A stretch of 64,000 nucleotides of DNA from Paraspadella gotoi (Eukaryota > Animalia > Chaetognatha): positions 17,201,172-17,265,171 of the forward strand of contig CM119265.1 in assembly GCA_051294375.1 (NCBI GenBank). Direction: 5' to 3'. Both the position numbers and the translations under genes were made by a program. The notes under the pieces are model-generated. The model saw only the letters and a list, made by a program, of their open reading frames with translations. It made no database searches and had not been told where the DNA came from. Below are positions 1-64,000 of this stretch, piece by piece (the stretch's first letter is position 1; each line of letters begins with the position of its first letter).

Positions 1-292
1 TCAAATCTTTTTTTTTCTTTCTCTCTTCTCATACTCATCATCCACTACATTTTCTTTACTTTTCCTTGTTCGTTTCTGTTCACTGAAGCCAAGACTTGGC
101 CAAGACTTGGCCCAAGTCATAAATAAATAGAGGAGAGTAAATCGAGAAAGATCGACTTGGAAAAAACTTGGAAAAGAGAAAAGTTGAAAAAACCGCAGAA
201 GAGACTCTTTTTTTATTTGTTTTTATTGAATTGAAAACGGAAATTGACGAGGGACGAAGAGTCGGACGAATACGACGACGACGACGACGACG

Positions 293-323
<31 letters not shown>

Positions 324-948
324 AATTCAAATTCAGACGACATTTGAAGTCTTTGGGGACAAACTGGAATAAATAATTAACTTTTTTAATGTATTCGTAG
401 TCAATCTAATTGAAAAGAATTTTTAAGCGCGAGTAGGAAAATAAAACGATATATCGTCATATCGCATGAATACGAAAGCTTTCCAAGAATTAGCGACCGA
501 TTACGAATAATTAGAATATTGTTGATTACAATCATAATAATTGTTTATAATTAGTAGTGAAATATTAGTAAGCTCAGCGACCTTTTCGAATACATCGAAC
601 TAATTCTAATTAATTATCCCGATCACGAGGACGAATTAAAAAAAAAAAAAAAGAAAACCGATCGAAAAAAAGCGTCGCCATTCTTGCCGTTTTTATGTTA
701 CCCTTAAAAATGAAAATTTGAATTTTATGCGCCATAAAACTCTCGTAATCTGGAAGGAAGAGGAAGAAAAAAAAAAAAGCTTGTCCCCTCGACGACGGGT
801 AACTGGGGAATAGGTTGGAGTGAAAGTCGAGGCTGATTGTTGTTATCGTTGCTGCTGTTGTTGTTGTTGCTGACGTCGTCAAGCCGTCTACGACCTGCTT
901 CGCCTTCTGAGTCGATTGTTATTACTAATCATTTCGCGTCCGCCATTT

Positions 949-3183
949 CTACAGCTTGACGAGCCCGAAGCCCTTGGGCTCGAACTGTGGAATCTTTGGA
1001 TCCATCGGCCTTGTCTCTATACCATCTGACAAGATTCTATTTGTTAAAAAGGGACGGGAGGCGTCGGTTTCCATTAAAGCGGCGCGAAAGCTTTGCGTCG
1101 GGTCTTTTAAAAAGCAGCGAGCGAAGAGGGAAACTTGGCGACTCTTGCGCGCGCCCAGCGGCGAGATGAGAAAAAGAGAGGTTCAGGACGTGAGAGAGGT
1201 TGTTAGAGAGGTTGCGAAAAAGTAGCATTGACTAAGTGAGGTCGTCGAATTCTTGACGCCAAGGTTTCCGAGGGACAAAACCGCGTCTCCTCGCCTTGGA
1301 AATTGCTTCTTTTCGGTTCGCTCAGCTTAAAATTATATATATGCGCATGATTATATCCATAAGGGTTAAGCCCCGCGCCCAAAGGAACAACCACACGAAC
1401 ATCGCCACTATACACACACCACGTCACCACCACCACCACCACACTATAACCAGTTCACCACGGTCTCAAGCGGAACTGATCGGCGAACGTGCGATGGTTG
1501 CGCCGCGTTTCGCGCAAAGGAAGGAAAGTGACCGAAGTTCAACGAAGAAAGAGTCGAGCAAAAAAAAAAAGAAAAAGAAAAAGAAAAAAATGGCGGGAAA
1601 AGTCGATATCCGGAAAGGAGAAGCGGAGATGTGGACATTGAACAAAGAGTGAGATGGAATAACGGATTTAGGGTTTTTAACTTTGTTTGCGCGAAAGAAG
1701 GTTAAAGTCAAAGAAAAACATTCAGAGTGAAAAACCAGTTAAGACGTATGTTTGAGCAAGCAATAATTGTATTTTCACTATGGAAAAGCAGTGTATGGAC
1801 AAAAAAAAATACAAAAACTACAATTATTGTTTATACTACTGACAGTGCATGTTATGACTTTTAAAGAAGTTTTGAGCAAACAATGGCGGATACGGCCTCG
1901 ATCATTTAGCGATCATTCCATAGAATTTTATTTCCATCTCAATCACACACTTTTCGATCGATTCAAAATTTTAAGTCAATCCCATTGTCCTTTCAAGAGT
2001 TATCGGCGTTTAAAGCTAAGGGGTGATGGACAAACGGATAGATGGACAGACAAATAGACGGATGGATGAATGGACATTAATTTTTTTTAAATAATTTATC
2101 ATAATTCGATATTCTGACAAGATCTGAGTGAATGACCGACGGACCAAAAAAGTGACTTATCGAGCTGGGATTCGCTATAAGAAGATCCGGCTAAAAATAT
2201 TTTGAGTTCAAAAGAACTTTGACCATAAATATTGAATATCAAGATGTGAAAGTAGAATTTTTCTTTTTGTCTTCGTTGTTGTCGACGTCTTCGTCGTCGT
2301 CGGCCTCACTTTTAAAGGGAATGGAGTCCGCCAGCTTCTGATACAAACTCAAGAAAATCACTCGTTCGGTTGTATTTACTATTTAGCTCAACCGATTACC
2401 GAATACAAACAGACGCGCTGAATATTTTCTGCCAAAAAAAAACGAAAAATTCAGTACCGGTGAAAAAAAATTCACAAGGCAAGCTTAGTTCAATATTTTT
2501 TATTAGCTAATCAGAAGCGGCGATGATGAGCACAATACCCACTCCAAAGTGTTTGGGCCCCAAACGATTCAGCCAAACGATTATGCTAAAAGGATGGGCC
2601 GAACGACCGCGCGGGAAAGGCTTTGATCGACGGGGGATTTCCCTCGACGCTTTTGCCAAAGGCTTCTTTGCCATTCGGTGCCAGACGAAATCCGCGAAAT
2701 TACCCGGGGAGGAACGTCTTGGCGCGCGGACGGACGAGGGGGCGGGGCCGTTCCAGGTTCGGGCCAAGGTTTCCAAGATGGTGGAAATTAGAAAGGACGG
2801 ACAAATGCGAACGTAGGACGGATGGGAATTTTTAGGAGTGGACGGGGGCTTTCGGACGTGGGATTCGCTGACAAAGGAATTTCTGCAATGCGATTTTTTT
2901 TTCTTCCGATAAATGAGATTTCAGACAAAGGGATCGTCTGGAGATTGTCATATGTCACTTGCGAGGTACCGCGATTTCTTTTTGTCCGTGGGCTTCAGAA
3001 AGGATTCTTAACAAAATAAAGTCAGTGAACCTTGTTATTGTTTATTTATATTCCGTCCAGAAACAACATGAAGAAACGAGTCGACGACAACGAAGGTGAG
3101 AATGCATCGCTCTCTCGATGACCATAAATTCCAGGAATCGTTTAATCTGTCGCCGTCGCTCCAAGCAACGTGGAGGTCGTCCG
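949..3183 (-). CDS. Putative 3' exons of an unidentified small gene (3183-3123, 2337-2310, 1025-949): ...GRPPRCLERRRQIKRFLEFM/KLADSIPFK/NGIETRPMDPKIPQFEPKGFGLVKL*
   Basis: Three AG/GT-bounded segments join in phase (2/0/1) without stops. Candidate phase-2 upstream donors lie near 14455, 14602 and 18927. No homolog recognised. Confidence 0.35.
1840..2200. repeat. Interspersed repeat with GGAC/GGAT microsatellite tail (non-autonomous Helitron/HINE-like)
   Basis: ttgagcaaacaatg.cggat and aatcacacacttt...aaaattt.aagtcaatc recur at ~42790 and ~43150-43340. The class assignment is inference. Confidence 0.45.
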
Positions 3184-3256
3184 CTGTAAATTATTGGCGC
3201 AGAATCAAAACCATAAACAATCATCACCTATGCATTGACACGGTCTCAGGCGGCTT

Positions 3257-3263
3257 GAGAGAG

Positions 3264-3352
<89 letters not shown>
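3257..3352. repeat. (GA)n microsatellite (others at ~12141-12500, 15240-15300, 16520-16610)
   Basis: Seen directly. Confidence 0.95.
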
Positions 3353-3355
<3 letters not shown>

Positions 3356-4281
3356 TTTAGGTGGGAAGGAAAAGATGCCATGGAACAACTACAAGTACAA
3401 AAGATTTACCATGGAGAGGCAATAAAAAGAAAATGAGACAAACGGTCACAGTGACAAAGAGAGAACAAAAAGAGAGAAAGATCACCGAGATTGATGATTC
3501 GCTTAGATAAAAAAGTAATTCGTTTCGGGTGTCTAGTAAAAGTGGACGTAAAATGTAATTGTAAATATAAAAGACTTAAATAATCATCTGAATTGTTTTC
3601 AGTTTTTTTCAAACGTGAAAATATAATCACATTTTCTTCGACGCCATTTAATCGCCATTTCCTGCGCACACGGCGCAATTACGGAAAGGAAGTACATTTT
3701 TAAAGGTGATCTGAATTTTAAATCTTCGCAAACAAGGGTTCCCGCTCCTTAAAGAATAATTAACGCTGGCGGAATCTATTATTTCGCGCGGTCGATTTGC
3801 CTATCGAATCCCGGTCTCTAGTATCTCTCTCGCCAAAGCGAAATCCCTTTCTTTCCATTTCGTTGGCTAAAAAACTTCCTGCTGTTTTTTTTTGTTGCGG
3901 TTTTTAAAATGGATTTATTCGTGAAGCAACGAGGGATTCAAAAGTAATTCCATCGCTTCCGATTAGATTCAAACAAACGAACACTGGTTTTGTAATTTCG
4001 GGAAAAAACTTTCGTAATTAAAAACTTAAATCATTTCATTTATTCTAAGTATAACGAACAACGTTCTATTATTATTTTTATGGCATAAAACCAGTCCAGA
4101 TGGTAGAGGTTTTTTTTAAACATCAATCCATAGGAGACAAGGAGATAAAAATGAAATGAAATTAAAATGACTTTTTCCGTCATCGGTCAACGGGGTGACC
4201 CTTCGTTTTAAGATACCCCTCATTGTTTGGGCGACTTTTCCAAAAAAATTCAAATCATGAGAATCTTCGTTCAAGGCAGAC

Positions 4282-7200
4282 ATGACACTTTCATTTTGCG
4301 TTTTCGTCATCGTCTTCGCTTTACAAAACTGGAACGTCAAACTCGTAGGTTTGTCCCTTTCTCGCCTGTATTGAAACAGTTGAATATGAACAATTCATTC
4401 ATTCATTCATTCATCCCGCCTTTTTTTTTTGAATATTCATATTCCTATTCAGACGCGCTCGGCGTGACCTGCGACCAGTGCGTCCCTGAGGCTACTTGCG
4501 TGGGCCCGACCGGCTTCAAGTCGTGCAAATGCGGGCCGGGCTACGAGGGCAGCGGAATCTCCGGGGCGGGCGGATGTCAGGACATCAACGAATGTCTGAC
4601 GGCCAACGGAGATTGCGATTCCATCGCCAACTGCGAAAACATCATCGGCGGACGGTGACCCAACGATTTTAGCGTTTATTTCGGGATCTGAACTGAGAAT
4701 GTATGGGAAATTATCTAAACTGGGAAAATATGGGAAATATGGGAAAATATGGGAAAATATGGGAAATTATGGGAAATATGGGAAAATATGGGAAAATATG
4801 GGAAAATATGGGAAATTATGGGAAAATATGGGAAAATATCTAAACTGAGAATGTATGGGAAATTGGTTATGAAATTGGTTATGACCGTTTATGACCGTTT
4901 ATGACCGTTTATTTCGGAATCTGAACTGAGAATGAATGGGAAATTGGTCGCCCAAATGCGAGTTAAAACAGACAGACATACGGACAAACAGAAGACTGAC
5001 TTTTTAACCGTCGATAAATGGTGACAGCCGGGTTGCCTGTGATGCCAATTGGGATGGAGCATCTCACTGTTGGCTTTAGCGGCTACCGACCCTCAGTGAA
5101 GCCTCCTGTCACTGGCGCGGTTACCGTTTTTCCAACGAAGAGGGAAGTCGTTAGGACTGTAGATGGAACGTAACTCTTGGGATGGTGCTTTCCCCTTCTG
5201 AGCCAATGGGATTGGCTGAACGATGGTGGATATGAGGCGGTGTGAATATGAATATTAACCGCCACAATAGTAAAATATTTTATATCCCTTTACTCTTAAC
5301 AGAAACTGCATCTGTCCCACCGGCTACGAGGGAGACGGAGTGGGTGCCGGCGGATGCGTTGATATCGACGAGTGTCTGACGGACAACGGCGGATGCAGTC
5401 CAAAGGTCATCTAATCTATGTAGTTTTTCAGAGAATAAAAATTTAATAATAATAAAAATTTCAATAAATAACATTATTTTTTAAACTTTCTTTTTCCTTA
5501 AGGCAAGACCAAAAACAATACAAATTCAAAGTCATCTAGTCTATTTTATGTAATAAATAGCAATTATATATTATATTAACTTACGAATCCAGGCGACGTG
5601 CGAAAATATTCCCGGCTCTAGAACTTGCACCTGCATCGCGGGGTGGGAGGGTGAAGGCTCGGGACCCGGTGGCTGCGTCGACATCAACGAATGTCTCGCC
5701 GTCAACGGAGGATGTGACTCCATCGCCGCCTGCGTGAACACTCCGGGCTCGAGGTGCTCCCCTGATAACATTTCAGATCGATGCAATGTTTAAAAAATAA
5801 TAATTGAGCGCAGTGATTTCTTTTGATTTCTAATCGAATCGGAAGTCGAAACATAATTTATGTCATAAATCATGAAAACATTAGCAAAAAAAAGGTTTAT
5901 AAAATTTTTTTTTGGCAAATTTTTAACATTGATTCGTATTTAAACATAGAGTAATGTAATAGAATTATAAATTTTAAGAATCATTGAAAAAAGTTTTTTT
6001 TTGGAAAAATTTCGTCTTTTCGTTTGGAAGCTCAAATAGTTGAGGCGAAAACGACGACGACAACGAAGACGACGACGATGTCTTTCCAAAAACTGATGTT
6101 TTATGATGAAAATTAATTTTAAATCATAATTTTAAAGTTTTTTTTTTAATTTTGAATTCATAACTTAATGAAAGAATATATTTAAAAAGCTGAATGTTTA
6201 AAGTGTCTTATTAAAATGCTAGTTCACACGCTACTTTAAATTAACATTTATGACAAAAATTATTCGTAACTTTTTTAATCTACATACATTATTGAAACTT
6301 AATGAAAAATTATTTTACAGAGACTGTAGCTGTCCGTCAGGCTACACCGGCGACGGCGTTGGCGACGGCGGTTGCGTGGATATTGACGAATGCCCGACAG
6401 ACAATGGGGGATGCAACGAAAACGCCGCCTGCGAGAATACACCAGGCAGTCGCAATTGTGCCTGTAACAAGGGTTACCAAGGCAACGGCATCGGGCTGGA
6501 CGGGTGCCTCGACATAAACGAGTGCGACACCAATGAAGGCGGTTGCAATATGAACGGCATCTGTATCAACACGCCAGGATCGAGAGATTGCAAATGCAAC
6601 TCTGGCTATTCGGGAGACGGTGTAGGGCCTGGGGGTTGCGTAGACATCGACGAGTGTAAAACCGACAACGGTGGATGTCACGCGGACGCCGCGTGCACAA
6701 ACACGCCGGGATCCCGAACCTGCGCATGCAATCGTGGCTACGAGGGCGACGGGATAGGACCCACGGGCTGCACGGACATTGATGAGTGTCTCATTAACCA
6801 CGGGGGATGTCACGGAAAGGCCGCCTGCGTCAATACTAAAGGTTCTCGGGAATGTAACTGCATAGCCGGTTATGAAGGCATTGGGATTGGCCGAGATGGT
6901 TGTCTCGATATTAATGAGTGTGACACCGACAACGGTGGCTGCAATGAATGGGCTTTGTGCACCAACACGGAAGGTTCTCGAGATTGCGCTTGCAACGCTG
7001 GCTTTTTGGGAAACGGTATTGGCAGCGGAGGATGCACCGACGTTAACGAATGCGAAACAGAAAATGGTGGATGCCACATCAATGCCGACTGCACCAATGT
7101 TCCTGGGTCGAGAGAATGCGCCTGCAAGGTTGGTTGGGTCGGCAGCGGTGTCGGTTTATATGGGTGCGCCGATGTGGACGAATGTTTGGTAGAGAGAGGA

Positions 7201-9581
7201 GGTTGCCACGATCTGGCCGAATGCGTGAACACTCTCGGTTCCAGGGATTGCAATTGTCCTAGCGGATATTTGGGCGATGGAGTCAAAAGTCAAACTGGAT
7301 GCAACGACATTGACGAATGCGCGATCAGCAATGGTGGTTGCAACTTTTTTGCTGCTTGCGTTAACACTCCGGGATCCCGAGATTGCAACTGCAAAGAAGG
7401 TTACATTGGGGCGGGAGTTGGACCACTTGGTTGCATAGATGCCGATGAATGCTTAAAGGACAATGGAGGTTGCCATGAAAAAGCCACATGTAAAAACGGT
7501 CAGGGAGGAAGAAGCTGCACCTGTATTGATGGTTACAGCGGACCTGGCGAGGGGGAAAATGGTTGTGTGGATGTGGACGAGTGTCAAACAGACAATGGAG
7601 GTTGTCACCCTAAGGCTGAGTGTATTAACACCCAAGGTTCACGTGAATGTTCTTGTCAATCTGGCTACCTCGGCAATGGTATAGGAGAGTACGGTTGCAT
7701 AGACGTTAATGAATGCACGGTAGCCAATGGAGGATGCAATGACAACGCATTGTGTGAAAATGCCCCGGGAAATAGAATATGCACCTGTTTAGCGGGTTAC
7801 GAAGGAGACGGCATTGGACCTGAGGGTTGCAAGGATGTTGATGAATGTGCGACTGAGAATGGTGGCTGCAATAAAAATGCTGTTTGCATCAATTCCATTG
7901 GAACCAGAACCTGCAAATGCAATGCGGGCTTTGAAGGAGATGGAATCGGTTTTAGTGGCTGCAGTGACATCAACGAATGTCTTGTCAACAAAGGAGGTTG
8001 CAATGTCTATGCAGAATGTCAGAACACTGAAGGTTCTCGCGATTGCATTTGCCCAAGCGGATTTACTGGCGATGGCGTCGGCGAGGAAGGTTGTCTCGAC
8101 ATTGATGAGTGCGCTACAGACAATGGAGGATGTGACTATAGAGCCACATGTACAAACTCAGTCGGAACAAGAACCTGCACTTGTGGTGAAGGCTTTGTAG
8201 GGACTGGCGTTGGCAATGAAACTGGCTGCGCGGATGTGGATGAATGCCTTGACCAAAACGGAGGTTGTCACGCAGAGGCCTCTTGCAAGAATCTAGCTGG
8301 GTCCAGGACCTGCACCTGTAAAGAGGGTTTTGTAGGAGATGGAGTCGGTGTCTTTGGCTGTGTTGATGTGGACGAATGCAGACGAGACAACGGAGGTTGC
8401 CAACAATTGGCAACGTGCTCTAATATATGGGGCGGGAGAACTTGCACTTGCCCCGAGGGTTACGAGGGAAATGGTGTTGGGGAGGATGGCTGCAAAGACA
8501 TTGACGATTGCCTGAAACACAATGGAGGATGCAACAAAAACGCGGATTGCACCAACACTCCGGGTTCCAGGGATTGCGCCTGTAAACCGGGATTCGTCGG
8601 GAATGGAATTGGCTTCACTGGCTGCGTAGACGCCAACGAGTGCGAGGATGAAAATGGTGGATGCAGCGATCGAGCTCTTTGCGTAAACGAGGTCGGGTCG
8701 AGACTCTGCAAATGTGAAGAGGGATACGTCGGCGACGGAGTTGGTCCCGAGGGATGTCAAGACGTCGACGAGTGTGAAAAGGATAACGGAGGCTGCCACT
8801 CCAAAGCCGAGTGCACGAACGCGGTGGGAACTAGAGAATGCGCCTGTTTGCCCGGCTACTCGGGCAACGGAGTCGGGCCTTTCGGCTGTTTTGACGTGGA
8901 TGAATGCGCCGTAAACAACGGAGGTTGTCATGCACGCGCCGTGTGCAAGAATCTAGAAGGATCGAGGAAATGCACTTGCGAGGTCGGCTTCGAGGGAGAC
9001 GGAGTGGGAGAATCTGGCTGCGTCGACGTGGACGAGTGCGCGACCGATAACGGGGGATGCCACTCGAACGCCACGTGCGTCAACGTCCCCGCATCGAGAG
9101 AATGTACCTGCATCGACGGCTTTTTCGGCGACGGCGTCGGCAAATTGGGATGTCATGATATTGACGAGTGCGCCATCGACAATGGCGGATGCCACGCAGA
9201 TGCCGGCTGCGACAATCTTCTCGGAAGTCGCGAATGTAGATGCAAGGCCGGTTACTATGGCGACGGCGTCGGAATTTATGGATGTCGAGACGTCGATGAG
9301 TGCGAGGAAAACAACGGGAATTGCTCCGACGTTGCAATTTGTGACAATGTGAGTTATGGTTTGGAAACAACAGAAGAAGATGGAGCGAAAATAGTCAAAA
9401 GTCAAAAAGATGAGAAAAAAGGAGGACGTAAGAAAAAGAGAAAGAAAACAAAGACAGAAAAAAAAGAGGGGAAAAAAGAATAAGGGGAAAAGGATGAAAA
9501 TAGAAAAAAAGAAAAAAAAAACAAATGAAAAAATGAGGGAAATAAAAAAGATATAAATTAATTAATTAATTAATTAATTAA

Positions 9582-9641
<60 letters not shown>

Positions 9642-9669
9642 ATCAATCAATCAATCAATAAAATATATA

Positions 9670-9704
<35 letters not shown>

Positions 9705-11259
9705 AAATCAATAAATCAATAAATAAATCAGTAAATGGAGGGGGAGACTAAGTGATTTATGCATCCTAAAAAACAACCGTGAATTTTAATGCCTCTTTCA
9801 GATACCGGGAAGCAGAACTTGCCAATGCAAGGATGGATACAGCGGTGACGGCGTTGGCGTCGACGGTTGTGCCGACATCGACGAATGCAAACGCGGCAAC
9901 GGAGGTTGTCACAAAGACGCCCTGTGCGCCAATTTACCCGGAAGCCACGAATGCGCATGCGCGGCGGGATTCCTGGGAAACGGAATCGGAACGACCGGAT
10001 GCATCGACGTCGACGAATGCGCGAACAAAAACGGTGGGTGCAACGCGCACGCGATTTGCCGGAACACGCCCGGATCGAGAACGTGCGCGTGCGGAGAAGG
10101 ATTCGAGGGAGACGGCGTCGGCGTCGAAGGCTGCGTCGATGTCGATGAATGTCTCCAAGACAACGGAGGATGCAACGAAAACGCAGAGTGCATCAACACG
10201 CCGGGCTCTAGGTCGATGGACGATCGTAGAATATAAATATTTAATTATTAATCCTTAATCTTTTTCAGTAATATTATTAATCCATAATCTGGCTCGACGA
10301 TTAACGCTTTACCCTTTCGTTTCCAGAGAGTGCAAATGTGGATCCGGATTTGAAGGCGACGGCCGAGGATACTTTGGCTGCATCGACGTGGATGAATGCG
10401 AGGTTAACAACGGCGGTTGCAGTCCTAACGCAAATTGCATCAATCTGGAAGGCTCCCGAAATTGCAGCTGCCTCGATGGTTACGCCGGCGATGGCGTGGG
10501 GGAGTTGGGTAATTCAGTTTTATAGCATCAGTGAAAATAATTAAAAATCATTGATCAATGATCATGTCCGATTTTCATTAAGGTTGCGATGATATCGACG
10601 AATGTGCAGAAAACAACGGCGGGTGCCACATCAACGCCACCTGCAATAATGTTTCTGGTTTGCAAAATTGCGCTAAATAGTATTTAAATGTAGTGTATTA
10701 CCCTCAATATCTACATGGATAAAATATGAAAAGAAAAACTGTTTGAATCCGTTAAAACAAATTCGTTCTCACGACGAAACGATATCAGGATCTCGCACCT
10801 GCGCCTGCGCTCCCGGTTTCCATGGCGACGGCGCCATTTGCGTCGACGTTGACGAATGCTCTGGCACCGCCACCGCTGGGTGTCACGATTCCGCCGCGTG
10901 CGTCAATCTCGAAGGAACTTACAAGTGAGCTCGATGAAATAACTTTATTTTAAGATGAAAAGTAGAATAAGTTTAATAATTATATTGTTACCCATAACAA
11001 TATTCTACATAAACCTTTTCTACAAGATGCGAATGCCCCCCGGGTTACGGAGGCGACGGGATCGGGCCGCTCGGCTGCCTCGACCGGGACGAATGCGCCG
11101 CGGAGAACGGCGGGTGTCATCCAGATGCCATCTGCGTCAATGTCCCTGGATCTAGGACGTGCGCCTGCGTGACGGGATTCGATGGCGACGGCATCGGACC
11201 CAACGGATGCACGCGTGAGCGAAATATTATTATTGTTATTGTTATTATTATTATTATTA

Positions 11260-11303
<44 letters not shown>

Positions 11304-12138
11304 GTTATTATTATTCAGTTTTATTGTTACCTTGGTTGAAACTTGAATTTGACTACAATTTTTAGACATTTTTTTTGTTTTTACATTTAAATTTACTTTA
11401 ATATTCGCACATAGATTTTTCTGCCTATGATTGCAACAAATACAAGACGAACCAATGCGCGCACGGCGACTGTTACCTTCTGAATCTTGACGACAGAAAG
11501 GACGACCTCGACGAAAACCTCAAATACGACATGGGATGCCCCGTTTCCAAAAGGTTCCGAGAAAATGATCGATTCTCGTCTCAAAGAACTGTCATAAATT
11601 TTGAATTTTTTTTGGTTTTTTTTCCAAGGTTTGTCTGTCTGTGTCATTCAGGCTACAGAAGCGGAAACTGCTCGACGGAGAGGTTTTGCAACCTGGTTAT
11701 TGACAGGTAAGATTTCTAGTTTGGACGCCGACCTCCTCTAATTTATACTTTAGAGCGAAATTCATTGTTGAGAATAGATGTCGAGAATCCCGACCATGTC
11801 GCAACGGCGGGAAATGCATCACGACCGGCCCGGGGACATTTAAATGCCTCTGCTCAAAATTTTGGACGGGAGTGGTAAGTTTTAAGATATTGATATATCT
11901 TTTCGTTTAATTAAAATTGGCCAACTAATCACCCAAGGTTTGCGGCATCGACATCAACGAATGCGCCGACACGAAAAACTACCCTTGTCGAAACGGGGGC
12001 ATCTGCATCAATCAGGTGGCGCGAAAGTACAACCCCAGAGGATACAGGTGGATAGAAGACGAATGGGAATTGACTTGGGACTCAGGTGGGGCCTTGTATG
12101 TAGAGGTGATAGGTAGGGAGGAGGGAGGAAGGAGGGAG

Positions 12139-12216
<78 letters not shown>

Positions 12217-12269
12217 GAAATATTGAAAGCAAAAGTGAGTTTTGAGAAAATTATTACTCATTTCATATA

Positions 12270-12349
<80 letters not shown>

Positions 12350-12403
12350 GAAGAGAAAGGAAAGAAAGGAAAGAAAGAGAGGGAGAGAGAGAGAAGAAAG
12401 AAA

Positions 12404-12492
<89 letters not shown>

Positions 12493-12909
12493 AGAGAGAG
12501 GTGAAAGTCAAATGAAATCGAAAGGTGGAATACGGGAGGTCGGAAGGAGGCCATTTCAACGAGGGTGGAATTTTGAAGTTGGAAAGCCTCGAGAGGAATT
12601 TCCCTTCGGTGTCGACTTCCTGTCACGAAGAAGACGATTGACGAATTTCTTCGCCGACGAAAAGGACGACGACGACGAAAACGACGAAAACGACGATTCT
12701 TGTCTCAGGTGCAAATGTCCGGACGGCGTGATAGGAGAAGATTGCGAGATCGTAACGATTCCGTGTCCCGGAGAACCGAAAATCTACACGGGTAAGTTTC
12801 TCAATATAGTTATTAGTTAAGGCAGTTCTATCAGTTTATCTCAGCCAGCGTCAGTTTGCGAAATGATATCTCTTTTTCTTTCATTTCCCCCTTACCTCCA
12901 ATTCCTTGT

Positions 12910-12948
<39 letters not shown>

Positions 12949-13878
12949 CTTTTTCCGACAGAGGGCACGGAAGTGAAGTGTCGCCCGGTCCCTCGCTCAG
13001 ATGATGGAGGGCAGACCTACAAGCCAGGAATTTTCCCGGTGCCTTTGGATTTCGAGGTTAGTAAGAAAATATACGCGAGTGACGTTGGGGAATTTTCTAT
13101 TAAAGTTCTGTATATGGTTAAAGAATACGATGTAAATACGGAAACTTTGTTTTTCAATAATTCAATTATAGAAACAAATTTTATTCGTACATTTTTGAAT
13201 ATTAATAAATGACTATTAAAATACTCATAAAACCAGGGCACTAACACTAAAGCTTGGGGCGTGAGAAGCATGACGAAGTGTCGTCCGATTGCCCCACGTC
13301 TTCCGCATCCCGTCACCTTTCGCGGCTACACTTGCGACTGTGACATCGGTATGTCAATCTTGAAGAAAACGAAAAAATTTCTGTATGATGTTTCGCGTTG
13401 CTGCAACTTCAGGTTGCAGTAGCTTCACTATAGATTATCTATAGATTATCTATTCGATCAGCGTGTATAAAATATATTAACTTTTATATTTACATATATC
13501 TATGCGTATCATACGTCCACGCTATAAATATCAGGCTGATGTGAATGCTTTCTATCTTCGAACAGGCTGGGGAGGGCTTGAGTGCGATTCTAGACGCGGA
13601 GTCTGTAGCGACTTTCGGGATGAACGCCGATGCGGAAAAAATGGCGGATGCGTCAGCAGTTCGAGAAACTATGGCTTCTTCAAGTAAACTCAGCTAAGCA
13701 TACTTATTATCTTCTGTTTATTGAAAATTTTTTAGCCTAAAAATTGTTACAAATGTTCTACGAAACTTATATTTATTAACCTAGGTGCATCTGTGATGAT
13801 GGCTACGTCAACAGAAAAAGCGACGTCATCCGAAATATTTGGTGCAGCGTAAAAATGGATTCAACACTTTTACCATAA
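4282..13878 (+). CDS. Secreted multi-EGF (fibrillin/cubilin-EGF-like) protein, ~1825 aa, 19 exons: 4282-4348, 4453-4654, 5303-5405, 5593-5753, 6321-9348, 9802-10211, 10327-10508, 10583-10657, 10789-10924, 11027-11214, 11415-11553, 11629-11706, 11778-11874, 11938-12047, 12709-12791, 12962-13056, 13237-13348, 13566-13683, 13785-13878
   Basis: Signal peptide [24 protein letters not shown]; ~34 tandem 44-aa DIDEC..NGGC..C.N..GSR.C.C..G..GDG.G..GC repeats plus ~5 atypical C-terminal EGFs. All junctions are GT-AG and phase-consistent (5478 nt). No TM segment. Confidence 0.9.
4703..4910. repeat. Intronic minisatellite (TGGGAAAATA)n and short 10-mers
   Basis: About 13 copies of a 10-bp unit seen directly. 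Confidence 0.9.
5018..5266 (-). mobile_element. Solo-LTR-like element, family B, with deleted twister ribozyme (5070-5136)
   Basis: Minus strand starts TGTGGCGG after CTAT. Shares its body with 56312-56470 and its 3' part with 46660-46766. Retains TAA-CCGC-GC, P3 and P4/L4 (TCGGTAGC) but lacks the P2'-GA-T1 strand. Confidence 0.6.
9556..9730. repeat. (TAAT)n/(TAAA)n/(TCAA)n simple repeats; (TAT)n at 11225-11315
   Basis: Seen directly. Confidence 0.9.
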
Positions 13879-15088
13879 TTGTTAAATATTTCTCATAATT
13901 TTGATTTGGAGTGTGTTTGTTTTTATGTTTGTTTTTTGTTTGTTTAGTTTTTTTAGTCTTTTTTGTGTTGTCGCTAATTCCTTTAAAATTCTCTTAGAAT
14001 TCCTTTAAAATTATTAAGTAGTTTGTTTTATCAATCATTCGCCTGCTATCATAAATTGCTCTTTTTCGGGCTCGATTTCGTCTCTTTGCCATGTACTGTT
14101 GATTTTGGATTTTTTGCATTCATAACAGAAGGATATCAGTCTGGTTATATTAATATTTATCTACGTGCCTTATTTGTATTATTTATTTACTTAATTTTCT
14201 TTATGTAATAATTATTATTTAAATCTATGTAATAATTATTTACATACTACATACATGCATGCTTAAAAATGGGACTTGTCTTCGTCAACATTTTTTTGTT
14301 AGAACCGCGGTATTGCTAAATCTTGTGAGATTTCTCCACATTAATGTGCTTTAACTTTTGTCCAATTTTTTTTTTTAAATTTGTCTTCTATTGCATCATT
14401 ATAATTGAATAAGAAAGCATATTGTACGAGTTTTTATTCTAGAGACATGACTTACCTTCCGGGTTTCAGAGAAGCTACAACAATAACAATGGTCTGAAAA
14501 CGCTGTCAGACGAAGAGACATCCGGACTTAACCTCATCAAAAAAGGCCACTTCCCTTCTTCAAAAGGAAAGTTGCTCTATCGAAGCGTCATGGCGCACTT
14601 ACGGGTTCATGATTCATTCAATCAATCATACTATCTTTTTTTTTTTTAAAGATGGTACGGTAGAACAACGATATAATAAACAAAGTTTATATAAGCTTCT
14701 GGTGATTTTATTCAAAATTAACGAAATTTTAAGATATTTAAAAATGTATTTTTAATATTCCGATTGCTTAATGACTTTGGTCTAAAGTAGAGCTCGGAAA
14801 CAAAACCAAATAAGTAGAGACTTTAAATTCCGTCAAACTTGCGCGCCTTTTTCACCGCCCGGTCCGAACCCTGCTAAACTCTACTATGACCTTCAAACAC
14901 CAACTTCTTTCACGCTTTTACTTCTGTGCTCCTCTATCGCAGTCCTCGTCCCTTTTTATTGTCTCCCCGGCTGCTCACTCGCAATCTTCATCCCTCACTT
15001 TGGTCTCCTTTTCTTTTTCTCACCTTTCTATTAAAAGTTTTTTCGTCCCCGTATGAAGTTCAAATGTCTTCTTCTCTTTCTTTCTCTC

Positions 15089-15120
<32 letters not shown>

Positions 15121-15237
15121 TTTTCTTTTTTTCTTTCTTTCTTTTTCTTTTTTTCTTTTTTTCTTTTTTCTTTTTTTCTTTTTTTTCTTTTTTTTTTCTT
15201 CTTTCTTTCTTTCTTTCTTTCTTTCTTCTTTCTTCTT

Positions 15238-15268
<31 letters not shown>

Positions 15269-16527
15269 CTCTCTTCTCTCTCTCTCTCTCTCTCTTTCTC
15301 ACGTTGAACGAATCCTTTTCGACCCCGAAAGATTCTTAGATTTTTAGATTTACGAATGACGGAACCCCGAAAAAAAAAGACTGTCGCGGAGCGCGGTCGG
15401 GTGTCGCGTCGTGACGGGACGTCGCGCGGGAAGCGGGGTCCCCGGGGAAAAAGTCATTAGTCGAAGGCGCGGGGGCGATTTGGTTCGGCTTCTCGTTCTC
15501 ACGCTCGAGTGAAGAGAGAGAGCGAGAGCGAGAGAAACTCTTGACGAATGAAGCAGACGAATGTAGAAACGGACTTGGGCTCTGGTTTTAGGGTTTAGGT
15601 TGATTAAGACGATTAGGATGATTAAGACGTCGAACATGGAGTTTAATAATCAGACCTAAGAATTTCTCAAATGTTAATTGTGAACAAACTTTATCGGTTA
15701 CCACGAAGATGATCGGTTGAGGGAAAAAAAAGCTGTTGGACGCAATAAGGAAAACTCTTGTCGAATGAATTCGGAGAAGAGAAAAAAAAATTCTATGGTC
15801 GAGTCGATGCGTTATCTGTCGAAGCGCGAATATGCAAATGGGAAATTCATTTCGAGCTACTCTTGAGATAACGTGCCAAGCGAAGCTGAGAGAGAGCGAG
15901 AGGGCAAAAATGGAAGCGATTCGAAACTGGATGTGGAAATGTGCAAGAGGTCAAAACGGAGAAGGTAAAATAATGAAGACCGAACAACAAAGGCAGATAT
16001 GACTAGCGAACCAGTAGTTCATACTACGGGTATTGAAGATCATGGCGTAGAACGAGAATATTTTGTCAAGTGTAAAGTCATGGGGACAATTCAGAGCTAG
16101 AGAGGATTCAGTAATTTTCTTATCTTTCTTCCAAAATTATTTGAAGAAATTCTGGAAGAAGATCTTGGTTGCCTTTTCGCTACTCTCCTCAAATAACGAC
16201 GACGTGATTGCTCTGACAGAAAATCCGAAACATTTTTCTTTCCCTCGTTTTTTATTTTTATCCGCATTTCTTTTTCTTTTCTTTTTTTTCTTTTCTTTTA
16301 TTTCTTTTACCCTTTAATTTTTTTTGCGTGTATGACCGTAAAGTGTACGCTGTACGTGCTTTCGTCTCCCTCTGAATGTGTACGCGCGTCGTCTTGCTCT
16401 TTTTTCTTCACTTTTTCTGGTTTCCTTTTTTTCTCTTTCAACGAAGATGGAGAAATCGTGAATCGAATAGTCGGGGCTGAAGAGACAAGTGATGAAAGGA
16501 AAGATGAATAGCAGGGAGGAGAGAGAG

Positions 16528-16563
<36 letters not shown>

Positions 16564-16564
16564 T

Positions 16565-16605
<41 letters not shown>

Positions 16606-19600
16606 GAGACGAGATGAGATTATGATTCATTTCATTCGTAGACGGAAGCGAAGTTTCGTCTGACACGGTCCTCCCATTCTCCTTTGATTCCATTTCCTAT
16701 TATTTTTTTTTTGCCGATGTCTCCTTTCTTAGATGACGTTTGTTGCTGCCTGCGTCGTCTATTACGTCAAGATGAAATGGAATATTTCTATTTTTTTCCC
16801 CGATGAAATATTGACAAGAAAAATGAAACCCGTCTTGACAAAATGAAACGGGTCACGATTGTCAACTATTGCCAACGCCGTTTTCACGTTGTCGAGGAAA
16901 CGCGGATTTCCAGTTGTCATGGAAACGCCGCCTCAAGCCGTTGCGACGGCAAGGCCGACTGGCAATCGGCGAAATTCGATCATAAGGGAAGATAACTGGT
17001 TTAGCAGAGGGAAGCCTCGATTGAAAGATGCGAGGAAGGAAGGATGGAGAGGGCAGGGAGAGGACAGCGAAGGTCGGAAAGAAGGGAGAGAAGAAAGAAG
17101 AAAGAAGGAACGCGAAATTATTTGGAAAGTTTGAAAAGAGACAGAAGAAATTGCAAATGTAATTATGTACATCTAATTAATTAATGCAGAAAACATTTTT
17201 TTTACATTTGTTCGTGAACAGGAGACGATACCGAGGCTGCTTTGAAGAAAAAGAGTCGTCGCCCGATTAAAAAATAAAGCTTAGAGAATCCAGGGATTAA
17301 CGAGCGAGAAGGTTTGATGGCGTGAGAATCAGGAATATGGGGGTAAGTCTCGGCTTGGGAGAGGGTGGAGAGTGGGTGTAGTGATTCATTCTGGGGAGGA
17401 GACCTCGGTCCGAGCAAACAATCTCCCTTCTGCATTTTTATTAAATCCTTTCGCGTTAAAAAAATACAACTAGGGTAAAAAAAAAACCCACAGGGGAAAC
17501 AATCGTGGCCGTTTTCTCTGGGGCTTTGTTGTTCCGCGTTATTTACAGCAAGAAATCAAAACAAAAGTCCGCTTCTGATATTTTTTTTACCCGCCAGATG
17601 ACGTGGAGGAGAACGCGAGACGAAAACTCAACTTTATTTAATTGTATTTCTATTTTTGATGTCAACGAACTTTGCTTTTCATTTTTCCCGAAACTAACTA
17701 ACTAGGAACTTCAACTCTTCCTACTCTCATTAGTCTATTTTACTTCGTACGAACGAATAAAAGGTAAATGTCTATCAAACGATTTCCTCTCGCCTCGATA
17801 AACTTTTCTGCATTACGCTCGACTTTCTCACCTTCGTTTATGGCGATGGTTCCGCTTTTATATTTTGATTCTCTTTCAGCCTCCATATATCCGCTTCCAT
17901 ATATACGCCTCCATATATCCGCTTCAATCTTCCTGCTTTTATCTCCGCTTTTGTCTTTTCTTTCTCTATCTCTTTTTAACTTCCATTATTTTTTCCGCAT
18001 CCGTCCATGCTTCTTTTTCTCTTTCTTTTTTTTCGTTTTTCTGTTTTTCTCTTTCACTGAAATAACAGTCGCCTTCATCCCCAACGTTCTACGATTAGTC
18101 TCGAATAGTAAACAATCATTTCTCAGTTTCTGCTTTCCTCTCTTCCTCTATCATCGCTTCCATATCAGGTTTCATCGCTTCCACCGCAGTTGACGGTGTC
18201 GTGATTGATCTCGCCCCATTACTTCCACGCTTCTCGTCAGTTTTACACCTCGGACTTACCCGCTCTTCCCCCATCCTCCCCCTACCCACCTTTCTCTCTC
18301 TCCCATGTCAAACCGGCGTCATCCGTCATTTGAAAAAAAAAACTTCTTTCGTATCACTTAACCTCACCCGTCATTCCTCCTTTCATCTCTTTCCCGTCGC
18401 CACGTACGCCACGTACGCCGTCGTACGGGCATTCATCCCGTCGACTCCCACTTTTAGCGACTTTTCCTTTTCCGTTCTCTTTATTTTACTTTCCCTTTCC
18501 TCGTTTCGCCTTTGTGAGATGACAACGAAAAGTCAGTGGCCCGGAAACAAAAATCAACATCGACGTTACAATCGTCGTCCTATTTTTCGACGTTCCAACC
18601 GTTGTCATTTTTGGTCAGTATCTTCGTCGGGTCGACCTGAAAATGAAAATGGTATTAACCGAAAACTTAAAAGTTTGACTGTATTTTACTAAAAGAGAAA
18701 TAAACTAAAAAAAAAATTATCTAAAAAAAAAAGACCAAAATAAAAGCAATAATTATAATTTTTGATTAATTCGCTTGTTTAAATAACTAATTAGTACTTT
18801 CCCTCTTTCTTTTTCTTTTCTTTTCCTCTATATATCCCGGCTAAAAGAAACCTCTCGGCTTTCGTCATAATGTTTCCCCCATACAAACCACGCCCCCACC
18901 CCCACCCCCCAAATCGAAGCGCTTTACTTTTTGAGTCGATTGAGACGCTTTGATAAATCCACCGTGAGACTTAACAACATCGACGACGGCGCCAAAGACG
19001 CCATCTGGATCGCGTCCCGGAAGGAGACGATTACTCGAGTAATGGGTTCGCTCGGGAGTTTCGTGCAGAGCAGCTCGGGCGGTATAATGGACACGTCGAA
19101 AGACTCGGGCGGCAAATGTGGAATATATGCGGTTCGAGAGGAAATATGGAGAAGAGAGGAATGAGAGAGAATAGGATTAGTATTACTATTAGTCTTCTAC
19201 TTTTTTTTTGTAGTCCTTTATCCTTTCTCGTAATAGTCTCGTTATCATTCAAAAGTAAACATCAATATTAAATATTGAATAGTTATCAAGTTTTAGAGTT
19301 GTTAGTTTTTCTTTCTTCTGTGACATGTTCTATTCGTCCCCCCGCAATCCCACCGGCGTCAATTTCATCGTCGTCACCTTCATCGTCGACGTCGCAGCCG
19401 TGTAATTTCCTTTTCATCCTCTCTCTTGACCTTGTCGATCGTCGTTTATGGCCATTGGCCAAGACTGTCATCTTTTTCGCCATCCTCGAACACAAGTTTC
19501 GTCGTCTACGTCACGGTCGTAAGCGTCATCGTTTGGAAAGTTTCAATCGTTCTTTTTATTCGCTTTTCTAAAGTTAGGACTCCATAAACTAGCAAACTAA

Positions 19601-21394
19601 AAAAAAACTCCCAAAATAAAAACGGCAAAAATAATTTATTATGTAACTTTGTAAGAAATGTAAAGATTTGATTTTGAATGTCGAAAAGGTGGCTTTCTAT
19701 GAATTCAGCGGATAAAATGCTAACCATTGATCACATGCTTAGCAGCGGAGATTGGCCGTTCATCCGGTTTTGAATCTCGAAATCATCGAGAGATGCAAAA
19801 AAAAATCGTAATCACAAAATCAGTAATCCGCGTCTTCGTCGTCATCAACGAGGAGAATCAGCGAATCGCCCCAATTTCGACCTTGAGAATTTCGCCGGCA
19901 CGAAAAAGGACGCTCCGACCTCTGCGCAGAAAATGATGCAAAGACCTCGACACAGGAAATTACGACATGACCCGCGCGCAGAAAATGACTTGAGGATCTG
20001 GGCGGGAAATTAAGCAGCGACTTGCTAGCGCGCTGAAAAGAATGCAACGAGATGTCAGGAAAAGCGAGACGTCCTTTAACGGTATTTAGTTTTACACTTT
20101 TGCATTATTAGTTTTATAATATATTTAAGCGCTTTCATTCGAATGCAACATGGTTAATTTAGTACAATCATCAATAACATACAAAACCATGCAACAAACA
20201 AACAATTCTGCATTCTGTATTCTGCATTCTTATTATATATAATTAGGGCAGAAGAACTGATCGTTAAGTTATTATTAAGACAGGAACTGGAAATCGATTA
20301 TAAGTAAATCACTGGATGTTTTAAATAATTTATTTATACATTTAAAATTTCTTTTTTTTTAAATTTGAACGTCTCCCTCCCTAAAAAATTTGAGTTGGAC
20401 TTCGACCAATGAAATGACCGGAGATCAAGTTATCACGATTGAAGCGAAGGAGGGAACGATATGTCACGTGACCATGCGTGATCCAAGGGTCAAGCTCCAA
20501 CGATTGAGCGTGAGAAAATCACACGAGGCATGAAAGATCGAGGTTCGTGGATTTGTTTTGACATTTGCTCGTAAAAACTAACAAAATATTTATTAAAAGG
20601 CGCGGGTGAAATGTCAACAAAGATTAAACACTATGTATGTGTAATTATGTATTTATCCAAGAATTCACAGACGAAAATTACTTGACAAATTGAAAAAATT
20701 AGGGCGGGTTCAAAGAAAATAAGCAGGAAGGGGGAAAAAAAGGAGAAGATATTGATATTGAAAAACGAAAGTGCGAGCTTTAGGCTAGTACTTTAAACTG
20801 AGAAGAAAAACCCGACTGAGAGCAATAAAACGTATGTATGTATTGTATAATTGAGGGGAAGAAACAGGAGAGGAGAAGCCAGAATTGCATAAGTCATAAT
20901 AGAAAATGGGAGGGAAAATTACAGGTGAGGCGAGATGAGATAAAAAGTTGCAATTCATCGCGATAAATTGTATTTCGACAAAGTCTTAAAGGTTTTATTT
21001 CATGATATAAGAACGCAATTGTCTCGTAATTGCTACTTTGTTTACCGTACAGACGGACAGTTTTAAAGCTTAATGCGGACATCTGTTGTTTCGCAAGTTG
21101 GAATTGCAAGTTTGGAAATCGTATTTATCCAAATTTTTCTTTTCTTTCTCTCTCCAAAAAAAATTCAAATTTTAAAGACTAAACACATAGGAAAATATGA
21201 AAAAAAAACAGAAGTAATAATACAAGTAACCATATAGATATACAAACTTTTAAAACATTAATATAATTCGGCATCTTAAAAAATAAACAAAAGACTCATT
21301 GTGAATTGACAGATGGCAAAATTACGTCAATTTTTTAACAGTATCTATCCATTTAACGAGAAAGACACCTGGTTTTTTCTCGTCTTTAAATACT

Positions 21395-21401
21395 TATAAA
21401 A
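21395..21401 (+). promoter_or_regulatory. TATA box of the orphan secreted-protein gene
   Basis: TATAAAA ~70 bp upstream of ATG 21470. Confidence 0.4.
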
Positions 21402-21469
21402 CCAGTCAGTTTTTATTTTTTGCCTTTTCAATAATTTCGTTCCGTGTCGAAACACTTATAATATAAAAA

Positions 21470-23554
21470 ATGAAAATCCTTTTCGTCCTAGTTTTGGTGG
21501 CTTTGAGCGTCAACAGCCTTTCGGCTTCTGTCATTCCAGAGAATCAATTTCGGGTAGACAAGAAATGGCAAAAGACAACAACAAGACTAGGGGTATCCCC
21601 ACTCAATGGGGTGCAGGGGCGGCGAGAGAAATGGCGGGCCCCCCCCACTGGCCCCCTGGCCGACACCCCCCACAGGCCCCCTGGCCGGCCCCCCCTGTTC
21701 TCCATAATTTTTGTTTTTAGTTTTCGATTACCGACTTTCTGCTTTGAGAATTGCTCCAGTGCTCAAACTTCTGCCTCCTCTTCTTTTTTCTTCTTCTTTT
21801 CTTTTTTTCTTTTTTCTTTCCTACTTTTTTCTCTCTTCTCAGGGCCATCCTGGGGGCGAATGAAACCCCCCTCTCGCCGCCCCTAATGGGGTGAGTAAAA
21901 AATTTCGGATGATTCCATGCTCAAACGAAAATTTCTACAATTTTAACTATACTTTCAAAGGACAAAACATTTCTTATATGGCTCTATACACAAATAATTA
22001 TTTTTATAATATTTATTAATATTTAATGATTTGATCCCCTTTTTGAGTTACTTTTACTTTCCCTGACCGGGGTTAGGGTTGGGGGTGGTTAGGGATAAAA
22101 GGGTTTAGGGTTAGGGTAATCAGATAATTTTTTTTTAAGTTTTTTTTTAATATAAGTATTTTTAAATGGTTTTTCAAAACCGCGTTTGGTGAAATTAAAA
22201 TTTAGCAAACTTTTTTATATTTTCACTTAGAAAACGGAATTTTTAAAAGTAATTATATTTCTATAATTATATATAATAGCAATTTTTAAAAGCTATAATT
22301 TTATTTCCCCGTTTAATTTTTTATGCTCGATCAGAATCAGAATCTGAATCTGGTCTTAAAATTTAAAATTTCCTCAAAATTATTTTGGACTTTCCTATCT
22401 ATAAATAAATATTAAAAAATTAATTACTATGGTATAGAGCCATATGAGAAATTTTTTGTCTATTGAAAGTATACTTAAAAATGTATAAATTTTTGTTTGA
22501 GCATGTACTCGCTCTAAATTTTTGACTTCCCACATAGACGAGACAAGACGTAGACCTGAGAAATATTTTTTTCTCTAGTTAAAAAGAGGTGGAATTTAAA
22601 AAAAACTTTTGACTAACGAATTTGTAATTTGTTCCATTAAAATTTAAAAAATAGGCAGTTTTAAGACAATCCTATCCAAATTGGAGGAATCGGGAGTTAA
22701 AATTTTTTCATACAACTATAATAGAGTTCACTAAGTGAAGATTAAAGACGTTTCTCGGTTTCTTTAAAATTAGGAGGTGCGAGGCGAGAAGGACGTTTTG
22801 ACGGACGAAGAAATTGCAAAAATCATCATCGACGTTATTGACGCCGAGGGGAACGTCGAGAAATACGGCATCATCTCAGTCATCACTCAACTCCCGGGTC
22901 TCATCAAGCAGTTTAAGCCGATTCTCTCGCGATACCTGGTCAGTATTCATAATTATTAATTATAACTATCGTATGACTATAAGGGGGAAACGTATAGGAG
23001 AGTGGGGAAGTAATGGAGAGCGAGACTGGAAAGAAGTAGCTTTCTAAACTTTAATGCTTTAAATTACAAAAAGCTTTATTATTTATACTTTTAGGACATC
23101 ATCCGAGACAACAATCTGAGTTTTGCTCAAAAACTAAGCAAAATCTGGGAAGCAACAAAGGAACAAATGGTTCCAATCATCAAGGTAAAATGATGGAATT
23201 TACTAATTAGTTCAGAAAATGTTCTATACATTAAACAATTTTCAGGTAAGGTACAAGTTTCATTAATTCTGATCAATGATATAAAAATTAATTTTAAATT
23301 TTAAAGCATGACTTTTAATAATTGTTGCGTATGTAACACTATGTATTCATAAATACAGAGAGTTGGTCACTCCCGAGTTCTTTTTTTACTGCTATTTTTA
23401 ACTACTTTTTACGCTGACTATATCTCAGAATGTTCACGAGTCACGACTCCGATTTCCATTGAATTTAAAAGCTAATTGTATTTTTTTTTCTTAGATTGTC
23501 GGAAGCGCTGCCGCGAAGGCAATTTTGGGCAACCTGATTTCTGCTGCGGCATGA
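21470..23554 (+). CDS. Orphan secreted amphipathic helical protein, 132 aa; exons 21470-21553, 22774-22938, 23095-23184, 23495-23554
   Basis: Signal peptide MKILFVLVLVALSVNSLSA; three phase-0 GT-AG introns; product ends ...GNVEKYGIISVITQLPGLIKQFKPILSRYLDIIRDNNLSFAQKLSKIWEATKEQMVPIIKIVGSAAAKAILGNLISAAA*. Confidence 0.8.
21588..22535. mobile_element. Foldback/MITE-like element with ~90-bp inverted arms (21897-21990 vs 22433-22522) and internal TTAGGG-like repeats
   Basis: The arms are reverse complements. The same left end (taggggta.cc...gctcaaacgaaaattt) recurs at ~54049-54200. Confidence 0.6.
21614..21885. mobile_element. hAT-type MITE
   Basis: TIR CAGGGGCGGCGAGAG / CTCTCGCCGCCCCTA; perfect 8-bp TSD ATGGGGTG (21606-21613, 21886-21893). 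Confidence 0.85.
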
Positions 23555-24378
23555 AAGAACATGGTTTTAAACGTAAAATACTAAAAAAAAAAACAATTCT
23601 AGCTTAGTAAATTGTTAAAATGATATTAAACGATGTCTCTCTTTTAATTTAACTGAATTAATATAAAAGGATTGAACGAAAAAATTTTTTTTTGATTACA
23701 ACATTTACATGCGTACGCATACTTATCACCAGGATAAGTAAAATAAAGAAGTCAGAAATGTTTTAGTACAAGCAGCTTGTCATTTTAATAAATAATTTTT
23801 ACGCAAAGTCGTATTGGAGTTTTTTTCCTACATTACCATCCATGGATAACATTTGAAAAAAAGAAAAAAAATAGTCACACTAACAATTTATCACAGAGTT
23901 TGAAAAAATTATTAGCAACATTCTGAACAAATACCGGATCCTCAGAGTCAGATATCAAAAGAAATTATCCTAAGTACTTAACTGGCGAATAAATATATAC
24001 CGAACCTTATTTACAAATTATGCTTTTGAAAATACCACAAATAGACGGAAGGCCAGAATTAGAAAAAAAAAAGTTTTAAGTCAAAATGGTGCGAAAAATC
24101 TCGAAGAGGATTAAATCTTATTTCTGGTTTAAAATAAAAAAATTCCCTTTTTTAACCAAAAAAAAAAAAAAATCGAAAAAAGGAAAAGAGATTTTCAGCT
24201 TTTTTTCGAACGTTTCTTTTTGTCGTTTTTGGATTCCCCGGATTTTTTGGATTCCAACTCCTTCTCCCTCGCCTCCTTTTCCTTCTGCCTCTTTTTCACC
24301 TGAAAATACAATTTTAAGACTTAAAAGGATTTAATAATTAAAATACGCCCGTGAACAATTAAAAAGGTTGACAGTTAA

Positions 24379-25257
24379 GGGGACCCAGTGATAAAAATGA
24401 TATCATAAGCTTAAGGGTCTATCATCAAAGGAATTTGAATGGTGATAGTCATTAATTTTTCTTTGCACGGGAAAGTAGCTAAAAAATTCCTATCTCTTAT
24501 TGTAACGGAAACAAAAATTTAATAATTAAGAAAAAAAAATTTAGTTGATCCCACCTAAATATGTATATGATCTATTATTTCATTTTTGTATTCGAAAATA
24601 TTTTTTACTAAATTCCAAATTTTTAATTTTTATTGTACAAAGCTACAATTTTAGGTTTAAGCCTCATTGAACAAAGGCTTTATAAGACTAATATTTTTTT
24701 ATTTTTATATTCACTTCAAAGCAGAAAAATCAAACCTAAATTCTATTCTTACAGAAACAAAACTGTAATAACTATTAATTAATATTCATATTCATCCCTT
24801 AAATGTATTATTAAATTATATTTATTCCTAATTATAATAATTAAAAATTTAGCAAAAGTACAGAACCTTTCTCTTCTATTTATATTTATATTATTTCTAA
24901 GGGTTTTATTTTTATCCAATTAACAGAATCCTTTAAAAAAAAGTTTAAATAAAATCAGTCGATACCTTAAATTTTGATTCATTCCGAATTTTTTTTTGTT
25001 ATAAATTTTTGTAATAAAAGCTGAAAATCTTTTTAAAATTAGATCTTACCCTTTTTTAGAAAAAAAATTTTAAATTTGAAAAAGATTTTCTTCTTACCGA
25101 TTTTTTAAAGAAAATTAAGCTAGCTGATTATATCGAATTTTTAAACTACTTTCCCAAATGATTATAGAAAAAAGAATCATATAATCAGAAATAGCTTAAG
25201 TTAAAGGGTCAAACGTTATGCTTTCAGCTTTCTAGCCCCCCTGGTCACTTGGTCCCC
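24379..25257. mobile_element. Non-autonomous TTAA-targeting DNA transposon (Kolobok-like, GG termini)
   Basis: TTAA-GGGGACCCAGTGA ... TCACTTGGTCCCC-TTAA; 13-bp TIR with 1 mismatch. Confidence 0.7.
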
Positions 25258-25370
25258 TTAAGAAGCATTTTCTTGACACTTGCCTTCCATGGAAAAAAAA
25301 AGACAAAGAAAAAGAAAAGAAAAAGAGTAAAACTAAGAGAGAAAGAGGGAGAACCACCCCAATAGCTCTG

Positions 25371-25690
25371 TTGCGCTAAGTGGGCTGAAGACATCTATCC
25401 GTTATCTTCTGTGCCCCCTCAGCAGCAATGGAACGGTTCCTGGGCAAAGAATTAGACTTGAGGGTTTTCCAGGCCCCCAAGTCTGTTTATTAGAGTGATG
25501 TGAAAATGATGTTTATGCTGAAAATGCTGTTTATGGCCGTCCTCACGCTTCCCGCAGAATAGGCACCATTGGGTCTCGATCCCGGTCATGAGCTGATGTT
25601 ATTACTCATTGAGCCACCGGGTCACGACTGAAGGTGACATGCTTATAGGCGGTGTTAACAACTGAACATATTGCAATGCCCGACTACAGT
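25371..25690 (-). mobile_element. Family D repeat, degenerate copy (tRNA-like head + decayed twister)
   Basis: Aligns by eye with 56527-56700. Minus strand has A-box-like TGGCTCAATG, B-box-like GGATCGAGACC, then GCGT-GA-GGA-CGGCCA-TAA-ACA-GC. Confidence 0.55.
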
Positions 25691-25701
25691 TCTATCATTT
25701 C

Positions 25702-28700
25702 TCATTTAGCCTTTATTGACTTCCGCCAACTTCGCTTGGCTTTCTACGTTCAAATATATTGAAATTCAAATTTTAAGACATCACGCCAATCCTCACCAGG
25801 TACCTTATGATTCATACGCCCTTATGGTTACCTGCTTCCTGTGCTCCCTTTCCATGTCTTTCTCGTCGACGTTGAGTTTCAGGGATTCGGCGATAAGATA
25901 TTCCTCGGCGAGGGCCTCTGCGGGGATGTTCTTGAGAGCCTCCACAGTCTCGTAGAGCCCTGGGCATTCGGCACATTGGGCCGAAGTTCCCAGAACAGAC
26001 TTGAAGAGAACGAGAGCGACGCGAAACAAAACTTTGATGCCTTCGCAGAAAAACATGTCCCAGACCTTCGGTAGATAATTGTAAATAATAATAAGTAAAT
26101 AAAAACAACAGGTTTAAACGTACTATATTACGAAGTTTCCTTTTGTTTCTAATATTTTGATAAAATCGTAATCATATTAAATTAATATATAGTCAACTTT
26201 TCAGTAAGTACAAGAACTTCAAACTGGACTGATATATTAAAAGAATTACGAGTTTAATCAAATCTTTTCGAATCGAACTAGATTGAATCTTACTCTGAGT
26301 ACTGAAGGCCAAGGTAGAGTCCTGCTGAAGACACACATAAACCACTCCATCATGATAAGGATGGGGTCGACCCTCTGCTTCTTCAAATGTTTGTAAGTCA
26401 CGTTGGAGGATTTTTTCAATAAGCCGAACAAGACTTCTCCATCAATTTGAACTTGCTCCAGGCCGGCGCTGTAGTAACCGGGCATGTAACTGCGAAAAAT
26501 GATAAATATTTAACGAAAAAGAGGCACTACAAAAAAAAAACAAAAAAAACGAAACAGCAAATACATTTTCAAGGCGCTCACCGGTCGCAAATGGAAGTGA
26601 GACTCCAGAAGGCTTGCTCCTCGGGCATATGCATGAGCAAGACGGAGGCGAGCGGTGCCATGGCTTGGCAGTAACCGTCGACGGGGTTGTGGGTGGCATA
26701 GGCGATGAGGACGTTGAAGAGGTTTTTCTGTCCCCAACCGCCGGCAGTCGCGAACATCTCGTGACAAGGAAATTGGCGGTGTAGGTCCTTCGTTATGTCG
26801 TCCACCCAGCGGGGGTCGTGCTCCTTCATTTTTTAAAGAAATTCAGTTGCTATTTCAAAGATCTAACCGAGAAAATACCCACACCCTCCTCTTGAATTTA
26901 TTGGCAAGTCAGTCAATTTTCAAATATACGTATATGACAATTTTTTTCTTTAGTATTCATATACTTTTCGAGATAAAAATAGCATGTACCATTTTAAAAA
27001 AAAAGACGCTCTTCTATTTTTTATGCCCTTGAATTCCTTTTTTAACGACTCCTCAGTCCTCACCATTTGTAAGAGCCTCTCATATCTGCCCTCGTGATGT
27101 TCCATCATGTATTTACTGCCACACAAATAGGACCAAGACAGGGCTCGTAACGAAGGTGGAATTCCCTTTCGACATCGGTCTGAAATAGGATTGAAATCCA
27201 TTTTATTCTCGCCTAGCAAAAAAGGAATAGAAACTAATATTTTTCACCCTTAATCTTGTGAAATCGTTTAGACATCCATCGTTCCCAATTGTCGATCATG
27301 TCCAGCCACTTCCGTTCTCGCCGGCGCATGCGCTCCACAGAAATCTAAATCGTTCAATTTATGAAAGAAAAAAATATCTAGAAATAGGTTAAACAAAAAT
27401 TATACATTTATTCAATAAAAAAGCTACCTTGCCCCTGACTTTGGATAGGTTTTAATGTTAAGGCCTCCGTCCCTCTTACAAAATAATACCATACTACATT
27501 CACGGTCTAACATACATGGTGACAATTTTACAAGCGCCGGTAGAAAAACGCTGTCATTTGCAAACCCATGAAGATTTTTTCAATGTTAAATATGAATTTA
27601 AAAGTAAAACCCAAACTATTTATATATGCAATTTTATCAGAATCGACTTTATTATTCCTCAGCAATGATAGCAGGAAGATGGATTGAAAATCGTCTCTAA
27701 TTTTTAAACTCACTTTTTTTAGATTTAATTTTTTTCTCTTACTTTCAGTAAGTTTTCTGAAGAAATTTGAAATAAAATAATATTAATATTATTATTTTCT
27801 GAAAGCCTTTTCAAATCTAAAGAGAATGAGTACTTACAAATACTGTAGTATAAGATTTAACTGGCCCAGCTTTAATTTAATTAGGATACTCAAAAACGAG
27901 ACAACTTTTTAAAAATCAATAGCTGGAGAGTAAATTTATGATTTTTATTAAATTGTGATTGGCTATTCTTAATCTTTGTTCAGGCTCTTTCATGATGCTT
28001 ATATAAAGAATAATATTTCATGTTATAATAATTTAAACAGGTCATATATTTTGGAAAAGATTTAAATATGTCCTTAAATAGATTCACTTTTGACGCACTT
28101 CATTTACTAAACCTAAAGGCTGAAAGCAGCTTACTTTTGACGTTAGAGCTTTTCGTACTAATATCAATTGCTCTCCTCATAATTTTTAAGCGGCTTCTGA
28201 GGATAAGTTTTAAAAAATTCGATTTTAACAAACAGTTTGAGTTGGAAAATAAAACCCTATTTGAAAAGACAACTTTCTCCACTAATTGTCAAGGCATATC
28301 TTAACTGATCAATATAAAATTCAGTATTTTCTACTCAACTAATTTTTAAAATCAATGAAATAACCACTGGTTTGCAAATGACAGCGTATTTCTACCGGGG
28401 CTTGTAAAATTGTCATCATATACGTAAACACTAAACAATAGCAATCACCCTATTCACCAAATAAAGGACGTACTTTATTAGGTAGACTAGTGTTGCCGGA
28501 GTATTGCTCGCTGCCAACGAAGAACCCGAATCTATCTGTTTGCACGAGTGTTACGCCTTCAGTTGCCGCCGCTGCCGCCTCCGCCGACTTGACGCCACCC
28601 CCATCCTCTTCTTCTTCCTCCTCCGACTCGGACTCGGAGTCGTGACGGCCAGCGTCCGACGAGCTCGTCCGAGGCCGCGCGAAGGCCACTCCCAGCGGCG

Positions 28701-29260
28701 TCCCGTTTCCCGGTAGTGGCGTCGAGCCGCCGCTCGGCGTCGCCGACTGAAATGACGAAGAGGAAGACGACGGTGTTTCCGGCCGTAGGCGATTGGAGGA
28801 GCCCGGCAGCTCTGGTGATTCAGGCTTTCCAGGAACGTCCGAAAGGTCAGCAACGGCCCCGAGAGGCGTCGGGATCTCGGCGACGACCTCGTCGATGTAG
28901 GTGGGCAGTCCCGGTTCAGGTAGTCTACCGTTGTTCGTCGGAGGGGCGTGGCCGGGCCGCCGGCCGATTGACGCGTGAGAACGCGAAGCATGAACACGTG
29001 GCGATCGCAAAGAGGGGTGCGTTTCGCTGCGCGGAGACTGAATCGTCTTCTGCGGAGATGATTTCCCACGGGGCTGAGATTTCGTTGGTGTCGTCGTCAT
29101 TGTCATGATATACTCAATTTCGTCGCCGCCGTCAAGTTGCAAATGTGACGGAAGACCTGGGAGGTCAGGTCATAGACTTTCATGTTTTACATTTGAATAT
29201 CACAGGTCAAAATATAAGATTTTTTACGTGCATAAAACACTTACCATTCGTCTCGTTCAT
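25702..29260 (-). CDS. TBC1D10A: TBC1 domain family member 10-like RabGAP (EPI64 type); exons 29260-29245, 29156-28474, 27344-27248, 27179-27064, 26823-26582, 26489-26294, 26065-25832, 25743-25702
   Basis: Motifs [23 protein letters not shown], [15 protein letters not shown], YCQAM and [11 protein letters not shown]; phase-consistent exons. Confidence 0.9.
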
Positions 29261-30590
29261 ATTGCGTTGGTAATGTTTTTTTCAATGTAGTTTTTACAAT
29301 TTTCCGAACATTATACTTCAGGTCTTTTTCGATGAGATTAAATAATCTTTAGTGCGAGTAAAAAGGAGGATTGGCTTGTCATTTTTTTCGCGAATGATGA
29401 AGGCGCACGCAGACGTTTTTAAAACTTTATAATGACAAGAAAAGACTGGTGAAAAATATTGTGAACCAAAAATTGACAATCAAGATTTAACTGTAGCTCT
29501 TCTCTGGGCGAGGAGACCGAAAAAGGGCACCGATCCGAAGCTAACTTTTTATTCTAAACACAAAACGAAGCTCTTATTCTTTCCTTTAAAGAAAATTCTG
29601 AAACGAAAAGTTCAGACAAGCTCGCAGCGAGCTGCTTCCTTGGAGGGATTTCTATATCTTTGGATGAGGACAATGAGAATAAGAAATTCATTGCAAGCGT
29701 TTAATTCAAACTTTTAGTGACAATTTGAGGAATACATTAATGTTGAATCTTGAATAGAGTGATGGGAATACCACGATGTTGACTAGACGTAGTATAGAAT
29801 AAATTGTTAAACACCGACAGATAAACTTCTTACCGTTGAGTTTTAACGCTTTATTAAGTTTTTGAAATATGTTTCAAAAAAACTCAGCTTTTCTACAGAA
29901 ATCTTACATCTTCTAAATTTAATCCGTGTCTTTCAACATCAAGAAAGCTTCCGCGAGTTAGGGCGGTGCCCAAATCTCGAGTTAATTAAATCCCAACCTT
30001 TTAAATTCGAAGCAAAAAATAAAAAGATTAGTTTTAATATAAAAACCCTAGAGAGAAATTCATTCCTAAGTAACAAACTTGGGGGGGAAGTGAACAGTGG
30101 AAAACAGCTCTGTTGCTGTTGTTAATATGTCATGTTGAAATCGCGAGACTGCAAGAAAAACAGAAACTAAGCCAGTGAACTATCTGATAATGATTGGTTG
30201 CCGAAAAGTAGATATATGTTTTTTTAATTTTTGACCTACTTAATATAAGAATTTTTAAAAAAGTGTTCTATTTCTTATTATCAACTTTTTATGATGAATC
30301 CAAATTTGCAAAAAATCTGTTAAAAAACCTTTTTGAAATTTTAACATTTATAGGGTTAGTACTAAATAATTGTTATATTTAAATATAGCCTAATGCACAA
30401 ATTGCAAAAATTATAATAATTTTTTTTATACATTAATGTTCATTAATACAGCGTTGTTCATTCCTCACTTTTAGAATTTTAATTTCAGTTAAATTTAAAC
30501 TTGAAAATATTAGATGTTTTATTTAAAAAAGAAAATGATAATAGCTTAAAATAAAATAAAATTTAAAAAAATATAAGTTTGAGTTTGTAT

Positions 30591-31143
30591 TGAAGAGACC
30601 GTAATTATTATTATGTGTTAGTTGACTTTCCAGAACCGTTCAATATAAGGCATCCTGAGCTTCGGATCAGGCTTGTAAACACCATGTTACAAGGCGGGTT
30701 AAGCGCGCTCCAAACCTCCGTCAACCTCTACCGGCCTAAGACTGCCCACCTGGTTGTAAGGGAGCTGGGTATGAGGGAAGTGGACTTTGCGCTCCGGCAC
30801 GGCAATGGCCACGTGAGAAATCGCGGTGGTGGATTTTTTTTATTTTAGTCACCATAACATCCCCCCCTTCCCGTAGGGAAGAGAGAGAAGAGAAGAAGAA
30901 GGGAAGAAGTCTGTTGCGTCTCTTCAGTGAATTGTTGGTCGGGAAAGTTCGGCACCACGAAGTGAAGGCATGTGCCGCCTGAGATTGTCGTGTGGGTGGG
31001 CGGGACAGCAGGGAGGAAGACGAGCATGTCACCCCCAGGGGTGGTTTAGGCATGTCGCCTGGATGGAAAGCCTAGTTGTTGATTTTGCGTGTTTTGTGTT
31101 CGGAACGTCGGGTCACCAGTGAAGAGAGAGAGACCGTATTGTC
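30591..31143 (-). mobile_element. Miniature LTR element family A, divergent copy; 3' LTR 30591-30856, 5' LTR truncated
   Basis: Homologous LTR; PPT GGAAGGGGGGG; PBS TGGTGACCCGACGT (tRNA-Trp 3' complement); twister core at 30649-30746. Confidence 0.75.
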
Positions 31144-31857
31144 TCGGGAATAGTAAATTTTTTCTTTTTTTTTTTAAAAAAATTTTTAAACTTTTAATAA
31201 AAAAGTCAAATTCTTCATAAAAAGTTGAATAAAAAATATAAAACATGTTATCAAAAATTCTGTCGTCTTCAACGTTTAAAACGGGAAAAAAGATAAAAAT
31301 TATAACTTTTTTATTCTCTGTAGTAAGAACTTATATGTTATAATGTTTTAATCATTTTTTTATCATCCAAACATTAAAAATATCTTATAACTATATTTAA
31401 TTTTTTTAAAAAATTTTTTACGGCGAATCCAAATCTGTTTTTAAAGTAAACAAAATTTTTAAATTTAACGATTTTATAAAAATATTTTTACATAAATAAT
31501 TGAATTTACTTTACTGTTATGCTTAAAAAATTTTTAAAAAGATTTAAAATTTATTAATTACATATCCATAAGCAATAAAAAATAATGGTCAATCACTCAA
31601 TCTTTTCATCACTCCACCCTACTGTTTATATCAAACTAAAATAACTTTTAATTTATATTTATATTTAAAACATTTTATCATGCTACTACATATATTTTTG
31701 CTATGGGGTAAAAATACTTTATTGGTAATCAAATAAAATTCAGTCTTTCCTTTTTCCAAATCCGAAAAAAAACAAAAAAAAATCATATACCTTCGTTAAA
31801 ATTTTTAACTCCAAAAACTGTTATACTTTTTAACTAGATTTTAACCAAATCTTATCT

Positions 31858-32510
31858 TACGGTGGACTAAAATCCACCAACCGTTCATCAGCGGCCATCG
31901 GTGCCGGAGGCAAGTCATTCGCCTCCCAACCCAAAGGTCCGGGTTCTTGCCCGGTGGTCGTCTGGCAGTTAAGAGACGGGGCGCTTAACCCGCCTGTAAC
32001 ATGCGTGCTTACAGCCTGATCTGAAGCTCAGGGACTGCTTTATTGAATGTTCTGTCATTAACACATATCAATTAATTACTGTCTCTTCATTGGTGAGGCC
32101 GACTCCGAACACAACCAGCAACAACACTTTCAGGCGACATGCCCTCTAACTAGCGATGCACTTTCCGCCATCAACACATCAGGCACATGCCTCAAACTTG
32201 GTGACGCAACTTTCCCCAACAACAACAACACTTGAAGAGACACAACAGGACTTCCCCTCATGGAGGGGGGATGTATGGTGGACTAAAAATCCACCAACCG
32301 TTCATCAGCGGCCATTGTGCCGGAGGCAAGTCATTCGCTCCCAACCCAAAGGTTCGGGCGTTCTAGCCCGGTGTGTCGTCTGGCATGTTAAGAGGGACGG
32401 GCGCTTAAACCCGCCTGTACATGGTGTTACAGCCTGATCCGAAGCTCAGGGACTGCTTTTATATTGAACGTTCATGTCACTTAACAATATCGAATATTAC
32501 TGTCTCTTCA
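31858..32510 (+). mobile_element. Miniature LTR retroelement (TRIM/retrozyme) family A: 5' LTR 31858-32089, PBS ~32091-32104, PPT 32262-32270, 3' LTR 32274-32510
   Basis: Direct repeats of ~235 bp, TSD ATCT on both sides, TGG-starting PBS 1 nt after the LTR, GGAGGGGGG PPT, no coding capacity. Confidence 0.9.
32382..32457 (+). ncRNA. Twister ribozyme type-P5 candidate in 3' LTR (second copy 31964-32039 in 5' LTR)
   Basis: GAGG-GA-CGG-GCGCT-TAA-ACCC-GC-P3-CCTGA-TCCGAAGC-TCAGG-GACTGC; T1 CCG/CGG and T2 GC/GC are complementary. Confidence 0.65.
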
Positions 32511-33370
32511 ATCTAAACATTTTTGGATAAAATTTATAAAAACTATTTCAGAAAGGTCTCATGATTAGGGCTTTAATTTGAAACCACACCCAACTTCCTA
32601 TCTCTTTTCTTTCAAAAGTTATACAAAAAAATAACCCTTTTTTACCATCGGAAAACTAAGGATTTGAACTACGCAATACAAATCTCAGTTAAATAAAAAT
32701 TTTTATCATCTGGAGACATCACTTTCAGTTGTAGCCATCGTCTTACTCATTTACACTATTTTACTGTATCATTCTAGCCGAATCATATTTTGCATTTTTT
32801 ATCCAGCATAATTGTCAGAAAATGATAGCTTGTAAATACAAATGGTCATACAAAATAAATTCAATGACCGCGGTCGGCGAAAGTAAAATTTTGCCTTTTT
32901 ATTTCGAGCAAATGAATTTTATTTTTCTTTGCGTCTTAAATAATCTCCCAGGAAGTGGTAAACACGAGTCAAAATACGTGAAACTTGTTTTAAAAAAATT
33001 CGGCCGATAATACTTGGTATCACCATCACCATGATTACGAAGTGAGCAAGTCAGAACGAAAGGGAGTATTCGAGATCCCATTTGGATTCCCCGAACAAGT
33101 GAACCTTGTTTCACATCAATGGCGGCCCTCAGCGATTTTTCCATCTGTGTGCTGCCACCTGTAAACCCAATCTGGCGAAATACGTTCAGGTTTAATTAAT
33201 AAAAATAGATATTTGATTTTCGACTGACGCTATATAATCTGATCTAAGGCATTACAATTTCAGTGATTTATTCAGCCTAAGGATAAACTTTGAAACATAT
33301 ATAGCGTACAGACCGAGATGATAGTCGAAAAATCAAACGCTGTTTTTATATCAGAAGGGTAGGATATTAA

Positions 33371-33992
33371 GGGTGATCATATAAGGCGGAACAAGGTAAA
33401 AACTAAGAGTTCCGTCATATAAATAACGTTAAAGCATCCCTGTGGGATAACGAAATTTTAAAAAAAATAAGATTTTATGTATAGTTAATTACATAGAAGC
33501 ATTTAAAGTTTATCGTATTACTATAAATCATGAAAATTTTATATTTCAAATTCAGAATTTTAAAAACGGATTCGGGTAAAGCTTGAAAAAATAAATAAAA
33601 AATATTATTACAAGAATTTCAAATTTTTATATTTTATTTGTTAAAATTAGCAAAAACTAAAAAAATTATGGTCTGAAGATGATGATGATTTTTAAAGGAT
33701 TTTTTCCCTTATTTGACCCACTTATCATCGAAATATTGAAAAACGCACTATACTTTGTGTAGACAACTTTTTATGGGCTATCTGAATCCGTTCTTAAAAA
33801 AAAAAAATTTTACATTTTTTTTCATTGCCTATGCATTTATAAATATTTAAATTCTTAAATGTTATACTGTGCTTCACTAGTTATAAAAGTGATGGCAAAT
33901 ATTGATTAAGTAAATGATGGACAAATGAATGTTATATGACAGAACTTCTAATGATAAAAAGGGATCAAATTTAACCCGCCTTAGTGGTCATC
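33371..33992. repeat. AT-rich MITE-like repeat with degenerate ..taaggcgg.. inverted ends; relative at ~52916-53455
   Basis: Inverted taaggcgg / ccgcctta ends; shared internal tc.gaatccgtt motif. Confidence 0.35.
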
Positions 33993-34721
33993 GAATATCA
34001 ATCACATTATTACTAATATTACTATACTATCACATTGGGTATTCGAATAACTGTTAGCTAGCAATGTTACTAAGCGAACTAGAACAAAATAATTAAGGAA
34101 AATACAAACTCGAGATACGATTACAATGAAATTATATTTTAAATGTGGTAAAAGTACTATTACTTACAGGTTCAGTTTGCCGAAACGAATAAAGAAAAAT
34201 TTAGAAACCAGAGTAGTACTTTTTCCTTCCCATACAATGTGAAACACGTAAAATAATTTGGCATGCAAGTACGAAAAAGATCAAACATCGTCCGTTTAGG
34301 AGGCAAAGATTCCATTCTAAATTCCCATATACATATTTCATTATTATTAATTCCAGTGCAGTTACAAAGCAAATCTAATTTCCCTAATGTGATTCAGTGA
34401 TAAGTATAATTAGTTTTTTCAAATCATTGCTTCTTCACGGATGAACGGTGAAAGTGGTTTTTTTAGTTTTTTTTTTTTTTGTTTTTTTTTGTTTGGTTTT
34501 TTATTTTGACATTAAGCTATATAAACATACTGCAAAAAAGTTCATGACGTGTCCAACTTTTGGTAAAAGAATAGCAGAGAAAGAGTTGATTATGACGAAA
34601 ACGTTATTTTTATCCAATGCATCAACGAGCAAATTTTATTCCCAGCATTACCTTTCAAATTATAAGAACCCTTAGTCAAGTAAAAACCCACTGGCGGCAC
34701 CTGAAGAAAAACTGAGTCATC

Positions 34722-37700
34722 TTAAAAATCACAATCCTGAATCTCGTATCGCATGACGTCCCCTTCCAGTAAATGAGGCGACGTGTGAAAAAAACTGGGA
34801 AGCGTGGTCGGTGACAGAGGGTCACCGGCGCTGACGTTAATGAAACCGAGGAAAGAAAACATTCTTATCAAGGTCGAGGTGGCATTGGGTCCCCCTAAAC
34901 CAGAGCTTCCAGAACGCGCCGTTATCTTTGGCAAGCAAATGAAAACTGACTCGCAACCCAGTTGGTCCTCAGCGAACTCCAGCAACTGAATTAAGCTGCA
35001 AAGCAAGTTGAGAAAAAACTGTAGCAGAGGAGGTGTTGAACTGAAATATTGCTGCAATATTGTTGCTACAATTATTGTCAACGTTAACCGTAAAAAATGA
35101 ATATTGATTAAATCTTAAATTAAAACATTCCTGTACTCGCCTCTCTTTAGATCCAGACGCGCCTCCAGACGGAAATCGTGGCACGACGAGAGCCTTGTTG
35201 CACAACACGGCATCCCAGACAATCTCCAGCGAAGAAGTCAGCGGCACGGTGAACTTAACAGGGACGGCGAGATCGTTCGCCTTTCCCACTACTTCCCCGG
35301 CCGCCTCTTTCAAAGGCCCGTGAAACGTCGAGAAGCTAAATCCAGAATCGTCATCGCTAGAGCGAGGAGGGAGAGGTAAGAGGGAAATGACAAGCAAAAT
35401 GAATAAGAAGGATTAACGGAGCCGAGAATTAAATTGTAAACCTAGTCGGTCCGTCCTCGCTGTCGGAGTCATCCAAGTCCGATGAAGTCGCCGAAGAAGT
35501 CGAATCGACCGTGGAGGCCCCGTCGCTGGACATCCTGGTCCTTTCGACAGGATTAGACAACGAAGTGTTCCCATCTAAAAGACGTAAAATATATTTATAC
35601 ATACAGTACGTACTAAAGGCGCCCACCAGGTACAAAATTCCTAGTGTAAAACTTAACAATTTTACGACAATGCTTATGAGATTACCTTTTCCTGGATAAC
35701 CGACACCGTTTAAGCCAAAGCCACTTATCGGACCCACGTGTTGAGTCGTTTCATTAACTTGTCCAAGAACATAGCGTGATTTGAGCCCGGAAACACCCTT
35801 AAAGAATGAATTTATGGTTTTTATTTGCGCGGCGAGTACTCGCGGAGCAACTGTCACTTTTCGGTCGGTCTGTCGGTATATCTGTCCATTGGTCTATACC
35901 ACTTACGTTAAAAATGCATATACTTTGCTCATTTGTTAATACAGGAAAAGGCCTCAAATCTAAGTGACTGCTAGCTCCGACTTCAGGAAATCCTAAAACT
36001 TTAAAGAACAAAAGACAAGATTCTGATGCAATGCGTGTCATAAATACTCGTGAATTTTTTTTTTTTTAGAAGAAATAATATAACCTTAAAAAAAATAACT
36101 GTGGCGCAACACGTTTGAATAACCGTTCTTGTTTTTATCGTAATTCGTGAAAGTTACGTACCTCGGTGACATTGAAGGTGTCTACGCGATCATCATGATG
36201 TTTGACAATCACAGAGGGAAAAGAAGATTCCCCCACGCTGCTACCCTCTGCCAATAGTGACACGTCGTTTGCAGCATGGGGAGCATCAGGAACACCACAG
36301 AGGCCCCTCCCCCGGGTTAGAGGAGCAGAGGGAGGCCGGCATCACAGATGCGGAGACGATCTGGGATCCACTCATGGAGGTCCTTAAACATGAAAAGGAA
36401 TTTCGAGATTAAAATTAGATTATCTTCTCGAAATGAGTTTAATGATTGATTTACCACTGATCTTGATACTACGTCAAAAAAAAAAAGGTTGCGACCGATA
36501 AAGTTCACTACTACGCAGTAGAATAAGGCCGTATTGTTTAGAATGTTATCAACCGAGAATTATAAGGGTCGGTTTCGAAACAAAAAAAAATAAACGCAGG
36601 GGATTCGATTTTTCGCCCTTCACAACAGAGATCGAGATCACGAACCCGATAAAAACAAACGTAAAAAAATATCCAGGATGAGGGAGAACGTTGATTGAGG
36701 AAGGCAATTTCATTGGTTACTGACGAATGGCGATTGGTTCCGAGAAGGAGATTCAAAATGTGATGATTAATGAGTTGAGAGGTAAATAATTATTAGCAAT
36801 TAGACATTTTAAGCTATGCCTATGAACAATTTTGAGAAAAAATACAAGACCGAACCGAAATACAACAAAGTTGAAAAATCGACTTTCTTCTCAGTCACTT
36901 ATACTTACCGATTATAGGAATTAGACTTATCAGTCTGTTGGTTCTTATTCCAACAACCCTCTCTAAAACTAACACGAAGGTTAGTAAAAGTTTTTATAAA
37001 TGCGGCCCAAGAACAAAACCAAAGTCAAATACTAAATAGTGAAGAGACAGTAATTATTGTTATGTGTTAGTGACAGAACCGTTCAATATAAGCAGTCCCT
37101 GAGCTTCGGATCAGGCTGTAACACCATATTACAGGCGGGTTAAGCGCCCCGTCCCTCTTAACAGCTAGGCGACCACCGGGCTAGAACCCCGGACCTTTGG
37201 GTTGGGAGGAGAATGACTTGCCTCCGGCACCAATGGCCGCTGATGAACGGTTGGTGGATTTTAGTCCACCATACATCCCCCCTCCCATAGGGCGAAGTCT
37301 GTTGCGTCTCTTCAGTGAATTGTTGTTGGAGGAAAGTTCGTCACCAAGTTGAGGCATGTCGCCTGATGTGTTGTGGGCGGAAAGTGCATCGCCAGGTTGA
37401 GGCATGTCGCCTGAAAGTGTTGTTGTTGCTATTGTGTTCAGAAGTAGGGCTCACCAATGAAGAGACAGTAATTATTGTTGTGTTAGTGACAGAACCATTC
37501 AATATAAGCAGTCCCTGAGTTTCGGATCAGGCTGTAACACCATATTACAGGCGGGTTAAGCGCCCCGTCCTTCTTAACTGCTAGGTGACCACCGGGCTAG
37601 AACCCCGGACCTTTGGGTTGGGAGGAGAATGACTTGCCTCCGGCACCAATGGCCGCTGATGAACGGTTGGTGGATTTTAGTCCACCATAATAGGTTAATA

Positions 37701-37904
37701 ATTTCAAACTGAGAGCGTTTGCTAAAGTTTTACCACAAACTTCACAACTTTACAAGTTTGTATTGAAAACGTTTTGCACATGAAGTTAATAATCGCACAA
37801 AACTAGTTCACACAAAGGTTTTCATATGGAATTATACAGTTGACATACCCAGTACTCCTTGGTATACTGTCAAAATTTGATGAGCCTTTTTTATTTTTTG
37901 CCAT
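34722..37904 (-). CDS. OAZ1: Ornithine decarboxylase antizyme (+1 programmed frameshift), ~354 aa; exons 37904-37849, 36962-36909, 36382-36162, 35797-35686, 35574-35442, 35356-35141, 34995-34722
   Basis: 68-codon ORF1 ends GGG CCT CTG TGG TGT TCC TGA T. ORF2 begins DAPH and contains GSKESLIQLLEFAEDQLG...LIRMFSFLGF. Confidence 0.93.
36212..36291 (-). promoter_or_regulatory. Antizyme frameshift site (TCC TGA, 36291-36286) and 3' stimulatory pseudoknot
   Basis: Stem 1 CCCCATGCTGC (36281-36271) / GCAGCGTGGGG (36241-36231); stem 2 CAGAGGG (36250-36244) / CCCTCTG (36218-36212). Confidence 0.85.
37091..37166 (-). ncRNA. Twister ribozyme type-P5 candidate in LTR (second copy 37507-37582)
   Basis: AGCWGTT-AA-GAGG-GA-CGG-GGCGCT-U^AA-CCC-GC-CTGTAAT/GTTACAG-CCTGA-TCCGAAGC-TCAGG-GACTGCT; predicted cut 37142^37141. 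Confidence 0.7.
37169..37240 (-). promoter_or_regulatory. 72-nt tRNA-like module inside LTR (putative Pol III internal promoter)
   Basis: Acceptor-like stem GCGGCCA/TGGTCGC; T-arm CCGGG-GTTCTAG-CCCGG with B-box-like GGTTCTAGCCC. Anticodon arm not canonical, so not a functional tRNA. Confidence 0.6.
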
Positions 37905-38613
37905 TTTTCTTGCGCAGTCGAATTCTATCGTGATTACGATGATATGAAAATCAGTCAAGGAGACCTTGACGAAATCAGAGATCAATGGTTGAATCGTGGG
38001 GAAAGCTTAGAGGAATGTGACGAGCGTTTATTCAGGCCGGAGGAAGAGTCTTCGCTGCAGCAGCAGCGGCGGCAGCCGGTGTGAAGTTAAGACCCGTGGC
38101 TGCAGAGCAGCAAATCGAGAAAAGCTTGTGTGCGGCAGACAAACGTTGGTTTCTTATAATTTTTTAGTTATTATTACTAATAAAATAATAATTTAAAGAT
38201 AGAAAATTGGAATAGTGTCAATTTTTATTAAAATTTCAAAACATATAAAAACCGTAGTGGCATTATTCCGTTCTTAATTAAATTTAGCTGTTCTTTTGTT
38301 AAAAGCACAGAAATGCCAAATTGTTTTCATCTTGTTTATCTTTTATAAGTAACTATACTATTATATAAAAAATGTTACGTCTGGTTTTAGAACACGTTCC
38401 TTAAAAAGGTTTAAGAAGGAGAGGTAGAGAGAATAACAAGGAGCGCGAGACCTTGCCAATCCATGCCCGGTTCGCTTTTCTCACCGGCTTATATCCCATG
38501 AGAAATTGTTTCGCAATAATCACATATTTTGGTGAAAGTTATGTAAGACTCTCGTCGTTCATTGTCATCGTGTGCTTTTCCAGGTATTTACCGAATAAAG
38601 AATAAAGAAAAGT

Positions 38614-40500
38614 ATGGACTTTGGATCGAGTAGTTTAGGGGGAGGAGGCGGCGGCGGCGTCGGGGGTCGTCTCTCGGGCGCCCAGAAAGAAGCGCTCATG
38701 GAGCAAGTAAAGCAGCAAGTAGCCTTACAGGTATAATTTGCCACTCATTTTACACCGGGGTCGATGAGAAGTTAGGAAAATTTAAAGGGTGGGGCTTACA
38801 ACCGAGGTTCAGTACTATTAATTATCTGTGCTGCTGTATCTATTTTAGACATTCAACGAACTTTTGCAAAAGATGACGAACAAATGCTTCACGAAGTGCG
38901 TCTCGAAACCAGGCAAGCGTTAATTTAAAAGTTTTAATGCCTTATGACTAGGTACTGTTTTTAAATCCTGACTCATTAGTAGTCATTAGTAGAGTGATGT
39001 GAAAATAATAAAATTTTAAAAAATTAAAATTTAGCATATAAAACATAAAATTAAAATTTAATAAAAATATTTTTTTTTTATTTTTATGAAATTGGAACAA
39101 CCAATATAAAAATTATCCATTCATTTAATAAATAAGCTATCTTGCCCCTGACTTTGGACAGGCTTTGGTGGTTTAAGGCCTCCATCACTCTTACAAGATA
39201 ATGACATAGCAGGTCCCTGCATTTATTAGTGGGTGCCAGTGAGCTATTTTTATATATAATAATATATATAATAGGCTAAAATTTCAAAATGAAAATTTTT
39301 AAATTTTAAGATTGGATTTTAATTCTTTGTAAAAAGTTGATATAAAGAATGAGTATTAATTTCTTTTAAAAAAAAATTTTCAATAAGTTGGACAGAAATA
39401 TAAAAATGAAATTTGAGATAACGAAACTTTTTAAGACTGGGGGGGGGGGGTAAATTAAAAAGACATAAAGCTTAGCAGACTGAAAACCCCGGAACCAATG
39501 GCGTCGTAAAAGTTATTTTAACTGTTTATTTTTGAAAGTTACGTGATTCCCGTTTTAATAATTTAGTATAATTAATATTATTTTAAAAAAAAATATTTTG
39601 AACAACAAATTTATTTAGAATGAATTCAATTCATTTGCGCTGATGAAGGCTTACATTGAAGCTGAAACATGTTTATTTTTTATATTAAATAAATTATTGT
39701 TCAAAATAAAAAAAAAATTTTTAATATTATTAATGTAAAAAACGAAAGAACCAAAACAATATAATAAAGCATTAGTTATTTCTATTCAAATCCATGAAAT
39801 GTATACAGAATAGTACAAAAAATTTATGGCAGTATTTACGAATAAACTTTTTATAAAATTAGTACAACTAATATAAAAATTATTGCAGTTATTTAATAAA
39901 TAAGCTATTTTGCCCCTGACTTTGGACAGGTTTTGGTGGTTTATTTTAGAAAGAAGTTTCGAAATCTCGAATGACCGCGAAAGAAAGAAACGAATATTAA
40001 TATATATATATATATATAAATATATATATATTTATATCTCCGATATAAAAAAGTATCTGAGTTGTAAATGATCGTCCAGACTTTACAAAGGCTGATTTTT
40101 AATTTTTACCTTAAAAATATAGCTTTTTATTATTTGAACATATTTAATGACATAATTTATGAAAAAGATTTATATTTTTTTTCTTAACTTTTATCAAGGA
40201 ATCTGAATGTGATCTCAGAATTTAAAAAAAATTATTTTAAAATTTTGATAATATATAATTAATAATAAAAAGTAATTATAGATTAGTATTCATTAATATA
40301 ATAGTTTTCAAGATATAACTGTTAAATTTTTATTCCTAACTCATTAGTTTAAATATTACAAATATTTACATCCGTTAGGTACCTCTTTGGATAGTGGGGA
40401 ACAACGGTGCCTAACTTATTGTATGGAGCGATATATGGATACGTGGAACGTTGTTTCAAAGACTTATCAAAACAGGATTTTAAAAGAAAGAGGATCCTAA
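38614..40500 (+). CDS. TIMM13: Mitochondrial small Tim chaperone Tim13; exons 38614-38730, 38849-38912, 40379-40500
   Basis: MEQVKQQVA...[37 protein letters not shown] twin CX3C motif; intron 2 has a GC donor. Confidence 0.92.
39086..39240 (+). repeat. Short interspersed repeat (atgaaattggtacaacc...aagctatcttgcccctgactttggacaggc...); copies at ~27420, 39870, 46452-46840 (interrupted), 47526, 57023
   Basis: Near-identical blocks recognised at six positions. Confidence 0.8.
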
Positions 40501-40661
40501 CCGATAATTGATTCAAATTAGCAATCGATTGACCTTGTGCGCATCTGCCGTGATAGTGAAATTTGGATTGATAAACTCGTACTGACCATTCATACCATCG
40601 CCATCTCTTTTGTTATCATCGTTGTTATGATACTATTTAACGCCTAACTTTCAGCTTTGGC

Positions 40662-41606
40662 ATGAAAATATTTAGGAAATATGGCTTCCGAATTGCGACG
40701 GGAACGATATTTGCCGGCGTCGGGCTATCATTCTTACCCGAGGTGGCATTTCCTGAGAAGCTAAAATTATTTTACGCATATCACGTTGTCGAAAATGAAA
40801 AACGGGTCGCGCTTCCCCTTACCGTTGAACTGCGAGACATGTTGGACTCGGAGATGAGAAAATGCGGATACACGGCCCAAGTCGAAGCTTTTTTTACTCC
40901 AATTGTTCCTACGAGTATCTTCGATACTTTATTTACGCCTCTTGTCCCTCCGACGGTCATTGAAGTTTCCAAAGGCAGCCTCAAAAATTCCAAGGGAGGA
41001 GTCATCGGGCTTCCCTTCTACTTTAAGTTCCTTCCGGAACGAGATTTCGAAGTATTAAAACGATACCTATGTTACGAAGGCATTGAGGAGGAGACGGCGA
41101 ACCGTTTAACAGGCAACTTGTTGTTGTCGGACGATGCAAAAAGGTTCTACATTTCTCGCGAGCTGCATCGTCTCTCGTTCGAGTCGTTTTACTGGAAAGT
41201 CGCTTTTCTTACGGCCGGTGCCGCTTCCGGCTCTTTTTTATACCACACTTGCGGTCTCTCATTAAATCTCCGTGCGAATCGCTTCGTGACTTTTATTATC
41301 GGATCCACTTGCGCCGCTTTGGCCTTCGCGACATTCGTCTCCTTGTTGGGACTTAAAAATCACAAGGTTGCGCGGGAAGCGGACAAAAAATGCTTGGAGA
41401 TGGGCCCAAATTACGTCGCCGGCGGATCAGAATTCTACACAAAAACAATCGGCAAAAATCGAACGCTTCGCCTCTGTGGCTTCTCCGATCACTTTAGCCC
41501 CGTTGGAAGCGAACGTTACCGTTTCGGTTTGCACCCCGACTCGATTGCGCGCTTCGAGAATTTTCGGGATTATCGTCAATCTAAAACTATCGTTCCAGGG
41601 CCATGA
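40662..41606 (+). CDS. TMEM177: TMEM177-like mitochondrial inner membrane protein, copy a (intronless)
   Basis: 314-aa ORF; IGLPFYF, LLLSDDAKRFYISREL, hydrophobic helices, GPNYVAGGSEFYTK..KNRTLR. Confidence 0.75.
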   Translation: MKIFRKYGFRIATGTIFAGVGLSFLPEVAFPEKLKLFYAYHVVENEKRVALPLTVELRDMLDSEMRKCGYTAQVEAFFTPIVPTSIFDTLFTPLVPPTVIEVSKGSLKNSKGGVIGLPFYFKFLPERDFEVLKRYLCYEGIEEETANRLTGNLLLSDDAKRFYISRELHRLSFESFYWKVAFLTAGAASGSFLYHTCGLSLNLRANRFVTFIIGSTCAALAFATFVSLLGLKNHKVAREADKKCLEMGPNYVAGGSEFYTKTIGKNRTLRLCGFSDHFSPVGSERYRFGLHPDSIARFENFRDYRQSKTIVPGP

Positions 41607-41665
41607 CTGTCATTTATTCATCAACGTTATGTTATGAGTTTCCATCCCTTACAGGTGATCGTATA

Positions 41666-42352
41666 ATGGCTTTGGCCGTCGACCCTCCGCAACCCTTTTC
41701 CGCTTGGCTCGAAACTCATTTTAAGTCCCTCAACGCGGACGTCGATAGTTGTTTGGTAGACTATATCGTCGGTATGTTGGAGACTGAAGAGGATGAAGAA
41801 TCGCTTGTTGAAGGCCTCTCCGAGATCCTGGAGGAGATTGCAAGCGACGAGAAGGAACCAACTATTAGACTTATCGTGGCTCAATGGAAGGAACACCGCG
41901 CCATCGGAGAGTTGGAGACCTCGGCCTCAACAGCGTCGTCTTCTGCGTTCGATTCAGTCTTGGCTTCCGCTCTCGAAAAGCAAGCCGCCGTCGAAGCCAA
42001 GCCCCAACGAAGACTCACTAAAGACGATAAGGAGCGTCTCGAGGTGAAGGAAGCGATTCTCAACCTGGCCGCCGCATCCGCTGCCGAGGATGGCGCCCAC
42101 GGGGATGACGGCAATGTGGGACTTACCGCAGATTCCGTGGACGGGGAATCCGCCGCGCCCTCGCTTGGTCCCGCCAACCTAAACGTCCAAAAAGTTTTTG
42201 AGGAGAAGAGAGAGAAGCGAGAGCAATCGCAGAAACAGGCCGAGGCAAAGAAGTTAAAGGATAAAGAAGATCGGGAAAAACAAAAAAATCAGAAACTTGA
42301 TAAAGCCGAAGCAGAAAAAAAGAGAACTCAAAAGGGTGAGAGGCGGAGATGA
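41666..42352 (+). CDS. CCDC43: Coiled-coil domain-containing protein 43
   Basis: FSAWL...YIVGML N-terminal PWI-like region; C-terminus EKKRTQKGERRR. Confidence 0.88.
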   Translation: MALAVDPPQPFSAWLETHFKSLNADVDSCLVDYIVGMLETEEDEESLVEGLSEILEEIASDEKEPTIRLIVAQWKEHRAIGELETSASTASSSAFDSVLASALEKQAAVEAKPQRRLTKDDKERLEVKEAILNLAAASAAEDGAHGDDGNVGLTADSVDGESAAPSLGPANLNVQKVFEEKREKREQSQKQAEAKKLKDKEDREKQKNQKLDKAEAEKKRTQKGERRR

Positions 42353-43491
42353 TTAACTTAGTTTTTGGGATTTTTTTTTTTCGAAATTCGAAATTTGATT
42401 GAACTTTAATTAAAATTCTAAAAGTGAGAAATGAACAACATTGTACTAATGAACATTAATGTACAAAATTTTTTTATTCTATTGCGTAAATTTTGCAATT
42501 TAGGCAATAAACTATATATATAGTGTAAACCTTATCAATTTTTAAATTATTTTGAAATCGTCATAAAAAGTTCATTAAAAGAAATATTACTATATTTTAA
42601 AAATTATTTTGATCAGAAATCATAAAAACCTATATTTTAACCTGAAAATTAAATTTTTAAATATTAAATTTAGTATTTTTAATTTTTAACACACTTAATA
42701 AAAGAATTTTTAAAAATGATTTATATTTTCTTATAGGGGAGTGCGGGGTAATTCGGAACAGGGGTTATTCGGAATAAAATAAAACAAGTTTGAGCAAACA
42801 ATGTCGGATCTGCCCACGATCATTAACGGTAATTAATTAATAAATTTATTTATTTGATCCGACATGTTTGTTTTTGGGTCTTTTCGTCACTGACCACGAC
42901 AAAAGCGACGACGACGATGATGGCGACGACGAAAATAATGCCAATAACGATTTACTTGATTGATTGATTAAGTAATTAATTTATAAATAAATTGAATGAT
43001 TGAATAATTAATTTATTAATTTTCGGATTAATTATTAATTAATTAATTGATTAATTATTTAATTAATTATTTGATTAATCAATACATCTTGCATTTACAT
43101 TTAATATAAAAAAAAACCAGCATAATCAATTAGTGTTTTTTTCTATTTAAACTTAGACGATTCCATCGAAACTTGATTTCCAGCTTAATCACACACTTTC
43201 CTCCACACATACAAAATTTCAAGTCAATCGCCCCATCCGCAATAAAATAGCTTTTGTTGTTTTTTCCATTTAAACTCATTTCCACTCGCACGATTCGATC
43301 GAAACTTCATATCCAACTCAATCAGACACTTCCCTATAAATTAATGTTTACTGGTAGTATATTGTTCATAATCGACTTTTAGAATTTTCATACGTGAATT
43401 TCACTACGCTCTATTGCTTAGTTATAAAGTAATTTCGAGTTTTAACTGCTGAGATGTATACTTGTTTCAAGTTATTATATATAACGTAAGG

Positions 43492-44988
43492 ATGAATTCT
43501 GTTGCTACGTTTTTGGCGTCTCATGGCTTGACTGTCGCGGACCTTATTCCTGGAACCATAGCTATAACTTACACTGCATTACAAATACCTTCTGAATGGT
43601 ATCCCGAATACGTGGTTGATTATCTTCACCGATGCGAGCACAATGAAATCTTCAATAATAAATCCCTTCTCCACATGATGGACCGAGAGTTTTTAGAAAG
43701 CAACATTGACGTTTACAACATTGTTAATGCACAGGTTCGTTGATATCTGACGTTTTTTAAAGAAAACATTTTTTCTCGATTAATTATTTAAATATTCCTC
43801 TTCTTTAAATCTTCCTTCTTCTGATCAGCATTATGTTTGTTGCAACGAAGATTCGTTCGGAAAGGGATATTTTGGCGTCGGTATTAATGCGATGTTCGGC
43901 ATTCCGCTCAACTTCGCCTTCGAATCTCTTGCGGAGGCGGATAAGGGCAAGGAGGCCTGCCTAACTGATAAACGTCACCCTACGTTTTTACGATGGCGAA
44001 ATCGACTTCGAAGCTTTTTCTCACTCGAGGATGATGTTGAGATTCCTTCTGTAGATTGGGACTCTTCCGAAGGACGCGCCTATCGTGACTCTCTTCTTCT
44101 TTCGCCGATGGCTAAGCGATTTGCCATCGCTCGAGACATCCGCCGGGCCGACACGAACCACTTGATTTGGACTGGTCTGTCGGCTTATTTGGCTTCCGAA
44201 TTAGGAAGGGTTTGCTTCGACAAATCTTTCAAACGTTTGACTCCAAACGAACAACGTCTAAATCGGTATCGGTACTTTTCTTCGGCGCTTATTGTGGGTG
44301 TTGGCTTTTGGATGACTTGTGTTAAGCTCAGGTAAATTCTACTACGTTAACAATTAAACTAGATAGTAGATATGGTTCTTGAGGAATAGGAATATAATCG
44401 TGGGATCAGGAAAGAAGCACCACATTCAGATTGTGTTTCTTTAGGAATTTTTACTTTGAGCGACGTGCAGACGACTACAGCGCAACGATAGGGCCAGACT
44501 ATGCCGCTGGAGGCCTCGAATACTACGATAAGCTTATCCAAAGAAACCAGGCTCTTCGAAAGATCTTAGGAGAAAAAGGAGAAAAAAGATTCGACGAGAA
44601 GGGAAACGTTAGAAACTCTATTGACAATTGGCTGACGAATTTCAACATTCCCTTTTTTCATCGATGCTTGACGGTAATTGTTTGAAACTCCTTTTTCCAA
44701 CACACTGTTTATTTATGCAACGTTAAAAAATTCATTTTCCAGGAAAAAAGAAATTTCGTTGCACAGATTTGTCAAAATTTTGACGCCATGTCTTTTTCCG
44801 AGCTAAAGGATCACTTTGAAAAGACCGAGGTTCACCGCCAACCTTTTCGGTCCACGCTGCTCAATATTCGGAGTCACGATTGGAGGAGCAATGAAGTTAA
44901 AAACTTGGAGAGAACCTCCGGCTTGTTAGAATTCGAAAAGGAAGTAATAAAGGAAACTGAAAAGAAAGCAGGAAACTGTCCCGACTGA
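43492..44988 (+). CDS. TMEM177-like, copy b; exons 43492-43734, 43829-44331, 44445-44673, 44743-44988
   Basis: FGIPLNF, DSLLLSPMAKRFAIARDI, GPDYAAGGLEYYDKLIQRNQALR; phase-consistent introns. Confidence 0.75.
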
Positions 44989-45076
44989 CGTGAAGATATT
45001 TTGTGATCTTCTTTGTTTACGATTGTTTACGATACTAGTACTAGTTTGTGTTGTTAATTCAGTCTTTAATTTACGA

Positions 45077-47324
45077 ATGAATGCTCGTATCTGGGCTGGA
45101 GTTACGGCGACGGCCGTATCTGTGGCGGCGTTATACGGGGCGTCAACCAGGAATGGGAGATCAGACTCAGAGAGCAAAGCTAGTCTCCTGGCTAAGGGAG
45201 AAACGACTTTGAAAGCAGATGAGGTGATTGTGATTCAAAACGGCTTAGACGCTAAAGCAGAACGCCGTTCCAAGCAAAGACGAATTTTTTCTGAAGCCAT
45301 CGAAAAACTTCCGAGCGTATTTCCTCTTCCATCAAACATATGGAACGTCAACTGGGACGCCCGACATACATCTTCCAATCAGTCTGCCTCTTCCGATCAA
45401 TCTCACGACGGCACCGTCAACAGCACGAGTTTGCCAACGTCTTCCCGTCATCTTTTTCTCATTCGCCACGGCCAATACCACACGGAAAAAGCTCGGGAAA
45501 TCGATCGGAAATTGACTGAGTTAGGATCAGAGCAACTCGACCTCACGGGACAGCGATTGGCCGATTTAGGCATTCAATTCGATCGCATGGTCGCGTCCAC
45601 GATGACGCGTGCCCAAGAGTCGGCGAGGATAATCCACAAGCGATTTCCTGATCTCAACTTTGAAAGCGACCGTCTACTGGAAGAGGGAGCGCCCGTCCCG
45701 CCCGAGCCTCCAATGAAATCGTGGGCGCCTCCATTGGAACAGTTCTTGGAAGACGGACCGAGGATAGAGGCTGCGTTTCGAAAGTACTTTCATCGCGCCG
45801 ATGTATCTCAAAGTAGCGACTCACATGAAATACTCGTTTGTCATGGAAACGTGATCCGATTTTTTGTCTGCAGAGCGCTACAGGTTGGAGCATGTCTTTC
45901 ACTATTGGTATTGCTATATGGTAAAATAAAATTGCCGCGGAAACTTTTTAACTATTTTTTTGCCATTTTAATGTAAGAATCGAAAAATAAAATTTAAACA
46001 TCAATAAACTTTGGCCTTTTGTGATTCATATGAACTATCATGCAAAAGAAAATTTGTTGTCCAAGAAAATGTTTCCTTCTTTTTTATATTTAAATTATTG
46101 TAAATTTTATTTTTTATACTACTTTTTTCTATTGCTTTTTTTTAGTTGAACCGGTATTATTAAAGAGGACTGCCTTTGCTGTGTCTCATGTCAAATGGTT
46201 GCTGCATCATCTTCATTAGGATAGATTTAAGGATGAATCTTTATTCATATGTAAAAGAAGATACATTGATGCTGTAAATGCTTCAGAATAGTTTTCATAT
46301 TGTAAAGCATCAATAAAAGTTAAAAAGCTCCGGGTAACTTTTTTGTAAGCAAAATTAATATTTGTATTTATCTCAAGATTTATTTATCTCAGTAATCAGT
46401 ATCAAGTATCAAACAAGTCGAAAATAAAATAAAATATTTTATAATATTATTATGAAATTGGTACAACCAATATAAAAATTATTCATTTCAAAATAAATAA
46501 ATAAGCTATTGTGGCAGCAAGACTTAAAGCTGCCTCACTGCTGTCCGTCCTCAGCCTCGTCTCAATGGCTGAGCAGGCTAAATCATCTCATTCCATCCGT
46601 GCGTCCCGGGTTCAATCCCCGGGTATCCCGGTTCTGGCTTAAATGTGACGGCGCCGGTATAAACATGCCAGTGACAGGAGGCGGTCACTGAGGGTCCGCA
46701 GCCCCTACGCCAGTTAGTGAGATACCCCGCGCCCCGGGTATCACAGGCTATCCTCCCGTTGCCATACTATCTAATTTGGACAGGCTTTGTTGGTTTAAGG
46801 CCTCCATCACTCTTACAATATAATGACATAGCAGGTCCATTCAAGCTTTCAATCAGGACTCTCAGTCTCGATTATTCACTCCCAGAGTGCATTAGTATAT
46901 TGTGCAGCAATAACAACATTTTAGTATGTTTCATAAGTGATCAGTCCTTTTTACTGTTTGCCAAGGACCATTTCTCACCACAAATCTGTTAAAAAAGTTA
47001 AATAATTTTGTTGTTGAAAATAGATATTCTTATTCCATCCTAACTAGGTTTTACTATAAATTAAAACATATTTTTTGCAAGAAACGTATTTGACAATGAA
47101 GTTAACTAATTTTTCTAAACCGCGACAATTTTTTTTTCCGTAATTTTATTAATAATAACTTATGACCTATTTTACCCCTGCTGTAGATCCCTCCGGAGGC
47201 CTGGCTTAGAATGGGAGTCAATCATGGCTCGATCACCTGGTTAACTGTCCGCCCCAGTGGTCGAGTCGTTTTGCAGTCGCTCGGAACTACGGGTTATATG
47301 CCACCTAAGAAGATTAGTGTTTAA
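45077..47324 (+). CDS. PGAM5: Mitochondrial Ser/Thr phosphatase PGAM5; exons 45077-45883, 47187-47324
   Basis: [50 protein letters not shown]. Confidence 0.93.
46510..46766 (+). mobile_element. Solo LTR family C (257 bp) with tRNA-like head and twister, in PGAM5 intron
   Basis: Termini TGTGGCAGC...GTTGCCATA; exact TSD CTAT (46506-46509, 46767-46770); A-box TGGCTGAGCAGG, B-box GGTTCAATCCC. Confidence 0.8.
46634..46713 (+). ncRNA. Twister ribozyme type-P5, best-formed copy
   Basis: P5 CTGGC/GCCAG, P2 ACAT/ATGT, G-A, T1 CCG/CGG, U^AA (46660^46661), T2 GC/GC, P3 CAGTGAC/GTCACTG, P4 AGGG/CCCT. Confidence 0.8.
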
Positions 47325-48518
47325 CCTGAAGTTACAAAGGTTTATTTTATTGCTAATCCAATGGGTTTTATGGTCGTCGGCGGCGTCTTCCTAAGTCATC
47401 ATGCCGTTTCTTTTCCCCATTAAATAAGTCGCTTTTTTTAAACAGAAATTAACGGGTGAAGAGACAGTACAGAAATAATTGTTATGAGACTGTTATAAAA
47501 AAATTAAAAATGTTATTTTTGTTATATGAAATTGGTACAACCAATATATATTTGTGTAAAAATTAAGGTAAATTATGGTTAAGAATAAATCAAGTGTGAT
47601 TTAATTAAAAAAATAAGTTAAGGTAAGTTCGGGGTAAGTTAGGGTTAGGGGTAAATTAGGGTTAAATTTAAAATTAAGTTTCGGCTTAAGTATATAATAA
47701 TTTAAAATTTCAAAAAATATTTTAGTATTAATAAATTTATAAAAAAATATATTAATAATATTTTTAAAGTAACAGAGTTTTTATTTATGATTACAACGAT
47801 CATTTAATAATTCGGACAGAGAGAGATATCAAGGTTAAAATTGCCCCTCTCTCTACCTCCCTCTACCTCTATCAAAGTTAGTATCCAAATATTTTTTAAA
47901 ACTATCAAAGCTGACTGATGAAGATTCGAAAAACAAGAACCAAAACATATCCGAATTATTAAATGATTGTGGTAATCACAAATAAAACTGTTATTTTGTA
48001 AATATCTATCAAAGGCATTGAAAAAACAATTACTAATATTAAAAAAAAAAAAATTTAAAGAATTCAAAAGAAATCCTTAGCTCGTGAAGCTTGAAAACGT
48101 TTTTAATATCATTGTTGTTACGGTCTTAAATTTTTTTTCGTAAAGAAACGAACTTTATTTTTTCCTCTTCGTTTTCCCATAAGCCTCCAGAGCGTATTCA
48201 ACTCCGGGATCCCTATTTATATTTAATTATTTTTTTAATTTTATTTATAAATTATAAATCATGGGTCCAATGCAACGGTTTCAAAAAAACATCGTTGGAT
48301 TCGAACCTCAACCTGCTATCCTCGTTATGTAATCGCTATAGTTATAATTTTGCCATCAAAACTCGCGTTTTCCGTGTATCCAATTTTTACTTAATATTAC
48401 GAGGATCCCTATTACTTGAAGATTTTTTAAAATCGAGGATCGTACCCGACATCATACGATTATATGGCTTTGTTTTGATCACAAGTTTTAAAATGTATTT
48501 TCAGAAAAGTTGATAAGA

Positions 48519-49426
48519 ATGGCTAACGCCGCGGTGCAAAAGCTTTTTTCTCAACTGACCAAGCTGGGCATCGGCGTCGCCGTTGTTGGTGGGGTCGTCA
48601 ACTCTGCCCTTTACAACGTCGACGGCGGGCACCGAGCCGTCATCTTTGACCGTTTGGCCGGTGTTAGGGATAAGGTGATGGGCGAAGGAACACACTTCAT
48701 AGTCCCTGTATTGCAGACGCCGATCATCTTCGACTGCCGCTCGCGTCCGCGAAACGTATCTTCCATTACGGGCTCCAAGGATTTGCAGAACGTCAACATC
48801 ACCCTTCGAGTTCTCTTTCGGCCGATAAGCAACTCCCTCCCGAAGATTTATACAAATCTTGGCCTCGATTACGATGAGCGAGTCCTGCCCTCCATTACGA
48901 ACGAAGTACTAAAGGCTGTCGTGGCCCGATTCGACGCTGCAGAGCTCATCACCCAAAGAGAGGTGGTGTCGCAGACCGTTTCGGAGGAACTGTCGGAACG
49001 CGCCCAGCAATTCGGCATCATCCTAGACGACATTTCCATTACGCATCTGACCTTCGGGAAGGAGTTCACCGAGGCCGTTGAGCTCAAGCAGGTTGCCCAG
49101 CAAGACGCGGAAAGGGCCCGATACGTCGTCGAAAAAGCGGAACAGCAAAAGAAAGCTGCTATTATTACTTCAGAGGGCGACTCTAAGGTAAGTAATACTC
49201 TTTTAAATTTTGATTCTGCTCATCTATTACGTCAGAGAAAAAAGTGGTTTTTTTTGTCTTTAAGGCGGCCGAATTACTCGCGTCGGCTTTCCAAGCTTCC
49301 GGTGAGGGTTTGGTGGAGTTAAGAAAAATCGAAGCCGCTGAGGAGATCGCTGCAAATTTGAGCAAATCTCGAAACGTGATTTACCTGCCTTCGGGACAAC
49401 AGACTTTGTTGTCCCTTCCGCAGTGA
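48519..49426 (+). CDS. PHB1: Prohibitin 1; exons 48519-49187, 49265-49426
   Basis: [50 protein letters not shown]. Confidence 0.97.
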
Positions 49427-49617
49427 TTTTATTTGAGAAGTTGAGGATATTGAGGTCGCGTAATGACGAAAGTGAACTAACTGAAATGAAAAATATTTTT
49501 GCCGAGACTTTTAATTAATTGTACGTGCGTTTCGCGTTATTTATTACTGCGATCTCCGAATCCGAATAAGTGATACTATGGTGAATCCTCGTTTGTTATT
49601 TCAAGTTTTCATAATAG

Positions 49618-50174
49618 ATGTCGATGATATCAATTTTTACGAATATCGTGAAAAATAATCCCCGAGTCGTCATTCTTCCTGTCGCCATTGTCGTCGGCTT
49701 CGTCGGAGTCAACTTGGAGAATTCATTTCGAGCTCCCACGCCAAATGCAAAGGTAAATGCAGAGTAATGCAGAGTGAAGCGCTGATCCACATTCTGTTCT
49801 ATTTTTACATAAAGAATAAATACAATTACAGCAGGCTTGGTGATGTGGCCCATTATTCTTAACGCGCTGCGATTGAACACACCTTATGTACTCCTACCCA
49901 TAACCGTGACTATCGGGTTTATAGGCTATAACCTCGAAGATCGACTGAGAGAGAATAAGAAAGACAAGGTAGATAAATTGAATGAAACTTTTTCATTTCC
50001 TCCACCCCGCACCCCTCTTTTATTTTCCTTTAGTCAAAATCGTTGATGGAGGAGAGAGCGGATCGCAATTTGCAAAACATTGAAAACGAGGATCCAACTC
50101 GAGTCTCCACTCTCAAAGGAAAAAGCTTCGTTCCTAAATCTAGTCTCGAAGTCAACAAAGTTCGAGATCCTTGA
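49618..50174 (+). CDS. SMIM12: SMIM12 isoform a; exons 49618-49752 + 50034-50174
   Basis: MSMISIFTNIVKNNPRVVILPVAIVVGFVGVNLE..., phase-0 GT donor to the shared exon SKSLMEERADRNL... Confidence 0.65.
49843..50174 (+). CDS. SMIM12: SMIM12 isoform b; exons 49843-49968 + 50034-50174
   Basis: MWPIILNALRLNTPYVLLPITVTIGFIGYNLE...ERADR..DPTRVSTLK..FVPK matches the SMIM12 pattern. Confidence 0.85.
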
Positions 50175-50190
50175 AAACAAGCATCTCTAA

Positions 50191-50568
50191 ATGGGCAAGC
50201 CGAAAGTACAAGCCCAAGACATATTCGAGCGCATAAACTTTCTCTACCAAGCCGCTCACACGGTTTTGACTTCCAATCCCACCAACGTAAATCTAGCTCG
50301 CAACTACTGCGCAACCTTGCTCCAAATAGCACGCCACCAGGTGCTACGTCTCGATCCTCACGTAAAGCGCCGCATTTGCAAAAAGTGTCGGATTTTATTG
50401 ATCCCCGGCTACACCTGTACTTCACGGAATAAGTCTAAAAAGAAAGTGAAAAGAGTAGTAGTTTCGTGTCTCGACTGTGGAACGTCGAGAAGCTTCAATT
50501 CCCAAAAATCCTACAGACTTTGGAGTGACAATCCGCAGTTTGAATCACCTAAGTCGCAGTCGAATTGA
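50191..50568 (+). CDS. RPP21: RNase P subunit Rpp21
   Basis: RINFLYQAA, RLDPHVKRRICKKC...CLDC zinc ribbon. Confidence 0.92.
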   Translation: MGKPKVQAQDIFERINFLYQAAHTVLTSNPTNVNLARNYCATLLQIARHQVLRLDPHVKRRICKKCRILLIPGYTCTSRNKSKKKVKRVVVSCLDCGTSRSFNSQKSYRLWSDNPQFESPKSQSN

Positions 50569-50611
50569 TATTTTTTTTTATTACATTAAAAAATTAAAAC
50601 CTCCGACTACG

Positions 50612-51052
50612 ATGGTTCGTCGAAAGGAACGCTATTTTGTCTGCGAAATGTTATTTCCTTCGTCTCGCTCTAACACTTATATCAATAAAGAGGACATTTT
50701 AGCTACTCTCCGTTCCTCCGTAAGCGCATGTCACGGGACCTACGGGCTTTCCGTCCTGGACGTCGCCAGAGGCGTTGTGCGCGTTAAGCACGTCAATCCC
50801 GAAACGTCCCTCGTGGTCTTTCGCTGCCTCCGCGAGCACCATCGCCTCTTTTGGTCGGCGTTGACTTTTGTGAGTCAAGTTGGTGGCAACGACGCCTTTT
50901 TCAACACCGTTTACGTTGGAGCGACCCTGAAAGCTTGTGAAAAATTTATCGTGAGCCACCATAGACGGACCTTGGTCGACACGTTGGGCAAGACGAAATG
51001 TTTGAAGGACAAGTTAGAAGTACATAAAATGATTGTTCAATCTTGCAATTGA
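50612..51052 (+). CDS. POP5: RNase P/MRP subunit Pop5
   Basis: MVRRKERY, HGTYG, WSALTFV, VGATLKACEKF. Confidence 0.88.
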   Translation: MVRRKERYFVCEMLFPSSRSNTYINKEDILATLRSSVSACHGTYGLSVLDVARGVVRVKHVNPETSLVVFRCLREHHRLFWSALTFVSQVGGNDAFFNTVYVGATLKACEKFIVSHHRRTLVDTLGKTKCLKDKLEVHKMIVQSCN

Positions 51053-52159
51053 TAGCTTTTTAATTGTTAATGTTACAGTATCTGGTGACCATTTGAAACA
51101 CGCCGCTATAAAAAATTCCTAAAACGAAAATATAAAAAGATTTTAACATTTTTAAAAAAAGATAAATAAAACATATTCATTTTTTATGTATAGATATCAT
51201 TGGTTTTCTTCTACTTTAACAGGAAAAATATCGCTTAGAATATTATCTCCCTGCTTGATAGCCTAATATTTTTTAATTAAAAAAATTTGTTTTAATTTTA
51301 GAACTGATGAGTGGGGTTTTCCGTCTTTCGCTCTCCTTCTGAGAGTATCAATATGTACCAAATGAACCAAATGTAAACCCTATATAAACTCAATGTAAGC
51401 ACAACACAAACCACATATAAACCCCGACGATGGCTAATTAATATTATTACAATCTGTATAAAGGAAATCATGATTAAACAGAGTAATGAAATAACAACGA
51501 ACGGTATTGTTTGTAAACAAATATCGATTGTTTATATTTTTAAACACTTTTACAAAAGGTAAATAAAATCGACGAATTATAACGAGAGTTTGTCCAACAG
51601 AACAATTTATAAAAAAGTATTTAAAAAAAAATAATAATATTGATATTTCTTGAAAGCCCTTATTTTTCAATTTTATAACACGAAAAAAAAAATTTTGAGG
51701 CCCAATCAGAGTTATAAAGTAGAGAATTATGATTATTTGTTTTAAAAATATTTAATAGCAAAGTATATTATTTTTAAAAAATTATAATCAATATTCCTCA
51801 ATATATTTTTAACGGGCTTTCTTGCGATACCCATATTTATACATATGAGTAAGATTATAATTGCTTTAGAGAGCTATGAATTCCAGTTAACGAATTTTCC
51901 TTTATTTTTGATTGAAAAGCTCGAATTTGCTTATCTTTTTTTGCTCATTACGGAATCAAAACAAAATCAATTATCAAGAAATTTATATATAAAAAATGTA
52001 TGCGTCTTGTCTTTATAAATTTTTTTCAAAATTTTAAAATATTTAATTTTTTTTTAGCAGCGGGTTTCAAATTGTCACGATGTATCAATATTTCTTGACT
52101 GGGGTTTTTTCGTTTTCAGCGATTTGTTTATTTTTTTATTAATCAACTTCGTTACGTTC

Positions 52160-52571
52160 ATGGCCTCCGGATTGGCGACTTTGGGGCTCTCTATCGCCGC
52201 TTTCGGCATTGCAGGTCGTGTCATCGTCCCAAGACTTGTCCCAGTCCTCAGTAAGCTCAGGGCCTTCAACTTCGAAGCCATCGCTCCTTCTAAATACTAC
52301 CGAGGAGGGTTCGAATCTTCCATGTCCAAGACCGAAGCCTCTAGAATTTTGGGCGTATCTCCACTCAGCAACTTGAAACGCATTAGAGGTAAAATAGAGT
52401 TGGATTTCGTAGTCACTTCTCGATAAATGAAAGCCCTTTTTTTTGTCTGTTGATTTAGAAGCCCACAAAAAGATCATGATCGCCAATCACCCTGACAAAG
52501 GAGGTTCGCCTTACATGGCCGCAAAAATTAACCAGGCCAGAGAAACCCTTGAAAAAAGCGTCAGCAAGTGA
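52160..52571 (+). CDS. DNAJC19: Mitochondrial import J-protein TIM14/Pam18; exons 52160-52388, 52459-52571
   Basis: [45 protein letters not shown]. Confidence 0.92.
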
Positions 52572-52733
52572 CCAAGTAACCGCGTTGTTGATGCTTGTAA
52601 AAATACTGAACTTGCCCTTGGGATATTTTCTGTTTTCTTTTGTGCCAGGACAGCTTGTTTTCTTTGCGCCCTCATCGAATGCGATTCTAGTTTCTTTGAT
52701 CAAACTCCACTTCTGACATTTCCCATTATCGCA

Positions 52734-55700
52734 ATGACTAAGTATAACGCCTCCGCCCCTAACAATGTCGTCGTCGACGAACAACTCAAACCCGAAAACT
52801 TTCCCCCATTAATTAATGATTTGGTTCTCCGTGCTGTGAAAGGTGAAAGGACAGAGCGTACGCCGGTCTGGATCATGCGACAGGTAAGCTATGGCTATAT
52901 AGTATTATACGTGTCCTGGTTACTCAGGCGGGCCAGATTTTAACACTTTTTATAATATGAAAAAGTCTGCAATAAAAGTATTTTGTCCTTTTACAACCAA
53001 ATTTACTTAGGATGTTAGATTTTGATTAAATTAATTTTCCTCATGCATGGAAACATTTTAATATCTAACAATATATAAAAAAATTTTAAAATATTTTTTA
53101 AAAAAAATAAATTTTTTAAAATGGATTCTGATAAAGATTAAAAAGTTAGATAAAGGTTAGTACTAGAAATGTCAAAAATTTTAATGATAAATGGGGTAAA
53201 ATTTAAAAAAAAACTTTAAAAAATCATTATCATCATTAAGACATTATTCATTAAATTTTATAGTTTTTGTTAATTTTCATAGAAAAATCATTAAAATTTC
53301 AAAAGGTTATTATAATAACCGTCATCTAACTTTTTAAGCTCTATCAGAATCCGTTTAAAAAACTTTTTTATTTTCACGTTCTTTAATAAACACATTAACA
53401 ATATTTATACCGGACTTCTGTTATTTTGTAACCTGTTCCGCCTTACTGGTTACATTACTTTTAAAAAAATTATTTGGGATAAGTTTTGTAATCAGTAATA
53501 ATCTATCATATTTTTCTGTTATCAGAAATTTATTTTGATAAATGCTAAATTCTGACCAAACCTGTTATAATAAAAAAATTTCCTAAATAGCTTACTGAGG
53601 TTTACGCTGCTTCCTAGGTTTGGTCATAACTAGTAAGAGCTCTGAGCTTTTCTACTTTAATCCTAATTAAAGTTTTTAACATTTGAAGTTTTTATCGTTT
53701 TAGGCCGGACGTTATCTTCCAGAATTTCGAGAATTCAGAACGAAGCACGACTTTTTTACCATCTGTCAAACTCCGGAATTTGCTTGTGAAGTTACTCTGC
53801 AACCGATTCGAAGGTTCGATCTCGACGCTTCAATTATATTCTCCGACATTTTAGTTATTCCTCAGGTTAGGACGATATGATTATTTGAATTCCCTAGTAG
53901 TATTTTTCTTCTAAAATGTGGTGATTGTTATGTGAAATTGATTGAATATTAAATAAGGCGTAGTGAAAGTTGCAGATCAAAATTCGAATAGTTGATCATG
54001 AACGGTCTTGTACTAAAGAACATTGATATTTTTAAAAAAATATTTTTATTAGGGGTAGCCTAACACAGTAAGGTGGTTAAGAAATTTGAATTGAGCACCT
54101 GCTCAAACGAAAATTTTTCCATTTTTTTAATAAATTGAATGGACAAAAAATTTTAATATTTCTCCATACCCCATATATTAACTTTTTTAATATTGATTTA
54201 TAAATAGGAAAGGCTAAAAATTTTTTTAAATTTTTTTTATTTTTAAGATCATATTCAGGTAGCTTGGTAAAGGTTTTCTACACAAAGTATAATTATTTTT
54301 TTGATATTATTGATCATAAGTAGTTGAATAATCATTATCATCATCATATTTTGATAATTTTATTACTTTTTCTTAATATTGACCAAGAAAACAAGAATTT
54401 TTGAAATTTGTAGTTATATTTTTTATTTAACTTTTTATGCTCTATCAGAATCCAAATTAAGATGATTTAAAGAAAAAGAAAAAACATTTTAAAATATTGA
54501 CATTTTCGAAAATTTTCAAAAATTGAAATTTTTTTTTTTATTTAAAAATGTTAGCAGGTACAGGCCTGTTCATGATCTTCTATTCCAATTTTGATTCTAT
54601 TTGACTTTAAAATTTTTGCTACGCTTTTGTGTAATTTATTATTAAAATATTTGAATTATCTTCGTTACTCTGTCTACCAACCAGTTTTAACAATGATTAT
54701 TTATAAGATTTTTAAATGGAGGTTTTGTTATAATATTAATTTTTTTCCGAACTACAAAGTTCTACTTGTTTCAAGAATGATAAACCTGACAATAATCGCG
54801 ACCTATTTACCTTCAAAACCTGATTTTGAGAAACTTAATATCGCCAAAAAAAACAGGATATTAGGATATTGGGAAGTGCGTGACGGTTCTCTATAAAACT
54901 CCTTTGCTTCGATATCTCAGCTCGCGATAGCCGATAATTCGAGAACCTTTTTTTTTCTTTATCGTTCAAAGGGAAGATTTACTAGAAATAAAGATTTAAA
55001 TATTTAGACTCAATCTCATGTGACGTATGACGAAGTCGAATGAATTAAACTTTGCCTTTTGGGGCTTCGAGTTTGTTCCTCGGCGTTCGTTCTTCACTTA
55101 TTGACTTTGTCCCTGCCACTGAGTTTTTTGGGGCGGTTTTTGCCTGAAAACCAAACACGTCGCGTCGAAATATTTCATTCTCGATCCAGTTTTTATAGTT
55201 GCTGTGGAATAATGATTATAATATTTAATTAAAAAATTAAAACATGTCCGTATAATAATAAAAAAATCGTTGACGAAAACATTTCCAAACTTTGTTAAAT
55301 CTCTATACTCAACGAAGCCGAAAGGATTAACACCAATATTTAATTATAAAATTTATAACGTTTTGATATACTTATTGCTTAATCTGTTCCATTTTAGCGA
55401 AATATTTTTTTTAAATTTTACTAATCGATTTACTAATTCATTTATCATTAAAAAAATTGATCGTACGTTATAAGTTTATTTTGTTATATTATTAGCTTGA
55501 TAACTGATAAGCATGTGTTTATCGCGTTAGATTGCTTCCTTGTTTCAGGCACTGGGAATGACTGTGGAAATGGTTCCAGGGAAAGGTCCTCATTTTCCTG
55601 AGCCTCTGTCAAAACCATCCGACCTCCAGCGCCTCAACCGCGAAGTGAACATCAAAGAATCTCTTGGTTACGTTATGGACGCCATCACATTGACTCGACA

Positions 55701-57393
55701 CAAACTCGAGGGCAAAGTTCCTCTCTTCGGTTTCAGGTCTCAATGGGGAAGTTAAATGCATCGGTGGAAACCAAGATCAGATCTTCTTTTTACATGAATA
55801 CAAATCCATCTAGATTTTAACACTACCCACTTACCTAGATACGGATTATTTGATTTTTCTGGTTGCCTTACTCTAGTGGAGCTCCCTGGACGTTGATGTC
55901 GTACATGATCGAAGGCGGAGGATCTACGACGCAGAGCAAAGCTAAGCGTTGGCTCTACGCCCACCCTGCAGCCTCCGAAGATCTCCTCGATCTCCTCGCC
56001 GACGTCATTACGGAATACCTTGTGCAACAAGCTTTGGCCGGTGCCCAGCTTCTTCAAGTTTTTGAGTCCCACGCCGGGATTCTTGGACCCCACCTCTTCC
56101 TTAAATTTGCCTTGCCTCGGCTCATCCGGATAGCCAAGGAGGTGAGACCGAAACGCCCAAAGCGCCCAAAAGGAACTTACAATTGCCTTGAAGTTGAATT
56201 TGGAATTTTAAATTATTACTTAGAAATTTCATAGGTTTATAAAAAATGTTAAGCTATAGAATAAATTATTTGAGACTGTTGTAGCCGCCTGATTACTGAA
56301 ATTGAATTCTAGTCACTGGCGCGGTTACCCTAGGACGGTCTCGCTTTGCCAACGCAGAGGGAAGTCGTTAGGACTGTGGATGGTAGCACAACGCCTGGGA
56401 TGGTGTGTTCCCCCTCCGAGCCAATGATATTGGCTGAACGATCGTGGACGTGAGGTGGTGTGAATTAAGAAATAAGAAAAACATGATTAAAATTCGGAAC
56501 ATTGGATGCTGTAAGACTGTGGATAAGGCGCTAACTGGGTTGAAGAGTGCTATCCGTAACTTTTTAACCCCCTCTAGCAGCCATGGAACGGGTCCTGGGC
56601 TTGGACCCAGGCTTGAGGGTTTTTCAGACCCTCAAGGCGGTTTACGGCTGTTCTCACGCTTCCCACCGGGTAGGTCCCATGGGGGATCAAATCCGGTACC
56701 TAATGTACATATTAATTAAGGAACTAAACGGTTCCTGGTCGCGTTCCATAACTAGATCGGCGTCGTTGCGCTGTTAATTTATTAATGATTTTTTTTTTTT
56801 CAGGTAAAGAGGAAGCTCACAACTCTCCGAGTTTCACCTCTTCCACCTTTAGTAATTTTCGCGAAAGACGCTCACTTCGCCCTCGAACAAATTTCAGACG
56901 CTGGCTATGATATGATGGGCCTAGACTGGACCATTCCTCCGGTCCAAGGGAGACAAAGAACTGATATCACTTTGCAAGGTCGGTTGTTCTGATTATATGA
57001 GTTGCGTTTCACCGTTTTCTCATATGAAATTGGTACAACCAACAAGTACAACAACAAGCAATATAAAAATTATCCATTAATTTCATAAATAAGCTATCTT
57101 GCCCCTGACTTTGGACAGGCTTTGATGGTTTAATATTTTATTCTCATATTTTCACTTTTTCTTATATTTGCCACTGTGTAGGTAATCTCGATCCCTGCGC
57201 TCTCTACGCTCCCAAGGAGGACATTCGACGTTTGACCGAAGAGATGCTTCGCGGATTCGGGACCCAAAAGTTGGTGGCTAATTTGGGACACGGGATTTAT
57301 CCCGACATGGACCCAGAGAGCGTCGCCTCCTTCGTCGCCGCCGTCCATGAAATTTCGGAACTGATAAATTCCGAGAAAAATGACGCTTTATGA
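52734..57393 (+). CDS. UROD: Uroporphyrinogen decarboxylase; exons 52734-52883, 53704-53865, 55549-55736, 55877-56141, 56804-56978, 57182-57393
   Basis: [58 protein letters not shown]. Confidence 0.96.
56312..56470 (-). mobile_element. Family B fragment with 5' half of twister (56352-56312)
   Basis: TTGGC-AAA-GCGA-GA-CCG-TCCTAGGG-TAA-CCGC-GC-CAGTGAC, truncated in P3; homologous to 5108-5250. Confidence 0.65.
56583..56666 (-). ncRNA. Twister type-P5 candidate in family D repeat (~56510-56710)
   Basis: GCGT-GA-GAA-CAGCCG-TAA-ACC-GC-CTTGAGGGT/ACCCTCAAG-CCTGG-GTCCAAGC-CCAGG. The 25.5-kb copy supplies T1 GGA. Confidence 0.55.
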
Positions 57394-58133
57394 GTGGACT
57401 AAAATTGTGACGTTGTGAAGAAATAAAAAGAACTCATTGGTTATCGGCTCTGAAGAAAAAAACATTGTTCGGAGGAGAAAATAATTTTTAAATCTGTGGT
57501 CAGCGTTTCATAAGGCATATTGAATTAAGATGTGGACTGCCGAGGTAAAAAGTTAATGAGGCCCTTCTCTTTAAGTACTGAAATACTTGTTTTAATTTTT
57601 TAATTTTTCAATTAACAAAAACTGCTGTATATTTTTCAGCTGGCCACAGTATTTAAGTTGGAGATGGATTTTAAAAGTTTTCTCGATTTATTTTTTGTTT
57701 CTGGCAGCATTATTATAACGAAATTGAAGGTAAAAATTGATATTTTTTTCATTTATAAATTACTTCTATTTGAGTTGGCATGAAACCAGTTTTTGATGAA
57801 ATTTTGGACTAAAACTGTTTGGTTTTGCGGTAAGCATGCTCTTATTTGTTTAACGTTCTCGGCTCTTTTCATTAATTTTTTTGCATCGATTAAGCATAAC
57901 TTTGTTGTGTTTTTTTTTTTTTTTTTGGTTTGGTTTTATTTTTTTTTTCTTATTTTAAGTTCATAAGGAAACTAATTAAACTTTTTTTTTCTTTAGGTCT
58001 ATTCAGCCCTATCAAGCCTTTTTTCTTCGTCTGTCTCAGCACTCTGCTAGGTATTGAAAAAATTTATGTCGTCTGCTCGTAATAAAGTCTAATAGGATTT
58101 TAACTATTAATTCCTAGGCCTCCAACGAGCACA

Positions 58134-58850
58134 ATGGGCGTCCTCGAAGGCTGTTCCCGCGTTATCAAGTATATCTTCTTTTTCTTCACATTCGTGTTTT
58201 GGATCATCGGTCTGGCCTCGATCGCCATCGGTATCTGGGCCCTCGTTGACGAAGATTTCACAGAGTTCGTGGATCTTAAAATTCCACAGCTTGATAGCCA
58301 TGCGTTGAGTCAAGCGGCCACGCTTCTCATCGTCGTCGGCGTCATGGTCATGATCATCGGATTCTTAGGATGTTGGGGAGCCATGAAGGAGAACCAGTGT
58401 TTCCTGGGTCTGTTCTCCATCCTCCTCTTCCTTATCTTCGTCTTGATGGTGGCAGGAGCCGTCATTGCATACGCCTACCAGGGTGTCCTAGAAAAGATTG
58501 TCACGGAAGGAATAGAGGAGCTCAAAGAGGGTTACAACAACAACTCGGACTACAAGACCAGCCTCAATAAAATTCAACAAAAGTTCCAATGCTGCGAATT
58601 CGTTACCGACATCCCAACATCTTGCTATCCGCATTCATCCACGAACGGCACCACCCCGGCGACTCCCACCGGAACCCCGTTCAAGGACAAGTGCGCGCCG
58701 AAGGTGATTAGCGATATGAACGAGGCCCTGGACAAGTACAAGTACCAGATAGGCGGCATCGGCATCGCTGCGGCCATCATCGTCCTTCTGGGCGTTGTTG
58801 TTTCAATGGGGCTTTGCTGCAAGATCAGGAGAGGCTATCAAAATGTTTAG
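58134..58850 (+). CDS. Tetraspanin (intronless CDS; 5'UTR exon 57997-58049)
   Basis: Four TM segments, IKYIFFFFTFVFW, GFLGCWGAMKENQCFL; large loop with CCE and PTSC. Confidence 0.9.
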   Translation: MGVLEGCSRVIKYIFFFFTFVFWIIGLASIAIGIWALVDEDFTEFVDLKIPQLDSHALSQAATLLIVVGVMVMIIGFLGCWGAMKENQCFLGLFSILLFLIFVLMVAGAVIAYAYQGVLEKIVTEGIEELKEGYNNNSDYKTSLNKIQQKFQCCEFVTDIPTSCYPHSSTNGTTPATPTGTPFKDKCAPKVISDMNEALDKYKYQIGGIGIAAAIIVLLGVVVSMGLCCKIRRGYQNV

Positions 58851-59955
58851 GGATGGGCAAATACCCCACTTCGCACACGTATTTTTGGGGTCATTCCACT
58901 GTTAGCGGAATATTCTTGTGATCATTTTAATTTTATTCGAATTTCTCAAGAAAATATGGTTCCGAATAACCATTCTCAAGCACATTTGGGCAAAATCATT
59001 AATTAATTAGCCCTTTACACGTAATCAACCTTTATAGAATTTTGATACTTAGATTTACACATTTTTGGCGTAAAGCCTTTAAAATTTTGTGTCGTTTTTA
59101 TTTTGCATAAAGATATCGGAATAGAATTTACAACTTTCAGTTTTCGTCACTAGCAAATCGTGAAGTAGTTAGTACTAAAGCATATTGAAAGCTTGTTAAA
59201 GTATCAAATGAATGAACCTATAAAAAGCATGCAATACAACAACAAAGTCAATGTTGCAGTACAACGACCCGCGTTAGTGATTCCGCATTATCCTTTGTTT
59301 TGAATCTAAGATCGTGTTCATATTTTCCCGCTCGGTCCGCTTTAAGTGATCAGCCGTCGGAGAGGCAATTTCTCCTGCTCCTGAGATGGATAGATGAATA
59401 CGAGGCCCTCTGGAGACAGGTTTTGCAAGCTGAAGGTTTGATCGTGATTTCTCAAATACTAAAATTTAGTTTATCCCTGTTTGTTAGACGTAGATTTACT
59501 AGCTTTGATTTTTATTTTAAAAACCATACATTTTTGCTTGTTCGAATTAAAGGTTAGGGACAAATCTTCTAATTCTACTTTTAAAATTTGTGTGAAATAT
59601 TTGTTTAGGTAAAAGATTTACGAATGATTTTTTCTTTAAATAAGGCTACTGTATAAGTATAACGTGCTAGAATTAAAGGGATGTACTGTGTATTGAATTT
59701 CATACGAATTATGTTTACTCAATTGAATGTTCGATTTTTTTTTAAATTTAAAAACTTCTGATTTTCTCATTTCTTTTTATTGATGTTGATTTCGTTTGTT
59801 TAGATTTTTTGTATGATCAATCCTAAATTGGAAGAAGCTGTCGTCTTCGCCATTGGTTTCCTTTCACGTCTCTGCGTTTTTACTAAGTTAACGACGATGC
59901 TCTCATGCTCGATTGTATATCTCTAGGCTCTTAGACTTTCGATTTGCTCGTTATA

Positions 59956-62900
59956 ATGAGTACTGCGGGTTCGAGCGGCCAAGACGCGGCTGCCATCGCG
60001 GGCAACTCCGGTTCAGAAAGCGATACTATGAAGCGCGCGGCCGCCAAAAACCTCATCGAGCGATATTACCGCCAGTTGACGGAAGGCTGCGGGGCTTCCT
60101 CTTGCGGCAACCCTAACTGCTTCTCGAGCGGCCAGATCAAATCCATGACGCGAAACGAAGCCGCCGCCGCCGCTTTGCAGCTTTTCAAGACGAAGGGTCG
60201 AGTTTGTGACTTAGCCGAGTCACCAGATCACCACGCCTACAAAGTTCCGCGTCCAGCGCCTTCACGACTCCAGGAATCTAACGCCCCTAATTCGTCGGCA
60301 TCTGTTTACGAGATGGATCACGACCAGGCGAACATCTTGCCCCCCTTGGAATCGAACCCTGCTTCCGTTCCCGAAGGTCCAGTGGCGAAATCCGACAAGG
60401 CGGCGTCGGCGCCCCGAAAGACGAAAAAAGCTTCGGAAAACCCGCTTTTGAATCAATTGATCTCGTCTAAACGAGATCCGCCTACGTTAAACGAAGAAAA
60501 GCTCCTTTCCATCTTGGAATCGTGTCGAGGGACTGGCAATTTTTCCCTCATGATTCGGACGATCGGTGAAACGTTCAACAACCCCGAGAGCCTCGTCAAT
60601 TCATTCCGTAAAAAGATCTCTTTCGATCACCTCTCCAAGGAAGACCGTAGCGCGTTGGAAGGCGACAAAGATAAAGACACGGACGAACTGATGGACACCG
60701 GCGAAACGATTCCATCCGAAGCAGAAGCTTCCGGACTCGGTGCCGCGGGCGGCGCCGCGCGAACAATACCCAGGGATGAATCCAGCCTCGAAACCCTGGC
60801 GGCCTCGAAATCCGCTGCGATCAGCGAAGATGAGTTGTCGCTGGACCTCGAGTCGCTACGAAGATGTTACGAGTCTATGTTCGGCCGAAACAAGGTTAAA
60901 GGTTCTCGTCATAAGAGATGTTTTCTTTTTTTTTGAGTTTTTGACGTGTTAATGTTTTTGACAGGAATTGCCATTTATCGACGCCCTGGTGAGCGCTCTT
61001 TTCTGCCTTGCGGGAGATGTAGAAATCGATCTGCACTACCGAAACGCTTACGAGAGGTGAACAACTTTAAAGAAAGTTTTATCTGGGAACTTTGTTGATT
61101 ATTCATGGTTTCTTTTTCCTCAGAGACAAAAACTACCTGAACATCTTCGTGATCATCTTCGAGCTCCCCTGCCTACATAGTCCTGAATTTTTGGAGACTG
61201 CGCTGCCGAAATTCGTCAGGGCGACGGGTTATTTGCCTTTAGAGGGTCAAGCCAAATTGTGTCGCTATTGGTCTAAATACGAACCGAAACAACTGAGATC
61301 GATCCTGGAAACGATGCAGCAGCTTATCACCGTCAGGATCATCTCGGGGAGTTTTGCCGGTGACGCTTCATAACCTTTAATGGATCCCGATTTGACGCGT
61401 TGGCTGATTACTCATCTTGCGATTCTATCTTTTAGTAAATTCCGCCGCTCACTCTGTTAACGATGACGACGGAATTACGGGAGCCACCAAAGTCATCAAA
61501 CTCGTTTACTTTGCCTCGCTTTTTGGCGGAACCAAGGATTCGGTCAAGGTAAGCCTCGTGTCGATCTACTCGGGTTTTCCTAAAGTTTTTTTGTCCAACA
61601 CCTTCTTATTCCTTGCGCCAAAGACAATAGAAGAAGAGAAGCAGATGGCGGCGTCGGAAGGATCGGCGGCAGCGTTGTTTCAGGAACTGTTCGGCGGACA
61701 AGATTCCCCCTCGACAACCGGCGTCAAACGGGAGTCGGATTCTTTCGAAGACCCTCTGACCAAAGTTCTTGGAGTCCGGCCTATTGATTGTTACGAACCG
61801 CTTTTGCCCTTCAGGCGAGTTATTCTTTTACATAGAAAAGTGTCTAGGGAGTATATTTTTTAAAAGAAAAATAATATAAAGAATTATATTTCAGTGAATT
61901 CATTAATGAGCCACTAAACGACAACCTGGAGATGGACAAGGACTACATGTATTACAAGCAACGTGATTCTCAGCCAGAAAAGTTCTCCTTTCTCCTTCAT
62001 CCGTTTATATTGACGGCCGCAACAAAAAACTTGGGCATGTACTTTTCGAATCGGATTCGAATGATCAACGAAAGGAGAACATCCCTTCTGCAGGTATTAC
62101 TCGTTTCTATGTTAGTCAATCAATCTGCAACCTCACGCTTTAAGTTTTAAATATTTATTAGTTAAACTAAAATCCTTGTACTTCAGGACAAGGTAATGAA
62201 AAGAACAGTAACGAAGAGAGTAAGAATTTTTTTATTTATACGCGTTTCAAAATGATGCTCAAAATTTGCCGAGCACAATTATATGGTCGTTATGCTATAT
62301 TCATTCCTAAATCTTTTTTCCCCGAAATTCCCAAATGTAGAAATGCACTGCAATTGTTTTATTTCAATACCGAACCTGTCTTTGATTTTATGTATAGAGC
62401 CTAGTCCATGGGGAGCCAACGAATCCATACCTTCGACTGAAAGTGCGTCGAAGTCATCTGATTGACGACGCGCTTGTCGGCCTCGAGATGGTCGCAATGG
62501 AAAATCCTGGCGATCTCAAGAAGCAGCTTTATGTCGAGTTTGACGGGGAACAAGGTCAGTAAAAGAAAAAAAATTCAAAAGAAAAAAAGATATTCCAGAA
62601 AAGTACAAAAGATCTTTATCTATTGTAGGAATTGACGAAGGTGGAGTCTCCAAAGAGTTTTTTCAGCTCGTCGTCGAGGAAATTTTTAATCCCGATTTTG
62701 GCATGTTTGTCTACAACGATGATACTCATCAGGTGAAACTCTAGCGACGCTAAAGCCTAAATCCAATTTTCTGTACTTTTATACAAGAATGAAAAAAAAT
62801 TTGATCAATTGACAACTTTAATTCAGTCAGTTAAAATTTTGCGTCAAAAAGTAAAAGTCGTGTTTTCTTGATAAATTTTAGTTTTGGTTCAACCCTACGT

Positions 62901-64000
62901 GTTTCGAATCCGACGCTCAGTTCACTCTTATCGGGATTGTCTTGGGCCTCGCTATCTACAACAACGTTATCCTAGACGTGCATTTTCCCATGGTGAGCGA
63001 TAAATTTTACCTCCCGTAGGTAATTAAATTTTGGCCAGTTGTTAATTAAGCTAGTGAATTTTTTTTTTTTAATTTTCTAACAGGGGGCATCTTATATTAT
63101 TATTTATTGTTGACCTTATGGTTTGTGGTAGAATGCTCGCATTGTTCTTTTTGCTGTTCTACTTGATAATGTTTATGAATTAATAAAGAGAAGCAATAGT
63201 GGTTAATAACATTATTTATTGTATTGTTAACTTAACATTATTAATATTACACAAGATACATGATGGTTATTATATTATAAGTGGCAAGCTAAGAAAAGGG
63301 CATAGTGGTTCAAACCGACCCTGAAATCCTAGCTGATTAATAGCTAGGCCTTTGACAATAACAATCTTCTATCAAACATGAGCCAGTCTCCCAGAACAAG
63401 AAAAATACTTCCATTTATAAAGCGACAATACTACTATGAAATATTTTATTAATAATTGGAAAACTAAAACATTATTAAAACCTATTAAAACTATTGCTAA
63501 AACCGTAAAATAAGACTATTATGAAAACTCTATCAAAAGATATGAGAAATGGTCCAAACTACTACAATATGTAAATGAGATTGAAGAACTCAATCTCATT
63601 TGAAATGAACCACAAATTATTCTGCTACAATTTGATTTAGGTTGTTTATCGAAAGTTGCTCGGAAAGCGCGGAAGCCTGCACGACTTGAAGGATTCTCAT
63701 CCAGTGTTGTATCGTTCGCTGGACGATTTGTTATCCTACGAAGGAGAAGACGTTGCGGAAACCTTTATGATGACTTTTCGCATTTCCTATCAGGTTCAAT
63801 TTTTTAGTCTCTCTCATTTGGATGTCGATATTTTTAAGATGTCTAATTCTTTTTTTTTTTTTTNNNNNNNNNNNNNNNNNTTTTTTTTTTTTTTTTTTTT
63901 AGGACGTGTTTGGTTCCGTCTTAACACACGACTTGGTAGAAGATGGAGACGCCGTCCCAGTCACAAAGAGTAATCGACAAGAATTCGTTGATTTATATTC
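59956..64000 (+). CDS. UBE3A: E6AP HECT ubiquitin ligase, 3'-partial; exons 59956-60894, 60965-61056, 61124-61358, 61436-61548, 61624-61814, 61895-62093, 62398-62554, 62629-62732, 62882-62992, 63641-63793, 63903->64000
   Basis: AZUL motif [14 protein letters not shown]...C..PNC; [46 protein letters not shown]. Apparent 1-nt indel near 62412. Confidence 0.93.
63864..63880. other. Assembly gap (N run) in poly-T intron
   Basis: Seen directly. Confidence 0.99.

What the first reader, a model, noticed from the sequence alone, without database searches (positions are those of the whole stretch)
30591..37689. Animal miniature LTR retroelements with a twister ribozyme in each LTR (candidate 'twister retrozymes')
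Seen: two complete ~650-bp non-coding elements (31858-32510 +, 37040-37689 -) and a truncated third. They have ~235-bp LTRs, a PBS (best copy TGGTGACCCGACGT, complementary to tRNA-Trp), a G-rich PPT and 4-bp TSDs. Each LTR carries on the sense strand the twister core in P5-permuted order: P5, P2', G-A, T1 CGG, mini-P1, U^AA, P2, GC, P3, P4 with loop UCCGAAGC, P5'. The two predicted cut sites are 416-420 nt apart. Established: plant LTR retrozymes use hammerheads in their LTRs to release monomer RNAs that circularise and are mobilised by Ty3/gypsy RT; known animal retrozymes are non-LTR hammerhead repeats. Inference: this is an equivalent system built on twister. I know of no description of that, but have not searched. 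P2 has a bulge and individual LTRs carry mutations, so some copies may be dead.
Basis: partly seen in the sequence, partly recalled or inferred. Interest (0 to 1): 0.95.

Follow-up and report, generated by a model that had tools for sequence, protein, structure and literature searches.

The report
Twister ribozyme in animal mini-retrotransposon LTRs
A repeated, protein-free 650-base jumping element in what is likely an animal genome carries in each of its two terminal repeats a twister-type RNA fold that is predicted to cut itself, possibly only as a pair, which would release a ~416-base RNA likely to circularise, a design I found described only for plant elements with a different ribozyme.

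Summary
Confirmed: two complete miniature LTR retroelements (TRIMs) and a remnant, with TA...CA LTRs, 4-bp TSDs, a PPT and a PBS matching the published CsRn1-clade tRNA-Trp motif; at least some 200 insertion junctions in contigs. The LTR holds a P5-order twister core. Rfam misses it, but it shares GA-CGG, UAA-CCC-GC and the loop UCCGAAGC with an Rfam-grade twister. Two further repeat families in the window carry the same variant with double compensatory changes in P2 and both pseudoknots and a different P5. New: P1 is replaced by a self-complementary 6-nt linker, as in hammerheads that cleave as dimers, suggesting a 'double twister' formed by the two LTRs. Against: only 2 of 5 LTR copies keep a full core, the fold is 9-12 kcal/mol above competing folds (pseudoknots uncounted), selection inside the LTR lineage is not shown, and there are no RNA data; cleavage, circles and helper are untested. 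Ten literature searches found no twister in an LTR element. The scan earlier noted P1-less twisters in Penelope-like tails of other genomes, not in LTR elements. New variant of a known kind (retrozyme).

The parts
31858..32510 (+). Element A, complete TRIM; TSD ATCT at 31854-31857 and 32511-32514
31858..32089 (+). A 5' LTR (TA...CA)
31964..32039 (+). A 5' twister core, P5 to P5'; broken in P2; predicted cut before 31987
32091..32103 (+). A PBS (CsRn1-type tRNA-Trp motif, degenerate)
32260..32273 (+). A polypurine tract
32274..32510 (+). A 3' LTR
32382..32457 (+). A 3' twister core; P2, T1, T2, P4 intact, linker and P5 carry indels; predicted cut before 32407-32408
37040..37689 (-). Element B, complete TRIM; TSD CTAT at 37690-37693 and 37036-37039
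   Evidence: junction contigs
37458..37689 (-). B 5' LTR
37507..37582 (-). B 5' twister core; broken in P2 and T2; predicted cut before 37557
37444..37456 (-). B PBS
37274..37287 (-). B polypurine tract
37040..37273 (-). B 3' LTR
37091..37166 (-). B 3' twister core, the best F1 copy: catalytic G 37153, T1' 37151-37149, self-complementary linker 37148-37143, cut between 37142 and 37141, L4 37110-37103; one mismatch in P5
30591..31140 (-). Element C, 5'-truncated diverged copy: 3' LTR 30591-30856, PBS 31105-31118; twister core with an insertion between P2' and the catalytic G; linker ends in an 8-nt palindrome
   Evidence: its unique part is not covered by contigs
39138..39200 (-). Family F2 twister core (comparison; not LTR-flanked): same variant, compensated P2, T1, T2, different P5, palindromic linker, no P3
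56586..56667 (-). Family F3 twister core (comparison): bulged 3-bp P2, 9-bp P3, 5-bp P4, 6-nt linker; second partial copy at 25373-25586 (-)

Best explanation
This is a repeated, non-coding miniature LTR retrotransposon whose LTR contains a P5-permuted twister fold that likely self-cleaves, so it would work as an LTR retrozyme likely mobilised by a CsRn1-clade gypsy element. Shown: LTRs, TSDs, PBS, PPT, many insertion sites, and a twister core whose pairings covary across three repeat families. Inferred: a transcript crossing both LTRs is cut at the two U^A sites into a 416-421 nt RNA with no terminal repeat. Ordinary strand transfer then cannot work, so a host ligase would circularise it, tRNA-Trp would prime the helper RT on the circle, and over-length cDNA would be integrated with a 4-bp TSD. 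Inferred and weaker: because P1 is reduced to a self-complementary hexamer, the two LTR copies pair their linkers into one shared 6-bp P1 (a nested 'double twister'), which would cut full-length transcripts and leave the single ribozyme in the circle mostly inactive.
For: Anatomy. PBS fits the published CsRn1-clade motif TGGTGAG/CCCCGT/A with 4-bp TSD (PMC2582038). 15,274 of 4,416,630 contigs of run X1 lie on B, with mixed flanks ending at the LTR ends (211 contigs at 37039/37040, 45 at 37274, 105 at 37690/37692). Metagenome locus L313, Rfam Twister-P5 at 48.1 bits, has the same GA-CGG, UAA-CCC-GC, UCCGAAGC and a 3-bp P2. A model built only from 6 phage and metagenome twisters puts 9 of its 12 window hits (E<=10) on F1, F2 and F3. 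F1 versus F2: P2 C-G to A-U, T1 G-C to A-U, T2 G-C to A-U, and P5 replaced but paired. Link-6, bulged-P2 cores: 4 in the window against 0.04 per shuffle in 100 shuffles (post hoc). P1 is dispensable and P2 bulges and deletions are tolerated in tested twisters (PMC11662667). Linkers are self-complementary in F1 (with G-U) and F2, and the two F3 copies each depart from a palindrome at one CpG; a trans P1 gains 5.6-6.3 kcal/mol per ribozyme over the monomer twister in the 3 of 5 segments with an intact linker. Precedent: hammerheads with a 1-bp helix and palindromic tetraloop cleave as dimers (PMC7229834; PMC6765202). Plant retrozyme RNAs also fold with the ribozyme blocked (PMC4918200). 2 of 6 F2 copies begin 1-2 nt from the predicted cut (p about 0.012 under uniform truncation).
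Against: No Rfam twister hit; no single hit of my model is significant (best E 0.11). Only 2 of 5 LTR copies have a full core. The twister secondary structure lies 9.2-11.8 kcal/mol above the free ensemble for A 3' and B 3', against 2.0-4.0 for L014 and L313; the double form is still 5.3-16.4 above the best free dimer and 9.5 per ribozyme in the whole B transcript, barely better than two cis folds at 10.0 (pseudoknots not scored). Core conservation between B and C is no higher than the rest of the 3' half (31/35 against 76/83, p=0.73). Two T1 positions vary in 7% and 12% of depth, like other CpGs of the LTR (7-11%), so no selection on copies is seen. LTR folding is not strand-specific (z -1.79 sense, -1.73 antisense); the B circle folds no better than shuffles (z +0.40; A -2.45). 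No pile of contig ends at the F1 cut site among the 20 of 837 loose-end rows shown. The covariation could predate capture by the LTR element.
Confidence: 0.5

Rival explanations
1. Dead passenger: an ordinary TRIM captured a twister from another mobile element (for example a Penelope-like tail such as F2 may be), the ribozyme is misfolded or idle, and the element moves by normal R-region strand transfer.
For: F1-F2 likeness is confined to the ribozyme core (19 of 22 nt with the 27-kb F2 copy; tails no better than shuffles), which fits capture. Competing hairpin and 9-12 kcal/mol penalty. No excess core conservation B versus C. A young family is uniform whether or not the motif works.
Against: F1 has its own paired P5 and P3 and its own self-complementary linker. 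The 6 variants shown at 20% or more of depth all spare the catalytic core, one turning a P5 pair into G-U and one lying in the P3 loop, though this is not significant alone. The diverged copy C still keeps GA-CGG, UAA-CCC-GC, P4 and L4.
Confidence: 0.27
2. Active but partial cleavage without a circle: the twister trims or down-regulates read-through transcripts, or only one LTR copy is ever transcribed whole, and uncut RNA with an R region is the template for reverse transcription.
For: A blocked fold predicts slow or partial cleavage. Twisters trim the 5' end of Perere-3 RNA without circles (PMC8501958). No tandem LTR-internal-LTR-internal-LTR copy occurs among the 3 copies in the window.
Against: A cut in either LTR removes terminal redundancy from that molecule (established LTR mechanism, PMC4918200), so an active ribozyme costs the element unless the product is a template.
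Confidence: 0.18
3. The motif is a chance arrangement of hairpins (a cUUCGg-type loop on the other strand, or a packaging and dimer signal) and no twister at all.
For: Rfam gives no hit; both strands fold equally well; my descriptors were written after seeing the motif.
Against: Identity of all core nucleotides with Rfam-grade L313; double compensatory changes in both pseudoknots and P2 between families; 5 of 20,000 shuffles.
Confidence: 0.05

Closest known systems
Plant LTR retrozymes (Cervera, Urbina, de la Pena 2016, PMC4918200)
   Same: Non-coding, ribozyme in each LTR, PBS and PPT, 4-bp TSD, gypsy-type helper, ribozyme predicted in a blocked fold.
   Different: Twister P5 instead of type III hammerhead; likely animal host; tRNA-Trp CsRn1-type PBS instead of tRNA-Met; 650 bp with a 416-421 nt unit instead of 600-1000 nt; cleavage and circles shown there, untested here.
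TRIMs, including animal TRIMs and Helenus/Ajax/Cassandra (Kojima 2024, PMC10886601)
   Same: Under 1 kb, two LTRs, PBS, PPT, no protein, 4-bp TSD as in animal Helenus; a captured structured RNA inside the LTR.
   Different: The captured RNA is a ribozyme core, not a tRNA or 5S promoter (no tRNA by ARAGORN; no Rfam hit).
Twister ribozyme type P5 (Rfam RF02684)
   Same: Order of elements, G-A, U^AA, T1, T2, P4 and 8-nt L4; identical core to L313.
   Different: P1 collapsed from 8-9 bp to a 6-nt self-complementary linker, bulged 3-bp P2, added P3 and closing P5; not detected by the model.
Dimer-dependent type I hammerheads of amphibian non-LTR retrozymes and Penelope-like elements (PMC7229834, PMC6765202)
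   Same: One helix reduced to about 1 bp capped by a palindromic loop, in tandem copies.
   Different: Different ribozyme class; true LTR element; dimer activity only predicted here.
T-variant twisters of Perere-3 in Schistosoma mansoni (PMC8501958)
   Same: Twister tied to a retroelement; copies that start at the cut site (seen here in 2 of 6 F2 copies).
   Different: Non-LTR, single 5' ribozyme whose 5' P1 strand comes from the TSD.
CsRn1 clade of Ty3/gypsy (PMC2582038, PMC3630058)
   Same: PBS motif and 4-bp TSD.
   Different: No coding region; termini TA...CA, not TGT...; no helper found.

Membership tests
TRIM | Two LTRs, under 1 kb, no coding capacity | tested here: met
   650-653 bp; no Pfam match in element ORFs among 83 scanned
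TRIM | PBS, PPT and short TSD | tested here: met
TRIM | Dispersed multi-copy family with fixed ends | tested here: met
   loose ends with mixed flanks at the LTR ends in 3 of 4 runs
LTR retrozyme | Self-cleaving ribozyme motif in each LTR | tested here: met
   twister core at the same place in all 5 LTRs, complete in 2
LTR retrozyme | Ribozyme is a type III hammerhead | tested here: not met
   no hammerhead by Rfam; motif is twister-type
LTR retrozyme | Self-cleavage in vitro | not testable with these tools
   bench assay needed
LTR retrozyme | Unit-length linear and circular RNA in vivo | not testable with these tools
   no RNA holder listed; contigs only
LTR retrozyme | Gypsy helper sharing PBS, PPT and LTR ends | tested here: inconclusive
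   PBS and TSD fit CsRn1 clade; no genome to search; no RT or integrase near
Twister type P5 (RF02684) | Rfam gathering score 37.6 bits | tested here: not met
Twister type P5 (RF02684) | Catalytic G and A, U^AA, L4 adenosines | tested here: met
   against the consensus printed
Twister type P5 (RF02684) | Pseudoknots T1 and T2 paired and covarying | tested here: met
   paired in A 3', B 3', C; double changes in F2, T1 changed in F3; few families, no R-scape
Twister type P5 (RF02684) | P2 of 4 bp | tested here: not met
   3 bp with a bulge; 3-bp P2 also in Rfam-grade L313; tolerated per PMC11662667
Twister type P5 (RF02684) | P1 hairpin | tested here: not met
   6-nt linker, 1-2 bp in cis, 6 bp only in trans
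Non-LTR retrozyme | Tandem repeats lacking LTR, PBS, PPT; long TSD | tested here: not met
   against PMC7229834
TRIMp3 (Helenus, Ajax, Cassandra) | tRNA- or 5S-derived sequence in the LTR | tested here: not met
   degenerate Pol III boxes not scanned

The most novel reading that the evidence does not exclude
An animal LTR retrozyme run by a natural 'double twister': the 5' and 3' LTR copies (or two packaged RNAs) pair their palindromic linkers into one shared P1, so both cuts happen only on a full-length transcript and the resulting circle, with one P1-less ribozyme, is stable; the module moved between Penelope-like and gypsy-dependent elements in this genome.
Probability: 0.3. Interest if true: 0.88.

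Novelty: new variant of a known kind. Interest (0 to 1): 0.74.

Why it matters
It would extend LTR retrozymes from plants to animals and from hammerhead to twister, showing that the cut-circularise-borrow-an-RT cycle arose more than once. It gives eukaryotic twisters, which mostly lack a known role, a testable job. A dimer-dependent twister would be a new regulatory form, parallel to double hammerheads, and of use for RNA circularisation constructs. It also shows a twister variant that Rfam misses, present in three repeat families within 64 kb.

Tried and rejected
Rfam on the window and sub-regions: no twister. Whole genome not held, so no copy collection, R-scape or helper search. Run search: 12 runs listed, 10 hold the stretch, no RNA holder listed; X8, guessed RNA, carries flank junctions like the DNA runs and was not used as expression evidence; X10 gave 1 contig, X11 and X12 none, no proof of absence. 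The hoped-for C-type subfamily was not seen: no contig covers 30711-30810 and none is 99% alike, so C's apparent compensations were given little weight and may be assembly errors. Relatives of the element in public collections: 1 chance hit, 0, 2 chance hits in bacterial genomes, 61 metagenome loci of which 1 is an Rfam-grade twister and 1 sub-threshold, none similar to the element by blastn. Short-linker twisters in phages: 0 and 25 loci of which none has both P2 and P4. The idea that F2 is an old LTR of the same family was dropped: tails share nothing above shuffles. The 37457-to-37040 joint is the normal LTR-PBS junction, not a circle or tandem. The loose general descriptor alone is not discriminating (6 hits against 2.69; 17 against 13.5). 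The F3 25-kb row is off by one base and the F2 46-kb L4 is cut by an insertion; both were read instead. No RT, integrase or GIY-YIG match in 83 ORFs near the repeats. Host taxon not determined. Roth 2014 and Lunse 2017 were not held; the supplements of PMC11662667, which list about 2,600 tested twisters, could not be read and may hold similar variants.
Full report
Observation. A spans 31858-32510 (+) with TSD ATCT and B spans 37040-37689 (-) with TSD CTAT. C (30591-31140, -) keeps its 3' LTR, internal part and about 20 nt of the 5' LTR. LTRs are 232-237 nt with TA...CA ends (266 nt in C); the pairs are 97.0% (B) and 88.2% (A) identical. The PBS begins 1 nt after the LTR and fits the motif TGGTGAG/CCCCGT/A published for the tRNA-Trp-primed, 4-bp-TSD CsRn1 clade of gypsy (PMC2582038, passages; PMC3630058, passages). 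No ORF of the elements has a Pfam match among 83 ORFs scanned. The host genes (EGF_CA array, tetraspanin, AZUL, Band 7, Rpp21, Rpp14; 7 of 12 ORFs matched) point to an animal; that is inference and I did not determine the taxon.

Copy number. No genome is held. Of 12 runs listed, 10 hold the stretch and none is on record as RNA. Laid on B at 80% likeness, 15,274 of 4,416,630 contigs of X1, 3,912 of 688,116 of X5, 1,260 of 448,509 of X8 and 1 of 1,356,659 of X10 fit. Loose ends with mixed flanks (agreement 0.41-0.44 in X1) pile at the LTR ends: 211 contigs at 37039/37040, 45 at 37274, 105 at 37690/37692 (20 of 837 rows shown). So the family is dispersed, has fixed ends and at least some 200 junctions; summed depth is not a copy number.

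Is it a twister? Rfam says nothing at gathering score or at E<=10. I therefore fetched reference twisters. Of 59 phage loci from a core pattern I gave 20 to Rfam; 2 were Twister-P5 (L014, L030). Of 8 further loci, 4 passed gathering. One, L313 (48.1 bits), has the LTR's core letter for letter in L1, T1, the 3-nt P2 strand, T2 and L4. The LTR differs by a bulge in P2, an added P3, a closing P5 and a P1 reduced to 6 nt, which likely explains the Rfam miss. A descriptor for this variant finds a full core in 2 of 5 LTRs and in 5 of 20,000 shuffles (written after seeing the motif). In a screen of about 2,600 natural twisters, P1 was dispensable, P2 bulges and deletions were tolerated, and pseudoknots and catalytic residues were not (PMC11662667: abstract, passages, sections 32 part 2, 33, 35; supplements unreadable).

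Covariation came from an unexpected place. A model built only from 6 phage and metagenome twisters gave 12 window hits at E<=10, none significant alone (best 0.11); 5 are the LTR copies (F1) and 4 belong to two other repeat families, F2 and F3. These carry the same variant. Against F1, the F2 copy at 39 kb changes both sides of the first P2 pair, one T1 pair and one T2 pair and has a different 7-bp P5; F3 has another T1, another bulged base and a 9-bp P3 (F3 25-kb copy read). The P2 change also fixes the register that leaves the catalytic G free. Cores with a 6-nt linker and bulged 3-bp P2 number 4 in the window against 0.04 per shuffle (100 shuffles, post hoc; the loose descriptor gives 6 against 2.69). 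Two of 6 F2 copies begin 1-2 nt from the predicted cut (p about 0.012), as Perere-3 copies do in Schistosoma (PMC8501958: part 1 of 9 and passages). The fold is therefore a real twister lineage. This does not show that selection acted while it sat in the LTR: F1-F2 likeness is limited to the core.

The linker. Where L313, L014 and L030 have an 8-9 bp P1, F1 has GGCGCT and F2 AGGCCT, both self-complementary; the two F3 copies (CAGCCG, CGGCCA) each miss a palindrome at one CpG, and C's longer linker ends in an 8-nt palindrome. Amphibian retrozyme hammerheads with a 1-bp helix capped by a palindromic tetraloop cleave well only as dimers (PMC7229834, passages), and the same is reported for Penelope-like elements (PMC6765202, passages and section 11 part 2). 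The equivalent here is nested and needs no new pseudoknot: the two linkers form one 6-bp P1 and each ribozyme takes one strand from each LTR. Modelling gives 5.6-6.3 kcal/mol per ribozyme over the monomer twister in 3 of 5 segments (0.4 and 1.1 in the two with damaged linkers). A 1-2 bp hairpin in cis, or a dimer signal for packaging, would explain part of the pattern too.

Evidence against activity. The twister secondary structure is 9.2-11.8 kcal/mol above the free ensemble in A 3' and B 3', against 2.0 and 4.0 for L014 and L313, because T1' pairs with P2 in a competing hairpin. The double form stays 5.3-16.4 above the best free dimer, and in the whole B transcript it is 9.5 per ribozyme against 10.0 for two cis folds. 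Pseudoknots and magnesium are not scored, and plant retrozyme RNAs also hold their ribozyme in a blocked fold (PMC4918200, passages), so this is a caution, not a refutation. Core identity between B and C (31/35) is no higher than in the rest of the 3' half (76/83; p=0.73), and C itself is uncovered by contigs. Across the family, loose ends show the P2'-GA-T1' stretch at 0.98 agreement; two T1 positions vary at 7% and 12%, like other CpGs, and the 6 variants shown at 20% or more spare the catalytic core (40 of 60 rows shown). LTR and monomer folding are not consistently better than shuffles.

Mechanism. Shown: TRIM anatomy, many insertions, twister core, cross-family covariation, self-complementary linker. 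From established knowledge: cutting in both LTRs removes the R repeat needed for strand transfer, which plant retrozymes solve by circularisation and over-length cDNA; RtcB circularises such ends in vitro. Inferred: the same cycle here with a 416-421 nt unit and a CsRn1-clade helper (0.5), possibly dimer-gated (0.3 overall). Rivals: dead passenger (0.27), partial trimming without circles (0.18), not a twister (0.05).

Novelty. Ten searches of the held library (listings) found no twister in an LTR element, no animal LTR retrozyme and no dimeric natural twister. [quoted passage not shown] Subscription journals, Repbase and Dfam were not searched. Earlier scan notes report P1-less twisters in Naiad tails and other animal repeats in other genomes, none in an LTR element and none like this sequence; they are unchecked and only prompted my reading of F2 and F3 as possible Penelope-like tails. 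Helix names P1-P5, T1, T2 and the catalytic assignments follow the Rfam line, PMC11662667 and recall.

Verdict. A real TRIM family carrying a real twister variant: a new variant of the retrozyme design if it cleaves, with a cheap decisive test. Interest 0.74.

Noticed in passing
window 39085-39250, 39848-39943, 46446-46838, 47522-47548, 27395-27493, 57025-57133 (all -): Repeat family F2: fixed 3' end, variable 5' start, twister core with palindromic linker; 2 of 6 copies start 1-2 nt from the predicted cut. May be tails of a Penelope-like element (lead from earlier notes; no parent found). The 27-kb copy is intermediate between F1 and the other F2 copies in P2 and T1.
   Followed up: partly
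window 56530-56700 and 25373-25586 (-): Repeat family F3, copies 73-78% alike, with the same twister variant and a 9-bp P3; element ends and class not determined.
   Followed up: partly
window 46510-46774: An insertion with tRNA-like A and B boxes (judged by eye; likely a SINE) splits an F2 copy inside loop L4.
   Followed up: no
window 27510-28425 and 21886-22535: MITE-like elements with 114- and 136-nt inverted arms; the first abuts the 27-kb F2 copy.
   Followed up: no
window 37088 (loose end): Contigs in runs X1 and X5 share only the last ~49 nt of the LTR and continue in other sequence: a candidate sister family or helper.
   Followed up: no
internal regions 32090-32273 and 37274-37457: A 13-nt motif occurs twice, and the reverse complement of the LTR's last 9-10 nt sits at internal position 144, which would close a stem around the PBS.
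   Followed up: partly
L313:781-837: Rfam-grade type-P5 twister with a 3-bp P2 in an intergenic stretch of a metagenome contig.
   Followed up: partly
L340:54-119: Sub-threshold twister-like motif (21.5 bits) in a 41% GC contig, with the same short spacer before P4 as F2 and a bulged P2, followed by a 20-nt duplication.
   Followed up: no
window 39138-39200, 56586-56667, 57025-57133: The better-kept F2 and F3 cores lie antisense to host genes (URO-D introns; a small + strand gene), while the two most decayed lie sense to the TBC gene; small numbers.
   Followed up: no
window 6223-9483 (+): A 1,086-codon open frame of tandem 132-nt calcium-binding EGF repeats without introns.
   Followed up: no

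Follow-up and report, generated by a model that had tools for sequence, protein, structure and literature searches.

Can a short retroelement whose two ends are the same sequence be driven from within by RNA polymerase III (Pol III), and how would the ends of its RNA then be set? The question arises at a locus of the chaetognath Paraspadella gotoi (assembly GCA_051294375.1, contig CM119265.1), for which an original prediction proposed a hybrid of a SINE head and a long terminal repeat (LTR), transcribed by Pol III from a tRNA-shaped module directly upstream of a twister ribozyme. All coordinates below are those of the window, i.e., the whole 64,000-nt stretch of DNA that was analyzed.

A noncoding LTR element in an antizyme intron

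The youngest copy of the repeat family concerned, family A, is a 650-nt noncoding LTR element (TRIM) on the minus strand (37040..37689), with 75 and 89 aa as its longest stop-free frames. Its 5′ LTR (37458..37689, minus strand, 232 nt, TATGG...TCTTCA) and 3′ LTR (37040..37273, minus strand, 234 nt) match in 227 of 232 aligned letters, with an additional 2-nt gap, and the element is flanked by a 4-bp target site duplication (TSD), CTAT, found upstream at 37690..37693 and downstream at 37036..37039 (both minus strand). Directly after the 5′ LTR lies a primer binding site (PBS) of the tRNA-Trp type (37444..37456, minus strand), and directly before the 3′ LTR an 11-nt purine tract that represents the PPT (37276..37286, minus strand). 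A second family A element (31858..32510, plus strand) is flanked by the TSD ATCT, while a third, decayed copy (30591..31130, minus strand) has lost most of its 5′ LTR. The tRNA-Trp-type PBS and the 11-nt purine tract were present in all three. In both young copies, the PBS agreed in 11 of 13 letters with the tRNA-Trp PBS of Kojima (Fig. S2, PMC10886601); in the old copy, for which tRNA-Trp was also the nearest type, one letter fewer was matched.

The points at which contigs of run X1 diverge from the window, precisely 37040 in 42 contigs and 37273 in 7, confirm the ends of the LTR and show many insertion sites. X1 consists of contigs rather than reads, and their depth and loose ends were given no weight as signs of expression or of RNA termini; this applies to the summed depth of 9,000 to 24,000 over the family A element versus ca. 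1,755 on the host exons. The youngest copy is housed in an intron (36382..37847, minus strand) of an ornithine decarboxylase antizyme gene, marked by a splice joint in X1 and by PF02100 on a downstream exon, and it lies in sense direction within this spliced gene. Hits to PGAM5 marked the host as an animal, the best named ones reaching 54% identity.

Judged by this anatomy, the family A element is a TRIM of the Helenus type (TRIMp3; Kojima 2024, PMC10886601), a group described there as having LTRs that contain tRNA-like sequence, with 4-bp TSDs in animals and lengths of 311 to 1,263 bp. Family A and Helenus have in common a short noncoding body, two LTRs, a PBS, a PPT, and tRNA-like sequence within the LTR, together with the 4-bp TSD (here CTAT and ATCT for the first and second family A copies and CTAT for family C) and the tRNA-Trp primer, which is that of Helenus-2_SyJa and Gypsy-32_NVi (PMC10886601). 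The proposed hybrid of SINE head and LTR is supported, and as far as the accessible text of that report goes, its nearest described kind is Helenus/TRIMp3, closer than the Cassandra TRIMs.

A module of tRNA origin

In the 3′ LTR of the youngest copy, the two termini of a 72-nt module (37240→37169, minus strand) form 7 bp with each other (GCGGCCA/TGGTCGC), and a 5-bp hairpin within the module contains GGTTCTAGCCC, in agreement with the acceptor-like stem and T-arm described originally. The 2-nt gap reported between module and ribozyme was also recovered, as the module ends at 37169 and helix P5 of the twister begins at 37166. The equivalent module of the 5′ LTR lies at 37585..37656 (minus strand), with its A box at 37648→37637 and its B box at 37604→37595, and that of the 5′ LTR of the second family A element at 31891-31962.

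To test for a tRNA origin, a 20-letter gapped pattern was taken from the family A module, and the matched loci were typed by ARAGORN. At least 126 loci matched, and among the matches listed 114 were ARAGORN tRNA genes, comprising 66 Val, 28 Ile, 12 Thr, and 8 of other isotypes; the pattern biases both this tRNA set and its shuffle control. The module was collinear over its full length with the pattern-matched tRNA genes; among the matches listed, an Ile(TAT) gene gave the best whole-length alignment. The register of real tRNAs is kept in the 3′ half of the module, and the anticodon stem, read in tRNA register, pairs at two of five positions. The anticodon position reads CCC, while Val was the commonest isotype among the matches listed.

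The tRNA shape itself was retained only loosely. The predicted fold of the module is a long stem with no cloverleaf, and the search of the LTRs for a parent tRNA suggested with the original prediction found none (0 tRNA genes by ARAGORN at default settings; no tRNA match in Rfam at E ≤ 10 on three stretches). Under relaxed ARAGORN settings, the module of the second family A copy was called as tRNA-Gly(CCC), one of nine calls in the window, and shuffles of that copy's LTR produced a call in 6 of 500 cases; the same settings gave no call for the youngest 3′ LTR or for family C. The modules of families C, D, E, and F aligned with the pattern-matched tRNAs no better than shuffles did. The module does not form the cloverleaf of a functional tRNA gene, in which the anticodon and T arms are intact, and on these comparisons it derives from a tRNA without still being one. 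We also considered and dropped self-priming by the module, since no complement to the PBS could be found by eye.

Promoter boxes upstream of the ribozyme

Promoter boxes were identified with A/B consensus rules, permitting one mismatch. In the 3′ LTR of the youngest family A copy, an A-box-like 12-mer (37221..37232, minus strand) and a B-box-like 10-mer located 44 nt after it (37179..37188, minus strand) each have one mismatch. The boxes predicted for two other families were found as well. Family C is represented by a solo LTR (46510..46766, plus strand, TSD CTAT) with A and B boxes at 46566-46577 and 46609-46618 that show zero mismatches and lie 43 nt apart. Family D is a probable solo LTR (25369..25660, minus strand, TGTT...AACA), for which a TSD was looked for and none found; its boxes (25616→25605 and 25582→25573) are 34 nt apart and are followed by a decayed twister. 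The order of boxes and then twister is repeated in families C and D, whose LTRs are otherwise unlike. In family B, which is related to family A and has its twister at 39138..39200 (minus strand), the rule detected no A/B pair upstream of the ribozyme.

Over the 128 kb of both strands of the window, 14 A/B pairs passed the rule, four of them within these elements. The chance of finding such a pair 40 to 60 nt upstream of a fixed site is 0.23%, and A, C, and D all have one, the distance from the B box to the predicted cut being 46, 51, and 49 nt, respectively. Among the four full LTRs of family A, only the two of the youngest copy passed. Conservation across copies is seen in both LTRs of the youngest copy and in families C and D, but not in the LTRs of the second copy or in family B. 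The boxes reported for Helenus are TRGCY, with YGG in most, for the A box and GGTTC for the B box (PMC10886601); here GGTTC is retained in A and C, and the A box reads TGGCT in C and D and TGGTG in A. Families A and C maintain a tRNA-type spacing of 43 to 44 nt even though the cloverleaf has been lost, a conservation of the promoter type.

The sense strand of the 650-nt element (37689→37040) has no TTTT, as had been stated, and the second copy has one such run. As a signal, this did not hold: TTTT is absent by chance in 20 to 23% of 650-nt shuffles and in 30 to 44% of 416-nt shuffles (P = 0.20 to 0.44), and depletion of T-runs was rejected as evidence for Pol III because it is within chance against shuffles. 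Among GC-matched 650-nt stretches of the window, 15 of 544 lacked TTTT. The first T-run is found 22 nt beyond the youngest element, and in family B the twister is followed by a run of five T (T5).

From the position and spacing of the boxes, transcription of the element by Pol III is likely. One could instead regard the tRNA part as the relic of a dead SINE or as a mere RNA stem, with the twister retrozyme fed by host read-through or by another, Pol II promoter in the LTR. The imperfect boxes of family A, their absence from family B, and the sense orientation of the youngest copy within the antizyme gene would all suit such a reading, and read-through has been proposed for retrozymes (PMC7761336). 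The ends of the module also make a stable stem, with z scores against shuffles of −2.2 and −3.8 in two copies and −1.0 in the third. However, it would leave three families with unlike LTRs sharing the same distance from boxes to cut, at the chance given above for each, and family C with perfect boxes and no tRNA fold. We consider it quite unlikely.

A P5-type twister motif in the LTRs

The ribozyme motif of the 3′ LTR (37091..37166, minus strand; predicted cut 37142/37141, at U|A) matched a twister descriptor of the P5 permutation, which demanded both pseudoknots and left free a linker of 3 to 30 nt, with helices P2, P3, P4, and P5. The window contained three descriptor matches (the 3′ LTR of family A, family B, and family C) versus six in 100 block-shuffled windows (0.06 per window). 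In family C, the motif spans 46634-46713 (plus strand), with the cut site at 46660/46661. In these three, the features of type P5 (GANGG, UAA, P2, P4 with the UCCNNAGY loop, T1/T2, and the closing P5) were all present. P3, P4, and P5 pair well. P2 comprises four pairs in C, against two pairs and one mismatch in each of A and B, and T2 reads GC/GC in families A and C while family B has AC/GU. Paired changes between A, B, and C were found in T2 and P2, as well as in P4 and P5.

The corresponding motif of the 5′ LTR (37507..37582, minus strand; cut site position 37558/37557) is broken at two core pairs, one in P2 and one in T2, which probably leaves the youngest genomic copy itself impaired. Three positions of the twister carry a mismatch or wobble in the window; among the variants listed, the greater part of the X1 depth at each has a letter that pairs.

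Alternatively, these elements could be ordinary Helenus TRIMs whose twister-like fold arose by accident or has no activity. Scores in Rfam were below the gathering thresholds for family B (25.8 versus 37.6 bits) and for family C (18.4 versus 67.2 bits, P1 model), and family A had no twister match there; its P2 is short, and the nested fold was no more stable than shuffles. Yet the excess of descriptor matches over shuffled windows and the compensated changes in P2, T2, P4, and P5 between families speak against this reading, which we regard as very improbable. A degenerate pattern covering the A and B twisters found 0 relatives among metagenome and viral contigs. We dropped the reading of a plus-strand CTGATGA as a hammerhead, given that the PBS and PPT are on the minus strand and that Rfam scans of the family A and B stretches returned no hammerhead match.

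A palindromic P1 without a loop

A feature outside the original prediction is the form of P1. In all three intact matches, the linker between GANGG and the cut is self-complementary and only 6, 6, and 8 nt long, leaving no space for a loop: GGCGCT in the 3′ LTR of family A (37143..37148, minus strand), AGGCCT in B, and CGCCGGTA in C, with the centers GCGC, GGCC, and CCGG. The decayed linker of family F, TCCTAGGG, has the center CTAG, and those of D and E, two decayed copies in which the palindrome is inferred, are each one letter off a palindrome centered on GGCC. The palindrome was not cleanly retained in family A copies that are decayed or bear indels. Four distinct palindromic centers have a chance of ca. 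2e-5 at LTR composition, if they are independent. Although A and B are related, they exchange the central CG for GC, a swap that, by the pairing rules, matters only for pairing between strands.

For comparison, control P5 twisters were gathered with a fixed-letter pattern allowing linkers of 4 to 30 nt, from prokaryotes and phages only. After 60 of the 104 loci were dropped by a pairing filter, the remaining 44 represented 28 distinct motifs with linkers of 12 to 26 nt, and a palindromic center occurred in 0 of 28. In place of the P1 hairpin with its loop that characterizes type P5 twisters, the elements described here have a loop-less palindrome of 6 to 8 nt. A strand-swapped dimer was estimated at 11.7 to 13.1 kcal/mol below two monomers, counting nested pairs and ignoring pseudoknots. 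Hammerheads with palindromic loops cut as dimers (PMC7229834), and the loop-less palindromic P1 suggests that the two LTR copies cut as a dimer.

A model for transcription, cleavage, and copying

We propose that Pol III would start near 37656, at the module of the 5′ LTR, which would be the copy driving transcription, continue through the two LTRs, and terminate in the flank at the first T-run past the element. A terminator within the LTR would halt transcription in the first LTR, while a ribozyme that depends on its twin would take no action until the second LTR has been made. A single duplex, built from the palindrome of each LTR copy, would act as P1 for two strand-swapped cores, and since this duplex needs palindromes from both copies, cutting would be delayed until the second LTR is transcribed. 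Cuts at 37558/37557 and 37142/37141 would then give a leader of ca. 99 nt and a 416-nt unit. The idea that the ribozyme removes the promoter would hold for the copy in the 5′ LTR, dropped by the cut, but not for that of the 3′ LTR, which is predicted to stay near the 3′ end of the unit and from which reverse transcription could rebuild both LTRs.

As no terminal repeat would be left, the 416-nt unit would need to be circularized for two-LTR copying, presumably through RtcB-type ligation; tRNA-Trp would prime reverse transcription round the circle, rebuilding two LTRs, and a helper Gypsy element would copy the unit back to DNA. The PBS types of animal Helenus elements indicate Gypsy helpers (PMC10886601), RtcB can circularize the RNAs of animal retrozymes in vitro, and circles are also obtained in mammalian cells from constructs with tandem twisters (PMC7229834). 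The junction of such a circle would have the same sequence as the LTR. The circle step is weakened by the fold of the unit, whose pairing as a circle does not exceed that of shuffles (z = +0.75, 47% unpaired), whereas the retrozyme circles described are highly paired. We favor the chain as a whole, from a Pol III start at the tRNA stretch to Gypsy-assisted copying, with modest confidence.

A simpler course would have each active twister cutting alone under the same Pol III promoter and releasing a linear RNA with neither dimer nor circle. The cut in the 3′ LTR would there replace a terminator and leave a 99-nt terminal repeat for LTR strand transfer. Twisters lacking P1 still cut, albeit less efficiently (PMC8501958), so a dimer may be unneeded; the 416-nt RNA is not highly paired, and many mollusc and wasp Helenus LTRs have, by eye, a T-run after the tRNA part, the place that the ribozyme occupies here. 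However, an identical 5′ ribozyme would cut too and remove the repeat, and four palindromic centers would go unexplained where a hairpin in cis needs no such pairing. Both cutting alone and the repeat left for strand transfer seem to us unlikely.

Relation to known elements

Although its ribozyme is not a hammerhead and its primer differs, the family A element most likely works like a retrozyme. With the Cassandra and Ajax TRIMs it would share an internal Pol III-type promoter in the LTR. Another comparison is provided by the SINE-like hammerhead repeats of Schistosoma, which we take to be Sm-alpha.

The promoter of Cassandra and Ajax is derived from 5S, and the accessible text of PMC10886601 describes no ribozyme for them. 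The Schistosoma repeats (PMC6765202) resemble family A in joining a Pol III promoter to a ribozyme and in leaving the promoter at the 3′ terminus of the unit that cutting produces; they differ in being tandem repeats of a non-LTR kind, in which a single copy loses the promoter, while here duplication of the LTR would restore it. The Perere-3 twister T-variants, also from Schistosoma (PMC8501958), are likewise retroelement twisters in which P1 is weak or missing, but they sit at the 5′ end of an autonomous non-LTR element, with P1 from the TSD, no LTR, and no tRNA head; the word “dimer” is absent from the portion of that article available to us.

The plant LTR retrozymes (Cervera 2016; PMC7761336) share a ribozyme in both LTRs, a PBS, a PPT, a 4-bp TSD, the lack of an ORF, and an expected unit RNA. 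They have a type III hammerhead and a tRNA-Met primer in contrast to the twister and tRNA-Trp here, where, in addition, the host is an animal, the boxes are tRNA-derived, the unit RNA is not highly paired, and the circle is only predicted. Promoter activity has been reported for one plant retrozyme LTR (PMC9695139). Animal retrozymes have been described without LTR, PBS, or PPT (PMC7761336, PMC7229834). The metazoan non-LTR retrozymes, with their dimeric type I hammerheads (PMC7229834), are similar in the animal host, a weak palindromic helix that performs better as a dimer, and the expected use of RtcB; they differ in lacking LTRs, PBS, and PPT and in being hammerheads, whereas the palindrome of family A is P1 of a twister.

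A promoter in the LTR was already known as an idea from Helenus, where the use of Pol III is unproven as well (PMC10886601). What appears to be new is a twister in an animal LTR beside a tRNA-derived promoter, together with the palindromic P1; the twister that follows the tRNA part in the family A LTR sets it apart from Helenus. In the text available for that study, ribozymes appear only in a reference title, and no twister was seen by eye in the animal Helenus consensus LTRs, where line breaks may hide motifs. Across a literature of mostly open-access coverage (including PMC13570524, PMC10085705, PMC11662667, and bioRxiv 2022.07.19.500677), we found neither an LTR element with a twister nor a Helenus that carries a ribozyme, and no twister that naturally acts as a dimer, although absence from print is unproven.

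In the Helenus supplement, as far as it was accessible, CTGATGAG had five matches, three of them fungal and not read as ribozymes. The other two were the Synergus elements Helenus-2_SyJa and Helenus-2_SyUm, which share a tRNA-Trp PBS (PMC10886601) and in whose LTRs CTGATGAG and GAAAC cores with complementary arms follow the B box by eye. This core is likely a type III hammerhead. We tentatively raise the possibility, with somewhat less than even confidence, of an unrecognized animal class of self-powered LTR retrozymes, with a tRNA-derived Pol III promoter, twisters that cut only as strand-swapped dimers, and a circular RNA. The same combination of promoter and ribozyme would then have evolved a second time, around a hammerhead, in the gall-wasp Helenus elements with the shared tRNA-Trp primer.

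Implications

If true, two separately described types, TRIMp3 and retrozymes, would be joined, and LTR retrozymes would extend from plants to animals. The twister of family A would be the first natural dimeric twister, and its dependence on a dimer would be a new ribozyme behavior, useful in the design of RNA circles. The arrangement would assign to twisters a natural function that can be tested, and it suggests how an element whose ends are identical may define the ends of its RNA under Pol III.

Other twister-bearing repeats

Each LTR of family A, the 650-nt non-coding LTR element, starts with a 7-bp hairpin (in the youngest copy at 37253-37271 and 37669-37687, minus strand; z = -3.4). Copies or fragments of a second twister-bearing repeat, family B, lie at 27395-27493, 39053-39216, 39842-39943, 46421-46838, 47457-47548, and 57053-57133, and consist of the twister followed by an AT-rich tail that bears a short palindrome. 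Since the final 12 letters of the fragment at 47457 are identical to the end of the family A LTR, family B is possibly an LTR family sister to A. A search of family B for a pair of Pol III-type A and B boxes found none, and a T5 run is present. The copy at 46421-46838 is interrupted in its twister region by the solo LTR of family C, the target site duplication of which (CTAT) has the same letters as that of the youngest family A insertion.

Further decayed twister-bearing repeats, families E and F, were located at 56510-56700, 56312-56465, and 5030-5247, all on the minus strand. Family E is a relative of family D, and in both the T1 pseudoknot of the twister fold may carry an A-U in place of one of its G-C pairs. 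Family F shares the 3' half of its twister with family C and has an A-box-like word upstream. Within another GC-rich island, at 47200-47260 (plus strand), an A-box-like word is closely followed by a B-box-like word, possibly representing one more repeat family.

Genes and other elements in the window

An ornithine decarboxylase antizyme gene (PF02100), for which a +1 frameshift is expected, spans 34563-38230 on the minus strand, with introns taken from splice joints in sequencing-run contigs (X1). Several compact genes, PGAM5 included, occupy 40641-45976 (plus strand); a Pfam search of the open reading frames at 40641-41606 and 41585-42352 (plus strand) gave no match. A long run of 132-nt repeats resembling EGF-type domains extends over 4500-11120 (plus strand), and inverted-repeat elements resembling small DNA transposons are found at 21886-22535, 53116-54595, and 33558-33851.

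A probable hammerhead core in published Helenus LTRs

Helenus is a TRIM group with tRNA-like LTR sequence, and the accessible part of its description (PMC10886601) makes no mention of a hammerhead core in the LTRs of the gall-wasp (Synergus) members Helenus-2_SyJa and Helenus-2_SyUm. Inspected by eye, both LTR sequences from the supplement of that paper appear to contain, directly 3' of the tRNA-like B box, the core of a type III hammerhead, the loops of which are complementary.
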